Of a DNA stretch of 64,000 nt, positions 1 to 64,000 are shown one piece after another. Where the stretch lies: the NCBI GenBank assembly GCA_003537575.1, contig DPRS01000016.1, forward strand, positions 1,898 to 65,897, read 5' to 3'. The translations under genes were made by a program, and so were the position numbers. The notes beneath the pieces are model-generated. The model saw only the letters and a program-made list of their open reading frames with translations. It searched no databases and was not told the DNA's origin. Position 1 is the first letter of the stretch, and the number at the start of each line of letters is the position of its first letter. Source of the stretch: Oxalobacteraceae bacterium (GTDB taxonomy: Bacteria; Pseudomonadota; Gammaproteobacteria; Burkholderiales; Burkholderiaceae_D).

Positions 1-1556
1 CGGGCGATGCGCTTGCGTTCCTCTTCCTTGATATGTTCCTGGTGCGCGGCCAGCTGGCGCAGCTCTTCCTGCGACTGCCGCAAAGCCGCTTCGGTGATCC
101 GGCGCTGCGTGATGTCGTGCGCCACTACCACGATGATCCAGTCCTGGCCGGAACGCAGCGCATGACGCCGCATTTCCACCGAAAGACGGGAACCGTTCTT
201 GTGCCGCATCCATACCGTCTCGATGCCGCGGTCCTTGCCTTCGACCAGGTCATTGGACAGGGCGCGCAATTGCTGCAGCGAGAGCGAGCCAAGGTCTGCG
301 GCGCTCAGCTGCAGCAATTCCTCGCGCGTATAGCCCAGCATGCGGCAAGCCGTGGCATTGGCATCTATAAACATCAGGCTGGCATGGCGGACCAGGAAGA
401 TGGCGTCGGCAGTCGAATCCATGGCTGCGCGAAAGCGCTGCAGCGCTTCCAGACTGCGCATGCGCTCAGTCACTTCCCTGGTGAGACCGCGGTATCCGAT
501 AAACCGTCCGGATGCATCGAACATCGGCTTGCCGCTGCTGACGAAATAGCGCGGAGGAGAATCGGGGTAAGAGACCCACGATTCAAGCTCATGGTACGGT
601 TGCCTGGCTTCGAGCGCGGCATGGAAAGCAAGCCGCGTGGCGTCATCGCATTCCGACGGGATGTCCCAGGGCGACAGCCCAAGCAGGGCCTGCGGATCGT
701 CGCCGGGATACCGGGTCCGGTACGCAAAGATTTTCGTGAAACGCATCTGCGCATCCTGTTCCCAGTACCAGTCCGATGACATGTCCACCAGGCTGCGAAA
801 GCGCTCTTCGCTTTCCTGCAACTTCTGTTCGGACTCTTTCATCTCGGTGATGTCGGCGACGGAGCCAAGCATCCTGATCAACGCGTTGCTGTCATCGAAA
901 ATCAGTTCTCCGCGGTCGATTCCATAGCGAATCGCACCATCCGGGCGCATGAAGCGCCTTTCGATTTCGAAGGAATTGTCCCTGGCGGCGATGCGCAGCA
1001 AGATGTTCCTAGAAGCTTCGCGTTCTGCAGGGATGCTGGCGCCAGGCAGCGCCCATTCAGCGGATCTGGTGATCTCGAAATGCCTGTCTCCGGCCATGAG
1101 CCTCGAGAAGGCATGTTTATAGGCTTCCCGGTCTTCGGGATGCGTCGTGGTGGCGCGCATCCATTCCAGCGTCGGCGTCACCGACTGCGGTTCCAGGCCG
1201 CAGATGCGGAAAAGTTCGTCCGAGCATTCCATCGCGCCGGTTTTCACGTCCAGCGTCCAACTGCCGACATGGCCGATTCTCTGGGCTTCGGTCAGGGTAT
1301 GCCGAATCTGCTTGAGCTTTTCCTCGCTGTGCTTGCGCCGTTCGACTTCCACGCTCAGTTGCTGGTTGGCGCGCACCAGTTCTTCGGTGCGCTCGACCAG
1401 CGACTGCTCGCGCTGGCTGAGTCTCGCTTCAGCCAGCTTGCGCCTTGTTACCTCCGACTCGAGGTCTTCCTGTCTTTGCTGCAGCATTGCAATGGTGCGG
1501 CGCAGCTCGACGAGTAATTGCTCATTTCCCTGTGACTGGACAGCGGGTTGCTCCAT
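1..1556 (-). CDS. multi-PAS sensor histidine kinase, N-terminal ~518 codons (3' end lies beyond the window edge)
   Basis: Absent from the ORF track because it has no stop in the window. The reverse strand is open from ATG 1556-1554 (MEQPAVQSQGNEQLLVELRR...) to position 1. Hand translation shows a coiled-coil leader and repeated PAS-like blocks (RFMRPDGAIRYG, SSDWYWEQDAQMRFT, VWMRHKNGSRLSVEM...VVVAHDITQRR). It ends in HQEHIKEEERKRIA, the start of a HisKA_3-type helix. The + strand ORFs listed here are Arg/Ala-rich shadows. Confidence 0.75.
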   Translation of the reverse strand, partial: MEQPAVQSQGNEQLLVELRRTIAMLQQRQEDLESEVTRRKLAEARLSQREQSLVERTEELVRANQQLSVEVERRKHSEEKLKQIRHTLTEAQRIGHVGSWTLDVKTGAMECSDELFRICGLEPQSVTPTLEWMRATTTHPEDREAYKHAFSRLMAGDRHFEITRSAEWALPGASIPAEREASRNILLRIAARDNSFEIERRFMRPDGAIRYGIDRGELIFDDSNALIRMLGSVADITEMKESEQKLQESEERFRSLVDMSSDWYWEQDAQMRFTKIFAYRTRYPGDDPQALLGLSPWDIPSECDDATRLAFHAALEARQPYHELESWVSYPDSPPRYFVSSGKPMFDASGRFIGYRGLTREVTERMRSLEALQRFRAAMDSTADAIFLVRHASLMFIDANATACRMLGYTREELLQLSAADLGSLSLQQLRALSNDLVEGKDRGIETVWMRHKNGSRLSVEMRRHALRSGQDWIIVVVAHDITQRRITEAALRQSQEELRQLAAHQEHIKEEERKRIA

Positions 1557-1583
1557 TCATTCTCCTGGCAATTCCGTCCTGTA

Positions 1584-2684
1584 TCAAGCCGGTTTGATCG
1601 CCACTTTCAGTACGCCATCCCGTTGGTGCGAAAACAGATCGTAAGCCGCCACGATATCGTCGAGCTTGTAGTGGTGGGTGACCAGCACGCCCAGGTCGAT
1701 CCGGCCCGATTCCACGACATTCATCAGCCGGCGCATGCGTTCCTTGCCGCCCGGACAAAGGGCCGTGTTGATCCTGTGGTCGCCCAGGCCGGCGGCAAAG
1801 GCCGATAGCGGAATTTTCAGGTCGCTGGAATACACGCCGAGGCTGGACAGGGTGCCGCCCGGTTTCAGCACGCGCAACGCCGATTCGAACGTCGCTTGCG
1901 TGCCGAGCGCCTCGATGGAGGAATCGGCGCCGCGCCCGCCGGTGATTTTCATCACTTCGTCGACGACGTCGCAGTTCCTGAAGTTGAGCGTGATGTCGGC
2001 GCCCATGGTTTTGGAAACGCCGAGGCGCTGGTCGTTGCCATCCACGGCGATGATGGTGGTGGCGCCGAGCAGGCGGGCGCCGGCGGTGGCGCACAGGCCG
2101 ATCGGCCCCTGCGCGAACACCACCACGGTATCGCCGATCCTGATATTGGCGTTTTCCGCGCCCTTGAAGCCGGTGGACATGATGTCCGGGCACATCAGCA
2201 CCTGCTCGTCGGTCAGGCCATCGGGAACCGGCGCCAGGTTGGCCTGGGCATCGGGCACCAGCACGTATTCGGCTTGCGTGCCATCGATCATGTTGCCGAA
2301 GCGCCAGCCGGCGGTGGCCTTGTAGCCATGACAGCCGCAGCGGCCGCTGGGGATCAGGTAGCTGCCGTCCTGGGAGGGATAGCCATCCTGGGCCGCATAG
2401 GAAGAGAAACTCGGGCAAATCGCACCGGCGATGACGCGCTGTCCTTCGGTGTAGCCTTGCACCGCGCTGCCGAGCTTTTCGATCACGCCGACCGGCTCAT
2501 GGCCGATCGTCAATCCCTTCGCCACCGGATACTCGCCTTTGAGAATGTGGATATCGGTGCCGCAAATCGTCGTCGTCGTGATTCGCACCAGGGCGTCGTT
2601 CGGGCCGACATCCGGGATTGGCTTGTCCGCCAGTTCAATGCGTCCAGGTTCAACGAATACCGCTGCTTTCATCATGGCTGCCAT
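1584..2684 (-). CDS. zinc-dependent NAD(P) alcohol dehydrogenase (medium-chain family)
   Basis: 366-aa ORF with CGTDIH, GHEPVG and a GPIGL dinucleotide-fold motif. The true start may be the MKAAVF Met a few codons in. Confidence 0.9.
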   Translation of the reverse strand: MAAMMKAAVFVEPGRIELADKPIPDVGPNDALVRITTTTICGTDIHILKGEYPVAKGLTIGHEPVGVIEKLGSAVQGYTEGQRVIAGAICPSFSSYAAQDGYPSQDGSYLIPSGRCGCHGYKATAGWRFGNMIDGTQAEYVLVPDAQANLAPVPDGLTDEQVLMCPDIMSTGFKGAENANIRIGDTVVVFAQGPIGLCATAGARLLGATTIIAVDGNDQRLGVSKTMGADITLNFRNCDVVDEVMKITGGRGADSSIEALGTQATFESALRVLKPGGTLSSLGVYSSDLKIPLSAFAAGLGDHRINTALCPGGKERMRRLMNVVESGRIDLGVLVTHHYKLDDIVAAYDLFSHQRDGVLKVAIKPA

Positions 2685-2916
2685 GTGCTTCTCCTCAGAG
2701 GAATTACAAAGACATAGTTGAGTTACTTTATGTATTTCCTCATCATAAGACGAAGTCTTAACTTATCAAAGCTTTTTTGCTTGTTGGCAATTTTTAATCG
2801 CGTAAACAGCCAGCCGCAAAGTGGGTTGTCAGACCGCTGCGCAAGGCGCATCGCCGCCCGGTGCGCGGCGTTCGGGGAGCGTAGAATGTTTCGGTCCACA
2901 CTTTGCTGGAGGGCCG

Positions 2917-3258
2917 ATGATGAAACGCCTGATGTTTCTTGCCATGCTGGTGGCTGCGCAGGCATTCGCGCACCATGGCTGGAGCGGCTATGATGCCGAC
3001 CATCCGCTGCAACTGTCCGGCAGCATCGAAGACTCCGGCTATGTTCACCCGCACGGATTTGTCCGCCTGAAGACGCCCGACAAGACCTGGACCGTGGTGC
3101 TGGCGCCGCCGACCCGCCTGGAAAGGCGCGGACTCAGCCGCGAGATGATCAAGCCCGGCAAGCAGGCTTCGGTGTACGGTTATCCGAGCCGTGAAAATTC
3201 GCAGGAAATGCGCGCCGAACGCATCACGATCGACCGGAAAACTGTGGAGCTGCGGTAG
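2917..3258 (+). CDS. secreted protein of unknown function (DUF6152-like)
   Basis: ATG at 2917 lies after a GGAGGG Shine-Dalgarno. Signal peptide is MMKRLMFLAMLVAAQAFA, so the predicted mature N-terminus is HHGWSGYD. The longer track ORF from 2821 has an implausible Arg/Gly-rich leader. Confidence 0.7.
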   Translation: MMKRLMFLAMLVAAQAFAHHGWSGYDADHPLQLSGSIEDSGYVHPHGFVRLKTPDKTWTVVLAPPTRLERRGLSREMIKPGKQASVYGYPSRENSQEMRAERITIDRKTVELR

Positions 3259-3746
3259 TGCAGCAGGCTGCGGGCTTTCTGGCCTGGCTGGAGGCGACAC
3301 CCTTGTCGCACGCCATGCGCTACGACCTGTGGCTGTACCCGATCGTGGAAATCTTCCATATCATCGGCTTTGCCACCCTGTTCGGCACGGTGGCGATGTT
3401 CGACCTGCGGGTGCTCGGCATTGCTTCGAATCTGCCGCTGGATGCGCTGGGCCGGCATCTGTTGCGCTGGTCGGCGGCAAGTTTTCTGCTGATCGTTCCT
3501 GCCGGCCTGATGATGTTTTCCGCGCATCCGCATGAGTTCATCGATAACCCGGTTTTCGTGGCCAAGATGCTGCTGATCGTTACCGCCGGCTTGAATGCGC
3601 TGCTGTTTCATGCCGGCGTTTACCGGTCCAGCGCGGACTGGAACAGGGGCGTGCCGGCCCCGGGGCTGGCAAAGGCCCAGGCGGCGCTGTCCCTGACGCT
3701 GTGGATTGCGGTGATCAGTTGCGGCCGCCTGCTGGCTTATACCTGA
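3258..3746 (+). CDS. integral membrane protein of unknown function (DUF6644-like), about 4 TM segments
   Basis: The GTG start shares a base with the TAG stop of the upstream gene (TAGTG). Hydrophobic segments include IVEIFHIIGFATLFG, FLLIVPAGLMMF, MLLIVTAGLNALLF and LSLTLWIAVISCG. Confidence 0.7.
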   Translation: MQQAAGFLAWLEATPLSHAMRYDLWLYPIVEIFHIIGFATLFGTVAMFDLRVLGIASNLPLDALGRHLLRWSAASFLLIVPAGLMMFSAHPHEFIDNPVFVAKMLLIVTAGLNALLFHAGVYRSSADWNRGVPAPGLAKAQAALSLTLWIAVISCGRLLAYT

Positions 3747-3795
3747 AGGCCCAAAGCCATGGCTAGGCGGCCGCGAACTGGCGCGGCTTTGCGCT

Positions 3796-4827
3796 TCAGG
3801 TGCTTGCTTCGGCCAGCGCGCGCAGGCGTGCCAGTTCCGTGTCGATGATGGCAATGCCTTCGCGTTCAGCCAGCGCGCGCTGGCGGTAGCGGCGATCGGC
3901 CGGCTGGCGCGGCTGGCCGGCATCCTGCATCTGCCGCACCAAGGCCTCGGTGCGCGCGGCGAAATTGTGGCCGGCGCCCTTCGATGGATCGATGACGATC
4001 AGCAGCTGGCCGGTCCAGGGCGTTTGCGCGCCGGGATGGCCGGACCAGTCGAAATCAAAGGAGAAGTTGCCGCCGGTAAGGGCTGCGGCCAGCAGTTCCA
4101 CCATCATCGACAGCGCCGATCCCTTGTAGCCGCCGAAGGGCAGCAGGGCGCCGCCGTCGAGAATGGCCTTGGGGTCGCAGGTCGGCTGGCCGTCGCGGTC
4201 AACGCCATAGCCTGGCGGCAGCTGCCTGCCTTCGCGCGCGGCGATCTGCACGTCGCCGTTGGCGATGGCGCTGGTGGCGAGATCGAACACCAGCGGGTCA
4301 TGCCCTTCGCGCGGCGCGGCAAAGGCGATCGGATTGGTGCCGAACAGCGCGCGCTTGCCACCGTGCGGCACCACGCAGGCCATGCTGTTGACGAATGACA
4401 GCGCCACCAGGCCTTCGCGGGCGAACGGCTCGACATCCGGCCACAGCGCGGCGAAGTGATGGGAATTATGAATGGCCAGCAGGGCGATGCCGTTGGCGCG
4501 CGCCTTTTCCAGCAGCAGCGCGCGCGCCGCCGCCAGCGCCGGCTGGGCGAAACCGTTTTTCGCATCGACAGTGACGAAGCCGGGAGCGGCATCCGTCACT
4601 TGCGGCACGGCTTTGCCATCCACCCAGCCGCTGGCGAGCGTGGAAACATAGCCGGGAATGCGGAAGATGCCGTGGCTGTCGGAACCGTCGCGCTGGGCGC
4701 TGGCACAGTTGTTTGCGAGGATGGCAGCGACTTCGGCAGAGGTGCCGTGGCGCTCGAAGATGCGCGCCAGCAGCGCGCTGAGTTCGGCGAAGGAAAGATG
4801 GGTTTGTTTGTCCTGCTCGGATGGCAT
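3796..4827 (-). CDS. Ldh_2 family oxidoreductase (delta1-pyrroline-2-carboxylate / delta1-piperideine-2-carboxylate reductase-like)
   Basis: 343 aa with family-typical blocks DSHGIFR, HNSHHFAALWPD, FGTNPIAFAAP and LLPFGGYKGSALSMMVELL. It lies 58 bp downstream of putA on the same strand. Confidence 0.85.
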   Translation of the reverse strand: MPSEQDKQTHLSFAELSALLARIFERHGTSAEVAAILANNCASAQRDGSDSHGIFRIPGYVSTLASGWVDGKAVPQVTDAAPGFVTVDAKNGFAQPALAAARALLLEKARANGIALLAIHNSHHFAALWPDVEPFAREGLVALSFVNSMACVVPHGGKRALFGTNPIAFAAPREGHDPLVFDLATSAIANGDVQIAAREGRQLPPGYGVDRDGQPTCDPKAILDGGALLPFGGYKGSALSMMVELLAAALTGGNFSFDFDWSGHPGAQTPWTGQLLIVIDPSKGAGHNFAARTEALVRQMQDAGQPRQPADRRYRQRALAEREGIAIIDTELARLRALAEAST

Positions 4828-4885
4828 GGTCGGGCTTTCTGGTTGTGTTCTATATAAGTCTGCTGCTACTGGTGTTGCTGCGGCT

Positions 4886-7800
4886 TCAGCCGATCGTCAT
4901 CAGGCTGGCATTGCCGCCGGCGGCGGCGGTGTTGACGCTGATGGCGCGCTCGATCAGCAGGCGTTCCAGCGGCGCCGCGGTGTCGCCGCGGGCCAGGCCG
5001 ATGACGCCGATGATCGGTCCCGGGCGGCGTGCCACCTGCTGGCACACCGCGCGCAACTGGTCGCTGTCGCCATGGTGCAGCACGGCGTCGAAACGTTCTT
5101 CAGCGGCGCTCCAGTCCGTCACCAGGCGGATGCGCGCGCGTACCGCCGCCGGCAGTCTGGCGTGCAGGGTGCGTGTTGTTTCAGTCTCGTCCCACAGCAT
5201 GGCGCTGCCGACGGCCAGCGCGGCGGCGAGCTGGCACAGCCGGTCAGCTTCGCTGTCGGCCAGGCCCAGCACGGTTTCGCGCGGCAGCAGGCGGTAGGTG
5301 TTGCGCTCGCCGGTCGGGCCCGGCAAGGTGCGCGCCAGGCCGCTTTGCGATAGCGCGGCGAAGGTGTCGCACAGGGCGGCGAGCTGGTCCAGCTGCTGCT
5401 GCGCCGCCCATTGCTTCAAGGCCGTCAGCGGCTCGCCCTGGCGTGGCTGCAGTGCGCTGCGCAACTGACTATCGGCCGGCGCCGCAGCGAGGGCATCCAT
5501 GCGCTTGAACGTGCGGGCGACGCCATCGGCCGGGCGGGTGGCCAGCAGGCGGTACAGGTACAGCGGGCCGCCGGCCTTGGGACCGGTGCCGGACAGGCCT
5601 TCGCCGCCGAAAGGCTGCACGCCGACCACCGCGCCAACCATGTTGCGGTTGACGTAGATATTGCCGGCATGGGCCTGGTCCACCACGCGGGCGATGGTTT
5701 CGTCGATGCGCGTGTGCACGCCGAGCGTCAGGCCATAGCCGGTGGCGTTGATCTGTCCGATCAGCGCGTCGAGATCTTCGCGCCGGTAGCGCAACACGTG
5801 CAGCACCGGGCCGAACACTTCGCGCTCGAGTTCGTCCAGGCTGTCGAGTTCGATCAGGGTCGGCAGCACGAAGGTGCCGCGCTGCAACGCCTCGCTTTGG
5901 TCGCGGGCGATCTGGTGCACGCGATGGCCCCTGGCGCGCATGGCCTGGATATGCCCGTCGATGCCGGCCTTGGCTTCGGCATCGATGACCGGGCCGATGT
6001 CCATGTTGAGATTGTCCGGATTGCCGATGCGGTATTCGGCCATCGCGCCCTTGAGCATGCTGATCACGCGTTCGGCCACGTCTTCCTGCACGCATAACAC
6101 GCGCAGGGCGGAGCAGCGCTGGCCGGCACTGTCGAAGGCCGAGGTGATCACGTCGGCCACCACCTGTTCGGTCAGCGCCGAGGAGTCGACGATCATGGCG
6201 TTCTGGCCGCCGGTTTCGGCGATCAATGGTACCGGGCGGCCGTGGGCATCGAGGCGTCCGGCCAGGTTGCGGGCAAGGATGCCGGCGACTTCGGTGGAGC
6301 CGGTAAACATCACGCCCTTGACGCGCTCGTCGCGCACCAGCGCATCGCCGATGGTGCCGCCGTCGCCCGGCAGCAGTTGCACCACGCCTGCCGGGATGCC
6401 GGCCTGCAGCAGCATGCGCACGGCTTGCGCGGCGACCAGCGGCGTCTGTTCGGCCGGCTTGGCCAGCACGGTGTTACCGGCGGCGAGCGCGGCGGCGACC
6501 TGGCCGGTGAAGATCGCCAGCGGGAAGTTCCACGGGCTGATGCACACCACGGGGCCGAGCGGGCGGTGGCTGTCGTTGGCGAAATCCTCGCGCACCTGGA
6601 TGGCGTAGTAGCGCAGGAAATCCACTGCCTCGCGCACCTCGGCGATGGCGTTGGAAAAAGTCTTGCCGGCTTCGCGCGCCAAGAGGCCGATCAGCGGCTG
6701 CATTTCCGCTTCCATCAGCTCGGCGGCGCGCTCCAGCGCGGCGGCGCGCTCGGCCGGCGGCGTGGCTTGCCAGATGGGGGCGGCGCCCAGGGAAGCCTGC
6801 ACCGCGCGGGCGACGTCGTCAGGCGTGGCGTTTTGCACACGGCCGACGATGTCGCGGTGGTCTGCAGGGTTCTTCACTAGTTCGCTGGAGCCTGCTGCCA
6901 CGGCGCAGCCCAGCATCGGCCCCGCACTCCACTCGGCATGGCCGCTGGCCAGCAGCGCGCTCGACAGCGAGCCGAGACGGTGCTCGTTGGCGAGATCGAT
7001 GCCGGCCGAATTGCTGCGCCCGCTGCCGTACAGTGCCTGTGGCAGAGGGATGCGCGGATGCGGCAGCCCGGTGCTGCCTTCTTCAGCGGCAATCGCCTCC
7101 AGGCGCGCCACCGGATTCTCCACCAGTTCCTGGATCGAAATCGACGGATCGGCGATGCGGTTGACGAAGGAAGTGTTGGCGCCGTTTTCCAGCAGGCGCC
7201 GCACCAGGTAGGCCAGCAGCGTCTCATGGGTGCCGACCGGCGCATAGATGCGGCAGGGGCGGTTGAGCTTGCCGTCGGCGGTCTTGCCGACCACCTGCTC
7301 GTAGAGCGGCTCGCCCATGCCGTGCAGGCACTGGAACTCATACTGGCCGGGATAGTAGTTCTGGCCGGCGATGTGGTACACCGTCGCCAGCGTGTGCGCA
7401 TTGTGGGTGGCGAACTGCGGATACACCGCGTCCGGCGCGGCCAGCAGCTTGCGTGCGCAGGCGACGTAGGAAACGTCGGTATAGACCTTGCGCGTGTACA
7501 CCGGGTAGCCTTCGAGGCCGTCGATCTGGGCACGCTTGATCTCGCTGTCCCAGTAGGCGCCCTTGACCAGGCGGATCATCAGGCGGTGGCGGCTGCGGCG
7601 GGCCAGGTCGATGACGTAATCGATTACGTAAGGGCAGCGCTTCTGGTAAGCCTGGATGACGAAACCGATGCCGTTCCAGCCCGCCAGCGTTGGCTCGAAG
7701 CACAGGCGTTCGAGCAAGTCCAGCGAGATTTCCAGGCGGTCGGCTTCCTCGGCGTCGAGGTTGATGCCGATATCGTAGCCGCGCGCCAGTTCGGTCAGCG

Positions 7801-8875
7801 ACAACAGGCGCGGATAGAGTTCGTCCATCACGCGGTCGTACTGGGCACGGCTGTAGCGCGGATGCAGCGCCGACAGCTTGATCGAAATGCCCGGGCCCTC
7901 ATAGATGCCGCGCCCGTGCGACGCCTTGCCGATGGCGTGGATGGCCTGCTCATAGGACACCAGGTAGCGGCGCGCATCTTCCTCCGTCATCGCCGCTTCG
8001 CCCAGCATGTCGTAGGAGTAGCGGAAACCCCTTGCCTCCAGCGCGCCGGCATTGGCGAGCGCCTCGCCGATCGTCTCGCCGGTGACGAACTGTTCGCCCA
8101 TCATGCGCATGGCCATGTCGACGCCCTTGCGGATCAGCGGTTCGCCGCTCTTGCCGATGATGCGGTTGAGCGAATTCGACAGACCGCTTTCGTTATGGGT
8201 GGAGACCAGCTTGCCGGTGATCAGCAGGCCCCACGAGGCGGCGTTGACGAACATCGATGGGCTCTGGCCGAGATGCTGTTGCCAGTTGCCGGTGCTGATC
8301 TTGTCGCGGATCAGGGCGTCGCGGGTGCCCTTGTCGGGAATGCGCAGCAGGGCTTCGGCCAGGCACATCAGCGCCACGCCTTCCTGCGACGACAGCGAAA
8401 ACTCCTGCAGCAAGCCCTGCACCACGCCGGCGCGGCCGCCGGCGGATTTCTGGTTGCGCAGGTTCTCGGCCAAGCGGTACGCCAGCTGGTCGGCGGCGCT
8501 GGTCTGCTCGGCCGGCAGGCGCGCCTGTTCCAGCAGCATCGGCACGACTTCCGGCTCCGGGCGGCGGTAGGCGCCGGTGATGGCCGCGCGCAGCACCGAC
8601 TGCGGCAGGATGCTTTCGGCGAATTCGAGGAAGGGCTGGTGCAAGGGCTCGGGCATGGCTTCCAGCGCCTCCGCGTCGCCGGCGGCCATGCGCTCGGCCA
8701 CGCCGTTCAATTCAGGCAGGGAGAGGCCGCTTTCCAGTGATTCGAGATAGGTGAAGATGGACTGCTTGATGACCCAGTGCGGGGTGCGGTCGATTTTGCG
8801 GGCGGCTTCCTTCAAGCGGTTGCGCGTTGCCTCGTCAAGCTTCACACCCAAAGTGGTGGTCATGGAAGTAGCCAT
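4886..8875 (-). CDS. putA: trifunctional PutA: RHH repressor domain + proline dehydrogenase + P5C dehydrogenase
   Basis: 1344-aa ORF. The N-terminal ribbon-helix-helix is TTTLGVKLDEATRNRLKEAARKIDRTPHWVIKQSI. The aldehyde dehydrogenase part has FTGSTEVA and ETGGQNAMIVD. I prefer the ATG at 8875 (MATSMTTT) to the ORF-maximal 8920, but the start is uncertain. Confidence 0.95.
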   Translation of the reverse strand: MATSMTTTLGVKLDEATRNRLKEAARKIDRTPHWVIKQSIFTYLESLESGLSLPELNGVAERMAAGDAEALEAMPEPLHQPFLEFAESILPQSVLRAAITGAYRRPEPEVVPMLLEQARLPAEQTSAADQLAYRLAENLRNQKSAGGRAGVVQGLLQEFSLSSQEGVALMCLAEALLRIPDKGTRDALIRDKISTGNWQQHLGQSPSMFVNAASWGLLITGKLVSTHNESGLSNSLNRIIGKSGEPLIRKGVDMAMRMMGEQFVTGETIGEALANAGALEARGFRYSYDMLGEAAMTEEDARRYLVSYEQAIHAIGKASHGRGIYEGPGISIKLSALHPRYSRAQYDRVMDELYPRLLSLTELARGYDIGINLDAEEADRLEISLDLLERLCFEPTLAGWNGIGFVIQAYQKRCPYVIDYVIDLARRSRHRLMIRLVKGAYWDSEIKRAQIDGLEGYPVYTRKVYTDVSYVACARKLLAAPDAVYPQFATHNAHTLATVYHIAGQNYYPGQYEFQCLHGMGEPLYEQVVGKTADGKLNRPCRIYAPVGTHETLLAYLVRRLLENGANTSFVNRIADPSISIQELVENPVARLEAIAAEEGSTGLPHPRIPLPQALYGSGRSNSAGIDLANEHRLGSLSSALLASGHAEWSAGPMLGCAVAAGSSELVKNPADHRDIVGRVQNATPDDVARAVQASLGAAPIWQATPPAERAAALERAAELMEAEMQPLIGLLAREAGKTFSNAIAEVREAVDFLRYYAIQVREDFANDSHRPLGPVVCISPWNFPLAIFTGQVAAALAAGNTVLAKPAEQTPLVAAQAVRMLLQAGIPAGVVQLLPGDGGTIGDALVRDERVKGVMFTGSTEVAGILARNLAGRLDAHGRPVPLIAETGGQNAMIVDSSALTEQVVADVITSAFDSAGQRCSALRVLCVQEDVAERVISMLKGAMAEYRIGNPDNLNMDIGPVIDAEAKAGIDGHIQAMRARGHRVHQIARDQSEALQRGTFVLPTLIELDSLDELEREVFGPVLHVLRYRREDLDALIGQINATGYGLTLGVHTRIDETIARVVDQAHAGNIYVNRNMVGAVVGVQPFGGEGLSGTGPKAGGPLYLYRLLATRPADGVARTFKRMDALAAAPADSQLRSALQPRQGEPLTALKQWAAQQQLDQLAALCDTFAALSQSGLARTLPGPTGERNTYRLLPRETVLGLADSEADRLCQLAAALAVGSAMLWDETETTRTLHARLPAAVRARIRLVTDWSAAEERFDAVLHHGDSDQLRAVCQQVARRPGPIIGVIGLARGDTAAPLERLLIERAISVNTAAAGGNASLMTIG

Positions 8876-8946
8876 ATGCAGTTTTTTTGCAATAAAAAAC
8901 ATTGAATAGAAAAATTTCATGGCAAATGTATCTTAGTTCCGTTAAA

Positions 8947-8999
8947 GGTGCAACTAGGTGCAACTTTCGTGTTTGCAGCTTGCTGTAATAAGGTGCAAC
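8947..8999. promoter_or_regulatory. putative PutA operator cluster (three GGTGCAAC = reverse-complement GTTGCA sites)
   Basis: GGTGCAAC occurs at 8947-8954, 8957-8964 and 8992-8999, with a near-site GTTTGCA at 8971-8977. All lie in the putA 5' leader. GTTGCA is the established recognition hexamer of the E. coli PutA RHH domain. Confidence 0.6.
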
Positions 9000-9201
9000 C
9001 ATTGTTGGGGTGGCACGTCTTTTTATGGCAAAGCCTCATGAAAAACTGGCAAGATAAGCAGACGGCAGTTACAGTTTGCGGAACTGGCAAGCGCAGCATG
9101 CTGTGTCCGTGCTTTGCCCGTATCTGCCGCATTACTCCAGGCGATTTCTTCTGGGGTGGCGCGCAAGGTTGAATCGATCGCTGAATGAGAAAGAGGAAGA
9201 T

Positions 9202-9885
9202 TTGAGTTTTTTTCAGAACAAGATCGTGCCCCGGATGCTCGGCATCGCCGCCGCTGCCGCTTTCGGTTTATGGGTCTTCATCGAAGTGGCGGAGCAGGTG
9301 CTGGAAGGCGAGACGGGCAGCTTCGACCGTGCCGTCCTGCTGGCCCTGCGCATGCGGGGCAACCCTGTCCATGCGCTGGGACCGGTCTGGATGGAAGGGG
9401 TGGCGCGGGATATCACGGCCCTGGGCAGCATTCCCGTACTGAGCCTGTTCGTGATCATCGTCGCCCTGTTCCTCATCTTGGTCAGGCGATGGTGGACCGC
9501 ATTTTTCGTGCTGCTGTCCACCGCGGGCGGCATCGCCGTTACCTTCCTGTTGAAGCATGTCTTCGGCCGCGCCCGCCCGGATTTGTTTCCTCATGGTGAT
9601 ATCGTGGTGTCGGCCAGTTTCCCGAGCGGACACGCGATGATTTCGGCCCTGGTTTATCTGACGCTTGGCGCTTTGGTGACCGGGCTGACGACATCCCGCA
9701 CGATCAAGGCGTATGTCATGCTTGTCGCGCTGGGGCTGACCGCGATCGTCGGCGCCAGCCGGGTCTATCTTGGCGTGCACTGGCCCACTGACGTACTGGC
9801 CGGCTGGGCTGCCGGCGCGGTCTGGGCGCTCGCCTGGTGGACCTTGGTCGAGCTGGCCAGGATCAGGGCCGGAGGCGTGAAGTGA
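9202..9885 (+). CDS. PAP2-family lipid phosphatase
   Basis: All three PAP2 motifs are present: KHVFGRARPD, SFPSGH and SRVYLGVHWPTD. The TTG at 9202 follows AAGAGGAAGA (a good SD). An alternative ATG lies at 9235. Confidence 0.85.
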   Translation: MSFFQNKIVPRMLGIAAAAAFGLWVFIEVAEQVLEGETGSFDRAVLLALRMRGNPVHALGPVWMEGVARDITALGSIPVLSLFVIIVALFLILVRRWWTAFFVLLSTAGGIAVTFLLKHVFGRARPDLFPHGDIVVSASFPSGHAMISALVYLTLGALVTGLTTSRTIKAYVMLVALGLTAIVGASRVYLGVHWPTDVLAGWAAGAVWALAWWTLVELARIRAGGVK

Positions 9886-10238
9886 AAGGGCTGCCATTCC
9901 ACAGGAGGGTGGTCTTTGCCCTGCATGGCATGAAGCTGGCGTTCAAGCGGGAGCGCAGCTTTCGGGCGCACGTACTGGCTGCCGCGGGCGTGGCGCTGGT
10001 CCTGGCGCTGGCGCGGCCGGCGGCAATATGGTGGGCGATCCTGGCATTGGCTGCGGGGCTTGTGCTGGTGGCGGAATTGCTCAACAGCGCGCTGGAAGCC
10101 CTCATCGATCACTTGCATCCGGATGAGCACCCGGAAGTCGGCGCAGCGAAAGATATTGCCGCCGGCGCCGTGCTGGTGGCTAGCGCGATTGCGTTGGCGG
10201 TGGGAGTTGCGTTCATGCTGGACTGGCTCGGCCGCTGA
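9882..10238 (+). CDS. dgkA: diacylglycerol kinase (prokaryotic DgkA family)
   Basis: The GTG at 9882 overlaps the PAP2 stop (GTGA). The product is about 118 aa with ELLNSALEALIDHL and KDIAAGAVL motifs. Confidence 0.85.
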   Translation: MKGLPFHRRVVFALHGMKLAFKRERSFRAHVLAAAGVALVLALARPAAIWWAILALAAGLVLVAELLNSALEALIDHLHPDEHPEVGAAKDIAAGAVLVASAIALAVGVAFMLDWLGR

Positions 10239-10358
10239 TCCGGCAAGCGCGTCGCTGGCGCGGCTGGCGGGATTGCCGGCGGATTCTGGCATCGTTCGTG
10301 CTTTTATCCGGTGTCCGAATGTATCCGCGAACGCACCGCCGTGAAAAAACATCCACCC

Positions 10359-11966
<1,608 letters not shown>

Positions 11967-12059
11967 CGAACAAAATGTCGACACATTGTTAACAAATTGT
12001 TTGATGCCTGGTAGGGGTGGATATTATGTAAGTAATTGATTTTAAATGTGATTTCTCCT

Positions 12060-12074
12060 TGGCACGTGCCTTGC
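12060..12074 (+). promoter_or_regulatory. sigma-54 (-24/-12) promoter
   Basis: TGGCACgtgccTTGC is a perfect match to TGGCAC-N5-TTGC. It lies 42 nt upstream of the ATG at 12116. The palindromes TGTCGACA (11976-11983) and TTGTTAACAA (11986-11995) upstream are candidate activator sites. Confidence 0.75.
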
Positions 12075-12115
12075 AATACAGAAGGCAACCAGTGCTCACC
12101 GAAAAGGAGATTTTC

Positions 12116-13324
12116 ATGCCCGCCATCATCCGCCCGTCAATCAGTCACCCCAGCAGTCGCCTCGATGGCACCCTCGCGCTGCATGGCGGCGGCTCAGTGG
12201 CCGACTCGCTGCCCGAGCTTGCCCCGATGCGCCGGCTGATTGCGGAAAAACTGGTGCCCAAAGTCCTGGACATCGATCTGCACGCCGAGTATCCGCAGGA
12301 ATTCATGCAGGCGCTGGGCGACATCGGCGGCTATCGCGGCGCCGCCGCCACCGAATTCGGCGGCAATGGCCTGGGCTTGAAACATATCATCCAGGTCATG
12401 GAGGAAGTCTCGAAGGAATGCCTCTCCAGCGGCTTCCTGGTCTGGTGCCAGACGGCGTGCTCGCGCTACATCCAGATGTCGGACAACCAGGAGGTGAAGC
12501 AAAAGCTTTTGCCGGCGATCGCCAGCGGCCGGATCCTGGCCGGCACCGGCCTGTCCAATACCGTGAAGTCCTGCGACACCATCGAGGAATTCCGCCTGAG
12601 CGCCAGGCGGGTCGGCGGCGGCTACATCATCAACGGCGTGCTGCCGTGGGTATCCAATCTCGGCCCCGACCATTTCTTCGCCACCGGCTGCCCGGTGGAA
12701 GGCGCCGGCAAGGACACCAACGACCTGGTGTTCGTGATGGTGGATTGCCGCCAGCCAGGCTTCAAGCTGGTCGATTGCGCCCATTTCGTCGCGCTCGACG
12801 GCACCCGCACGCTGGCCTGCCATTTCAAGGATGCCTTCATCCCGGATGCGATGGTGCTGTCCCACGCCGGCCGCACGGCCGATTACGTCAGGCGCATCAA
12901 GCCCGGCATGATCCTGGCCCAGATGGGCATGGGGCTGGGTCTCATCGAGGCCTGCGCCGGCATGATGCGGCAAGCCAACCGCACCCATGCCCACGTCAAC
13001 CAGTATCTCGACGACCAGGCCGGCGACATCGAGGAAGCCTTGCAAAAAGCGCGCAGTGTCACTTACGCGCTGGCGGACGAACTGAACCGCGACCCGAAGG
13101 CCGACCTCATTCTCGACATCCTCAAGCTGCGCCTGGCCGGCGGCGAACTTGCGCTGCGCGCCGCCAATGCGGCCATGCTGCATCAGGGCGCCAAGGGCTA
13201 CCTTATGCGCAATCCGGCCCAGCGCCGCCTGCGCGAAGCCTACTTCATCGCCATCGTCACGCCCGCCATCAAGCACTTGCGGCACGAGATCGCGCGCCTC
13301 GAGCAAGGCTGCGGCTGCAACTGA
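12116..13324 (+). CDS. acyl-CoA dehydrogenase-fold flavoprotein of unknown substrate
   Basis: The ATG follows AAAGGAGA. The track ORF start at 12059 would lie on top of the sigma-54 promoter. ACAD-like length and layout (402 aa), with an unusual C-terminus ...LEQGCGCN. Confidence 0.8.
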   Translation: MPAIIRPSISHPSSRLDGTLALHGGGSVADSLPELAPMRRLIAEKLVPKVLDIDLHAEYPQEFMQALGDIGGYRGAAATEFGGNGLGLKHIIQVMEEVSKECLSSGFLVWCQTACSRYIQMSDNQEVKQKLLPAIASGRILAGTGLSNTVKSCDTIEEFRLSARRVGGGYIINGVLPWVSNLGPDHFFATGCPVEGAGKDTNDLVFVMVDCRQPGFKLVDCAHFVALDGTRTLACHFKDAFIPDAMVLSHAGRTADYVRRIKPGMILAQMGMGLGLIEACAGMMRQANRTHAHVNQYLDDQAGDIEEALQKARSVTYALADELNRDPKADLILDILKLRLAGGELALRAANAAMLHQGAKGYLMRNPAQRRLREAYFIAIVTPAIKHLRHEIARLEQGCGCN

Positions 13325-13362
13325 GCGGCGCCTTTTCCATTTCATTCAATCAGGGGATCAGC

Positions 13363-13545
13363 ATGATCGAACTAACCGAAACCACCCAATGGCTGTGCAA
13401 GGTATGCAACTGGATCTATGACGAAACCAAGGGGGCGCCCGAGCACGGCATACCCGCCGGCACCCGCTTTGCCGACATTCCCGACGACTGGTACTGCCCC
13501 GAATGCGGCGTGACCAAGGTCGACTTCGAGCCGCTGGTGTTCTAA
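13363..13545 (+). CDS. rubredoxin
   Basis: 60 aa with two CxxC knuckles (CKVCNW and CPECG) and the WxCPxCG signature. It is embedded in the frame of a spurious long ORF (12418..13545). Confidence 0.9.
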   Translation: MIELTETTQWLCKVCNWIYDETKGAPEHGIPAGTRFADIPDDWYCPECGVTKVDFEPLVF

Positions 13546-13659
13546 ATGGTGCATCCGCCTGCCAGCGCACCGGCATCGTGCCGCGCGGCTGCACCAGAAG
13601 TGCGCCGGCGCGCCATGGCGGGGCTGTTGCGTCCGCAGGCAGGCAGCACTTCGTCCCAC

Positions 13660-13675
13660 AGGCACGATTGCTGCA
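13660..13675 (+). promoter_or_regulatory. second sigma-54-type promoter
   Basis: aGGCACgattgcTGCA has correct GG/GC spacing and lies 48 nt upstream of the binding-protein ATG at 13724. Confidence 0.6.
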
Positions 13676-13723
13676 TTTAACGCTAACGAGTCATCCCGGC
13701 CAATCCAACTACGGAGAAAATCC

Positions 13724-15070
13724 ATGTCACTGAACAATCCGTTTGATCCGAACGTCGACCTCCACAACGGCTGCAGCTGTGGCCAGCACGCCAGTCAGGC
13801 TGAACACGAACTGGACGAAGTCAACGCCATGAACCGCCGCGTGATCGAAAGCACGGTCATGCGCGCGCTGTTCCCGCAGGATGACGAACGGCGCCGCTTC
13901 CTGCGCACGGTCGGCTCCTCCACCGCGCTGGCGGCGATTTCCTCGCTGATTCCGTTCGGCGCGCTGGAGGCGATGGCGCAGGACAAGGGCAGCATCGAAA
14001 AGAAGGACCTGAAGATCGGCTTCATTCCCATCACCTGCGCCAGCCCGCTGATCATGGCCGAACCGCTCGGCTTCTACAGGAAGGAAGGGCTGAACGTCAG
14101 TATGGTCAAGACGGCAGGCTGGGCGCTGATCCGTGACAAGGTGATCAACAAGGAGTACGACGCTTCGCACATGCTGGCGCCGATGCCGATCGCCATGTCG
14201 ATGGGGCTGGGGTCGAATCCGCTGCCGACCAATGTCATGACCATCCAGAACGTCAACGGCCAGGCTATTGTGTTAGGCAACAAGCACAAGAACAACCGCG
14301 ATCCGAAGAACTGGAAAGGCTTCAAGTTCGCGATCCCGTTCGAGTATTCCATCCATAACCTGCTGCTGCGCTATTACCTCGCCGAGCATGGCGTCGATCC
14401 CGACAAGGATGTGCAGCTGCGCGTGGTGCCGCCGCCGGAAATGGTGGCAAATCTGCGCGCCGGCAATATCGACGGCTTCCTCGGGCCGGACCCGGTCAAC
14501 CAGCGCGCCGTCTACGACGAGATCGGCTTCATCCATATCCTGTCGCGCGAGATCTGGGACGGCCATCCCTGCTGCTCGTTCGCGGTGCCGGCCGATTTCA
14601 TCCGCGAAAATCCGAACACCTTCGCGGCGCTGTACCGCGCCATCCTGAAATCGGCGGCGATGGCGCGCGATCCGAAGAGCCGTCCGATGATGGCTGAAGT
14701 CCTGGCGCCGGCCAATTACCTCAATCAGCCCAAGGCCGTGCTGGCGCAGGTGCTGACCGGGAGATTCGCCGACGGCCTGGGCAATGTTGTGAATGCGCCC
14801 AACCGCGTCGACTACGATCCCTTCCCCTGGTATTCGATGGCTTACTGGATCATGTCCCAGCTCAAGCGCTGGAGCTACGTCAAGGGCGACGTTCGCTACA
14901 AGGATATCGCCGAAAAGGTTTACCTGCTCACCGACGCCAGGAAATACATGGGCCAGATCGGCATGACGCCGCCGAAGGAAACGTCGAAGAAGTTCACGGT
15001 GATGGGCAAGGAATTCGACCCCGCCAAGGTCGATGCCTATGCCGGCAGCTTCGCCATCACGCGCGCCTAG
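13724..15070 (+). CDS. NitT/TauT-family ABC substrate-binding protein (CynA/NrtA-like) with Tat signal
   Basis: 448 aa with a twin-arginine leader RRRFLRTVGSSTALAAI...ALEAMA. It sits directly upstream of the permease, ATPase and cyanase genes. Confidence 0.85.
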   Translation: MSLNNPFDPNVDLHNGCSCGQHASQAEHELDEVNAMNRRVIESTVMRALFPQDDERRRFLRTVGSSTALAAISSLIPFGALEAMAQDKGSIEKKDLKIGFIPITCASPLIMAEPLGFYRKEGLNVSMVKTAGWALIRDKVINKEYDASHMLAPMPIAMSMGLGSNPLPTNVMTIQNVNGQAIVLGNKHKNNRDPKNWKGFKFAIPFEYSIHNLLLRYYLAEHGVDPDKDVQLRVVPPPEMVANLRAGNIDGFLGPDPVNQRAVYDEIGFIHILSREIWDGHPCCSFAVPADFIRENPNTFAALYRAILKSAAMARDPKSRPMMAEVLAPANYLNQPKAVLAQVLTGRFADGLGNVVNAPNRVDYDPFPWYSMAYWIMSQLKRWSYVKGDVRYKDIAEKVYLLTDARKYMGQIGMTPPKETSKKFTVMGKEFDPAKVDAYAGSFAITRA

Positions 15071-15087
15071 GCGAAAAGGAGAATTCC

Positions 15088-15930
15088 ATGTCACTCAAGC
15101 AAACTCTTCGCGCGGCGCTGATCTCGGTGGTGATCTTCGCCTGCTTCCTCGCCATCTGGCAGCTTGCCACGCAAGCCAAGCCCGCAGCCGCCGTTTCCGC
15201 GGCGGATGCGGAATACGCGGCACTGATGGGCAAGGGGCAGGACAAGGCCAGCGGTTTTCCGCCGCCGGCCAAGGTGGCCGAAGCATTCGTCACCTACCTC
15301 GCCGATCCGTTCTACGACCATGGGCCGAACGACAAAGGCATCGGCATCCAGCTGGCGCATTCGCTCGGTCGGGTCGGACTGGGCTTCTTCCTGGCGATCG
15401 CGGTGGCGCTGCCGCTGGGCTTTGCGATCGGCATGTCGCCGCTGCTGTTCCAGGCCCTGAACCCCTTCATCCAGGTGCTCAAGCCGATCTCGCCGCTGGC
15501 GTGGATGCCGCTGGCACTCTACAGCCTGAAGGATTCGTCGGTGTCCGGCATCTTCGTGATCTTCATCTGCTCGATCTGGCCGATGCTGATCAACACCGCT
15601 TTCGGCGTGGCCTCGGTGCGGCGCGACTGGATCAACGTCGCCCGCACGCTGGAAGTCAGCCCGCTGCGCAAGGCTTTCCTGGTGATCCTGCCGGCCGCCG
15701 CGCCGACCATCCTCACCGGCATGCGGATCTCGATGGGCATCGCCTGGCTGGTGATCGTCGCCGCCGAAATGCTGGTGGGAGGCACCGGGGTCGGCTATTT
15801 CGTCTGGAACGAATGGAACAACCTGGCGCTGCCCAACGTGATCTTCGCGGTGCTGATGATCGGCCTGGTCGGCATGTTCCTCGACCAGATGTTCGGCCTC
15901 CTCCAGAAATTTGTCACTTACCGGGAATAG
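15088..15930 (+). CDS. ABC transporter permease (CynB/NrtB-like)
   Basis: 280-aa polytopic membrane protein in the conserved position within the transporter operon. Confidence 0.9.
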
Positions 15931-15934
15931 TCAC

Positions 15935-16867
15935 ATGAGCACGCATTTTCTCAGCGTCGAAGGCTTGAAAAAGTCTTATCCGACCAGTCACGGGCCGATC
16001 AACCCGCCGGTCTTTGAAAACATCCACTTCGGCATCGACAAGGGCGAGTTCGTCTGCATCATCGGCCATTCCGGCTGTGGCAAGACGACCATCCTGAACG
16101 TCCTGGCCGGCCTCGAGGAAGCCAGCGCCGGCCACGTCATCATGGATGGCAAGGAAGTCCGCGGCCCCAGCCTGGACCGTGGGGTGGTGTTCCAGAGCCA
16201 TGCGCTGATGCCGTGGATGACAGTGCTCGGCAACGTCGCCTTCGCGGTCAAGTCGAAATGGCCGGACTGGCCGAAGGACAAGGTCGAGCGGCATTGCGCC
16301 GACTACCTGGAAATGGTCGGCCTCGGCCATGCCATGCACAAGAAGCCGTCCGAGCTGTCCGGCGGCATGAAGCAGCGCGTCGGCATCGCCCGCGCCTTCG
16401 CCATCCAGCCGAAGGTGCTGCTGCTGGACGAACCGTTCGGTGCGCTCGACGCCCTGACGCGCGGCACCATCCAGGACGAACTGCTGAAGATCGTCCAGGC
16501 CACGCGGCAAACCGTGTTCATGATCACGCACGATGTCGATGAGGCGATCCTGCTCGCCGACAAGATCCTCATGATGAGCAACGGGCCGCTGGCGAAGATC
16601 GCCGAAATCGTCGAGATCACCATGCCGCGCGAGCGCACCCGCGCGGAAATCCATCACGACCCGCAGTATTACCGCATCCGCAATCACCTGGTCGATTTCC
16701 TGGTGAACCGCTCGAAAGCCTTCGCCGATGCCGCCGCCACCGTGCTGCACGATCCGAAGAGCCCGCCGGTCGTCAGGCCCGGACTCGCGCCGGATAACGG
16801 CGATGTCCCGCCGGCCGGCACGAATGGGGTAGGCGCGGCAACCCCGCAACTCGTCATCAGTCGTTAA
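15935..16867 (+). CDS. ABC transporter ATP-binding protein (CynD/NrtD-like)
   Basis: Walker [10 protein letters not shown], signature LSGGMKQR and Walker B LLLDEPF. I prefer the ATG at 15935 ([11 protein letters not shown]). Confidence 0.9.
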
Positions 16868-16895
16868 TCATTCGCCAAACCCAAAGGAGCAAATC

Positions 16896-17339
16896 ATGAA
16901 CCGTAACGATGTCACCGAAATGATCGTCGCCACCAAGATCCGCAAGGAAATCAAGTGGGCGGACGTGGCCGAAAAAATCGGTCTTTCCAAGGAATGGGTC
17001 ACCGCCGGCTGCCTCGGCCAGATGACCTTCGACGCCACCCAGGCCGGCAAGCTGGGCGATATCTTCGAACTGCCGGAAGAAGCGGTGAAGCTGCTGCAAG
17101 TGGTGCCCTACAAGGGTTCGCTGCCGACCTCGGTGCCCACCGACCCGCTGATCTACCGCTTCTATGAGCTCATCAGCGTCTACGGCACCACCTTCAAGGC
17201 GCTGATCCATGAAGAATTCGGCGACGGCATCATGTCGGCGATCGACTTCAAGATGGATTTGCAGCGCGAGCCCAACCCGGCCGGCGACCGCGTCAGCATC
17301 ACCATGTCGGGCAAGTTCCTGCCCTACAAGACCTATTGA
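16896..17339 (+). CDS. cynS: cyanate hydratase (cyanase)
   Basis: 147 aa with an N-terminal HTH-like part and a conserved C-terminal cyanase domain (VPTDPLIYRFYE...ISVYG...SAIDF). Length and sequence are typical of CynS. Confidence 0.95.
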   Translation: MNRNDVTEMIVATKIRKEIKWADVAEKIGLSKEWVTAGCLGQMTFDATQAGKLGDIFELPEEAVKLLQVVPYKGSLPTSVPTDPLIYRFYELISVYGTTFKALIHEEFGDGIMSAIDFKMDLQREPNPAGDRVSITMSGKFLPYKTY

Positions 17340-17374
17340 TACGCACATTTTTTTATTCTTACCAGGAGTTATCC

Positions 17375-17932
17375 ATGTCGGCACAAACTGCAGAAAAAAT
17401 CGAAACAGTGAAAACCTATCTTCGCCCGATCAACCGTGACGGCCTGCTGGAATTCGCTGTTTCCGGCAAGTCCAATCCCGAGCGCCGCGGCACCAACAAG
17501 GTCCGCACCGTGATGCAGGGGCAGTTCCGCTCGTGGAGCTATGTCGGCGAGCATAATCCGGTGGTGGTCGACGAACCCCTGCACCTGTTCGGCGAAAACA
17601 CCGTGCCGGCGCCGGGCGAGGTGGCCCTGTCCGCGCTCGGCGGCTGCCTTGGCGTCGGCATCACCGCGGTGGCGACGTATCGCCAGGTGAAGCTGTCGAA
17701 GCTGGAAATCCATCTGGAAGGCGACATCGGCAATACGGCGGCCTGGGGCGCCGGCGGTGCGCTGCGCGAGCCGTCGCAGATGGGCTTCCAGGAAATCCGC
17801 GTGAAGGTGCTGATCGAAGGCGACGCCACCCGCGAGGAACTGGATGACATCGTCAAGCACGCCAACTATTTCTCGCCGGTGGCCAACACCATGCGCAATC
17901 CGATCCCCTTCAAGATCGCGCTGCTGGACTGA
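17375..17932 (+). CDS. OsmC/Ohr-family protein
   Basis: The ATG follows AGGAG. Family features are ALGGCLGVGITAVA and the C-terminal YFSPVANT block. Confidence 0.8.
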   Translation: MSAQTAEKIETVKTYLRPINRDGLLEFAVSGKSNPERRGTNKVRTVMQGQFRSWSYVGEHNPVVVDEPLHLFGENTVPAPGEVALSALGGCLGVGITAVATYRQVKLSKLEIHLEGDIGNTAAWGAGGALREPSQMGFQEIRVKVLIEGDATREELDDIVKHANYFSPVANTMRNPIPFKIALLD

Positions 17933-18009
17933 GTTGTGCAACCGGCAGGCTTGACCGGCGCGGCACCCATCTGCCGCGCCGGCCAGGCGCCATTCAACCC
18001 GAGCGCCCA

Positions 18010-19158
18010 ATGAGCAAACCCATTCTGATCGTCGGCAGCGGCCTGGCCGGCATTACCGTCGCGCGCGAGTTCCTCAAGCTGGCGCCGGACCAGGACGTCC
18101 TGATCGTGACCGCCGACGATGGCGGCTTCTATTCCAAGCCCAGCCTGTCGACCGCGCTGGCGGCGGGCAAGCAGCCGGCGCAGCTCATGCTGACGCCGGC
18201 CGACGTCCTGGCCAGGCAAACCGGCGTGCGCATCCTGCCGCATGTGCGGGTTGAGCGCATCGACACGGCTGCCGCGGCGATCGATACCAGTGCCGGCCGC
18301 CTCGAATACGAGCGGCTGGTGCTTGCTACCGGCGCGCGGCAAATCCGCCTGCCGCTGAGCGGCGACGGCGTCGCCGACATCCTGGCGGTCAACAGCCTGG
18401 ATGACTATGCAGAATTCCGGCGCAAGCTCGAAGGCTGCCGTGCCGTCGCCATCATCGGCGCCGGCCTGATCGGCTGCGAGTTCGCCAACGACCTGCGGCG
18501 CGGCGGCTATGAGGTCGCCGTCCATGACGTGGCGCCGCGCCTGCTCGCACGCTTGCTGCCGCCGCGCGCCTCGGCATTCCTGCAGGCGCGGCTGGAAGAG
18601 GAGGGGGTGCAATTCCGTTTTTGCAGCGAACTGGCGGCCGTGCACAGGGAAGATGGCGGCTATCGCCTGACCGACCGGGCGGGTGCCAGCACGCGCGCCG
18701 ATCTCGTGCTGTCCGCCGTGGGACTGGCGCCGGCCATGGAGCTGGCGCAGGCGGCCGGCATCGCAACGCGGCGCGGCATCGTCGTCGACCGCCTGCTGCG
18801 CACTTCCGCGCCGGGCGTGTTCGCGCTGGGCGACTGCGCTGAAGTGGAGGGCCACCTTTTGCCGTATGTGCAGCCCATCATGCTGGCCGCCAGGGCGCTG
18901 GCCCGCACGCTGGCCGGCACGCCGACCGCGGTCGCCTATCCCGCCATGCCGGTCACGGTAAAGACGCCGGCCTGCGCGGCCGTGCTGTGTCCGCCGCCGC
19001 AAGGCCGCAGCGGAACGTGGCAGGAGAGCGTGGGACCGCAGGGCGCCAGGGCAGTGCATTGCTGCGGCGATGGCGGGGAAACGCTCGGCTTCGCCCTGCT
19101 CGGTGACGCCGCCGGCGAACGGCAGCAACTGGCGGCGCAGTTGCCGGCCTGGTTATAA
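18010..19158 (+). CDS. FAD-dependent pyridine-nucleotide oxidoreductase, rubredoxin-NAD(+) reductase-like
   Basis: There are two dinucleotide folds (IVGSGLAG and IIGAGLIGCEFA). At 382 aa its length and layout resemble AlkT/RubB-type rubredoxin reductases. Confidence 0.8.
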   Translation: MSKPILIVGSGLAGITVAREFLKLAPDQDVLIVTADDGGFYSKPSLSTALAAGKQPAQLMLTPADVLARQTGVRILPHVRVERIDTAAAAIDTSAGRLEYERLVLATGARQIRLPLSGDGVADILAVNSLDDYAEFRRKLEGCRAVAIIGAGLIGCEFANDLRRGGYEVAVHDVAPRLLARLLPPRASAFLQARLEEEGVQFRFCSELAAVHREDGGYRLTDRAGASTRADLVLSAVGLAPAMELAQAAGIATRRGIVVDRLLRTSAPGVFALGDCAEVEGHLLPYVQPIMLAARALARTLAGTPTAVAYPAMPVTVKTPACAAVLCPPPQGRSGTWQESVGPQGARAVHCCGDGGETLGFALLGDAAGERQQLAAQLPAWL

Positions 19159-19180
19159 ATCCACAGAGGAGGCAGGCGAG

Positions 19181-19978
19181 ATGGTGACGTATCTAGGACT
19201 GGGCATGATCATCGGCGTGATCCTGGCGCTGACCGGCGCCGGCGGCGGCATTCTGGCGGTTCCCATGCTGGTTTTCGGCGCGCAGCTCGAGATCACGCAG
19301 GCGGCTCCGGTCGGCCTGCTGTCGGTAGGCATGGCGGCCCTTCTCGGCGCCGGCATCGCTCTCAGGTCGGGCGCAGTCCGCTACCGGGCCGCGCTCCTGA
19401 TCGCCCTGGCCGGCGCGCTGGTATCGCCGTTCGGGGCAGAAATCGCCCGCGCCACCGACACCCGCTGGCTCAGCATGCTGTTCGCCCTGGTGTTGCTGTT
19501 CGTCGCCTGGCGCGCGTTTCACCATGGCAGCGCCGCGGCGAAGAGGCGCGCCGCGCCGGCACGCCTGCCGCCATGCGTGCGCGCCGAAGCCGACGGCCGT
19601 TTCGTCTGGACTTCTCGGTGCGCCAGGACGCTGGCCGCAGCGGGCGCGATCGCCGGGCTGTTGTCAGGCGTCCTCGGCGTTGGCGGCGGTTTCGTGATGG
19701 TGCCCGCGCTGCAGCGCCACACCGATCTCGACATGCAATCGATCGTGCCGACCTCGCTGGCGGTGATTGCCCTGCTCTCGGGCGCCGGGGTGGTCACCAG
19801 CGCCTTCGCCGGGCACCTGGACTGGATGGTCGCCATGCCGTTTGCAGCGGGGACGCTGGCAGGGATGATGGCAGGACGGCTGGCCGCATCGCGCCTGTCC
19901 GGTGCGCGCCTGCAGAAGGCCTTCGCACTGGCCGCCGCGGTAGTCGCCGCCGTCATGTTGACGAAAGCTATCGCATGA
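19181..19978 (+). CDS. TauE/SafE-family anion (sulfite-type) exporter
   Basis: The ATG follows GAGGAGG. It has the LTGAGGGILAVPMLVF repeat and a second GVGGGFVMVPAL repeat, and is a polytopic membrane protein. Confidence 0.85.
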   Translation: MVTYLGLGMIIGVILALTGAGGGILAVPMLVFGAQLEITQAAPVGLLSVGMAALLGAGIALRSGAVRYRAALLIALAGALVSPFGAEIARATDTRWLSMLFALVLLFVAWRAFHHGSAAAKRRAAPARLPPCVRAEADGRFVWTSRCARTLAAAGAIAGLLSGVLGVGGGFVMVPALQRHTDLDMQSIVPTSLAVIALLSGAGVVTSAFAGHLDWMVAMPFAAGTLAGMMAGRLAASRLSGARLQKAFALAAAVVAAVMLTKAIA

Positions 19979-20103
19979 ACGCGCTGCGCACGCGGCCATG
20001 CCTATCCGGAAAAATGCAATGAATTCATCCTGCGCGCAGTCCATGGCCCGGTTGCGCGCAGCACATCAACGCCGCCGTGCGGCACGGAGTTTGGGAGTTT
20101 TTC

Positions 20104-20805
20104 ATGAACATGCAACCGATTCAGCTATTCGACCCCGAATCTTGCACTTTCACTTACATACTGGCTGCCCGCGAGGTTGGCGAGGCCGTCATCATCGATC
20201 CGGTGGACAGGCACTGGGAAAGGGATCTGCAGCAACTGGAGCGGCTGGGCCTGTCGCTGGCCTTCGTGCTGGAGACGCATGCGCATGCGGACCACGTGAC
20301 TTCGGCCGGCAAGCTGGCGCGACTGACTGGCGCAAGAACCGCCGTTCCGGGAGGATGCGGCATTGATCCGGCCGACGTGCAGCTCGAGGATGGCGATATC
20401 CTTCGCTTCGGCAAGGAGGTGCAGATCCAGGTCATCCATACCCCAGGCCACACTGCGGGCAGCATGTGCTTCATCTGGCGCGGCAACGTGTTTACAGGCG
20501 ATACCCTGCTGATCGACGGCTGCGGCAGAACCGATTTTCAGAGCGGCAGCGCCGAATCGCTGTTTGCAAGCATTACGGACAAACTGTTCTCGCTGCCGGA
20601 CAGCACGCTCGTCTGGCCGGGCCATGACTACATGGGGCGAACGGTGTCGACGATACGCTGGGAACGTGAGCACAACCGGCGCCTGGCGAACCGTGCCAGG
20701 GATGACTTTGTCGCCCTGATGCGGGAGGTTTGCCTGCCGATGCCGAAGATGATCGATGTCGCGGTGCCAGCAAATCGCAATCTGGGGCTGGACAGAGATA
20801 TTTGA
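20104..20805 (+). CDS. MBL-fold hydrolase, ETHE1/persulfide-dioxygenase-like
   Basis: HAHADH metal motif, HTPGHT, and GDTLLIDGCGRTDFQ, which is typical of the persulfide dioxygenase/glyoxalase II-like subgroup. Confidence 0.8.
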   Translation: MNMQPIQLFDPESCTFTYILAAREVGEAVIIDPVDRHWERDLQQLERLGLSLAFVLETHAHADHVTSAGKLARLTGARTAVPGGCGIDPADVQLEDGDILRFGKEVQIQVIHTPGHTAGSMCFIWRGNVFTGDTLLIDGCGRTDFQSGSAESLFASITDKLFSLPDSTLVWPGHDYMGRTVSTIRWEREHNRRLANRARDDFVALMREVCLPMPKMIDVAVPANRNLGLDRDI

Positions 20806-20809
20806 AAAA

Positions 20810-20836
20810 ATGCCAGTCAGCTTGACTGACTGGCAT
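20810..20836. terminator. hairpin between convergent genes (likely terminator, best for the minus-strand gene)
   Basis: ATGCCAGTCAG-cttga-CTGACTGGCAT forms an 11-bp perfect stem. An A6 run lies on the left, which is a T-run for the minus-strand transcript. Confidence 0.5.
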
Positions 20837-20927
20837 GGACTCGATGAGTGGCCTGTGAGGGCATGCGGATTTTGCCGATGCCTTTGGCAACCAGGCCGGC
20901 GCAAGCGCCGCCGGCCGTGCGCCTGTA

Positions 20928-22265
20928 TTACAGGTAGGACGCCGCCAGGATGGCAACCATATAAACGATGCCGATCCAGATGGCCATGATGACGGTATAG
21001 CCCATCACGTCCTTCAGCTTCAGCTTGGACAGCGCCAGCGCCGGCAAGAGCCAGAACGGCTGCACCAGGTCGTTCCATGCATTACCCAGCATTACCGACA
21101 TCGAGGTGTTGGCGATCGAGCTGCCGAGCTCCTTGGCTGCATCGATCATGAACGGACCTTGCAAGACCCAGTGGCCGCCGCCCGAGGGCGCAAAGAAATT
21201 GATCACGAACGAACTGACCAGGCCCCAGAAGGGCAGCGATTCCGCGGTCGAAAAGTTGGTGAATACCTGCGAAATGGTGGTCACCAGGCCCGAGCCATCC
21301 ATGATCGCCATGATGCCGGCATAGAACGGGAATTGCAGGATGATGCCGCCGATGGTCTTGATGCCTTCGTTGAGCCTCTCGACGTAAGCGATCGGCGTGC
21401 GCAGCACGAGAATGCCGAGGAACAGGATGATGAAGTTGATGATGTTGAGGTCGAGCGTGCCGCCCTTGATGAAATGGCTGACCACGTAGACGAGGCCACA
21501 CACGCCGATCAATGCGCTGATGATGCGGCTGTTGTTCAGCTTGTGCGCGAGCGTGCCGGTTTCGAGCAGGCTGTCGCCTTTCGGGCCGCTCTTGCGTTCC
21601 ACCTGGTCGATGGCAGGATCGACCTCGATTACGGTCTCGCCCTTTTTCGGATGCAGCCATGCGTTGAGCAAGGGCAGCGTGATCAGCACGACCAGCGAGG
21701 TGAGCAGCATGGGCGCCGAGAAAATGGTTTCGCTCAGGGGAACGATGCCCATTTGCGCTTCCATCGGATGGCCCTTGGTCGAGATCAGCACCGGGATGCT
21801 GGCCGACAGACCCAGGCCGTACATGGTGAAGCCGCTATAGGCCGCTGCAATGATGAGCGGGTAATGCACGCCCTTGACGCGCAGCGCCAGTTTCTTGGCA
21901 ATCACGCCGCCGATCACTAGGCCAAAGCCCCAGTTCAGGTAGCTGCCGATGCAGCCTACCAGGGTGGCGACGATGATCGCCGTGGTCGGCCGGTGCACCT
22001 TGTCGACGATCTTGTTCAGGAAGCGGTCGGTGACGGGCGCCGTTGCCAGCACATAACCCGCCGCAAGAATCACCGCCATCTGGGTCGTAAACGCCAGCAG
22101 GCTCCAGAAGCCCTTGCCCCAGAAGTGAACGACGCTTGACGGCGCCTTGCCTTCGACCAGCACGGCCAGCACCATCGTCAGCAAAGTCAGGGCGATGGCG
22201 AATACGAACGGATCAGGCAGGTAGCGCCGCATCAGTTCAGTAAAAAAATTGGCAAGCTTGGTCAT
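20928..22265 (-). CDS. short-chain fatty acid transporter (AtoE family)
   Basis: 445-aa polytopic membrane protein with N-terminus MTKLANFFTELMRRYLPDPFVFAI, typical of AtoE-type proteins. Confidence 0.85.
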   Translation of the reverse strand: MTKLANFFTELMRRYLPDPFVFAIALTLLTMVLAVLVEGKAPSSVVHFWGKGFWSLLAFTTQMAVILAAGYVLATAPVTDRFLNKIVDKVHRPTTAIIVATLVGCIGSYLNWGFGLVIGGVIAKKLALRVKGVHYPLIIAAAYSGFTMYGLGLSASIPVLISTKGHPMEAQMGIVPLSETIFSAPMLLTSLVVLITLPLLNAWLHPKKGETVIEVDPAIDQVERKSGPKGDSLLETGTLAHKLNNSRIISALIGVCGLVYVVSHFIKGGTLDLNIINFIILFLGILVLRTPIAYVERLNEGIKTIGGIILQFPFYAGIMAIMDGSGLVTTISQVFTNFSTAESLPFWGLVSSFVINFFAPSGGGHWVLQGPFMIDAAKELGSSIANTSMSVMLGNAWNDLVQPFWLLPALALSKLKLKDVMGYTVIMAIWIGIVYMVAILAASYL

Positions 22266-22714
22266 GCCTGTCTCTCCTATCCAGATAGCTTGTATAAGTT
22301 GTCAATAGCTCGCGATGCAATAGCAAAGTCCGGCAGAGAATCTTTTTGCCGGGGCACGAGATACCATAATGAGGTGGGTAAGACGTGAAGCAGCGAGGGG
22401 CGGGGCGCCGCTTGGTAAATCGGCCGGAATGGCCGGCATGCCAACTGCGGCTGCACTTCGATGAAGCTCGAGGATGGGGGGCTCTTCGGGATTCAGGCGA
22501 CTGCTGTTGCCAGTGCCAATCGTTGCCGGTTGGCCCGCGTATTCAATGTCATATCCAGTGCGCAAGCTGCGACCGGAACGTCATGTCGACGCAAGAATCG
22601 CCTACCATTGCACCTCGAATTCGTTCGCGTATAGAACTAAAGTTCGATACTCGAACGACCGGATGGTAATCTTAGTGGTTGCCCGGTGTCAAGCATGCAA
22701 ATTTGATAAGCTTT

Positions 22715-23962
22715 TTAATGATTGCTTGCCGCAGCCTCTGCCAGGCTTCTCGCCAATCCTGATGCGCTTGGATTTTCAACGAATACGCAGCGCTTTCCCG
22801 TACGCTTGCAGAAATCCTTGACGCGCCAATAGGCATGATGGCTGATGCAGCCGGTCTGGCAGATCACCAGATCGGCGGCGGCCAGGTTGGCATCGAGCTG
22901 ATTGACGTTATCTTCCAGGCCGCCGTCGTGATGCGAGAAGTGTCCGCCGGTACGTTCAATCAGCTTGCGATAGATGGCGATGCTGCCGCTGCGGCCGCCG
23001 ACACATAACACGGTCTTTTCTTCGAGAACAGGCGGGCTCGTTGTGGCTACCGACATTTCAGATTCCGTTCCAGTGCCTGATTTTGTTCCGGAGGCTTGTG
23101 CAAGCGCCGATTGCGCCAGTTGCATCGCTTGTTCAAGCTGCTGGCGAAGCAGCGCCGATTGGCGCTCCAATGCTTGCTGGCGCCCGGTCATTTCAGCGAT
23201 GCGCCGGGTGAGGCGGTGGCGCGATTCAAGCCCGGGAACCGCGGCGGCCAATTCGCTCAGTTCAGACTGGAGCGAAGCGATGAGCGTGTCCTTGCCGATG
23301 CATTCGGCGCGGGCGCGCATCAGCATTGCATGGAGATTTTCCTGTTCGGCGGATTTTTCAGACAGGGCCCTGGCACTGCGTTGCCGAACCGATTCCAGCT
23401 CCTGGGCAAGTGCGTTCTTTTCCTTTTGCAGCTCCTGGAATTTGCGCAAATCCACGCGTGCGCTGGCGCCTGCCTGATGCTGGAGCATATGCATGTCACG
23501 GCAGATTTCTTCTTCCAGTTCAGGCGTGCAGCGGGGATGCGCCAGCCCTGCCCACAAAGCGCCGGCGACATCGCCATCGCTTACTGCGACCTGCCAGAGC
23601 TTCCTGACATCTGCCGTGGTCTTGGCCGTCTTGAAACGAGCAATGACTTGGGCATAGCGGCGGTCGAGCTCATGCTGCAGCGACTCCGAGAGCCGATTGC
23701 GGGTTGCGCATTCGTTTACCGACAGAATATGCAGCTCATAATCAGGTGCGTATGCCGCCGACAAATACACTTTGCCGATGAGCTTGCGTAAAGCTGCCAA
23801 GGGCAAGCAGACGCCGATGATCGGGCAATGGGTATGCCCATTCAAATCCCAGATGCGCTTGCGGCGCGATCCCCATTTGCTCAGCGGGAGATTCTTCTCT
23901 ATGAAATTCACCAGGGATGGAGATTTCGTGTCTTCCATGCACATATCAATCGCCTTTTTCAA
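22715..23962 (-). CDS. DUF2325-domain protein with central coiled coil
   Basis: The C-terminal block is VLCVGGRSGSIAIYRKLIERTGGHFSHHDGG...LVICQTGCISHHAYW. The function is unknown. Confidence 0.7.
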   Translation of the reverse strand: MKKAIDMCMEDTKSPSLVNFIEKNLPLSKWGSRRKRIWDLNGHTHCPIIGVCLPLAALRKLIGKVYLSAAYAPDYELHILSVNECATRNRLSESLQHELDRRYAQVIARFKTAKTTADVRKLWQVAVSDGDVAGALWAGLAHPRCTPELEEEICRDMHMLQHQAGASARVDLRKFQELQKEKNALAQELESVRQRSARALSEKSAEQENLHAMLMRARAECIGKDTLIASLQSELSELAAAVPGLESRHRLTRRIAEMTGRQQALERQSALLRQQLEQAMQLAQSALAQASGTKSGTGTESEMSVATTSPPVLEEKTVLCVGGRSGSIAIYRKLIERTGGHFSHHDGGLEDNVNQLDANLAAADLVICQTGCISHHAYWRVKDFCKRTGKRCVFVENPSASGLARSLAEAAASNH

Positions 23963-24021
23963 TTAGCTTCCAGCAGAACCAGTTACGATTGGTCCAGGCC
24001 CGGAGGTGACGCGCAAGAACG

Positions 24022-24351
24022 TCAGAGCGGTTGTCTGGCAGAGAACAATTGTGCAAGGAAGCCAGGCTTTTCAGGCGGAGGAGGAAGTGCGCGATCCACC
24101 ACCATGGCCCATTGCTCGGAGAGCTGCAGGCAGGTCGCGCGCAAGACGGGAGCCAGATCGGACCGCTCAGCGAGCACTTGCAAATGCCGTTCAATCACGG
24201 CAGCCAGCTTGACGCATGGCGTCGCGTCAAGGCTCTGGTTGATATATTGCGACATCAGGTGAAGCACGGCCGAAACCAGAAGCTCGGGACGTGCAGGCGT
24301 ATCGGTTGACTTGAAAAATGTTGTATCCATGGTTGCGTAGGCCATTGCCAC
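24022..24351 (-). CDS. hypothetical protein (109 aa)
   Basis: The ORF has plausible composition and lies upstream of, and co-directional with, the DUF2325 gene. No motif was recognised. Confidence 0.5.
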   Translation of the reverse strand: MAMAYATMDTTFFKSTDTPARPELLVSAVLHLMSQYINQSLDATPCVKLAAVIERHLQVLAERSDLAPVLRATCLQLSEQWAMVVDRALPPPPEKPGFLAQLFSARQPL

Positions 24352-24572
24352 TCCTTGTATTGTTGGCTGGGCTGGCTAACGCATCTTTTTTCAGATGGCG
24401 TATTGGCTGGCTGGTTTCTAGAAAATCAAATCCGAATATTGTCGGCTTGATTAAGGGATTTATTGAGAATGATTCTCATTTATATTATTGGATGTTTTGG
24501 TTGAGAGTCAACTACTTTTTGTCTTCATGCTCTGGAAAAGATCCAGGTTGTTTTGTGTTTTTGCAAGGTGGC

Positions 24573-24679
24573 GTAGTCAGCGTGGCAACGGGGTATGGCT
24601 GAGTTCTGATTTTCACTCAGCCGGGTCGAAAAGACTCTGCTGGAACCAGGATTGATCACTTCGCCGCCGCCAGCGGCCA
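24573..24679 (+). pseudogene. internally deleted abiEi/abiEii remnant
   Basis: 24573-24625 matches 31494-31546 (abiEi 3' end plus abiEii 5' end) at 48 of 53 nt. 24626-24679 matches 32324-32378 (abiEii interior). The remnant reading frame hits a stop after 4 codons. Confidence 0.65.
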
Positions 24680-24786
24680 GATTCCTTGGGCTTGCTTTTG
24701 GTAATCTTATGCGGTCGGCATCGAGCCCATGCGCAGTCCGACCTGGCTGTCGCGACGAAGTCAGGCTGATTCGTTTTCGCTTCCAG

Positions 24787-26469
24787 TCAAGGCGGAGAAA
24801 AGTCGCTGCCATTTGCTGCAGCAATACCCGGTAGGAGGGGCCGCGCCTTGTCCGCGCCGGCTCCATCCGGCTGTGCCGCCTGCCTGCCGCCATTGCCAAG
24901 TCGCCCTTGGACAAGGTAATGGCAACTGCGCCAGATATGGCTGCCGATGCGTTCCATCCAGCGGAAGGCGTCCGTCGTCTGCAGCACCTGCGAGGCATTG
25001 TCACCATCGGCGCTTCCCTGCAGCACGTCGTGCCGCATCTGGCGCGACAGGCTGGCCAGCAGGAGCGCGTCGCCTTCCAGCCGTTCCAGCCAGTCCTCGG
25101 GTTGTGAGCCAGCCAGGCCGGCGCGCGCCAGCCGCAGGATCTCTGCAATCTGCTCCATCGCCGTGCGGTATACCGGGTTGGCGAAATCAACCTGGGTCTG
25201 TGCGAAATTGCTTAGCCGCAGGTGCAGGCGCAGCATGTGATCGACGGCGTGCAGTTGCGACACGCGCTGCGCCGACAGGGCGCGATCGCTGGCCTGCAGC
25301 TGGATGCGCGCCACGAATTCGAAACTGCGGTCCAGTGCATGCTTTGCCTGCGCCAGGTCTTGTTGCATGGCGTTGTGATCCGGCGCTGCCAGGATCCCGT
25401 CGAACACATACAGAAGCTTGTGCAGTACATCGTTCAGGGTGCGCTGCGAAGCTTCCAGCGCGACTGCAGGGATGCCCAGCAGGCTGGCGTCGAGATGGCG
25501 CGCCAGATCTTCGCCGCGTTCCGGCAGCAGGCGCTCGACAATGCGCGCCAGATGCGATGTCAGCGGCAGGAACAGGAGCACGCCGGCACCGATGAAGATG
25601 CTGTGAAAGGCTGCCAGGCTCAGCGCGCCCGGTGTCAGTCCCGCATGCTGTTCGAGCAGGCCGATGATCCAGGTCAGCACCGGCAGCATGACGATAGCGA
25701 TCAGGCCGGCGGCAAGATTGAACAGGATATGTGCCAGCGCAGTGCGCTTGGCATAGAGAGTCCCGCCGATGGTCACCAGCGCCCCGGTCAGGGTAGTGCC
25801 GATGGAGGCGCCCACCACCATTGCTGCCGCCTGGTCAAAATTGATGGCCTGTGCGTGCAGGGCGGTCAGGGTGGTGGCAATGGCGGCAGTGGACGACTGC
25901 AGCACGGCGGTCAGAACGACACCCGCCAGCATGATCGCTACGCGCGCGCCGAAGCCCTCCGCCGGCAGGCGCGCCAGGCTGAATTCGTCCGACAGCGCGC
26001 GCATGGCATCCTGCAGCATATTAAGGCCCAGGAACAGCAGGCCGAAGCCGGCCAGCGCCATGCCCAGCTCGGCCCAGCGGCCGCGCGTCAGCAGCTTCAT
26101 GAAGGCGCCGATGCCGACCAGCGGCAAAGTATAGAAACCGAGATTGATCTTGAGCCCGAGCCCGGCCACGATCCAGCCGGTGGCGGTATTGCCCAGGCTG
26201 GCGCCGATCACCACGCCGATGGCCTGGGAAAAGCTGATGAGGCCGGCGCTGACGAAGCCGATCAGCGTGACTGTCGTGGCGGTGGACGATTGCGCCAGCG
26301 CCGTGACCAGGGCGCCGGACAGGAAAGACTTGTAGGGCGTGCCGGTGAAGCGCACCAGCGCCTTGCGCAGCGCGCCGCCGGCAAAACCCACGAGGCCGCT
26401 GGAGAGCAGCATCATGCCCACCAGGAAAAGCCCGATACCGCCGATGAGGGGGAAGAGGATTTCTTTCAT
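24787..26469 (-). CDS. Na/Pi cotransporter family protein with PhoU-like C-terminal domain
   Basis: 560 aa. The N-terminal half is polytopic (LAQSSTATTVTLIGF repeat) and the C-terminal half is helical and soluble. Confidence 0.9.
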   Translation of the reverse strand: MKEILFPLIGGIGLFLVGMMLLSSGLVGFAGGALRKALVRFTGTPYKSFLSGALVTALAQSSTATTVTLIGFVSAGLISFSQAIGVVIGASLGNTATGWIVAGLGLKINLGFYTLPLVGIGAFMKLLTRGRWAELGMALAGFGLLFLGLNMLQDAMRALSDEFSLARLPAEGFGARVAIMLAGVVLTAVLQSSTAAIATTLTALHAQAINFDQAAAMVVGASIGTTLTGALVTIGGTLYAKRTALAHILFNLAAGLIAIVMLPVLTWIIGLLEQHAGLTPGALSLAAFHSIFIGAGVLLFLPLTSHLARIVERLLPERGEDLARHLDASLLGIPAVALEASQRTLNDVLHKLLYVFDGILAAPDHNAMQQDLAQAKHALDRSFEFVARIQLQASDRALSAQRVSQLHAVDHMLRLHLRLSNFAQTQVDFANPVYRTAMEQIAEILRLARAGLAGSQPEDWLERLEGDALLLASLSRQMRHDVLQGSADGDNASQVLQTTDAFRWMERIGSHIWRSCHYLVQGRLGNGGRQAAQPDGAGADKARPLLPGIAAANGSDFSPP

Positions 26470-26597
26470 TGCGCGCCGCTGATTTTGTTTGCTCTCAGCA
26501 ACGTATGGTAAGGCTTATTGGGGGGCGTGGCTATGGTGGTGGCAGTGGGTGTGGCAGGACTGATCCTGGTTGGCGGGTAGGGGCTGGGAATCTCCCG

Positions 26598-26765
26598 GTC
26601 TTCGCGCTTGCAAGCGTGAAGCCGCTCAGGCAGCGGCGAGCAGTGCTCGCCAAATGCTGTGCCATGCGCCTGGTAAGGTGATCGCTGGATGCGCCCCCGG
26701 CCCCCAATCCCGGGCTTGAGCGGCTCATGGCCGTGAAGGCGCCGTGGAGCACTGACGCGGCATGA
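26598..26765 (+). pseudogene. DUF1778 (TacA-like) antitoxin remnant: 5' half missing, in-frame TGA
   Basis: The C-terminal ...SLDAPPAPNPGLERLMAVKAPW matches the LDAPxxxxP..E.L.A.KP.W tail of TacA-type antitoxins. An in-frame TGA lies at 26679-26681, and no RHH-like N-terminus is present upstream. The stop overlaps the toxin start (ATGA). Confidence 0.5.
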
Positions 26766-27256
26766 GCTTGCAGCTGAGCGCGCCACAACCCCTCGCTGCC
26801 ACTCATCTCCTGGATGAATTCGCCTGCGGAGAAGCCAGCCTCGACAATTGGCTCAAGCGACGGGCGCTATCCAATCAATTGAGCGAGGCCAGCCGCACAT
26901 TCGTCGTTACCGATCAGGAGGGACGCGTTTTTGGCTACTACGCGATGGCGGCAGGAGCGGTCTCGCACCAGATGGCGACGAGCGGCGCGCGACGCAACAT
27001 GCCCGACCCCATCCCGGTGATAGTATTGGCACGGCTGGCGATTGACCATCATGCCCAGGGCATCAGGCTTGGCGCCGCCCTGCTTCAGGACGCTGTCAAC
27101 CGGGCTGTGGCCGTGTCACAGAACGCGGGTGTGCGGGCCTTGCTCGTTCATGCGCTCCACGACCGGGCCAAGCAGTTTTACGAGCACTACGGCTTTCAGG
27201 AATCGCCACAGCACCCGATGACGCTGATGCTGCGGCTGAATACCGTCAAGGCTTGA
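26762..27256 (+). CDS. GNAT-family acetyltransferase toxin (TacT/KacT-like)
   Basis: 164 aa with FACGEASLDNWLKRRA, YYAMAAGAV, LARLAIDHHAQG.GLG and FYEHYGF, which is typical of DUF1778-associated GNAT toxins. Confidence 0.85.
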   Translation: MSLQLSAPQPLAATHLLDEFACGEASLDNWLKRRALSNQLSEASRTFVVTDQEGRVFGYYAMAAGAVSHQMATSGARRNMPDPIPVIVLARLAIDHHAQGIRLGAALLQDAVNRAVAVSQNAGVRALLVHALHDRAKQFYEHYGFQESPQHPMTLMLRLNTVKA

Positions 27257-27257
27257 G

Positions 27258-27417
27258 AGGCCACCTCCGCGAGCTCCGGAAGCAGATGGCGTCGCGCATC
27301 CACGCGGGTGAGCAATCCTTGCCGAACCCGACGTGTGAGGGCGATGCTGGGTAGTCCACTCTCACTCAGGTCGCGTGGACGAATAAGACCGCGCTGGGCG
27401 GTGAGATCCAGAATACG
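27258..27417 (-). pseudogene. fragment of an AbiEi-type antitoxin N-terminal domain
   Basis: Reverse translation gives RILDLTAQRGLIRPRDLSESGLPSIALTRRVRQGLLTRV. A TAA lies immediately upstream in frame, there is no start codon, and it runs into the GNAT gene 3' end. Confidence 0.35.
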
Positions 27418-27589
27418 TTAATGCGAATTTTCATGTCGCCATGATGTTGCATTTTGTCGGTGGGTGTCAGTAATTGCCGACATAATGCAAGCAATCACGC
27501 CATGTAACAATCCTGTGTGTACCGACTGGCGCCTCGCTGGCCATGGTAATGCCCGTCCGTTGGCATCCATTGCTCCCGAATGCCTCTGA

Positions 27590-27638
27590 CAATGCATTTA
27601 ATGCATTTGCATTGACCTGGTAATGCAAATGCATTACC
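27590..27638. promoter_or_regulatory. operator-like palindromes upstream of prlF
   Basis: CAATGCA-N11-TGCATTG lies at 27590-27614. GGTAATGCA-AA-TGCATTACC (9-bp arms) lies at 27619-27638, 36 nt before the prlF ATG. Confidence 0.5.
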
Positions 27639-27673
27639 ATTGATGCGTCGTTGCTTTCTAGTCGGAGACCATC

Positions 27674-28003
27674 ATGCCTGTCATCCTCGAAATCGAATCC
27701 ACGCTGACCGACCGCTACCAGACCACGGTGCCGGAAACCGTCCGCCGTGCCCTGCGTCTCGGCAAGCGCGACAAGATCCACTACACCATTCGCCCCGGCG
27801 GCGAGGTGGTGCTGACTCGCGCCGAGGCCTCCCAGGGCGACGATCCGGTACTCGGACAGTTCCTTAGGTTCCTGGCGCGTGACATCGGCAGTCACCCCGA
27901 GCGCCTGCAGGCCATTGATGCCAGCCTCGTTCAGCGTCTGCAGTCCCTGGTGGGCGCTGCCGAAGTCGATCTCGATGCCGCCCTGTCGGCAGAGGATGAA
28001 TGA
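27674..28003 (+). CDS. prlF: PrlF/SohA-family (AbrB-fold) antitoxin
   Basis: N-terminus ESTLTDRYQTTVPETVRRALRL.KRDKI.Y with an acidic tail. Its stop overlaps the downstream toxin start. Confidence 0.85.
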   Translation: MPVILEIESTLTDRYQTTVPETVRRALRLGKRDKIHYTIRPGGEVVLTRAEASQGDDPVLGQFLRFLARDIGSHPERLQAIDASLVQRLQSLVGAAEVDLDAALSAEDE

Positions 28004-28506
28004 GCACGGGCAAACTTGCGCCCCTGGTGATTCATGGCTGGACGGTCTTTGCCCATCCGCTTTTCCTTGCACAGATTGAAGCGCTGACGCAGCAGGTCGA
28101 GGCTCTTCAGCAAAAGGATCCAGTCGGGTACGTGAAGAAAAACGCCAGCAAGCGACTGGCGGCCATCACGAAGCTGGCTTTCGATGTCGTCCCGCAAGAT
28201 CCGGCCCGACCGGAGTACCGCCAGGGCGGCACCCTGGGCGACGATCACAAGCACTGGTTTCGGGCGAAATTCTTCCAGCAGTACAGGCTGTTCTTCCGCT
28301 ACCACGCGCCCAGCAAGGTGATTGTTTTCGCATGGGTCAACGATGAGGATACCAGGCGCGCCTACGAGAGCAGCGACGACGCCTACCGGGTGTTTCGCAA
28401 GATGCTGGAAAGTGGCCATCCTCCGGACGACTGGAGCCAGTTGCTGGCCGAAGCCCTGGCCGAGGAGCAGCGCTTGCAGCAGTTTGCCACTGGCATCGCG
28501 CCGTAA
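28000..28506 (+). CDS. yhaV: YhaV-family ribonuclease toxin
   Basis: HGWTVFAHPLFL..Q...L, FRAKFFQQYRLFFRY and VIVFAWVNDEDTRRAY blocks are characteristic of YhaV. Confidence 0.85.
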   Translation: MSTGKLAPLVIHGWTVFAHPLFLAQIEALTQQVEALQQKDPVGYVKKNASKRLAAITKLAFDVVPQDPARPEYRQGGTLGDDHKHWFRAKFFQQYRLFFRYHAPSKVIVFAWVNDEDTRRAYESSDDAYRVFRKMLESGHPPDDWSQLLAEALAEEQRLQQFATGIAP

Positions 28507-28641
28507 TGCGCGACCTGGGAGGAAAACTTTTCGCGACCTGCGCGGCCGATGTTAACTGAACTGGGTGCCGGGTAAAGATCCTGCTCCGAGCATTCGTCTT
28601 CCGAGATCAGTGTAATGCGAACCCGGATCCGTCAGGCGGAA

Positions 28642-28840
28642 TCATCCCCCTCGGTCAGCCGCCGCGCTGTCAGCGCTGCGCGCTGCTCGATCAGGGTGAC
28701 GACCTGTTCGATCAATGTGGCGCGACCGCGTTGGGGCTGGCCAGCCAGGTAGCGTGATAGCAAAAGTGCAGGCGACCATCCACCAGTGATAATGTGCCGA
28801 CCTTGTCAGCGAACAGCCAGACTTCCAGTTCATGCGCCAT
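28642..28840 (-). pseudogene. collapsed hipA remnant
   Basis: From ATG 28840 the frame reads MAHELEVWLFADKVGTLSLVDGRLHFCYHATWLASPNAVAPH, then a stop. This is a HipA N-terminal signature, but the roughly 400 codons that should follow are absent. Confidence 0.6.
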
Positions 28841-29084
28841 GGCGTGTGGTCTCTGGTGTAGTCAGTGAACCCGGCAGCCCTTCGATGCGTATCCGGCCGC
28901 CCAGGGCATCGATCACACGGAGCACTTGCTCTAGCCGCACCGTGGGTTTTCCTGCTTCCAGGTCGACCACAAAGCGCAACCCCACCCCGGCCGCCAGCGC
29001 CAGATCGGATTGTGTCAGACCCAATTGCTTGCGTGCTGCCCTCAGGGCTGCGCCGAGCGCTTGTGCGGAGTCGATAGAAAGCAT
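28830..29084 (-). CDS. HipB-like XRE-family HTH antitoxin/regulator
   Basis: LGAALRAARKQLGLTQSDLALAAGVGLRFVVDLEAGKPTVRLEQVLRVIDALG. I prefer the Met at 29084 because the operators lie upstream of it. Confidence 0.75.
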   Translation of the reverse strand: MLSIDSAQALGAALRAARKQLGLTQSDLALAAGVGLRFVVDLEAGKPTVRLEQVLRVIDALGGRIRIEGLPGSLTTPETTRHGA

Positions 29085-29099
29085 GGCTAGGTGACTAAT

Positions 29100-29213
29100 T
29101 TTCCCGTTCGGGAAATTGTGTTGCCAGAAGCAGGGCAAATCAAGGGAATTTTCCTGATCGGGAAAATTCAAGGGGGGCGGCAGGTATTTCGATGAATTAT
29201 TCTCGATCGGGAA
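29100..29213. promoter_or_regulatory. three spaced palindromic operators TTTCCyG-N2-CGGGAAA
   Basis: IR1 TTTCCCG-TT-CGGGAAA is at 29100-29115. IR2 GAATTTTCC-TGATCG-GGAAAATTC is at 29146-29169. IR3 TTCTCG-AT-CGGGAA is at 29200-29213. The centres are about 50 bp apart, upstream of the HipB-like gene. Confidence 0.5.
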
Positions 29214-29357
29214 CGCAAGTTGGCTGGTATGCGGCGAATGTCATCCATTATCACCGCAGATTTTGCGGGGAATAACTTGTGCATGCCTGTTGCAAGCGCG
29301 AGCCGATGACAGTCTGTAAGGGCTCTCTGGCCTGTCGGCGCAGATCCAGTGCTTGTG

Positions 29358-30722
29358 TCATTCCCCGTGCGCCGTCTGCCATGCCGCGTAGTCGGACGGA
29401 CGCAGGCCATAGCGTGCCAGCACGCCCTCGTGCAGGCGGCGGAGCTCTTCGACGATCAGGGCCTGCACGCTGGGTTGCTCGTGTGCGGGCACCCGTTCCG
29501 CCACGGATCGCTGAATGCTGGCAATCGGATCAAGTTCCGGATGCGTGATGATCTCGCGGATGGCTTGCTTGATGAGGTCGCGCCAGGCCAGGCGCAGGGG
29601 GTCGGGCTCCGCCAGGTCCTGCTTGATGGCCAGGTATTCCTGGGTCGAGCGCTCGTAGGCCCAGACATAAAGATCGCGCAGCAGCTCCACGCGCGTCATT
29701 TCATACACCCCGAGCGTGGCCCGACTGTAGGCCTGCTCCGGCACGTCCAGAAAAGTCAGCGGGCATAAATTGGCGCGGAACAGCGGCAGATTCGCGGCCA
29801 GTCGAGAGGTGCGTTTATTTATGTCGGCAAAAGGCTGCAGGTAGGGCAAGTGCACCATCATGAAGAAGGACTGCTCGAACGCATCGGCAATCTGGCTAGC
29901 CTTGCCGAGCAGTGCGTCCAGCGCCAGGCCGATCTGCTGTGGCGCCGATAGCGGGCGATAGACGCTTTTGCCAATATCCACGGCATGCTGACGAATGCGA
30001 CCCTCGTCCGCAGGGTTGGGCAGCAGGTTTTCCGCCAGGGCGCTGTGCAGGTTCAGCAGGGTGTAGCGGTTGAACCCGGCACTGTCGATGTTTTCGACCA
30101 GCAGTTCGATCGCCGTCTTGTGGTTCAGGATCATCTGGGTTTCGATGGCGGCCTTGCCACGCGCGGCCTTGCCGTGCTCGATGAGTTCCCGCGTATCGAG
30201 CCGGGAATAGGTGTTGCCTTCCAGATGGCTCGATGCCCATGACAGGTCGATCAGCAAGCGGTTCAGAATGGCGCGGCTGTAGGTGCCTGCGGGCGCGTCA
30301 ACGTCAGCGGTTCTGCCCATCTTGTGCAATTGGCGGCGCAGCGAGGCGGACAAGTACCAGGTCTCGTTGGGACGGTAGGCGTCCAGAAAATCACGCTGGT
30401 GGCCTACAGGCTTGCGCGCTTCCAAAGGCTGGTCGATATAAGCAAGGATGTCCTGGCTGTCGGCAGACAGGGGGATGAAACTGGGGAACCTGTCGGCTCG
30501 GGCGCTCACCTCATCGGCAGTGGGAACCTGGGTGGCAGAGCCAACATAACGGCGCGCTCGGCCATTACCTGAAGCCGCGACCTGACCGGACTCGATCAGC
30601 TTCGCGATCAGGCGCTGTGCCGTTCGCCTGGGAATGCCGGGGTGGTGAGTCTGCAATTCGGCCAGCGTCAATCCGTTCCCGGATGCCTGGATGGTGTTCA
30701 GTAAGTCGGTGCTGGAAGACAT
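29358..30722 (-). CDS. Fic/Doc-family protein with N-terminal winged-helix domain; non-canonical active-site motif
   Basis: The N-terminus is GLTLAELQTHHPGIPRRTAQRLIAKLIESGQV. The Fic core has LQPFADINKRTSRL where HxFx(D/E)GNGRxxR is expected. The start is ATG 30722 or TTG 30758. Confidence 0.8.
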   Translation of the reverse strand: MSSSTDLLNTIQASGNGLTLAELQTHHPGIPRRTAQRLIAKLIESGQVAASGNGRARRYVGSATQVPTADEVSARADRFPSFIPLSADSQDILAYIDQPLEARKPVGHQRDFLDAYRPNETWYLSASLRRQLHKMGRTADVDAPAGTYSRAILNRLLIDLSWASSHLEGNTYSRLDTRELIEHGKAARGKAAIETQMILNHKTAIELLVENIDSAGFNRYTLLNLHSALAENLLPNPADEGRIRQHAVDIGKSVYRPLSAPQQIGLALDALLGKASQIADAFEQSFFMMVHLPYLQPFADINKRTSRLAANLPLFRANLCPLTFLDVPEQAYSRATLGVYEMTRVELLRDLYVWAYERSTQEYLAIKQDLAEPDPLRLAWRDLIKQAIREIITHPELDPIASIQRSVAERVPAHEQPSVQALIVEELRRLHEGVLARYGLRPSDYAAWQTAHGE

Positions 30723-30762
30723 CGCTGAATTGGCGCTGTTTGACAATAAGTGGCGCAATTAT

Positions 30763-30824
30763 GGCGCAGTTTATCGAACTGCGCCATTTTTTTGCTGTGA
30801 AATTGGCGCAGTTTATCGAGCTGC
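30763..30824. promoter_or_regulatory. direct repeat of a 20-nt element in the divergent fic / abiEi intergenic region
   Basis: GGCGCAGTTTATCGAaCTGC lies at 30763-30782; extended to 30785 it forms the palindrome GGCGCAG-N9-CTGCGCC. GGCGCAGTTTATCGAgCTGC lies at 30805-30824, 42 bp away. Extra TGGCGC motifs occur at 30731 and 30751. Confidence 0.45.
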
Positions 30825-30920
30825 CGTGGCATCGAAGGTTCCTCTGCGGCCACTGACTGGAGCTGCCAAGTGCAAATTGCAGTTTGTCAGATACTGATTT
30901 ATACTTCTGACATAGGAGTC

Positions 30921-31523
30921 ATGACCATGAGCCATCTTGCCGAGAACATCTTGTCTGCTGCCCAGGCTATGCCCGAGGGCGGCTTGTTGTCGCCCAAGGA
31001 ATTCCTGCATCTGGGGTCGCGGGCGGCCATCGACAAAACCTTGTCCCGGTTGGCTCAGGAGGGAAAGTTGCTGCGCGTGAGCCGAGGTGCCTATGTCGCA
31101 CCCCATCAAGGTCGATTTGGTGCCCGTCCCCCGTCGACCGAATCCGTGGTGCAGGCCATCGAAGCCCGCTGTGGCGAAACGGTGGTAGCCAACGGCGCAA
31201 CCGAAGCCAATGCGCTGGGCCTGACCACGCAAGTGCCAACCCGCGAGGTGTTTTTGACCTCTGGCGCATCCCGTACCCTGCAACTTGGCAGCCGTTGCGT
31301 GGAACTCAAGCACGGTAACCGCTGGCAATTGATGCTGGGCAAGCGACCTGCAGGCAAGGTGATCCGTGCGCTGTCATGGCTGGGACCGGAGGCCGCACCG
31401 GCGGCGTTGAAACAACTGCGCTCCAAACTGCCCGAGTCCGAATGGGAGGCCGTGCGTGGTGCGCGGGCCATGTTGCCGAGCTGGATGGCCAAAGTAGTCA
31501 GCGAGGCAATGGTGTATGGCTGA
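30921..31523 (+). CDS. AbiEi-like (DUF6088-type) antitoxin
   Basis: The ATG follows AGGAG. It has a wHTH N-terminus (GSRAAIDKTLSRLAQEGKLLRVSRGAY) and overlaps the downstream toxin gene by 8 nt. Confidence 0.75.
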   Translation: MTMSHLAENILSAAQAMPEGGLLSPKEFLHLGSRAAIDKTLSRLAQEGKLLRVSRGAYVAPHQGRFGARPPSTESVVQAIEARCGETVVANGATEANALGLTTQVPTREVFLTSGASRTLQLGSRCVELKHGNRWQLMLGKRPAGKVIRALSWLGPEAAPAALKQLRSKLPESEWEAVRGARAMLPSWMAKVVSEAMVYG

Positions 31524-32592
31524 GTCCTGGTTTTCACTCAGCCGGGACGATCAGGCTGAAGCCCTGGAATTTGCGGCGGCCCGCACTGGTCGGCCCGCGC
31601 ATTTGCTCGAAAAAGACATTTGGGTGGTCTGGGTGCTGTCTGCCATTTACGAATCCGGCTTGGCCAGCAAACTTACCTTCAAGGGCGGCACATCATTGTC
31701 CAAGGTTTACCGCATCATCGATCGGTTTTCTGAGGACGTGGATCTCACCTATGACATCCGCGAACTGGCCGCCGACCTCTTGAAGCAAGGTAACCCAATT
31801 CCCGAATCTGGCAGCCAGGAAAAGAAGATCAGCAGCGCGGTACGTCACCGCCTGCCCGACTGGATTGAGGCGACGGTCAGGCCGGTCATTGCATCGGCAT
31901 TGGCGAAAGCCGGGCTAGAAGCGGGCCTAGCACTAGCAGGCAAAGATAGGGACAAGCTGATCCTCGCTTATCCGGCGGTTAAAACGGGAACCGGCTATTC
32001 AGCGCCCACAATCCAGCTGGAGTTTGGTGCCCGTGCCACGGGCGAGCCGCATCATGTCCAGCCCGTGGCTTGCGACATTGCTCCAGAAATTGAAGGCGTC
32101 ACTTTTCCTGTCGCCCAACCCTTGGTGATGGCGGCAGAACGCACCTTCTGGGAAAAGGCCACCGCTGCGCACGTGTATTGCTTGCAGGGCCGACTGCGCG
32201 GCGAGCGCTATTCGCGTCACTGGTACGACTTGGCCGCCATCGCAAAAACGCCGCACTTTGCTGCGGCCTGCGCCGATCATATTTTGGCTCGAGCCGTTGC
32301 AGAACACAAGTCAATGTTCTTCGTCGAAAAAGACGCTGCTGGAGCCAGGATCGATTACTTCGCAGCCGCCAGCGGCCAACTGCAGCTCATCCCAACGGGC
32401 GAATCGTTAACGGCGCTCGAAAATGATTACGCCGCAATGCTGGAAGATGGTCTACTGGCGCTGAGTCAGCCGAGCTTCGCCGACATCATTGAGCAGTGCC
32501 GCGTCATTCAGGATGAAGCCAATTCGGCAGGCCATGCAGGGCGAGCTCCGCAAGGCACTGGACGAGTTGGTGGAGCAGGCAAAAAAACTTGA
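31516..32592 (+). CDS. AbiEii/AbiGii-family nucleotidyltransferase toxin
   Basis: LLEKDIWVVWVL and KLTFKGGTSLSKVY..IDRFSEDVDL form the NTase motif typical of AbiEii. Confidence 0.8.
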   Translation: MAESWFSLSRDDQAEALEFAAARTGRPAHLLEKDIWVVWVLSAIYESGLASKLTFKGGTSLSKVYRIIDRFSEDVDLTYDIRELAADLLKQGNPIPESGSQEKKISSAVRHRLPDWIEATVRPVIASALAKAGLEAGLALAGKDRDKLILAYPAVKTGTGYSAPTIQLEFGARATGEPHHVQPVACDIAPEIEGVTFPVAQPLVMAAERTFWEKATAAHVYCLQGRLRGERYSRHWYDLAAIAKTPHFAAACADHILARAVAEHKSMFFVEKDAAGARIDYFAAASGQLQLIPTGESLTALENDYAAMLEDGLLALSQPSFADIIEQCRVIQDEANSAGHAGRAPQGTGRVGGAGKKT

Positions 32593-32735
32593 CAAGGGTT
32601 ACTGACGACGCCACGCCACGCCCCGCTGCGCAGCCAGAACTATCAAGCATTTTAGGATCGTTGCCTCACGGTGAATTTCCCGAATTACCGCTAACGATCA
32701 GTAGTTCCAATATGAATTTCATATGGAGAACTTTG

Positions 32736-33010
32736 ATGTCCAAAAATATCTCCGCCTGCTGTGGCCAGCCGTTCGAACCGCGTCAGCAGGTTCCCGGCTA
32801 GCCTACTGCTCCTCGCCTAACGTCAGCGCGCCCGTAAGCGCCAGGTGCAGCGGACCAAGCTTCAGTCAGATTCCGACTGCCGGATCAACCAGCGCACCCC
32901 CCAGCAGGCGTGGTCGCAGCGAAATTAAAAATACTGGCACGGCTACCAAGACTCTCGCCCCAGGTACGGGTGTAACAAACCTTCGTCGGCTGAAGTTCAT
33001 AAAAGCTAAA
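32736..33010 (+). pseudogene. decayed small Cys-rich (zinc-ribbon-like) gene
   Basis: MSKNISACCGQPFEPRQQVPG ends in a stop. Similarity continues in shifted frames (YCSSP... then RQRARKRQVQRTKLQSDSDCRINQRTPQQAWSQRN, stop, KYWHGY). That pattern fits a family I recall as CGKPFEP...YCS..C...RRR...DP.YR, here broken by frameshifts. Confidence 0.3.
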
Positions 33011-33172
33011 ACCTCATGCTCTCTATTGCAAAAAAGAAGAGATCAATGTTGTGATTCTGAAACCAACTTCTGGTTAAATGCACAATTGCAATCAATGCAA
33101 GGAGTCGATATGATGAAGTAATTATTGATTAATCACAATGTTGTGCAAAAGAAGCGTTTTGGGGGCAATTAC

Positions 33173-34381
33173 ATGGTGACAGAAGACGCAAGTACAAAAA
33201 TCGCCGGATATACATTTCAGTTTCAACGTGCTTTATATCGCATGTTTTCAAGCGAAAATGCCTCTACGATTATTGGCATTGAAACAGATGATGATGTAGT
33301 CGAGTTAAAACATAAACCTGATGGCTCGGTAGATGTTGTCTTCGAGCAGGATAAGAATTCGACAAAGAAAGTCGGCCAGCCATATCAAGATAGTAGTAAA
33401 AATTTGTGGCATACCTTGCATATTTGGTTGTCCGAAATGGACAACATGAGAAGCAAGTACCAGAACATATGCTACTCACTAGTCACGAATAAAAACGTGC
33501 CCCTTCATGCATTCGCAAGTCAATTGGGAGCGGCTCTATCCGACCAAGAAATAAAACAATGTATTAAGGAGATTCGCACAAAAGCAAAAGATGCTACCGG
33601 TGAATATGAAAAAAGTATCAAGGCAGTTGCAGCGTATGAGAACGAAAAACTGCAATTTTTGATAAAGAATCTGAAGATGATGGACAACTATGCTACCAAG
33701 TCCAATCAGCCTCCAAAAGAAGCAACGATCGAACTGTTTCAGTTGCCTGACGAGCTAAGATCAATGGGCGAGGAAATTTATCAGAGCTTATTAGGGCTGC
33801 TGGTAGATAGGTGCCAAGATGCTTGGTTAAAAAAAGAACAAATTTGGCTTACTAAATCAATATTTACAACACGCCTACGATCAGAAATCGACTCACGTAA
33901 GATTCAGCAATACGTGGAACGTCCATTACTGAGTACTGGATTTAGGAAGTACCTACAGGAGGGGGCGAATAATCACTTATTTCTTGTGCAGCTTCATCGG
34001 GTTGGGGCAACTACTAAGTTTTGCGATCTGGCTCTTGACGATTACTGGGGTTTTTATGCCGAACGTGTTCGTTTGAGAAAAGCGGGGAAAATTTTGCCAG
34101 ACGATTGGATAAATCGAGATTATGAATTACATCGACGTTGGAGCAAAATTTCAGAAAAAACCAAAATGAGCGGATTGTATGGTGCCAATTCTGATGCACT
34201 TGACATGGCCGTTTTGAACGAGACTATTGATGAGGGATATAAGGCAAACATTGGCAGCCATCCAACTTCATCTGCATATTTTACAGCTGGTAATTATCAC
34301 GATTTGGCTAATAGAGAAGGGGAAGCGCACTTTGTACATTGGCATTCATCATTTTGTCCAGATAACAAGAAAGATAAATAA
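33173..34381 (+). CDS. ABC-three-component-system effector candidate: N-terminal Cap4/DUF4297-like nuclease domain + C-terminal helical domain
   Basis: The N-terminus AGYTFQFQRALYRMF...IGIETDDDVVEL...VVFEQDKN resembles the GYxYQ plus acidic/Lys signature of DUF4297 restriction-fold nucleases. It is the first gene of a tight three-gene AT-rich operon. Confidence 0.65.
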   Translation: MVTEDASTKIAGYTFQFQRALYRMFSSENASTIIGIETDDDVVELKHKPDGSVDVVFEQDKNSTKKVGQPYQDSSKNLWHTLHIWLSEMDNMRSKYQNICYSLVTNKNVPLHAFASQLGAALSDQEIKQCIKEIRTKAKDATGEYEKSIKAVAAYENEKLQFLIKNLKMMDNYATKSNQPPKEATIELFQLPDELRSMGEEIYQSLLGLLVDRCQDAWLKKEQIWLTKSIFTTRLRSEIDSRKIQQYVERPLLSTGFRKYLQEGANNHLFLVQLHRVGATTKFCDLALDDYWGFYAERVRLRKAGKILPDDWINRDYELHRRWSKISEKTKMSGLYGANSDALDMAVLNETIDEGYKANIGSHPTSSAYFTAGNYHDLANREGEAHFVHWHSSFCPDNKKDK

Positions 34382-34389
34382 GGTGATAA

Positions 34390-34881
34390 ATGAACCACGG
34401 ATATATAGATACGAATCTGGTTCAGAATAGTTCTCTAGCATGCTTCATACTAACTACCTTTGTTAAAAGGTATGAGATAAACAGCGCTAGGACAAAAAAG
34501 CCCGAACTCATGAAGCTATTGCTTGTTTTGCCCATTGTATGGCATGAAGATAGTTGCAACGCTATCAAAAGCCGATTTCTTTCGACACCATTGCAAGCAG
34601 TGCTAGCAGAATGTCCAGAGATTAAGTATGAATTTGAAAAAAGATTAGGCGCATTTTCCCCTATAGCTCTGCAAGGCATTAACTTGGCGTGTGCGTCAGG
34701 GTTGTTACAAACGGTTTATGAGAATGAAACTCCTTATTTGTCTACGAATTTCGATAGATGGCCCCAAGGCAGTAAGCCGAATGAAATGCCTTCAGAAATG
34801 ATCGCTGCTATTGAGCGTTTATCTGTCTGGTTCAGAGAAAAGACAACGGCACAACTCTATAGTTGTTTAATTGAAGGCTAG
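34390..34881 (+). CDS. ABC-three-component-system middle component
   Basis: 163 aa with SLACFILTTFVKRY...ELMKLLLVLPIVWHEDS, which fits the small helical middle-component proteins found between effector and DUF3732 ATPase. The gaps to its neighbours are 8 and 3 nt. Confidence 0.6.
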   Translation: MNHGYIDTNLVQNSSLACFILTTFVKRYEINSARTKKPELMKLLLVLPIVWHEDSCNAIKSRFLSTPLQAVLAECPEIKYEFEKRLGAFSPIALQGINLACASGLLQTVYENETPYLSTNFDRWPQGSKPNEMPSEMIAAIERLSVWFREKTTAQLYSCLIEG

Positions 34882-34884
34882 CCA

Positions 34885-36882
34885 ATGGAATTCCACATAG
34901 AAAAATTAATTCTTTGGCCGATTAATAAAGCTAACGAAATTCACACCTTACCATTTGAAGATGGCGTAGTTAACGTTGTGCATGGTCGTAGTAGAACCGG
35001 CAAATCTTCTATTATCTCGATCATTGATTACTGCTTGGGCGCAGGCAGATGCACTATTCCGGTTGGGAAAATTCGCGATTCCGTCGCTTGGTATGGATTG
35101 CAAATTAACATTAAAGGCAGGTCATTTATCGTAGCTAGAAAAACACCTGGAACTGGTTTAACTAGCAAAGAATTTTATCTGCGACCATTTGAGGATGTTA
35201 TTCCAACGGATTTAGTGAGTACTCATAAAGAAGATAAATTTAAACATGCATTTAACAATTTAGTTCGGCTAACTAATCTAACGTTAAACCACGGAGAAGA
35301 GGTCGGTCAGCATGATGGGCGTCCATCGTATAGAGACCTTGCCGCGTTTAATTTTTTGCCTCAACACATTGTGGCAAATCCAAATACTTTATTTTATAAA
35401 GCCGACACATATGATCATAGGGAGCGCCTAAAAAAGGTCCTGCCCTTAGCTTTGGGTATTGTAAGTAGCGAACATCTCGCGAAAGAACGTGAAAGAGCGA
35501 GGTTGCAGCGATTGCGAGATGACCTCGCAAAGCAGCTAGAAGTAAAGAAGAGATCGATGGCTTCATGGGATGCTGAAGTAGATCTGCTTTGGGGAGTAAG
35601 TGTTGAACTTGGTTTGACAGAGGAAAGCAGTGTAAACAATGTGGCTAATCGGTTGCAGACGCTTCGTAACATAAATGATCTTTATGCTGCGGGAAAATTA
35701 ACGAGCATATTACGCGTGCCGAGCTATCAATACACTAATCAGAAATATAAGGAAATAAAGGAAGAGGAAGAGACTCTGCAAGCAAAGGTAGATGACTTAC
35801 GCAGAGAAATCCGTACGTATGAGAATTTGGCTCGCAGAGGAAAGGAGTTCTCAACTGCGGTTAAAGATGAACGAAATAGTGTTGTTAATCTTGGCTGGTT
35901 AAAAAGCAGAATTGGGAGTGAAAACCATTGTGTGGTTTGTGGCTCAGCATCTAATCAGTTGCAAGGCGTAATAAATAATCTTGAGGTTCAGGTCGAGAAA
36001 GTCAAAGCACTTTCTGATGTAATGTTTGAAAGCCCTATAGTGGATAAGGAAGTTGAGACCTCCAAGCAAAAGTTATCTCAGCAGCAGGAGTTGCTTCACA
36101 AAGCAAGAACTACTCGCATGCAGCTTGAGAAACTGGAAGAAGGTTCAAAAGATTCACTAAGCAAGGTGTATGTTTTACTTGGTCGAATTCAAGCACTTTT
36201 GATGGGTATTTCTGTTATTGAAAACTCCGATGAACTTTCTCAAAAAATTGCGGGCATCGATTTAGACATTTTAGAGCTTGATAAATATTTACAAGAATCT
36301 GATAAAAAAATTCGCGAGGAACAAGTAGATAAACGAATTAGTGGATTGATTTGGAAATATGCAAATGGTTTTGAGTTGGAAAATCGTGGATTTATCAAGC
36401 TTGACAAAAATGAGCTTACACTTTGCTTCGATAAATCACCTGACAATAAAAAGGATAGCAAGAAGGAATATTTGTGGGAGGTCGGTAGCGGAGCTAACTG
36501 GATGGGCTATCACATTGCCACATTTTTGGCGTTACATCAGTTTCTAGTGGAAGGCCCGGAGCAGAGTTCTCCAGTATTTAGCTTCTTGGTTATTGACCAA
36601 CCTAGCCAAGTGTATTTTCCAAGTGCCAACTCAGGAGCTAATGAATTAGATGTGGAAGGCGAAAAATTCAAACAGCTAATTTCAGACCGTGACGACGATG
36701 TAAGGGCAACCAAGAAAATCTTTGAAATGCTGACGCGCGGCCTACGCGACGCGAAACATCGCTATCAGATAATTGTATTGGAGCATGCTGATCAGTCGAT
36801 TTGGGGCAACTTCTCAGGCATTAATGAAGTCGCTAACTGGAAACCGAAAGGCACAGGACTGATTCCAGCTTGGTGGAACTAA
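34885..36882 (+). CDS. DUF3732-type SMC/Rad50-like ABC ATPase with coiled-coil insert
   Basis: The N-terminus has VVNVVHGRSRTGKSSIISIIDYCLGAGRCTIPVGKIRD (Walker A). A long coiled coil spans roughly residues 190-470. Walker B/D-loop is FLVIDQPSQVYFP and a His switch lies in VLEHAD. Confidence 0.8.
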   Translation: MEFHIEKLILWPINKANEIHTLPFEDGVVNVVHGRSRTGKSSIISIIDYCLGAGRCTIPVGKIRDSVAWYGLQINIKGRSFIVARKTPGTGLTSKEFYLRPFEDVIPTDLVSTHKEDKFKHAFNNLVRLTNLTLNHGEEVGQHDGRPSYRDLAAFNFLPQHIVANPNTLFYKADTYDHRERLKKVLPLALGIVSSEHLAKERERARLQRLRDDLAKQLEVKKRSMASWDAEVDLLWGVSVELGLTEESSVNNVANRLQTLRNINDLYAAGKLTSILRVPSYQYTNQKYKEIKEEEETLQAKVDDLRREIRTYENLARRGKEFSTAVKDERNSVVNLGWLKSRIGSENHCVVCGSASNQLQGVINNLEVQVEKVKALSDVMFESPIVDKEVETSKQKLSQQQELLHKARTTRMQLEKLEEGSKDSLSKVYVLLGRIQALLMGISVIENSDELSQKIAGIDLDILELDKYLQESDKKIREEQVDKRISGLIWKYANGFELENRGFIKLDKNELTLCFDKSPDNKKDSKKEYLWEVGSGANWMGYHIATFLALHQFLVEGPEQSSPVFSFLVIDQPSQVYFPSANSGANELDVEGEKFKQLISDRDDDVRATKKIFEMLTRGLRDAKHRYQIIVLEHADQSIWGNFSGINEVANWKPKGTGLIPAWWN

Positions 36883-37065
36883 GAAAGTACGTGTATCGCA
36901 AGTTCAGGCTGCAGTTTGATCAATGCAGTCTGCCCATGCTTGGATAATAAGGCGGTGGCTATTTAAGTATTAGGCAATTTGATAAGTTCCTTTAACGCCA
37001 GGTGTCTTGTGGCTAAGTTGGCAGTCAAGTTAATTTGCAGTTCAGCCACTTTTATTCAACAGGAC

Positions 37066-40000
37066 TTAAGCAAAAAAGTGGTCTCGACTCAAACTTAGAC
37101 TTTTCTTCGATTCAATTGGCTCAAAAACCAATTCTGGCAGCACCACCTCCCACTGATCGCAGCGAAGCCTAGACAGATATTCCGGCTCGGTATCTTTACT
37201 GCGCCATCTGATAATTGCGTGCACACTCGCAGAGGCGCAGTGTATGCCGGCCGGCAGTGCAAAGGCGCGGGATAAGCGACCAACCGTGCTGCCATTGCGG
37301 TCGGTGAGCTCCCACCGGTCATTCATTCGCCGAATACTCAGCGGATCGCCAACGGTCAGGGAAGCAATGGCATGATGAGCCGGGTGGGTGTCGGAGTGTC
37401 TTCCGGCAAATCCCAGATCGACCTCGCTTGGCGCCAGGCGCCTGTAGTTGCGGCGCAACTCGGCCGGAATTGCTCCGGCATCGATTGCCGCGCGCCGCTG
37501 CACGCAAGGCGCGTCAGCCAGGCTGTCGAGTAGCGCATGCCGCTCGTGCATCTGTATCAGTGCCAGGGTTTTGCGCGCCCGCGTCATTGCGACGTAAAAC
37601 AGCCGCCGTGGCGCATCCGCGTCCTCATTGTGACCAGTGCGATTCCAGTTGCCATCCAATACAGCCACATGGTCGAATTCGAGACCCTTGGCACGGTGGG
37701 CCGTCAATAGCAGCAAGCCGGTCTGCCGCCGCCGTACTTCGCGACCCCATTCCGCCAGCCATTCGACGAAATGATCAACCGGCAATTCGGCACCCGCAGT
37801 CTCTCCGGCATATTCAAGCACCGCCTCTTGCAGCAATGGCCACCATGAGCCGGGCGGCTGTCCTTGCAGCCATTCCTGGATGGTTGCCGTATCGATTAGT
37901 TTCGCATCGCGTTCCCGCAGCCAGGCAATCAACTTCTGCGTTTCACGCAGGCGCCAGAATTGCGTCATTTCCTCGTCGGCCATCTGCACTGGAATGCCAT
38001 GTAATTCGCAATAGCTGCGCACCGGCTCCAGCGATTTCCACTCCCGCGCAATCACGGCAGCCTTGCTCCAGTCCCACTCGGGGGAGAGGGCGGCCAGGCG
38101 GCGCAGTTCAAGCATGGCGACCACAGCTTGCGACAAGAGATCCCCACCGCCAGGCAGTATCTGCACGCGCCCCTCGCCGACCGGATCGATCTTGCTCCAG
38201 TCGCCGCCGCCGTCCAGCTTGCTGCGCCCCCGATCGATGACGACCGGGTGCTCGGCTTTCATGCGCAGCTTTGACGCAGCGATCACGCGGTTGGCTGCAT
38301 CAATGATGTGGCCGGTGGAGCGGTAGTTTTCCAGCAAGTAGACCGGCTTGGCGGCATAATCGGCTTCAAAGCGCCGGATGAATTCAACGGAGGCGCCATC
38401 GAAGGCATAGATGTTCTGGTCATCGTCGCCCACCGCAAACAGAGAAAGCTTGCCATCCTCATCCGAGAGGGTGCGGCCCGCCAGCGCCGAAATCAATTCA
38501 TACTGGTCTGGGCCGATATCCTGATATTCATCGACCAGGATCCAGCGAAAACCCGCGAGGAGCCTGTCCCGTTGCTCATCCGCTTCGTCCGGCGCCAGGC
38601 CGTCACCCTTGAGCAAAGCGATGGCGTCGCGCATGACTGCGTTAAAGGCATCCTTGTCCTTGACCGCCTGTTTGCGGAAACTCGTTCCAGTCAGTCGCAT
38701 GGCAAAGGCGTGGCAAGTCAACACCACCACGCCCTTGGCGTCGTCGCCGATCAATGCGGCCAGGCGTTCTCGGATTTGCACTGCCGCATGCCGGTTATAC
38801 GCCAGGGCGAGGATGCCGCGCGGATTTTCTCGCTTGACGCGAATCAGATACGCGATCCGATGCACCAGCACCCGCGTCTTTCCCGAGCCGGGGCCAGCGA
38901 GCACCAGCACATTGGTTTGTTCCCGGTCATCCGCGACAATTTTCTGTTGCACGGGATTATTCAGACTGTCGACAATCGCGGTCCAGGAAGCCGGCGTAGT
39001 TTGACGTTCCAGCTCCTTTTGTCGCTTCGGCAACCAGCGCTGCAGGAATGCCTCGCGGTTGAGCTGAAAATAGTCCATCGCCAGGCGCAAGGCATCGGCC
39101 ATCGCCTCCAGCCCGCGCAGGACGTATTCGGCCATGACGTGAATCTGCACGACCTGTTCTTGGTAATGCAGCTGCAGCGGAGCAAAATCCGCTTTGACGA
39201 AGTTGCGCCGCTCCGTGCCAAGACGGATCATCATCGCCGGACGAAATACCGCCAACCCCTTGTTGAGGCGAATGACTTCCTGCTCGTGCAGCCAGAGCAG
39301 GGCCCGGTCGAGCAGCTTGGCCGTATCCTTAACATCGGCCACGAGTAAAGCATCACTGGAAATGGCCGCATGCAGCTTGCCCAGCGTAGTCTCAGCGAGC
39401 AAGTCGGTGCCGCGGGTACCTTGCGGCAGCGTGGCGAGAAGATGGTCCAGCGCCAGCTTGGCCGCGCCATGCCGCAACTGGACAGTTTTGGATAGCGCCG
39501 ACCATTCCCGCTGCAAGGTGATCTGGAGACTCTCCGCGTCGAGGCGGCGTACGCGCAGGCTGCCCATGCCCCCATCCTCGCTGCGGCCGTCCATGGCGAT
39601 GCTGTTCACCAGCCGTGAAATTTTCTCGGGCAACGCGTGGGCATGGCCGGCGTCTTTCAGATGCTGTGTCGTATGCCGCAACTGCAGAAGGGATGCATCG
39701 CCCTTGTGCAGGTCGGGTGCCGCCTCGCGCAGGGCGTCAATCAGTGCAAGCTCCAGACTGATCGCTTCTTCCAGGCGCTTTTGCGAAGAACGGCTGACGC
39801 CGGCATGCACGAAGGCCGTCAGTGACGTGTCATTGCTGGCGATGCCCAATCGCTCAAGCTCGTACAACGCTGCCCGCACGCCATCGGCGGAGAGGCCGGA
39901 CACGCCCATCAATTCATCGGTCGATATGCCTTCATCCGGATCGGCCGAGATCAGTGCCTGGATGATGGCAAGGAGCTGCCGGCGATAGTCCTCAAATAAC

Positions 40001-42303
40001 TGAATCGCGGACAGCTTCTTTACCGCTTCCTCGATCGAGCTAATCCTAAGCGACGAAGGGAAGACCTGCACGTGGTTCTCTTCGCGGGATAGAAGCGAGG
40101 CTTCTTCGAGCCAGGAAATCGCCGTGCGAACCCGTGTGTCGTCGGTGGCGGAGTCGCGTTCGAATACGCCTTCGGCATCCTCGGCCAGAATCTCGCCGGA
40201 TGTCGCGATCACTTCGCCGGCGGAAGTTTTCTTGCGCTCCAGCGAGCGCAGCGACTTGAGGATGGATTGAATTTCCCGCTGGGTCAATCGTGACATGGCG
40301 GACATGTTGAACTGCCGTTCGACGTCTTCGGCCGTATAGAGCAAAACACAACGCGCATGGGCACGGTCACGGCCGGCGCGGCCCGCCTCTTGCAAATAAT
40401 TTTCCAGGGAGCCGGGAATGTCGGCATGAATGACCAGGCGCACATCGGGCTTGTCGATGCCCATGCCGAACGCGTTCGTGGCGGCGATGACTTGCAGTTC
40501 GCCAGCGATGAAACGCTGCTGGACACTCTTTTTCGTTTCTGGCGGCAAGTGCGCATGGAAATGCGCGGCCGAGATGCCTTTCTCCTGGAGGAATTGCGCG
40601 ATTTCTTCCGTCTGCTTGCGTGTGGCGCAGTACACGATCGCGCCGCCCTGGGCGCCGGCCGGAAGATCTGCCTGGAGAAGTTGATGGACGTGGGCGAATT
40701 TCTCCGCGGGTGTCGTGGGTACCACGGAAAACTCGAGGTTGTCACGGCTGGCGCCGCCGTCGAAGACGGTCAATTCAATCCCGACCTTGTCCCGGAAGTG
40801 CCCCAGCATGTCGGCCACGACTTCCGGCTTGGCGGTCGCCGTCAGGCACAGGACAGGCGGTATTGGCCCATTGCAGGCTTTTTCCCTGATGAAGCGTCCC
40901 ACGTACCGATAATCGGGACGGAAATCGTGTCCCCATTTGGATATGCAGTGCGCTTCATCCAGCACCCACATGCCGATCTCGCGTTGCTCCAGCACCTTGC
41001 GCACGGAGCGATTGCGCAACTGCTCGGGTGAGAGAATCACGATGCCGATGTCACCCAGGCGAACCCGGTCTAGCACGTCGGCACGTTCCGGCAATGACAA
41101 CAGGCCGTTGATAGCGGCACAGGAGGTAATCCCGCGCGCCTCAAGCCCGGCAACCTGGTCGGCCATCAGCGCCACGAGCGGGGAAATGACGATGGTGAGC
41201 GCGCCGGTCTTGTCGTAGCGTGACAGGGCGGGGATTTGATAGCACAGCGACTTTCCAGTGCCCGTGGGAAGAATTCCCAGCACGTGCTTTCCGGCCATCG
41301 AGGCTTCCACGATGACTTGCTGGAGGGGGTGTCCGTTGGCATCGGCTGGTTGTGGCCGAAAATCGGTAAAGCCGAACCAGCGCGCCAATTCCTTGCGCGC
41401 ATCGTGCCGTTCCGTGCACCAGTCGCACGTGGGGTCGTTACAGCGCGTGTCGCGCAGCCGCCGGATGATTGCGCCAGTTTCGGGAAACTGGTGGCGTACC
41501 CAGGGCGGCATGACGGAGTTGCCGCCCGAGACAGATAGCCACGCCAGGGCGTAGGCCAAGGCCCAGCCGTGCCGGCGTGCGTCGGTGAGGATGTCGTAGG
41601 CTTGCACCACACATGCCTGGCCGTCGAGACGTTGTGCGATCGCGCTTAAGGCCTCTTCCTCCGTCGGGCGGGGACGCCTGCGAATGGTCACAAAAAAAGC
41701 GTTCAGGCCAGACGTGCTGCTATCGGCCGTGGTCAGCCAATGCCAGGCGGTTAATAAATCTGGCGCTGTTTCCCGCATTTCCTGAAATGCGACCAGCTGG
41801 TCGCGGAAGACATCCAGCGTCAGGCGGGCATCCAGTTCCGGGTCATTTAATTGGCCGCGTTGGAGTTTGCCGTCCTGGTAATGCTTGACCAGGTGATGGT
41901 AGGGGTTTCGCGGGAATGCCAGGGGATTCAAACACAGCGTGTCGACCGCCGGCAGTTGGAGCAGGCGCATGTCCGGCTTCGCCACCGCCAGATGGGGCAG
42001 GTCGAAAGCGATCAGATTGTGACCAAGCAGAAAAGAGACGGCTTCGGCGAACGCCTCCAGTTCGTCCAGAGCCTTGTCGAGATTTCCTGTCCGGTACACA
42101 TAGGCGGCATTGGTGTCGCCACGGACGGCGGCGAAGCGATGGATCTTGTGGTCTTGTTTGCCGACTTCCAGGTCAATCGACACACATCGTGGCGCCATGG
42201 TGGTCGAATGAGCACTCGCTGTTGCCGGGGCGGGGACAGATGAGTCTGGCTCGGTCACGCTGAGTCCAGGTGAAAAATTGTTTGCATTCTCATCAGTACT
42301 CAT
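37066..42303 (-). CDS. 1745-aa fusion: DEDD 3'-5' exonuclease + RecQ-type SF2 helicase + UvrD/Rep-type SF1 helicase + small C-terminal domain
   Basis: Exonuclease motifs are SIDLEV and LLGHNLIAFDLPHL. RecQ motifs are LPTGTGKSLCYQIPAL, VLDEAHCISKWGHDFRPDY, ATNAFGMGIDKPDVR and QEAGRAGRD. UvrD motifs are LAGPGSGKTRVLVHRIAYL, ILVDEYQDI, ENYRSTGHI, TAHRAKGLEFD and YVAMTRARK. Confidence 0.85.
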   Translation of the reverse strand: MSTDENANNFSPGLSVTEPDSSVPAPATASAHSTTMAPRCVSIDLEVGKQDHKIHRFAAVRGDTNAAYVYRTGNLDKALDELEAFAEAVSFLLGHNLIAFDLPHLAVAKPDMRLLQLPAVDTLCLNPLAFPRNPYHHLVKHYQDGKLQRGQLNDPELDARLTLDVFRDQLVAFQEMRETAPDLLTAWHWLTTADSSTSGLNAFFVTIRRRPRPTEEEALSAIAQRLDGQACVVQAYDILTDARRHGWALAYALAWLSVSGGNSVMPPWVRHQFPETGAIIRRLRDTRCNDPTCDWCTERHDARKELARWFGFTDFRPQPADANGHPLQQVIVEASMAGKHVLGILPTGTGKSLCYQIPALSRYDKTGALTIVISPLVALMADQVAGLEARGITSCAAINGLLSLPERADVLDRVRLGDIGIVILSPEQLRNRSVRKVLEQREIGMWVLDEAHCISKWGHDFRPDYRYVGRFIREKACNGPIPPVLCLTATAKPEVVADMLGHFRDKVGIELTVFDGGASRDNLEFSVVPTTPAEKFAHVHQLLQADLPAGAQGGAIVYCATRKQTEEIAQFLQEKGISAAHFHAHLPPETKKSVQQRFIAGELQVIAATNAFGMGIDKPDVRLVIHADIPGSLENYLQEAGRAGRDRAHARCVLLYTAEDVERQFNMSAMSRLTQREIQSILKSLRSLERKKTSAGEVIATSGEILAEDAEGVFERDSATDDTRVRTAISWLEEASLLSREENHVQVFPSSLRISSIEEAVKKLSAIQLFEDYRRQLLAIIQALISADPDEGISTDELMGVSGLSADGVRAALYELERLGIASNDTSLTAFVHAGVSRSSQKRLEEAISLELALIDALREAAPDLHKGDASLLQLRHTTQHLKDAGHAHALPEKISRLVNSIAMDGRSEDGGMGSLRVRRLDAESLQITLQREWSALSKTVQLRHGAAKLALDHLLATLPQGTRGTDLLAETTLGKLHAAISSDALLVADVKDTAKLLDRALLWLHEQEVIRLNKGLAVFRPAMMIRLGTERRNFVKADFAPLQLHYQEQVVQIHVMAEYVLRGLEAMADALRLAMDYFQLNREAFLQRWLPKRQKELERQTTPASWTAIVDSLNNPVQQKIVADDREQTNVLVLAGPGSGKTRVLVHRIAYLIRVKRENPRGILALAYNRHAAVQIRERLAALIGDDAKGVVVLTCHAFAMRLTGTSFRKQAVKDKDAFNAVMRDAIALLKGDGLAPDEADEQRDRLLAGFRWILVDEYQDIGPDQYELISALAGRTLSDEDGKLSLFAVGDDDQNIYAFDGASVEFIRRFEADYAAKPVYLLENYRSTGHIIDAANRVIAASKLRMKAEHPVVIDRGRSKLDGGGDWSKIDPVGEGRVQILPGGGDLLSQAVVAMLELRRLAALSPEWDWSKAAVIAREWKSLEPVRSYCELHGIPVQMADEEMTQFWRLRETQKLIAWLRERDAKLIDTATIQEWLQGQPPGSWWPLLQEAVLEYAGETAGAELPVDHFVEWLAEWGREVRRRQTGLLLLTAHRAKGLEFDHVAVLDGNWNRTGHNEDADAPRRLFYVAMTRARKTLALIQMHERHALLDSLADAPCVQRRAAIDAGAIPAELRRNYRRLAPSEVDLGFAGRHSDTHPAHHAIASLTVGDPLSIRRMNDRWELTDRNGSTVGRLSRAFALPAGIHCASASVHAIIRWRSKDTEPEYLSRLRCDQWEVVLPELVFEPIESKKSLSLSRDHFFA

Positions 42304-42646
42304 AATTTTCTTGAAAGAGGTCGACTAGCTGGTGACAAGACTACCCGCTCGGCCCGGACAAGTACGGCAACCGTTAATGAAACAATTGGTATTTTACTTG
42401 CTAATTAGTAACAAAACATATCTCTTTTGAAACACGGTATTGGTGTTTCGTGAGTGCATGAAGGTTTTCTGCAGTTTGGCTTCCTGAACGGGCGGGGCGC
42501 CAGTATTTAAAAATGGACGAATCAGGCGGGTGTATTAACGTCGATCCTTGTGTCCGTGTCGTTCGGCAATATTCATCGTTTGTTGAGTCTTGACAGTGCT
42601 GCCACCCATAGCAAGCTGCTTCCATCGATTCATGGGAGCTTCTATC

Positions 42647-43165
42647 ATGCCTCACCTGCAAACCTTGCGCGGGCAGATCGTCGACCTGCGCCGCCATGCC
42701 AACGTCCATCTCTACTGGCGCGGCCGGTACGGTCCTGCCGAGAGGTACGAGTTGTGGATGCGCGATCCGGAAGGATATGAGCACCAGTGCGTCCTGTATA
42801 CCCGGACCATGCCGGCGCGGCTCGGGCATGAAGTTACCCTTGTCGCAGATGCCATCGCGGTGCGCGGCATCGTCAACTGGTCGACGGGCGTGCGCGTGAA
42901 CTATATGAGAGTCGATCCGCCGCCGCTGATGCACTTGCGCGATCTGTGGGTATCGGTGGCGCTGCTGACTTCACTTGCGGCCTGGCTGGGTGACCTCGGG
43001 ATGGCGCTGTTCCTGCCAGCCGTGCTGCTGTATTTTCTGCTCGCGGTGATGCGCCGTTACGTCGTTCGCCGGTGGCAGGCGGCGACGATCGATCGCGCCT
43101 TGCGCGACGTGCAGGGTCGAGATAGCTGCGACCGAGACATCCGCCGACACAACAAGCGCGGCTAA
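42647..43165 (+). CDS. hypothetical protein with two C-terminal TM helices
   Basis: The ATG follows GGGAG. It has a soluble N-terminal ~95 aa followed by LWVSVALLTSLAAWLG and MALFLPAVLLYFLLAV. No family was recognised. Confidence 0.5.
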   Translation: MPHLQTLRGQIVDLRRHANVHLYWRGRYGPAERYELWMRDPEGYEHQCVLYTRTMPARLGHEVTLVADAIAVRGIVNWSTGVRVNYMRVDPPPLMHLRDLWVSVALLTSLAAWLGDLGMALFLPAVLLYFLLAVMRRYVVRRWQAATIDRALRDVQGRDSCDRDIRRHNKRG

Positions 43166-43253
43166 GGGAGCCGCTCCGACATCGTCCGCACCACGATGAC
43201 GTGCGCGGCCGGAAGGCGGAGCCGGGAAGGTCGCCGGAATCGCACCTCAAAAA

Positions 43254-43376
43254 TGTCTGAATGGTGGCCAACGCGAAGTCTAAAAACACACGGCGGCCCG
43301 CTCTGCCGCGCCAGGACTTGACGTACCTGGCCAAAGCCTTACCTCTGGTTCTACGGGGTACAGGGCAGGGCAGAAG
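43254..43376 (+). repeat. copy 1 of a diverged 123-nt element
   Basis: The left block TGTCTGAATGGTGGCCAACGCGAAGTCT and right block CCTCTGGTTCTACGGGGTACAGGGCAGGGC have starts 88 nt apart. This pairs with the copy at 46268. Confidence 0.6.
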
Positions 43377-43725
43377 TATTTGCATACAAGTCGGGTCGCA
43401 GTCCAACTAGAGTGGGAGTCAGTAGGAGATTCCTTGGCTGGTTATGGCGTCGCTGAGACTGCAGTCGTACTCCAGTCCGATTCGAGTCGTACCTTGCATG
43501 CGAATGAGGCCGGTTGCGTGCTTCAGGGATGGTGCATGGTCGTGATTCGGTGCCGCCTGATGGCAATTGACATGACTTGTGGGAAACGGGAAAAGCTCCC
43601 GCATCAAGTGTCATGAATAGGTGCGTCAGAAATGCCGTTTCCATCGCGAGAAGCAGACTTGACCGAGCGGGTTTCTGCGAGATGCTGGTGAGGTGATAAC
43701 GCTCGCCTTGCACAGGAGTCTCAGC

Positions 43726-44064
43726 ATGAAACACGCCACGACTTGTTTGGAAAATGTCGATGGTATCTGCCTGCCGGATGAGCGAGCCGGCGTGGATGCT
43801 TGCCTGGGATACGAGGACTCATCGGTATCTGACAGTGCGGTATTGACAGCCAATGCGGCACAGGTGCGAAACGCTGTCGCCATGCTTGGGATCGACCCGG
43901 CGAAGTTTGAACGCTATGCCGTGCGGCGCTGGGGAAGGAAATGGCATTTGCAAACCGATGGCTGGCGCCAGGCGCTGGACGAGATGGAACGCTATCGTAA
44001 CGATCCCGAAGGCCTCATCGACAAGATCGATACGTATCTGCGCCTCGAAGGCAGGACTTTCTGA
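43726..44064 (+). CDS. hypothetical protein (112 aa)
   Basis: The ATG follows AGGAG and the composition looks coding. No motif was recognised. Confidence 0.5.
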   Translation: MKHATTCLENVDGICLPDERAGVDACLGYEDSSVSDSAVLTANAAQVRNAVAMLGIDPAKFERYAVRRWGRKWHLQTDGWRQALDEMERYRNDPEGLIDKIDTYLRLEGRTF

Positions 44065-44087
44065 ATATGTGCAGGGAGGATGAGACG

Positions 44088-44306
44088 ATGCTCCGTCTGG
44101 GAATCTATGTTCGCTTGACATCCGGCGAGATTGCGCGTTTCGAACGCATCACCGGCTTTGCACCCAATGATGTGAAAACCCTCGCTGACTTCGACGCGTA
44201 CGTTGCGCAATGCAAGCGCCATTACTGGGGGCATAGCAGGGACACGCGGTTCCTGCACTGGCTGATCGACCGCGAATACGCCCGCTGCTGCGGGAGTGAT
44301 GGATGA
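44088..44306 (+). CDS. hypothetical protein (72 aa)
   Basis: The ATG follows GGGAGGA, 23 nt after the upstream stop. No motif was recognised. Confidence 0.45.
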   Translation: MLRLGIYVRLTSGEIARFERITGFAPNDVKTLADFDAYVAQCKRHYWGHSRDTRFLHWLIDREYARCCGSDG

Positions 44307-44404
44307 CCACCGTGCAACAGCCCAGTGAATGGTTCTCTGCGTCACACGTCGCCAGACGCAGGCGCCCAGCGCGCTGGTACAAAACGCATGACTGGCGCAG
44401 GTGA

Positions 44405-45478
44405 TCAGGTGATGCTGTCTGTGCCGGGGAGATTGTCTTTTTTCGGCACCGACTTTGCACCCAGGTAAGCCTGGCTGATCGCCGTCCTGTTGTGGCCTAG
44501 CTGCTGGGAAACGATAAACAGCGCGCGGTCCAGTAGCTCGGGATCCTGCAGTGGATCGCCGCCGCGCACCGGGCATGCCACTTTGGTCAGGTCAAAATAC
44601 TTGTCGCCGGCAAACTGGTGGCGCAGGCCATGCCCGGTGATGCCTAGTTCTTTCTTTGATATGCCGGCCTGGCGCACCACGTTCTTGTAGCGGTCCAGCG
44701 ATTGCAGCAGCGTCTTGCCGGGATGGCCCAGATATGAGTTCGGATAAGGCGCATAGCGCCTGGCGCGCTCGATGACGTCGCGCTGCGCATCGGACACCAG
44801 CGGGATCAGGCGCAAGCGCCCGCCCTTGGTGCCGCGCTCGATCGACAGGCAGGCGATGTACTCTTCTGCGGCCGGGCCGTCGACCGGCACCAGCCCGGCC
44901 GGCACCACCGCCCGGTGCGGCTGGAACATCACCGCTTCCTTGCGGCGCAGGCCGGTGCGCCATACCAGCTCCAGCATGATCGCCACCCGCTCGTCGATGC
45001 GCGCCACGCGCGCGAGCAGCTGCGGGATTTCGATGTCCTGCGAGGTCCAGCTCTTGTCGTGCTGGGCGACATAGGCGCGCGCAAACAGCGCGGGATCGAT
45101 CCCATAGGCCTTGGGCGGCAAGATCAGGCCGGGCTTGCCGATCCACTGCGCGTACGTGTTCAGCGTGCTGGCCAGGAATTGCAGGTAGGCCGCGCTATGG
45201 GGCTTGGCCAGCATCGGCACGGCATGTTGCGTGCACAGCTTTGCGATGCGGGGATCGCACGTCCAGTACCAGAGCAGGTGCCTGACATGGTTGCCGCCGA
45301 GATTGTGCGGATCGAGCTGGAATTTGAGTGCGCGCAATAGCTTGAACGTCACGAAGAGAGCACCCGCGCGCGCGGCCTGCGTGCGGTGCGATACACCCTT
45401 GGGGCGTTTCGCGTGGCGGTGGTTGTGCAGGTCGATGATCGCCTGTAGCCTGGCCTTCCAGTCCGAATTGTTGCTCAT
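44405..45478 (-). CDS. tyrosine recombinase/integrase-domain protein
   Basis: The catalytic set is visible: TGLRRKEA (Arg), GHGLRHQF (His-x-x-Arg) and LGHNRTAISQAYLG (His...Tyr). Confidence 0.8.
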   Translation of the reverse strand: MSNNSDWKARLQAIIDLHNHRHAKRPKGVSHRTQAARAGALFVTFKLLRALKFQLDPHNLGGNHVRHLLWYWTCDPRIAKLCTQHAVPMLAKPHSAAYLQFLASTLNTYAQWIGKPGLILPPKAYGIDPALFARAYVAQHDKSWTSQDIEIPQLLARVARIDERVAIMLELVWRTGLRRKEAVMFQPHRAVVPAGLVPVDGPAAEEYIACLSIERGTKGGRLRLIPLVSDAQRDVIERARRYAPYPNSYLGHPGKTLLQSLDRYKNVVRQAGISKKELGITGHGLRHQFAGDKYFDLTKVACPVRGGDPLQDPELLDRALFIVSQQLGHNRTAISQAYLGAKSVPKKDNLPGTDSIT

Positions 45479-46267
45479 TGCTCCCTCTCAAGCGGCTGCC
45501 GCAAACTGGCGGTGCGACGTTAAATCGATCAGGCAAGTCACGCACGGCAGCCGCAGACCGTTTGCGGCTGCCATGCGGGGCCAGAATGTCATTTCAGCGG
45601 CCGGCCCGGTTGCCGCTGAAAAGTGGATGGAATGAGTCTTCAAAATATGCGTGCGAGAATGCAGCCGGATTTCGCCGACGTGCATCTCCCCGCCAGGAGG
45701 GCGGGCGCAGCAAGCACGAATGCGCCGCTGCGACAACCGGGCGCAGGCCCAGGTACAGCAAGACATGGATGTCATATGGCCTCCTTTCCGAAAGCATCCA
45801 TCGGCCCCATGAGCGGGCCGCCGATCGGGTGAGTGCAGGGGACGGCGCGCGCCACCTCAGGGGCGACGCAACGCCGGACACGCAGGGCCGAATTCCTGCG
45901 AAAGCGCACTCGAAAGAAAAGGCAGAGAAAAGCTATTGCATCGATCCGGTCGATGTGGGGTGGGTCAAGCCCGTTTGATGAAGCAACCTGCTACAGGCGA
46001 GAGGCGGGCGCAATGCCCGCTTGTCGCCGAATGAAACACTAAAGCCACATGAGGTGGCTGACGGCAATTGATGCCGAACTTCAGGGCAGTTAACGTCTGC
46101 GTCCGCCGCGATTCGAGCGCGATGCTCAGGATGCGGAGTCCGGGAAAATCGGTCATCACGGAGCTGCGCCTATGCGCATGTCGCTGATGGCATGAACAGT
46201 TTGGCAAATGCGGTGGCAGTTATCAAGTTATTGTGTTTGATGGCGCGCAGGGAATGCGTATGCAAAT

Positions 46268-46389
46268 TGTCTGAATGGAGGCTGGCGTGAAGTCTGGCGG
46301 CGGTACGAATGGCGGCACGCCGCGTCTGGCATGGGCAAGCCGATCGGAAGGCTTGCCTCTGGTTCTATGGTGTGCAGGGCACGGCGAAG
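46268..46389 (+). repeat. copy 2 of the diverged 123-nt element
   Basis: TGTCTGAATGGAGGCTGGCGTGAAGTCT (23/28 identical to copy 1) and CCTCTGGTTCTATGGTGTGCAGGGCACGGC (26/30) keep the same 88-nt offset. An internal GCCGCG sits at the same position in both copies. Confidence 0.6.
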
Positions 46390-47292
46390 AAAAATCAACG
46401 CATGACGCCATGAGGGCGTTCTACATCATTTCTGCACATGCACCGGCAGAGCCGCATGGCCTGGTTGGTGTCGCCTACCAGTCACCGAAAACTTGCGGGT
46501 AACAAGGGCAGCCTGCGCGTGCACCGGCAATGGCCTTGCGTGCGCCTGCCAGGCGGTCGAATCAACGCCAGCAACAAGTGCCGCCGAAACGGAGCAATTT
46601 CGCGATCATCGTTCGAAGGTGGCTTGTGAATACTGATCGGATGTGACAAGCTTTTACTGGACGAATAGCGGGATTGGCATCAATGGAAAAACAATCCGAT
46701 TGCCGCGATGTTGCGCGATTCGCCTGCTGTACCGGAAGCTGGCACCCGTCCGCATTGTGCGGTAAAGCAAGCCCTTACGTAACCGAGCGCCGCTCACGAA
46801 TCACTTTTGACCGGCATGCGTTTTCCCATAAGGGGAAACGTGCAATGCAAGGATCTTACGTCCTGTGCTGCATGGACAGGCTGATACGCCGCTTGCGTGT
46901 CTGACATACGGCATGCATCTCAATCTAAGGCAGTGACATCAGCATGTCGCTCCCCAGGAGCACGGTGGTCGCTGCCTGAATTTCTCTTCCAACTTCGATT
47001 GCCGTTTAAATTTGATGCGCTTGTCCATCGTGTAGACAGAGTGCGCGCACATGTGACGAGCAAGCAGCGGATGCGACCCGACTAAGTTCGGCAAACCAGC
47101 CACGAAGCAGCGCTTTGTGCGCCTTCTGCAGCCACCATTGCAATTCCATTTTGTGCCGTCACGAAGCGGCCTTTTCCCCGGACGCCAGGGCGTGGCATTT
47201 GTGCGCCGCGCAGTCGCGCTTGATTTTGTGGTGCCTTGATTTTGCAAATTGTTGATGCATTCTTGAACTGAATGAATAGAAAGGAGATCAAT

Positions 47293-47508
47293 ATGGAACC
47301 AGATATTTCATCATCACAGGAAATTCGCTTCATCAGATTGCCAGAAGTGCTGGCACTGTGCGGAAAGTCGAAAAGCAGTATCTACCTAGCGATCAAGAAC
47401 GGTGAATTCCCTGCGCCGGTAAAGCTGTCCGCCCGGTCATCCGCGTGGGTGCATAGCGAAATTACGGCATGGGCCGCTGCCCGCATCAAGGCCAGTCGGC
47501 CACTCTAG
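47293..47508 (+). CDS. alpA: AlpA-family transcriptional regulator / excisionase-like protein
   Basis: The ATG follows AAGGAG. The motif is FIRLPEVLALCGKSKSSIYLAIKNGEFPAPVKLSARSSAWVHSEITAW. Confidence 0.8.
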   Translation: MEPDISSSQEIRFIRLPEVLALCGKSKSSIYLAIKNGEFPAPVKLSARSSAWVHSEITAWAAARIKASRPL

Positions 47509-47528
47509 GATAAGCAAGCATGAGAAAC

Positions 47529-47572
47529 GCGCGTCCAAAAAGAACTATTGCTGGACGCGCTATTTTATTATT
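47529..47572 (+). terminator. rho-independent terminator after alpA
   Basis: GCGCGTCCA-(14 nt)-TGGACGCGC is followed by TATTTTATTATT. Confidence 0.55.
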
Positions 47573-48130
47573 GCAGGTGCAAGCTGGCGGATCGAGATGT
47601 TGGCTCTTACGCTAATCTGACAATTGCTCATTTTAAAGACGTGGTTTGGCATGCCAGTCAAGTATTACAAGCAGTATTCTCTTCAAATCGGTTCGTTTCG
47701 ATTCACGATCGGTTCAACATGGCCCTTGGTTGCTTTTGCCTTTAGGTCCGCTTAAAAATGGAGGGATTGCCCAATTACACGGGGCATTCTACTGACTACA
47801 ATGCGCTACTCCAATCAAGTTTCGCCCAGCTAATTAACCAGAATTTCATATTATTGGCCACGCAATTTGTTAACATCACTTATTTCGCATACTTAAGAAA
47901 AATTAATTTCGATATTAATTTTTTGAGTCGTGTTCCTTCGTACTACCATTTGTCTCTCTAGAATCTAGAATAGTGCCAACAGTTAAAAATCTTCCGCCCA
48001 TCTGTGCTACCGTAAAAATCACCAGCCGGCCTGCTTTTACGGCATTTTGGCCAAGCTGCCACGCTCACCCAGCTAGTATTGACTGCACTCTCAATACGGC
48101 TAGCCGCCGCGACTTGATTGGGGACTGCTG

Positions 48131-49372
48131 ATGAGCGCCATTGGATGGGTCGATTTTTCTTCAACCGATAGGGAACTGGTATCGAAAATCATCGACATGC
48201 TTGCAGAGCCCGGCACCTTGGACGAAATAGGGATCGGACAGATTCGTGACGCCTTTTCAGACACGCTGTTTCCTGGATTTTCGACTATTCAGACACGCGC
48301 CCGCTATTTCCTGGCCGTTCCGCAAATTTTCCGGGATTATTTGAGGCTAAGTGCCAAAGAAAAAAGGAGGCGCCCGTTTCACTTGTATTTAAAGGATTGC
48401 GAAAACCAGCTTGCGCAGAGCCTTGTCGACAATCACAAGGGGCGCGAGGATGATTTACGGGGGATTATTGGCAGCACGTTGGTCGGAAAAGGGGGCGTGG
48501 CTCGTCTACCATCCTCCATCTACTGGAACGGACTTAAAAAATTTAGGATTGTCAACACAGAGTTGTCTCTGTCAGAGTTTTGCCGCTCGATGGCAAATAT
48601 AGACGATGCTTATGTGGCGGTTGTAGAAGATAAAGATGGTGAGGATGATCGTGATGCGTTGCGCCGACGGGAAATCGTCCGATTAACGCCAATATACGAT
48701 GATGGCTGGATTTCGAAAGCCGTTTTGCCGTTGACCAGGAAAGAGGCAGAATTTCTGCGTGACCAAATTCGGTTTTCTCCTGCTATGACGCACAGCGTCC
48801 CGGCTCAGTTATTAGAGGTCAAACTGCTGGATAAAGCAATCAACGGGCAATTCACGACATTTGAACAACTCGCCGATTGGCTTAACACGGAAGAGAAAAT
48901 CTCTGCCCAATGCCGCGCTGCCATCGGCAGTGCCCAGGAATTCAGCCGCATGCAAATTGGTGCGCAGATCCGCCTGGACTGTTTGGTTGCAAAGCGGCAC
49001 CATCAAGATGACCGGCTCAAGCAATGGGAAGACGAGTACGCGCGCTGGGAGAAAGAAAGCAGACAGCAAGGATTATTTCAGAGAGATGCGACGGATAGCT
49101 GGTTGAAATTTACATCCGCTCTCGGTATTAAAGTACGGCCCAAAACCGTCGCGTTCTTGCGAAACTGGAACGTAATGATGCATGCGAATAGCAAACCTGA
49201 CGAACTCGATGCTCTCGTCGAAAAACGCTGCCTGGATAACAAGAAAGAACACTCGGTACTGCGGCGTTCCCCATCAAAAGACATTGGACAAATCGGGACA
49301 AGGGCGCTTGATTACCGCTGGTTACAGACGCAACGAATTCTGCGGGATATTTCTGAGGGCCTGAAATGCTAG
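48131..49372 (+). CDS. protein of unknown function (DUF6361-like), first gene of a three-gene module
   Basis: 413 aa with N-terminus GWVDFSSTDRELVSKIIDML.EPGTLDEIGIGQIRDAFSDTLFPGFSTIQTRARYFLAVP. I see no catalytic motif. Confidence 0.7.
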   Translation: MSAIGWVDFSSTDRELVSKIIDMLAEPGTLDEIGIGQIRDAFSDTLFPGFSTIQTRARYFLAVPQIFRDYLRLSAKEKRRRPFHLYLKDCENQLAQSLVDNHKGREDDLRGIIGSTLVGKGGVARLPSSIYWNGLKKFRIVNTELSLSEFCRSMANIDDAYVAVVEDKDGEDDRDALRRREIVRLTPIYDDGWISKAVLPLTRKEAEFLRDQIRFSPAMTHSVPAQLLEVKLLDKAINGQFTTFEQLADWLNTEEKISAQCRAAIGSAQEFSRMQIGAQIRLDCLVAKRHHQDDRLKQWEDEYARWEKESRQQGLFQRDATDSWLKFTSALGIKVRPKTVAFLRNWNVMMHANSKPDELDALVEKRCLDNKKEHSVLRRSPSKDIGQIGTRALDYRWLQTQRILRDISEGLKC

Positions 49373-51195
49373 ATCCAAAATCCAACCGGCTGGATTACGG
49401 TGACCAGCTCCGGCCTCCTGCCGGGTACAAGTATGACGTTGCCGTCGCCACCACGTATTCTCTCGATTTGAACACCATCTTGGCCGTACCCGTCTCGCTT
49501 TGTTTTGATGACACGTTGGAAGGGGATCTGCGAGGAGAAAAGATCGCGCTCCTAGAGGCGCTTGAGCAGTTGCGCGGCCGGGTTAAGATTTTCTTTCAGC
49601 AGGGGAATATTCCGGTTCCCGCAGAGTTCAATCGCCTCTATGCCCTGCTCGAGCCATTCTTGGCGCCGATTGTTCCCAAGGCGGATGGAGGCAACGATGC
49701 ATTCACGTCATTTCATCCAAAACTATGGCTGCTTCGTTACTGCGAAAAAGCCAATAAGCGGAACAAAAAATATCGATTGATCGTATTAAGCCGCAACCTC
49801 ACGTTCGACCGGAGTTGGGACCTTGCGGCATCGCTTGATGGTGAGCCAGCGGTTACGATTAATGACAGCAGTGAGCCACTCGCCGAATTCCTGCATTCGC
49901 TCATTCCTCATGCGAAGGATTTTCATCCATTGGCCGAGCTTGCCAGGGAAGTACGGAGAGTCAAGTGGGATGCTCCGAAAGGTTTTCGTGACGTTCAGTT
50001 CCTTCCAGGTGGTGGTGCCCATATTGCCGATCCAAATGAAAGATTTGGCTCGCCAATGGATTTGGGCAAAAAAATCGACGAGGTCATGGTGGTATCCCCG
50101 TTTCTGGATGATCGGCCGCCGAGGGTGCTGACCCATTTTGAAAGCTGCACAATAGGGCAAAGGTTTTTGTTCAGCCGCGCTTCCACACTTGATGCGATTG
50201 GGTCAGAAGCATTAAAAAAATGGTCCTGTTATGCACTGAACGAATCCGTTGTTCTTGGTGAGGACTATCTCGAGCAGGGTGAGTCACAACCTCATGACCT
50301 CCATGCCAAGCTCATCATTTCCTGTGCAGGAAAACAAGTACATTGGCACTTGGGGTCGGCCAACGCTACCACTGCCGCATTGGGGAAACTCGATGAGACC
50401 GCCCCGCGAAATACAGAATTCATGCTCCGCCTGACGTCTACCCAGGAATTGTCCCCGTCCTTGCTGCTTCAACAGTGGGTAAGCGAAGGCGGTGCGGGGT
50501 TATTCGTCCCGCATGTATTCAAAACCGGCCAGACAGATTCGGATGAGAATCATGCGACAGCATTAAGGCGGCTTTCGCATGATTTGATTGCTGCACAGTG
50601 GAAGCTCTGCGCGACAGTTGGAGAAGCTGTCAATTACCACCTTAAGCTTGACGTTTCACCCCAGATATATCTACCCACCGGCTTTGAAGTGCAGGTTGGA
50701 ATCATGGCGGATCAACACCACTTCCAACCGTTGGCCTCGGCGATTGAATGGAAAAATCTTAAGCTCACCAGGATCAGCGCATTTGTGCCGCTGAAAATTA
50801 GCGGGCCGGGGGACATCGAAAAGACACTGGTTGTGAAAGCGGACTTGGCCATCGAGGGAGGCGACACGCGTGTGTCAGCCGTCATTACCGAGCTGATCGA
50901 CACACCTGAAAAGTTCATGAATTATGTGCGCCTGTTGCTGTACCGGGATTCGTCCAAGTCGCAATGGATAGGTGCGGACATGGATCCTCGCAATGCCGGC
51001 TTGCATGAACTATTCGGATTTGATGCCACAGAAGGGTTGTTCGAGCAGCTGATGTATGCCGCGTCGCGCCATCCCGAGCAGCTGCAGCGGGTGGGAGATC
51101 TGATCAATCGCTTGCAACGGCTGGAGACGACGATACCGGAGCAATTTCTGACGCTTTGGAAATCGTTCTCCCCTTACGCCCGGGCGCCATCATGA
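49366..51195 (+). CDS. phospholipase D/Nuc-family (HKD) phosphodiesterase, probable nuclease
   Basis: There are two HKD-type motifs: FHPKLWLL...LIVLSRNLT and LHAKLIIS...WHLGSANAT. The ATG overlaps the upstream stop region (ATGCTAG). Confidence 0.85.
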   Translation: MLDPKSNRLDYGDQLRPPAGYKYDVAVATTYSLDLNTILAVPVSLCFDDTLEGDLRGEKIALLEALEQLRGRVKIFFQQGNIPVPAEFNRLYALLEPFLAPIVPKADGGNDAFTSFHPKLWLLRYCEKANKRNKKYRLIVLSRNLTFDRSWDLAASLDGEPAVTINDSSEPLAEFLHSLIPHAKDFHPLAELAREVRRVKWDAPKGFRDVQFLPGGGAHIADPNERFGSPMDLGKKIDEVMVVSPFLDDRPPRVLTHFESCTIGQRFLFSRASTLDAIGSEALKKWSCYALNESVVLGEDYLEQGESQPHDLHAKLIISCAGKQVHWHLGSANATTAALGKLDETAPRNTEFMLRLTSTQELSPSLLLQQWVSEGGAGLFVPHVFKTGQTDSDENHATALRRLSHDLIAAQWKLCATVGEAVNYHLKLDVSPQIYLPTGFEVQVGIMADQHHFQPLASAIEWKNLKLTRISAFVPLKISGPGDIEKTLVVKADLAIEGGDTRVSAVITELIDTPEKFMNYVRLLLYRDSSKSQWIGADMDPRNAGLHELFGFDATEGLFEQLMYAASRHPEQLQRVGDLINRLQRLETTIPEQFLTLWKSFSPYARAPS

Positions 51196-54100
51196 CTAGC
51201 GCATTCGAGCTAATCCAACTTTCGCTTGGCAAGCTGACCGACTTTCAGCGTGCGACAGTCGAGGCGGTAGTGCAGCAGTTTGCTCGAGGCCAGGATCAGG
51301 CACCGCGAATCCTAGTGGCGGACGAAGTCGGGCTTGGAAAAACCGTCGTTGCCCGGGGTGTTATCGCCAGAATGCTTATGCAGCACCAGGCTGAGGAGGG
51401 CAAGGCTAAGCCAGGCAAACCCTTGCGCGTCATGTACATTTGCTCAAACCTTGCTCTGGCCAGCGAAAACGCACGCAAGCTTGCAATCTTTTCCGGGGTG
51501 CATGAGGAACAGTTTGTACAGGCACCGTCATTTGGCCGCCTGGCCGAAATCGCAGTGGCGATTACGTCTAATGAGTCAGGGAAGATGCTCGAGATCTGTT
51601 CGCTGACGCCGGCGACATCATTTACTCTGACACATGGGAATGGCAACGCACGAGAACGTTGCATTATCTATCGTGCACTCGCCAGTCATTCTGCGCTAGG
51701 GGGCATTTCCGGGTGGTTGAATACATTTTTCTCAAAGGATGTCGCCAGCTGGGAAGATGAGCAAAGGTGGCTGGCAACCCGCACATTGGTGCAATCGATC
51801 CTTGCGGATTTTCATGAAGAACTGGCCGAGCCTCCCCAGCTGCCACAGGCCGACCTTGCCGAGTTGGCGAGCTATGGGGTCACCTGCACATCTTGGCTGT
51901 TATTGCTGAACGGGCTTGCGGCATTGGGGGGCGAAAAAGCCAGTGTGGCAAACCACATTCGCAGTGCGCTACGCGTCTTGTTCGTTCGTTGCTGTGCAGC
52001 CAACCTGTCTGCCGACTTGTTTATCCTGGACGAGTTCCAGCGTTTCAGGGACTTAGTATCTTCCGACAAGGAGTCGGAGGAGGGCATCATTGCACGACAG
52101 GTCTTCTCGAAGTCCAACTCCGGCAAGGTGCTTTTGCTATCAGCAACGCCTTTCAAGGCGCTTACGCATATTGACGACGAGGGTGCCAAGGATGCGCATC
52201 TTGAAGAATTTCGCGAACTCCTGCGCTTTCTAATCAAGAATGATCCCGCGAGCATTAGCGAATATGAGGTACACCGCGAGCATCTGCTGGCCCAGCTACT
52301 GAAGCTACGTGATCCGAGTGTACGTATAGCCGATTTGGATGCGGGAGCGAAGAAAAAGGTCGAATCCGTATTGCGTCCGTTAATTTGCAGAACTGAACGT
52401 AGTCAGGTGAGTAAGGACGTCAACTCGGTCCTCGTGCAGCTGGACGCACCTTGCGATGCAGCCTTGTCAAAAGGCGAGATTGAATGTTTTGCGGCCTTGG
52501 ATCAGCTCGGGAAAGCGCTGCATGAGATTGATCCGGCAGTCATTCCAAGTCAACTGATGGAGTTTCACAAAGCCGCACCTTGGGCATTGTCATTCCTTGG
52601 CGGATATCAATTCAGGAAGCGGCTCGTGCAGCAGGAAGAAAGAGGTCTTATTGATGAGGCCCGCAAGCGGTCGAAGAAAGCATGGTTGCCCATTGAGCGG
52701 ATGGCCAACTTCGAGATCAACCTGGAAAAAGAAACCCCGCATAGCAAATTCAGTGCATTATCGAAATTCGCACTAGGGGAGCGCGGTGAGCAGCTGCTCT
52801 GGCTGCCTCCGAGCCTTCCATATTATTCCTGTGAAGGGCCGTTCAAGGGTCAGGAGAAGTTTTCCAAGACATTGCTGTTCTCCAGTTTTCTGCTTGCCCC
52901 AAAAGCGCTAAGCGGCTTGCTGTCATATCAGGCGGAACGGCGGCTGCTTGGAAAAAAACGCTCTAGTGGACGCTACTTTGGAGACCATAAAGTTCCCTCG
53001 AGCATCCGCTTCGATGCCAACAGCAACCTCGCACATTGGTCGCTCGTTTATCCCTCAAAGACACTTTGCCAAATCGCCATTCGTCCTACGGGTGAAACGT
53101 ATTCCGCCTATTTGAAGCGAATCAGATTAGAAGTGCGTTCCCAGATGGCGCAGCTCGCCAGCTATAGGACACGCCTTGGAAAACCAGACAAACGCTGGTA
53201 TGCGCTCGCGCCTTTTTTTCTCGATTTATCTGATGGCACAGAATACGTTGAAACTTGGTTCGACCTGGGGGATGTTACTTCGAATGATGGCAAAGCCAGC
53301 AAAGGACGGGGTGGCAGGCATGATGATCTTCGTGATGCGGTGTTAGTGGCCCAGCACGACTTAGGTGACTTTCCGCTGGATTTGGAAGAGCATTTGGCGG
53401 AACTAACCATTGCCGGTCCGGCCAATTGTATCTACCGTGCGCTTTGCGCCGTATGGCCGCAAGACGATGCCGATTTCATATTGCTTGCATCGCGGGCAGC
53501 CTATGCAATCGTCAAGCTCTTCGACAAGAAAGAAGGACAACAGGTCCTGAATCGGTTCAAGGCTGACTACAAATTCAATTTCAGCAACTGGCGCAACCTG
53601 CTTAAGTACGCGGCCGTTGGGAATCTGCAGGCGATGCTGGATGAATACCTGCATCTTCTCGCTGGGGAGGGCGGACCGGCAGCCGCAATCGAAAAGCTTC
53701 TCAATGCCGTCGGGATCATGACGACAAATGTCACTGCTCAGGCGTACGACCGCAGAACCCAAGAAGTATCGCTTTCCTGCCATTTCGCCGTCCCGTTGGG
53801 AAATCAGAAAAGCACGGATGAAAAGGGCGCCACGCGTATTGTCAATGTGCGGGACGCATTCAATTCCCCATTCTGGCCTTTTGTATTGAATTCCACCTCG
53901 ATTGGTCAGGAAGGGCTGGATTTTCATTGGTATTGCAGCCGCATCGTTCATTGGAACCTCCCGTCTAACCCGATCGATTTCGAGCAGCGGGAAGGCCGTA
54001 TCAACCGATTCAAAGGACTGGTCGTGCGCAGGCGTGCCGTCGAAAGGTTTGGCCAGACTTTCTCGATCAGCGACGGTGATGTCTGGAAAAACCTGTTTGC

Positions 54101-54887
54101 CTACGCAGACGAAGTGACGGGGCGTGATCCATCATCCGGACGTACTAGCGACCTAGTTCCGTACTGGCATGTTCCGGGTGCGATGAACGCGGTGATCGAA
54201 CGGGTGGTCCCGATTCTGCCGTTTAGTCGTGAAGAGCAGCGATTAAAGAATATCTTGCGGATCCTGTCTCTTTACCGGGTGGCATTTGGCCAGCCGCGGC
54301 AGCAGGAGCTGTTGCAATATCTTTTGCAGCGACCGGGTGGCGATGCAGAAGCTAGGGAAATTGAGGAGACACTCCTGATTGACCTTGCACCGATTAATTA
54401 CTTGGATGACCTTGATCCTTACAAACCGGGTCCTGGAAGAGTATCCGCTGAAGAGATGGAGCATCCGGGAACCGGTTTCTCTCACAGCGTATTGTTTGGG
54501 CCAAATCCTTCTCACGCAAGGTCGCCAAAGCGGGAGCTCGTCTGGCAGGAATTGAAGCGCCTGGAACAATTCGGCTTGGGAAGGTGCGAAATCGTGAGTC
54601 CGTCACGGGATAAGTTCGTCTTGCTCGATACCCATCCAAATGCGGCACGGCTGACACTCCGCCCCAAAGCGAATGGATTCATCCGGGCGGACAATGACAG
54701 TCTCCTGTTTCGAGATGCAGCATCGGATTTGATTAGCCAGATACCTTCAGCTTTATCCGCAAGACGTCTCAATGGACAGAAAGGCTTGGAGCTTCGATGG
54801 AACGCTCTCACGGAATCTGACATTCAGGATTTATTTCATACAATACAGCAGCTGGCATCATCGGTTCCCTCTAGTAGTTCTACCTGA
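51192..54887 (+). CDS. large SF2 (SNF2/RapA-like) helicase-related protein
   Basis: ATGA overlaps the PLD stop. Motifs are LVADEVGLGKT, FILDEFQRFR, LLLSATPF, IGQEGLDFH and FEQREGRINRF. The final ~250 aa have no recognisable motif. Confidence 0.85.
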   Translation: MTSAFELIQLSLGKLTDFQRATVEAVVQQFARGQDQAPRILVADEVGLGKTVVARGVIARMLMQHQAEEGKAKPGKPLRVMYICSNLALASENARKLAIFSGVHEEQFVQAPSFGRLAEIAVAITSNESGKMLEICSLTPATSFTLTHGNGNARERCIIYRALASHSALGGISGWLNTFFSKDVASWEDEQRWLATRTLVQSILADFHEELAEPPQLPQADLAELASYGVTCTSWLLLLNGLAALGGEKASVANHIRSALRVLFVRCCAANLSADLFILDEFQRFRDLVSSDKESEEGIIARQVFSKSNSGKVLLLSATPFKALTHIDDEGAKDAHLEEFRELLRFLIKNDPASISEYEVHREHLLAQLLKLRDPSVRIADLDAGAKKKVESVLRPLICRTERSQVSKDVNSVLVQLDAPCDAALSKGEIECFAALDQLGKALHEIDPAVIPSQLMEFHKAAPWALSFLGGYQFRKRLVQQEERGLIDEARKRSKKAWLPIERMANFEINLEKETPHSKFSALSKFALGERGEQLLWLPPSLPYYSCEGPFKGQEKFSKTLLFSSFLLAPKALSGLLSYQAERRLLGKKRSSGRYFGDHKVPSSIRFDANSNLAHWSLVYPSKTLCQIAIRPTGETYSAYLKRIRLEVRSQMAQLASYRTRLGKPDKRWYALAPFFLDLSDGTEYVETWFDLGDVTSNDGKASKGRGGRHDDLRDAVLVAQHDLGDFPLDLEEHLAELTIAGPANCIYRALCAVWPQDDADFILLASRAAYAIVKLFDKKEGQQVLNRFKADYKFNFSNWRNLLKYAAVGNLQAMLDEYLHLLAGEGGPAAAIEKLLNAVGIMTTNVTAQAYDRRTQEVSLSCHFAVPLGNQKSTDEKGATRIVNVRDAFNSPFWPFVLNSTSIGQEGLDFHWYCSRIVHWNLPSNPIDFEQREGRINRFKGLVVRRRAVERFGQTFSISDGDVWKNLFAYADEVTGRDPSSGRTSDLVPYWHVPGAMNAVIERVVPILPFSREEQRLKNILRILSLYRVAFGQPRQQELLQYLLQRPGGDAEAREIEETLLIDLAPINYLDDLDPYKPGPGRVSAEEMEHPGTGFSHSVLFGPNPSHARSPKRELVWQELKRLEQFGLGRCEIVSPSRDKFVLLDTHPNAARLTLRPKANGFIRADNDSLLFRDAASDLISQIPSALSARRLNGQKGLELRWNALTESDIQDLFHTIQQLASSVPSSSST

Positions 54888-55215
54888 ATCATCGTCAGAA
54901 AAGAGCGCTCTTTGCATAATAATTTACTTCTCCAATCAACCTGTTGGTGCAGGATATGTTTACCGTCTCTGATAAAGAAAATTAACCATCATCTCTTGCC
55001 TTTGCGATGGAGCAGGCCAAAATTGCTCGAAAAATGTGTTCGACTGGCAGATATGCTTCCGCTCTCAGAAATGAGCATGCTAGGAAAAAATTAACGGACC
55101 GTGACGCCTGGCGATTCGTGCGGTGCTAATCAGCGGCAAATTTGGAATCGGAAGTTGTGCGTTACTTCCAATTTTGCTATTCTACGCAGCACCCCAATGA
55201 TGACTGAAGGAAAAC

Positions 55216-55437
55216 ATGGTCCGCTGCCATCTCTCCACCCTGATGGGTCGAGAAAAGCTCCGCATCTCAGACGTCTCACGCCTAACAGGTTTGAATCGCA
55301 GTACAGTCAGTGCCTTGTATAGGGAGACGGTGACACGTCTGGATATGGCTGCTGTTGATGCCCTGTGTCGCTTGTTTCGTTGCCGAGTAGGGGACCTTTT
55401 CGAATATGTGCCTGATGGCGATGGGAGTGCTTCGTGA
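55216..55437 (+). CDS. XRE-family HTH protein
   Basis: LRISDVSRLTGLNRSTVSALYRE is the HTH motif. Its stop overlaps the GTG start of the kinase gene (GTGA). Confidence 0.75.
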   Translation: MVRCHLSTLMGREKLRISDVSRLTGLNRSTVSALYRETVTRLDMAAVDALCRLFRCRVGDLFEYVPDGDGSAS

Positions 55438-58400
55438 CGCTTGGTGCTTCCCGATGGCACGTCATTGCCGAATCTAATTTCGTTTGGGAGCGAGAGGCCC
55501 TTGAGTGGCTGCGGGCCAACTTGCCCGATCGAGATTCTTGGCATGTTTGGACCAACTTCGAGTTCATCGACGATGAGGGAAAAGTCAACGAAGTCGATGC
55601 ACTGGTGCTGTCCCCGGCTGGCCTTTTTTTGGTTGAAATTAAGAGCCGGCCAGGTGTCCTTCGTGGGGATTCCCATAGCTGGACGTGGATTACCGACGGT
55701 CGCTCATCAACGTATGACAATCCACTAATTCTGGCTAATCGCAAAGCTAAGCGCCTAGCTAGCCTACTGAGGCGCCAATCGGCGATCGTCAAGGCCAAGA
55801 TTCGACTTCCATTCGTTGAACCCGCCATATTTCTGTCGTCCAGCAGCCTTTCCTGCCAATTGGAAGGCTTGGCCAAGAGTGCCACATTCCAGCAAGGGCG
55901 GCCAGGGTCGCTGGACGACCCTGGTATCGTCGGCGCCTTAAGCAACGGCATTACAACGAAGGCGACGGTGCCCGTAGACGCCACGCAGGCCCGTGCCATT
56001 GCTAGAGGCTTGGCCGAGGCGGGCATTCGCCCGTCAAATAAGCATCGTCAAGTCGGGGACTATAGATTAATCAAACTGATTGCTGAAGGCGAAGGCTTCC
56101 AGGACTGGGAAGCGACCCATGTCAGCATCGACACCATACACCGGCGCGTGCGCATCTACACTGTAGCCACTGCGTCAAGCCCGGAAATTCGTGCAACCCG
56201 ACTGCGGCAGGCTCGCCGCGAGTTCGAAGTGCTTGAAGGCATCGATCACCCAGGCATACTGCGTGTCAAGGACTATAAAGAAACCGAACTCGGTCCAGCA
56301 CTGATCTTCGATCACGAACCTAAGGCCGTGCGGCTGGATCACCTGCTTCGTGAGAAAGGCAAGACGCTCACCATTTCACAGCGCCTGCAACTGGTACGTG
56401 ACATCGCTGAAACATTAAAGTATGCGCATGCCAAGCGCCTGTACCATCGTGCCCTAGGCCCACAAAGTATTCTCGTACATGGAGTGGATGGGGCCATCAT
56501 GCATCCACGCCTGATGAATTGGCAAACCGCCTCACGCAATGTTGGCGATTCTGCAGCACCAGACACTGTCCACCGTACAACCGGCACACGCCACGTTGAG
56601 GATTACGTCGAAGATCCAGGCCTGGTTTACCTTGCTCCCGAAACCACTCGGGCCGATCCTGCACAGGGTCCTAGCCTTGACGTGTTCTCGCTTGGCTGTA
56701 TCAGCTTTTACATTTTCACTGGGCAGCCCCCGGCGGAGTCAACCCTGGATCTGGCCGAAAAACTGCGTATTGGTCAGGGCTTGCGACTGTCTGACACAAT
56801 GGATGGTTGCGGCGCTAGGCAGCAAGACCTGATTCAGTTCGCAACCTCGCCGGACCTGCTAGCACGCTACGACACGATTCAGGGTTTCCTCGACGACCTT
56901 GACTTGGTCGAGGACGAACTGACTACGCCGGATCCCGAAGCCACCGTCGATCCCAGTATCGCCAGCACGGGCGATCGGTTGGAGGGCGGCTTCACCGTCA
57001 TTAAACGCATGGGCCGTGGCTCCTCCAGCGACGCCTTGCTGGTACGCCGCGATGGCAGCGAAGATGAGGCCATCCTCAAGGTGGCTTGCGACATTGCCCA
57101 TAACGAGCGGTTGGTGGCCGAGGGCGAGGTGCTGGCTCGACTTCACCACCAGAACATTGTGGCTCACCGAGAGACACTCACCATCTCCGGCCGTACCGCG
57201 CTTTTGCTCAAAAGTGCTGGTGCCAAGAACTTGGCAGAAAAGCTCAAGGAAGAGGGCCGTCTGTCGCTCGACATGCTGCAGCGCTTTGGCGAAGAGCTGA
57301 TCGAGGCCGTCAACCACCTCGAATCCGAGGGCGTGGCACACCGCGACATCAAGCCCGAGAACATCGGCATTTCGGAGAACCGCAACAAAAGGCTGCAGCT
57401 GGTGCTGTTCGATTTCTCGTTGTGCCGCACGCCCGCGGACAACATTACGGCTGGCACCCATCCTTACCTCGACCCCTTCCTATCTCTGCGACGCCCGCCG
57501 CGTTGGGACCTGTATGCTGAACGATTCGCCCTGGCCGTCACGCTCTACGAGATGGCGGTAGGCCAGCCACCCGTTTGGGGTGATGGTCAGACCTCACCAG
57601 CGATGCTGGACGTCGAAGCTACCATCGAAAAGGATGTTTTTGACCCAGTTACTCGTGAAGGCTTCGCCAGCTTCTTCGAGAAGGCGCTCAAGCGCGACTT
57701 TCGCGAGCGCTTCGATAACGCGGAGGAGATGCTCCGAGCCTGGCGCGCCATTTTTACAGCACGCCAGACAGTACATCCAAGCGACGCTGCGCCGGCCATT
57801 GGCTTGGCTGCGATTGCGCCCACGGCAACCCCGCAGACAACCATGGCGGAACTGGGCTACAGCCTTGAAGCCCAGGATGTGCTAGAGCGCATGGGTGTGC
57901 ACAACGCCCGCGAGCTGCTCGCGGTGGATCGCATTCGTTTTCGTTACCTCAAGGGTGTGGGTGACAAGATCCGCAAGGAAATCCGGCTCACAGCCAAGGA
58001 GCTTGCCCGTTTGCGGCCTGACCTCACCCAGGGGCGAAGTGTCGCGCACGATGCGGATGAGGAAGCCGAAGGCGCTGTCAGCATCAATGAATTGGCCGCT
58101 CAGTTGTTGCCCCGGCGGCCGGCCGGTGACGACAGGCCGGAAGAAGCCGCCCTGGCACACTACCTTGGCCTTGACGACACTGTAAAGGCCGGCGCCTGGC
58201 CAAGCCTGGGGGATGCTACTCAGGCTGGCGAGGTCGATCGCGCCACGCTGACTTCGACTCTGATCAAGTCGCGCGAGCGCTGGCTCAAGAACCCCGCCTT
58301 CACCGAACTGCGCCACCAGCTCGATTCGCTTGTGCGCAGCCAAGGCAATGTGATGAGCGCGAAAGAAGCCGCGCTGGCCTTGCTGGCCCTACGTGGCTGT

Positions 58401-59693
58401 GCCTCCCAAGACGATGCCGAACGCCTGCGCCAGGCCACCGCTGTCTTGCGAGGTGCGATGGAGGCAGAGTCTCATCTCGACAAACCCCGCTTTGAGGCTT
58501 TTGACCACCAGCCGTCCCTACTGATCGCCAGCGCTGCCGCTTGGGCCGACTATGCACGCCAGTTGGGCGCCGCAGCCGATGCTTGCGCGCTCGCAGACCC
58601 TTTGCTGCCGCCTGCCCGCGTGCTGGAAATGCTGGAAGGCGTTGCCCTGCCAGCGGCTGAACAGCTTGGCGGCATCGTGCCCACACCGATCACGCCTACC
58701 CGCTTGCTGCGCTTGGCTGCCTCGGCATCACGCACGGCCGCCGTCTCCAGCCGGCAAGAGATGTATGCGCGTGGCATGGCACCCATCCAAGCGCTACGCC
58801 AATCCTTGGGCGCGCTGGTTGGCGCGCCTGAGCTAAGGGTCAAAGACATCCAGGACCGCGTCAGTGGGCGCTACCCCGAGGCGTCGGCGTTGCCAGATCG
58901 CCCCAGCCTGGACCGCCTGCTGGAAGAGGCCGGCGCACCCTTGACCTGGGACATGGCCGCGGCCGATGGTAGAGGTGCCTATCGGCTGGCCACCCTTGGC
59001 CGAGGACAGACGGCCGGCACCACTACCCAGTTTTCTCGCCATGCCACCCTGCAGACCACCCATGTGTTGGGTGATGACGTTGCCCAGGCTGCCGCAGTGG
59101 AAGAGCGCCTGGTTCGCTCGCTGGACCAAGGCGGCCTACTAGTACTTTCGGTGCCTACGCGCATCGCACGCCACGCAGAGGCCGAACTGCTGCACCGCTT
59201 CGGCAATGCCGCCACATCGGCTATGGCCGTGAAGCGCATTAACTTTGACGCGCTTTTACTCGCCGCCCTGCATCAACAGGTGCAAGCTGCACGCGTGGAT
59301 TGGAACGTCGTACTGCAAGCAGATGCAGCTGAACGTGGCAGCCGGCACTGGACCAACTTGCAGCGCCTGGTGCAGCGCGCTGTGCCTTCCGTGCGAGCCG
59401 CTTTGCTGAACAGCCCATCACCGATCCTGCTGGTGTGCGTGGGCTTACTGGCCCGTTATGACCTAATGAATCTGGTCACCGAACTGGAAGAGCATGCCGG
59501 CCGGCCCGGTCACACGCCAAGCGCCTGGATGCTGCTGCCTTCGAGCTATCAAGGCTTGCCCGTCATCGACGGTGTGGCTGTACCACTAGTTAACAACATT
59601 CACAATACCCGGACCCTGGCACTGCCACAGGCCTGGGTAGAAAACAAACACCGGGCCAAGACAGGCAGCTACGCCAGTCCATCCGCTACCTGA
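55434..59693 (+). CDS. pglW: PglW-like protein: NERD domain + pseudokinase + Ser/Thr kinase + long C-terminal region (BREX type 2)
   Basis: NERD motif is NEVDALVLSPAGLFLVEIKSRPG. The first kinase-like domain reads LYHRALGPQSILV with no catalytic Asp. The second has VAHRDIKPENI, LFDFS and GTHPYLDP. Confidence 0.85.
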   Translation: MTLGASRWHVIAESNFVWEREALEWLRANLPDRDSWHVWTNFEFIDDEGKVNEVDALVLSPAGLFLVEIKSRPGVLRGDSHSWTWITDGRSSTYDNPLILANRKAKRLASLLRRQSAIVKAKIRLPFVEPAIFLSSSSLSCQLEGLAKSATFQQGRPGSLDDPGIVGALSNGITTKATVPVDATQARAIARGLAEAGIRPSNKHRQVGDYRLIKLIAEGEGFQDWEATHVSIDTIHRRVRIYTVATASSPEIRATRLRQARREFEVLEGIDHPGILRVKDYKETELGPALIFDHEPKAVRLDHLLREKGKTLTISQRLQLVRDIAETLKYAHAKRLYHRALGPQSILVHGVDGAIMHPRLMNWQTASRNVGDSAAPDTVHRTTGTRHVEDYVEDPGLVYLAPETTRADPAQGPSLDVFSLGCISFYIFTGQPPAESTLDLAEKLRIGQGLRLSDTMDGCGARQQDLIQFATSPDLLARYDTIQGFLDDLDLVEDELTTPDPEATVDPSIASTGDRLEGGFTVIKRMGRGSSSDALLVRRDGSEDEAILKVACDIAHNERLVAEGEVLARLHHQNIVAHRETLTISGRTALLLKSAGAKNLAEKLKEEGRLSLDMLQRFGEELIEAVNHLESEGVAHRDIKPENIGISENRNKRLQLVLFDFSLCRTPADNITAGTHPYLDPFLSLRRPPRWDLYAERFALAVTLYEMAVGQPPVWGDGQTSPAMLDVEATIEKDVFDPVTREGFASFFEKALKRDFRERFDNAEEMLRAWRAIFTARQTVHPSDAAPAIGLAAIAPTATPQTTMAELGYSLEAQDVLERMGVHNARELLAVDRIRFRYLKGVGDKIRKEIRLTAKELARLRPDLTQGRSVAHDADEEAEGAVSINELAAQLLPRRPAGDDRPEEAALAHYLGLDDTVKAGAWPSLGDATQAGEVDRATLTSTLIKSRERWLKNPAFTELRHQLDSLVRSQGNVMSAKEAALALLALRGCASQDDAERLRQATAVLRGAMEAESHLDKPRFEAFDHQPSLLIASAAAWADYARQLGAAADACALADPLLPPARVLEMLEGVALPAAEQLGGIVPTPITPTRLLRLAASASRTAAVSSRQEMYARGMAPIQALRQSLGALVGAPELRVKDIQDRVSGRYPEASALPDRPSLDRLLEEAGAPLTWDMAAADGRGAYRLATLGRGQTAGTTTQFSRHATLQTTHVLGDDVAQAAAVEERLVRSLDQGGLLVLSVPTRIARHAEAELLHRFGNAATSAMAVKRINFDALLLAALHQQVQAARVDWNVVLQADAAERGSRHWTNLQRLVQRAVPSVRAALLNSPSPILLVCVGLLARYDLMNLVTELEEHAGRPGHTPSAWMLLPSSYQGLPVIDGVAVPLVNNIHNTRTLALPQAWVENKHRAKTGSYASPSAT

Positions 59694-59704
59694 AAGTTTC
59701 CCTA

Positions 59705-62700
59705 GTGATTAATGCACCCCAGCTCCTGTCCGACCTGACCAAGCTGCTCAAGCGCCTGGAAGGCGATCTGCTGCAACGCATCGACGAAGTTCCCGAGATT
59801 AAGTCTAGCCTGCAAGCCGAGTGGCAAGCCGCTCGTGATGCCAACCGCTGTGCCGAAACCTTCGAGACCTGGGTCGATCAGGTCATCACCCAAGCCGGCG
59901 TGCACTGGCTGCTGAGCTGCGTATTCCTGCGCTTTATCGAAGACAACCAGCTGGTTGATCGTCCCTGGCTGGGTGGCACACCCGAATCGGGCCGCCTGGC
60001 CTTGGTACGAGACCGGCATGAAGCCTATTTTCAGGCCCACCCGCTGGAGAATGATCGCGACTACCTGTTGTCCGCTTTTCGCGAGGCCGGCACGCTGCCT
60101 GGCCTGCACACCTTTTTTGATGAGGCCCACAACCCGGCCTTCCGGCTGGGCATCAGCGGCGACGCCGCCATGGCGCTTCGCCAGTTCTGGCAACAGGTAG
60201 ACCCGAACACCGGCGCACTGCTGCACGACTTTACCGATCCGACCTGGAACACCCGCTTCTTGGGCGACCTGTACCAAGACTTAAGCGAGGCTACCCGCAA
60301 GCGCTACGCGCTGCTGCAGACACCTGAATTCGTCGAAGAGTTCATCCTCGACCGTACCTTGACGCCGGCCATTCGCGAGTTTGGCTTCCGAGAAGTACGT
60401 ATGATCGACCCCACCTGCGGTTCGGGCCACTTCTTGCTGGGCGGCTTCCACCGCCTGCTGGCCGAATGGCAGCGCAATGAGCCGGGCCGTAATCCTGTAG
60501 ATATGGCGCAAAGAGCGCTGGATGCGGTGGCAGGCGTGGACCTTAACCCATTCGCGGTGGCGATCTCACGCTTTCGCCTGTTTGTGGCTGCTTTGCAGGC
60601 CTCAGGCGTGCAGCGTCTGGCCAATGCGCATGACTTCAAGGTATCGGTCGCCATCGGCGACAGCCTGCTGCATGGCACACGCTTTGGCTTGACGCAGACT
60701 CAGGAGCTGTTTGATGTCGCTGAGAGTCATGCCGACACTGGCTTGGCCCACGCCTATGCCAGCGAAGACTTGAGGGAAGTGCAGCGGATCCTCGGTCGTC
60801 AGTATCAAACAGTAGTGGGCAACCCGCCCTACATCGTGGTCAAGGATGCGGCACTCAATACGGCTTACCGACGCCAGTACGCCAGCTGTCACAAGAAGTA
60901 CTCCCTTGGTGCGCCGTTCACCGAGCGTTTTTTTGAGCTGGCAGTATCAGCTGCGGATGGGCGCAGCGCTGGATTTGTTGGTCTGATTACCGCTAACTCG
61001 TTTATGAAGCGCGAGTTCGGAAGCAAGTTGATCGAACAAGTGCTGCCGCGACTGGACCTAACCCATGTGGTGGACACCTCCGGCGCCTACATCCCTGGCC
61101 ACGGCACGCCCACCGTGATACTTTTCGGACGCCACCGCAAGCCGATGGCTGAGGGCGTACGTACCGTAATGGGCATCAAGGGTGAACCTACTACGCCGGA
61201 AAACCCTGCGAAAGGTCTGGTCTGGAGCGCCATCGTCGACCAGATTGATAAGGCCGGTAGCGAAAGTGATTTCATCAGCGTGGCGGATACGCCGCGGGCG
61301 ACTTTTGCCAAACATCCGTGGAGTATTGGAGGAGGTGGGGCAGCAGACCTATTGGAAGCTTTGAACGAAGTTTGTAGCGCTAACTTAGGTTCTTTGACAA
61401 CCGCAATTGGTCGCACAACTCACACTGGCGAAGACAACGTCTTCTTTGTACCAAAGCACTGGGTGAATCGAACAAAGCTGACAGATTATGCTGTCACTTT
61501 GGTCGAAGGCGAAGGAGTTCGTGACTTCGCCATTGATGCAGAGACGCAAGTACTTTTTCCTTACGACAAATCCAGTGCTACAGTGATTAAGATAGTGCCA
61601 ACCATTTTGGGGCAGCACTTTTGGGGTTATCGCCGCCTGCTGAAAGAACGCTCAGACTTCGGAAACTACATCGAGGATCGCGGGCTGCGTTGGTACGAAC
61701 ACTCAATGTTCTTTCCAGATCGCTACCGTAATCCACTGGGAATTTCCTTCGCCGAAGTCTCCACGCACAATCACTTCGTCCTCGACCGGGGCGGCAAGGT
61801 TTTTAAGCAAACTGCACCTGTCATCAAACTGCCCGCCAGCAGCAGCGAAGAAGAACACATGGGGCTGCTCGGGTTGCTGAATTCATCGGTGGCGTGCTTT
61901 TGGTTGAAACAGGTGTGCTTCCCTAAGGGCGGGGACCACGTTGGTAATGAAGGTGCGCGGGTACGTAAAACCCTGTGGGATGAGCGCTATGCGTTCAATG
62001 CGACCAACGTTGCCGAGTTTCCACTTTGCACCAGTCGCCCGCTCGACATTGTCACGCAACTGGAAAACCAAGCACGCCAGCTGAACGCCCTGCAACCGGA
62101 GGCGGTTCTGGCTGCTGGCCCGCTGCCCACTCGCGCCAGCTTGGACGCCGCTCGCGACCAGGCTAGTCAATTGCGCCGGCTAATGATCGCGCTGCAGGAG
62201 GAACTGGACTGGCATTGCTACAGCCTATACGGATTGCCGCCAGCTGACGTGGAAACGGACGAGTTGGAGTTCCACGCTCCTGTAGAGGTGGCACTGGGCG
62301 AGCGCGCATTCGAAATCGTGTTGGCCCGCCGCATGGCCACCGGCAAGGAGCAGACGACCTGGTTTGAGCGTCACGACTCCACACCTATCATCGAGATCCC
62401 CGCACACTGGCCAGAAGGCTATCGCCGCGTGGTGGCTCGCCGGATCGAACTGATCGAACTAGACAAGTCCATCGGCCTGATCGAGCGCCCGGAATTCAAG
62501 CGCCGGTGGAACTCCCCTCGTTGGGAAGACCTGGAGCAAGCCGCGCTGCGCGACTGGCTGCTGGCCCGATTAGAAGCGCCGGCATTGTGGGTCGCCAGCG
62601 CCGATCAAGCGCCACAACTCAGCAGCACCAGCCGTCTGGCTGAAGCGGTATCTCGCGACGCTGAATTCATGCAGATCGCTTCGCTCTACGCCGGCCATGC

Positions 62701-63475
62701 TGACTTCGACTTGCCTCAGCTACTGGCTGAACTGGTGACAGCCGAAGCTGTGCCAGCACTACCTGTGCAGCGTTACACGGACACCGGCCTGCGCAAGCGC
62801 ACCCAGTGGCAAGGTACTTGGGCCCTGCAGCGTCACGAAGACGCTATCGATGCCGAAATCGATATCTTAGAGCAATCCCGGCGCCAGGACCTTTTGCAGT
62901 TTGTCAAAGACCAGGCTAAGGGAGCCGAACCGGACGCTGAGGCGCTGGCGTGGGTGCAAAAGGAGTTGGATAAGGAGTTTGTCCCGCTCAGAAAAGAGCG
63001 CAAGGCTAACGAGGTAGGCGTCATCCCCGTGCCGCCCAAGTACCAGAGCAAGGACTTCCTGAAAACCGACTTTTGGCGGCTGCGCGGCGGCTTGGACGTG
63101 CCCAAGGAGCGCTGGATCAGCTACCCTGGCTGCGAACGCGGATCGGATGGCAGTCTGGTGATCGCCTGGGCCGGCTGGAACCATCTGCAGCAGGCGACGG
63201 CGCTGGCCGGCTACTATATGGATATGAAGAATAGCGAAGGCTGGGAACCCACACGCCTGCAGCCCCTGCTGGCAAGTCTGCTCGAACTGGTGCCTTGGCT
63301 GGAACAGTGGCACAACGAGCTGGACCCGGTGTTCGGCGAGCGCATGGGCGACTACTACCGCGGCTTTGTTACCGAAGAAGCGCGTACGTTGGGCTTCACG
63401 CTGGATGATCTTCGCGCCTGGAAGCCGGTGGCTACGGCTGGCAATCGCGGGCGCAAGAAGAAGGTCGGGACATGA
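59705..63475 (+). CDS. pglX: PglX-like N6-adenine DNA methyltransferase (BREX)
   Basis: 1256 aa with the SAM-binding motif IDPTCGSGHFLL and the catalytic motif VVGNPPYIV. It lies directly after pglW. Confidence 0.85.
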   Translation: MINAPQLLSDLTKLLKRLEGDLLQRIDEVPEIKSSLQAEWQAARDANRCAETFETWVDQVITQAGVHWLLSCVFLRFIEDNQLVDRPWLGGTPESGRLALVRDRHEAYFQAHPLENDRDYLLSAFREAGTLPGLHTFFDEAHNPAFRLGISGDAAMALRQFWQQVDPNTGALLHDFTDPTWNTRFLGDLYQDLSEATRKRYALLQTPEFVEEFILDRTLTPAIREFGFREVRMIDPTCGSGHFLLGGFHRLLAEWQRNEPGRNPVDMAQRALDAVAGVDLNPFAVAISRFRLFVAALQASGVQRLANAHDFKVSVAIGDSLLHGTRFGLTQTQELFDVAESHADTGLAHAYASEDLREVQRILGRQYQTVVGNPPYIVVKDAALNTAYRRQYASCHKKYSLGAPFTERFFELAVSAADGRSAGFVGLITANSFMKREFGSKLIEQVLPRLDLTHVVDTSGAYIPGHGTPTVILFGRHRKPMAEGVRTVMGIKGEPTTPENPAKGLVWSAIVDQIDKAGSESDFISVADTPRATFAKHPWSIGGGGAADLLEALNEVCSANLGSLTTAIGRTTHTGEDNVFFVPKHWVNRTKLTDYAVTLVEGEGVRDFAIDAETQVLFPYDKSSATVIKIVPTILGQHFWGYRRLLKERSDFGNYIEDRGLRWYEHSMFFPDRYRNPLGISFAEVSTHNHFVLDRGGKVFKQTAPVIKLPASSSEEEHMGLLGLLNSSVACFWLKQVCFPKGGDHVGNEGARVRKTLWDERYAFNATNVAEFPLCTSRPLDIVTQLENQARQLNALQPEAVLAAGPLPTRASLDAARDQASQLRRLMIALQEELDWHCYSLYGLPPADVETDELEFHAPVEVALGERAFEIVLARRMATGKEQTTWFERHDSTPIIEIPAHWPEGYRRVVARRIELIELDKSIGLIERPEFKRRWNSPRWEDLEQAALRDWLLARLEAPALWVASADQAPQLSSTSRLAEAVSRDAEFMQIASLYAGHADFDLPQLLAELVTAEAVPALPVQRYTDTGLRKRTQWQGTWALQRHEDAIDAEIDILEQSRRQDLLQFVKDQAKGAEPDAEALAWVQKELDKEFVPLRKERKANEVGVIPVPPKYQSKDFLKTDFWRLRGGLDVPKERWISYPGCERGSDGSLVIAWAGWNHLQQATALAGYYMDMKNSEGWEPTRLQPLLASLLELVPWLEQWHNELDPVFGERMGDYYRGFVTEEARTLGFTLDDLRAWKPVATAGNRGRKKKVGT

Positions 63476-64000
63476 CTGAAGGCAACGCAATGCTGACGCC
63501 GCATCCTGAACCCCTGTTCTCTCTCGACCTGCAGGACAACGGAGGGTTGTTCGCACCCTCAACACTTGCCGAAGCCGTGGCGTGGATGCAGCACGAGCAA
63601 GGGTTTTGGTCATGGTTACACAGTGGCCGATGTAACGGCAATCATACTCAGGGCCTGAAACAGGCTCTCAATCAGCTCAATCAGGCGCTCAACAACGCGA
63701 ATCAGGCACCTCAGTACAGAGACTCCAATCCACAACAGTACCAGAATCAGCTCTCAGGGATTGCAAACGCCTTGCAAGAGGTATTTGTGCGGCAGCGATT
63801 GCCTCACAGTTCAACCCCTCTGGCCAAGCGGATAGAGGAATACCGCAAAGTGGTCGGTGACCATTCAGCAAGTTTCTTTGCTTCGGTGTTCGTTTCACCG
63901 CCGCAGGGTCATCACTTCCAGCCCCAGGAGCTGTTGGCCTGGCGTGGATTGACCGAAGGGCTGATTGAACGATTCGCCCTGTCCAGCGCTCCGCAGAAAA
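63472..64000 (+). CDS. 5' part of the next BREX-locus gene (positional equivalent of pglY; identity not verifiable)
   Basis: ATGA overlaps the pglX stop, and the frame is open for 176 codons to the window end (MTEGNAMLTPHPEPLFSLDLQDNGG...). It is not in the ORF track because no stop is present. Confidence 0.55.
   Translation, partial: MTEGNAMLTPHPEPLFSLDLQDNGGLFAPSTLAEAVAWMQHEQGFWSWLHSGRCNGNHTQGLKQALNQLNQALNNANQAPQYRDSNPQQYQNQLSGIANALQEVFVRQRLPHSSTPLAKRIEEYRKVVGDHSASFFASVFVSPPQGHHFQPQELLAWRGLTEGLIERFALSSAPQK

Follow-up and report, generated by a model that had tools for sequence, protein, structure and literature searches.

The locus considered here lies in a 64,000-nucleotide stretch of DNA from an Oxalobacteraceae bacterium (the window), where three co-directional genes, referred to below as zacA, zacB and zacC, are found between an AlpA/recombinase module and a Pgl/BREX operon. 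The features are as follows.

44405-45478, minus strand: tyrosine integrase
47272-47508, upstream flank: AlpA
47509..48130, plus strand: leader between alpA and zacA, 622 bp, 43.9% G+C
48131..49372, plus strand: zacA, 413-aa DUF6361 protein
49366..51195, plus strand: zacB, 609-aa predicted PLD-superfamily (HKD) nuclease
51192-54887, plus strand: zacC, whole ORF, 1231 aa from the ATG
51192..54407, plus strand: zacC core (residues 1-1072), SF2/SNF2-like ATPase
54408..54518, plus strand: ZacC linker (residues 1073-1109), 37 residues, Pro/Gly-rich
54519..54887, plus strand: extra C-terminal alpha/beta domain of ZacC (residues ~1110-1224), with a short tail and the stop codon
54888..55215, plus strand: spacer between the module and the HTH-pglW-pglX operon, 328 bp, 43.9% G+C
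55216-63475, same strand as the three genes: HTH-PglW-PglX

In the initial annotation, the three genes at 48131-54887 were described as translationally coupled, with overlapping stop and start codons, and this is confirmed by the ORF coordinates, with a 7-nt overlap (ATGCTAG) between the zacA stop and the zacB start and a 4-nt overlap (ATGA) between the zacB stop and the zacC start. In other genomes, the -7 nt junction is shared by 19 loci and the -4 nt junction by 35, which makes the overlap a conserved feature and not a product of chance. The zacC frame is already open from a TTG at 51156, upstream of the ATG. No methyltransferase gene is found within the three-gene module, as had been stated of a self-marking methylase, and the flanking gene assignments agree with the position originally given between the AlpA/recombinase and Pgl/BREX modules. 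The low G+C content reported for the module against flanks of about 60% also holds (0.524 as compared to 0.597 in each flank), and this difference points to a foreign origin of the module. The AT-rich leader that had been noted ahead of the three genes is likewise present and presumably holds the operon promoter; it contains no supported ORF and no Rfam match, and promoter-like matches within it are no commoner than in shuffled sequence. In the spacer on the other side, two hairpins (54940-54953 and 55150-55169) weakly resemble terminators, and promoter and terminator scans of leader and spacer gave counts near those of shuffled sequence. Rfam gave no match anywhere in the window at its gathering thresholds and none in 45.4-48.2 kb at E<=1. 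The window also contains SoFic-like, AbiEi/AbiEii, Lamassu LmuACB, DpdF/GajB-like double helicase and BREX type 2 PglW/PglX genes, which together make up a defence island.

The PADLOC and Pfam profile searches proposed in the initial annotation assign all three products, where it had ventured a tentative likeness to Azaca (ZacABC), and the models fit nearly end to end. ZacA matches the PADLOC ZacA model over residues 2-412 (model positions 3-395 of 396, E 4.5e-93) and the Pfam family DUF6361 (PF19888; E 4e-25, 89 bits with a cut-off of 25), so that the earlier description of gene 1 as a protein of 413 residues stands, while that of a protein without assignable motif does not. Structure prediction and a fold search had also been suggested for this protein, and these gave an all-alpha AlphaFold model (pLDDT 82, pTM 0.80) that matched no known fold in a Foldseek search against the PDB (best E 0.78). 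The sequence is at most 52% identical to any other ZacA.

The second protein had been read as a PLD/Nuc-type phosphodiesterase with two HKD motifs, and this reading is supported by the PADLOC ZacB model (residues 1-604 on model positions 1-580 of 586, E 6.7e-154), by motif conservation and by matches to solved structures. The first HKD-type motif is H117-x-K119...S142-x-N144 and the second is H313-x-K315...S331-x-N333. Residues H117, K119, N144, H313, K315, S331 and N333 are invariant in 66/66 ZacB sequences, and position 142 is serine in 61 of these and threonine in 5. Searched against the PDB, a ZacB profile aligns best, though weakly, with two PLD nucleases, R.NgoAVII (E 0.01) and NucT (E 0.35), in both cases on motif 2, and none of the Pfam PLD models matches at E<=0.01. 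On the basis of the motifs, the PADLOC model and the weak PDB matches, ZacB is classed as a predicted PLD-family nuclease. A locus scan with ZacB as single query found nothing, which is a limit of that method.

ZacC matches the PADLOC ZacC model over residues 12-1069 (model positions 10-1018 of 1019, E 4.2e-276) and is at most 56% identical to any other ZacC. Its assignment as an SF2 helicase of about 1231 aa is upheld both by this model and by the conserved motifs I (GLGKT, 47-51), II (DEFQ, 280-283), III (SAT, 317-319) and VI (QREGR, 932-936), which are kept in 68-70 of 70 ZacC sequences (GLGKT and DEFQ in 68-69), with the two RecA lobes split by an insert of ~580 aa. Of the ~250-aa tail that had been left unassigned, residues ~940-1072 belong to the conserved ZacC C-terminal region; only the last 159 residues (1073-1231) are extra and have no counterpart in other ZacC proteins.

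The three genes share the domain classes of a PLD nuclease and an SF2 helicase with DISARM and Mokosh, and the initial annotation had seen a partial likeness to DISARM DrmC/DrmD. DISARM (DrmA, DrmB, DrmC, DrmD/DrmE, DrmMI/MII) similarly contains DrmC as PLD nuclease and DrmD as SNF2 helicase and restricts phage DNA, and local DrmD and DpdE matches are found on the ZacC helicase C motif. However, the NCBIfam DrmD match reaches 54 bits as compared to a cut-off of 610 and spans only ~40 residues (898-940), DrmC and Mko models give no match to ZacB at E<=0.01, and none of the three proteins matches MkoA, MkoB or MkoC at that threshold. The DrmA/DrmB core of DISARM (helicase plus DUF1998) and its methylase are missing, with no DrmA, DrmB, DUF1998 protein or methylase in 47.5-55.2 kb, in contrast to the nearly full-length fit of the ZacABC models. 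The DrmC/DrmD likeness is therefore not sustained, and a DISARM-like or Mokosh-like system, with an SNF2 or RNA helicase beside the nuclease, is extremely improbable here; with matches that are local and sub-threshold and partner genes that are missing, membership of both was rejected.

A functional parallel to Azaca is offered by the CglI/NgoAVII-type ATP-dependent restriction enzymes, which according to Zaremba et al. and Toliusis et al. reportedly consist of a PLD-family R-protein and a helicase-like motor protein. As in Azaca, the PLD-family nuclease of these systems depends on a separate SF2-type ATPase for DNA cleavage, and among solved structures R.NgoAVII (4rct) matches the ZacB profile best, through the second HKD motif. 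Unlike Azaca, these enzymes are two-component and sequence-specific, have a B3-like DNA-binding domain and are accompanied by a cognate methyltransferase. Azaca lacks a methylase, has two HKD half-sites per chain and requires ZacA as a third subunit. ZacB shows no detectable similarity to R.NgoAVII beyond the HKD motif.

Relatives of ZacA are found in 269 species-representative genomes, and a scan with a ZacA alignment retrieved 80 reference-genome Azaca loci that span at least six phyla. The initial annotation had asked whether the triad is conserved as a unit, and in these 80 loci zacA, zacB and zacC are adjacent, co-directional and in the same order in every contig that is long enough, with the exception of one degraded copy (L060); the closest relatives of the present locus also have the contiguous and co-directional order A-B-C. 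Together with the models and the defence-island setting, this synteny bears out the earlier idea of a defence triad made up of a nuclease, a translocase and a partner. The module is very probably an Azaca (ZacABC) anti-phage system, horizontally acquired as a three-gene cassette in an Oxalobacteraceae defence island. It shares with Azaca elsewhere the same three families, their order, the overlapping junctions, intact HKD and Walker A/B motifs, the lack of a methylase and the location in a defence island, and differs in being proteobacterial and divergent and in carrying the 159-residue ZacC extension, which is present in no other ZacC examined. As the initial annotation had itself allowed, unambiguous assignment to a characterised system removes novelty, not function.

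The same loci bear on the relationship with the neighbouring operon, since the triad immediately adjoins HTH-PglW-PglX on the same strand and could in principle be a non-autonomous nuclease-helicase arm of this type 2 BREX (Pgl) system, in which PglX methylation would mark self. A helicase (BrxHI) is a normal part of type 2 BREX loci, BrxHI models match ZacC weakly at residues 898-940 (E 6.7e-08), and the remaining BREX locus extends past the window edge. However, no PglW or PglX orthologue lies beside the triad in the 80 other Azaca loci, where only weak partial matches were found (2 and 1, respectively), and the closest relatives are located beside type II CBASS or unrelated genes. The G+C content of the module also sets it apart from its flank, a 328-bp AT-rich spacer lies between the two operons, pglW is directly preceded by a gene for an HTH regulator, and the Bacillus Azaca is functional alone when transplanted (bioRxiv 10.1101/2025.07.10.664194). 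A role as BREX accessory is thus very unlikely and was rejected on the lack of co-occurrence in the 80 loci; Azaca and the type 2 BREX beside it are two separate systems.

The discovery of Azaca is reportedly the work of Millman and colleagues in 2022. A passage of PMC10952713 cites Millman et al. 2022 for Azaca. Azaca is a validated anti-phage system. Protection and ATP-, HKD- and ZacA-dependent cleavage of phage DNA have been shown for the version from Bacillus massilioanorexius only, which protects against T4, prefers T4 DNA in vitro, and cuts T4 DNA only when ZacA, ZacB and ZacC are all present and both the HKD site of ZacB and the Walker A motif of ZacC are intact (bioRxiv 10.1101/2025.07.10.664194). 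In that system, mutating conserved residues of ZacA made no difference in vitro, and glucosyl-hydroxymethylcytosine has only been suggested as the cue (bioRxiv 10.1101/2025.07.10.664194). By orthology, we infer that the copy described here acts like the Bacillus system. Translational coupling would yield the three proteins in fixed proportion, which would assemble into one complex. In this complex, ZacC, as an SNF2-like SF2 ATPase, would engage or translocate on double-stranded DNA driven by ATP, ZacB, with two HxK...(S/T)xN half-sites in one chain, would cut the DNA via a phosphohistidine intermediate, and ZacA, as an all-alpha DUF6361 protein, would serve as an obligatory structural or licensing subunit. 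Azaca most likely senses a property of the invading DNA instead of marking host DNA, and would for this reason not need a methyltransferase. In Bacillus Azaca the property recognised is apparently the hypermodified DNA of T-even phages, and in that respect Azaca would be an ATP-dependent, modification-dependent (type IV-like) restriction complex. The proteins of the present locus are ~27-35% identical to Bacillus-type Azaca proteins in four loci (L057, L061, L068 and L073), with the B. massilioanorexius proteins outside this comparison; given this level of identity, target specificity may differ from that of the Bacillus type.

The extension of ZacC sets this copy apart. ZacC homologues all stop at query residue ~1070-1072, and the protein has 1231 aa here as compared to 1054-1139 aa elsewhere; the extension is absent from the best 120 ZacC homologues listed, from 69 ZacC ORFs in the reference loci and from the closest relatives. 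Residues 1073-1231 lie outside the PADLOC ZacC model and comprise the linker, which has no homologue and low model confidence, and a confidently folded α/β domain of ~115 aa (pLDDT 95-98 throughout). This domain has no match in Pfam, PHROG, PADLOC or the PDB, and fold searches against the PDB and BFVD gave none that was significant (best E 0.27). Weak matches to the DNA-binding domain of phage T4 MotA recur in these searches (TMt 0.53, probability 0.41) and are a lead only.

An exhaustive phmmer search places the domain in a rare family of 49 representative clusters, the best of which is 51% identical and 128 aa long, with the shared motifs GLG, RDKFxL, GFIRxD, LLFR and KGLEFRW. Most members are stand-alone proteins of ~120 aa, located on contigs that are mostly ~1 kb long. 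A metagenome scan with a narrow alignment (A8) gave only 10 loci, all short. In four members (P0243, P0253, P0262 and P0278) the domain is N-terminal to an HNH endonuclease, and in P0253 the HNH part has a weak match (E 0.002) to the NCBIfam 'phosphorothioated DNA-binding restriction endonuclease' model. Neighbours of the family include HsdM, Dcm, Vsr, an NERD helicase and OLD-TOPRIM. The pI of family members ranges from 5.9 to 10.7, is not consistently basic and is uninformative as a proxy for DNA binding. The commonest fusion partner is a 'YLWEV..YRYVGKA' module that looks GIY-YIG-like by eye; a PDB profile search with it gave 0 matches, and hhalign against a UvrC N-terminus gave only 16% probability. 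The 240-aa partner of P0257 and P0260 resembles a UDG by eye, which was unsupported on checking.

The fusion to ZacC is a singleton whose only sources are the MAG record and the Logan assembly of run SRR6485776, and it is possible, if rather unlikely, that a neighbouring small gene was joined to zacC by recent stop-codon loss, deletion or an assembly or sequencing error in the MAG, leaving a plain Azaca with an inert or harmful tail. Consistent with such an accident, the sequence is confined to those two sources, no other examined ZacC has the tail, most family members are stand-alone with N-termini that align exactly at the domain start, a 37-codon linker could be open by chance (P ~0.18), and the codon-usage fit of the tail (0.081) is poorer than that of every ZacC core window (minimum 0.185). 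By contrast, 159 codons of continuous frame are hardly expected by chance (P ~0.001), and the domain boundary lacks any in-frame ATG or GTG preceded by a ribosome-binding site. The conserved family residues are all intact and, together with the confident fold, argue that the domain is not decaying. It also speaks against an accident that one and the same protein sequence appears both in the MAG deposited at NCBI and in a Logan assembly made independently, although the two may derive from the same reads.

Because the family is recurrently fused to HNH nucleases and is found in defence and restriction-modification neighbourhoods, the tail domain is most likely, by prediction, an extra module that recognises nucleic acids or senses targets and thereby alters specificity. 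Some type IV restriction enzymes have an N-terminal DNA-reader domain joined to HNH (SRA-HNH, ScoMcrA-like). The tail-domain family likewise forms the N-terminal module of HNH endonucleases, but matches no known reader by sequence or fold, and its reader role is a prediction. A further proposal, tentative and on balance unlikely, is that the ZacC add-on is the first recognised case of a new family of nucleic-acid or modification readers, a portable targeting module used by HNH and other nucleases and as stand-alone proteins in restriction-modification and defence neighbourhoods, which here would retarget or broaden Azaca and offer a natural way into how Azaca chooses its DNA. The family is unnamed and is not known to have been described, and its fusion to ZacC is the one new feature of the locus.

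Overall, this is a known system with a divergent new member and a singleton domain fusion. That it was first picked out from the raw sequence shows that such a reading is able to identify a real defence system. With this locus, a family whose mechanism has only begun to attract study gains a divergent betaproteobacterial member, and the practical value is modest: a second Azaca, distant from the first, that could be used in biochemical comparisons. Its singleton ZacC fusion also draws attention to an unnamed domain family tied to HNH nucleases and restriction-modification neighbourhoods, and if the tail domain does bind DNA or a DNA modification, the fusion would be a natural experiment on target recognition by Azaca.

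The three coupled genes are confirmed as a divergent Azaca (ZacABC) member inside a rich defence island. The tentative Azaca assignment made in the initial annotation was borne out by near end-to-end matches of all three products to PADLOC models, namely ZacA (E 4.5e-93; residues 2-412 on model positions 3-395 of 396), ZacB (E 6.7e-154; residues 1-604 on positions 1-580 of 586) and ZacC (E 4.2e-276; residues 12-1069 on positions 10-1018 of 1019). In Pfam, ZacA is a DUF6361 protein (E 4e-25) and ZacC shows weak helicase domains only; a PLD domain was not found in ZacB at E<=0.01, and none of the three has an NCBIfam model. Each of the HKD-type and helicase motifs that had been noticed was found in the window proteins: ZacB residues H117, K119, N144, H313, K315, S331 and N333 show no variation across 66 ZacB sequences, and ZacC motifs I (GLGKT), II (DEFQ), III (SAT) and VI (QREGR) are kept in 68-70 of 70. 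Among solved structures, the ZacB profile matched best R.NgoAVII (E 0.01), a restriction endonuclease of the PLD family, and then NucT (E 0.35), both aligned at the second motif, HxK...GSAN. For ZacC, the motif I region has its closest resemblance to RapA, a Swi2/Snf2 protein. The structure of ZacA, predicted with confidence (pLDDT 82, pTM 0.80), found no match among solved structures (best E 0.78). Two other systems were rejected: Mokosh, which fails on its defining features, and DISARM, to which a partial likeness had been suggested. DISARM's defining features are missing, and the NCBIfam DrmD model, like those of DpdE and RapA, matches just short helicase motifs, far under its cut-off.

Azaca module and its flanks
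44405-45478, minus strand: tyrosine integrase, upstream of the triad
47272-47508: AlpA, upstream of the triad
47509-48130: AT-rich leader, 622 bp, 43.9% G+C
48131-49372, plus strand: zacA, 413 aa
49366-51195, plus strand: zacB, 609 aa
51192-54887, plus strand: zacC, 1231 aa counted from ATG
54888-55215: AT-rich trailer or spacer, 328 bp, 43.9% G+C
55216-55437: Cro/C1-type HTH gene, downstream of the triad, followed by PglW and PglX

The triad layout, the overlaps (7 nt, ATGCTAG, between zacA and zacB; 4 nt, ATGA, between zacB and zacC), the lower G+C content (52.4% in the module vs 59.7% in each flank) and the AlpA/recombinase and Pgl/BREX flanks agree with the initial annotation at every checkable point. 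Promoter, terminator and Rfam scans of the leader and spacer gave nothing above chance.

The triad proteins, from an Oxalobacteraceae MAG, belong to a family of 5973 ZacC-like and 1474 ZacA-like clusters, with ZacA relatives in 269 species-representative genomes. Eighty loci were fetched, spanning Proteobacteria, Planctomycetota, Verrucomicrobiota, Bacteroidota, Bacillota and one cyanobacterium, and on all long-enough contigs except one degraded locus (L060) zacA, zacB and zacC are adjacent, in order and on the same strand; the triad is kept as a unit, a point that had been left to be checked. The junction overlaps of the window rank among the commonest elsewhere (-7 nt in 19 loci, -4 nt in 35), PglW, PglX, AlpA, integrase and Lamassu were not found accompanying Azaca in the 80 loci, and the nearest relatives (ZacC 53-56% identical) are plain ZacABC triads, one lineage of which has a type II CBASS operon as its direct neighbour. 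It follows that the triad is a mobile and autonomous defence cassette, and its reading as a BREX accessory, with PglW and PglX not shared by the 80 loci, was rejected. L060 (Shewanella frigidimarina, NZ_RKKE01000003.1, 10001-12585) is an example of Azaca decay through internal deletion, where ZacA is cut off at residue ~175 and joined nearly directly to ZacC from residue ~412, and ZacB is gone. The metagenome contigs with the homologue P0004 (L090-L092), which are the closest relatives lacking the ZacC tail, carry a co-directional 570-aa gene ahead of zacA at a distance of 158 bp, which has no Pfam match and is not present in the window, as well as a CD-NTase-like gene 45 bp after zacC, with a type II CBASS operon on the opposite strand.

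Azaca was reportedly described as an anti-phage system by Millman et al. in 2022. That description is cited in PMC10952713, and Azaca has been recorded in Pseudomonas island hotspots (PMC12629846). According to a 2025 preprint (10.1101/2025.07.10.664194), Azaca of Bacillus massilioanorexius gives >10^6-fold protection against T4 and requires ZacA, ZacB and ZacC together; once purified, the complex degrades double-stranded T4 DNA preferentially, with glucosyl-hydroxymethylcytosine as the suggested cue. Activity is lost when the nuclease site of ZacB or the Walker A motif of ZacC is mutated, mutation of conserved ZacA residues has no effect, and neither structure nor stoichiometry could be obtained. 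Given orthology and intact catalytic residues, the products of the three coupled genes in the window would assemble into one complex, in which ZacC, an SNF2-like ATPase, would provide ATP-dependent engagement of DNA, ZacB, a PLD nuclease with two half-sites in a single chain, would do the cutting, and the all-alpha ZacA would serve as an obligatory subunit without catalysis. The absence of a methylase is consistent with sensing of a foreign-DNA feature rather than self-marking. By analogy, the nearest mechanistic counterpart beyond Azaca is the CglI/NgoAVII class, in which a PLD nuclease is driven by a helicase-like motor. This class shares with Azaca that pairing of nuclease and motor, but is two-component and has a methylase, whereas Azaca has three genes and no methylase.

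With further defence genes at 29358-36882, the island spans at least 35 kb.

Other genes and loci of the island
29358-30758, minus strand: SoFic-like Fic protein
30870-32592: AbiEi/AbiEii
33125-34381: LmuA (with ABC-3C CTD7 domain), part of a complete Lamassu
34390-34881: LmuC, part of the same Lamassu
34885-36882: LmuB, part of the same Lamassu
37066-42303, minus strand: double-helicase protein, 1745 aa
55216-63475: type 2 BREX (Pgl) locus, continuing past the window end

The 1745-aa protein has an unusual architecture, a DEAD/RecQ-like helicase, best matched in PADLOC by DpdF and PsyrT (lowest E 2.5e-116), fused in one chain to a complete UvrD/GajB-like SF1 helicase. In the BREX locus, the 73-aa HTH gene, whose stop codon overlaps the GTG start of pglW (1419 aa; NERD domain and two kinase domains), appears to be the operon's dedicated regulator; pglX (1256 aa) comes after pglW. 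An intergenic direct repeat of ~130 nt lies at 43250-43381 and 46264-46395, 3014 nt apart; its two copies, the only ones in the whole window, where chance predicts none, are 70-81% identical over two conserved blocks and have no Rfam match. Between them lies a small cassette made up of genes of 112 aa and 79 aa, the integrase and a 95-aa gene; the pair may represent either the att-like termini of an integrase element of ~3 kb or a regulatory or RNA element that has been duplicated. The ~1.5 kb between this cassette and alpA (45776-47271) has normal G+C (56-60%) and holds no called gene, convincing ORF or Rfam match (E<=1).

At 1231 aa, the window ZacC is longer than its counterparts in 68 intact reference loci (1054-1139 aa), and the 120 best homologues listed end at query residue ~1070-1072. 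The tail beyond (1073-1231) is a single open frame, the remaining five frames carrying 4-8 stops, and 159 stop-free codons would arise by chance with P ~0.001; its codon fit is lower than that of every window in the ZacC core. The domain within it has a predicted compact α/β fold (pLDDT 95-98), with no match in Pfam, PHROG, PADLOC or PDB sequences and no significant neighbour among PDB and BFVD structures. Searched exhaustively, 1.84 billion representative proteins gave 49 clusters (29 with E<=1e-10) that align with residues ~38-152 of the tail, the identity reaching 51%, none of them, apart from the window ZacC, ZacC-sized. Since there is no other such carrier, and the relatives' loci examined have no tail-family gene downstream of zacC, the fusion is a singleton. 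That it is a recent fusion, possibly inert or artefactual, seems rather unlikely; in the preferred reading, the tail may serve as an acquired module for targeting or sensing.

Two more members from a further search bring the tail-family set to 50 proteins, 29 of which are stand-alone or fragmentary with no sizeable flanks, the others holding the domain inside larger proteins. In four of these larger proteins Pfam recognises an HNH endonuclease domain, and seven (P0244, P0247, P0258, P0273, P0277, P0281 and P0291) share an unnamed ~140-aa module, placed either side of the tail domain, with invariant Y..W...Y.G..G..RP..Y.RNV.NLL.G..Y...K residues; the motif resembles GIY-YIG, a likeness unsupported by profile searches. 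Neighbouring genes include HsdM-type and Dcm methylases, Vsr, a NERD helicase, OLD-type TOPRIM/AAA_15, integrases and IS110 transposases, a restriction-modification, defence and mobile-element flavour that is qualitative and without an enrichment control. Because Azaca is already characterised, the finding is an ordinary one; the new detail, a small one, is the C-terminal domain fusion of ZacC together with the unnamed domain family that this fusion revealed.
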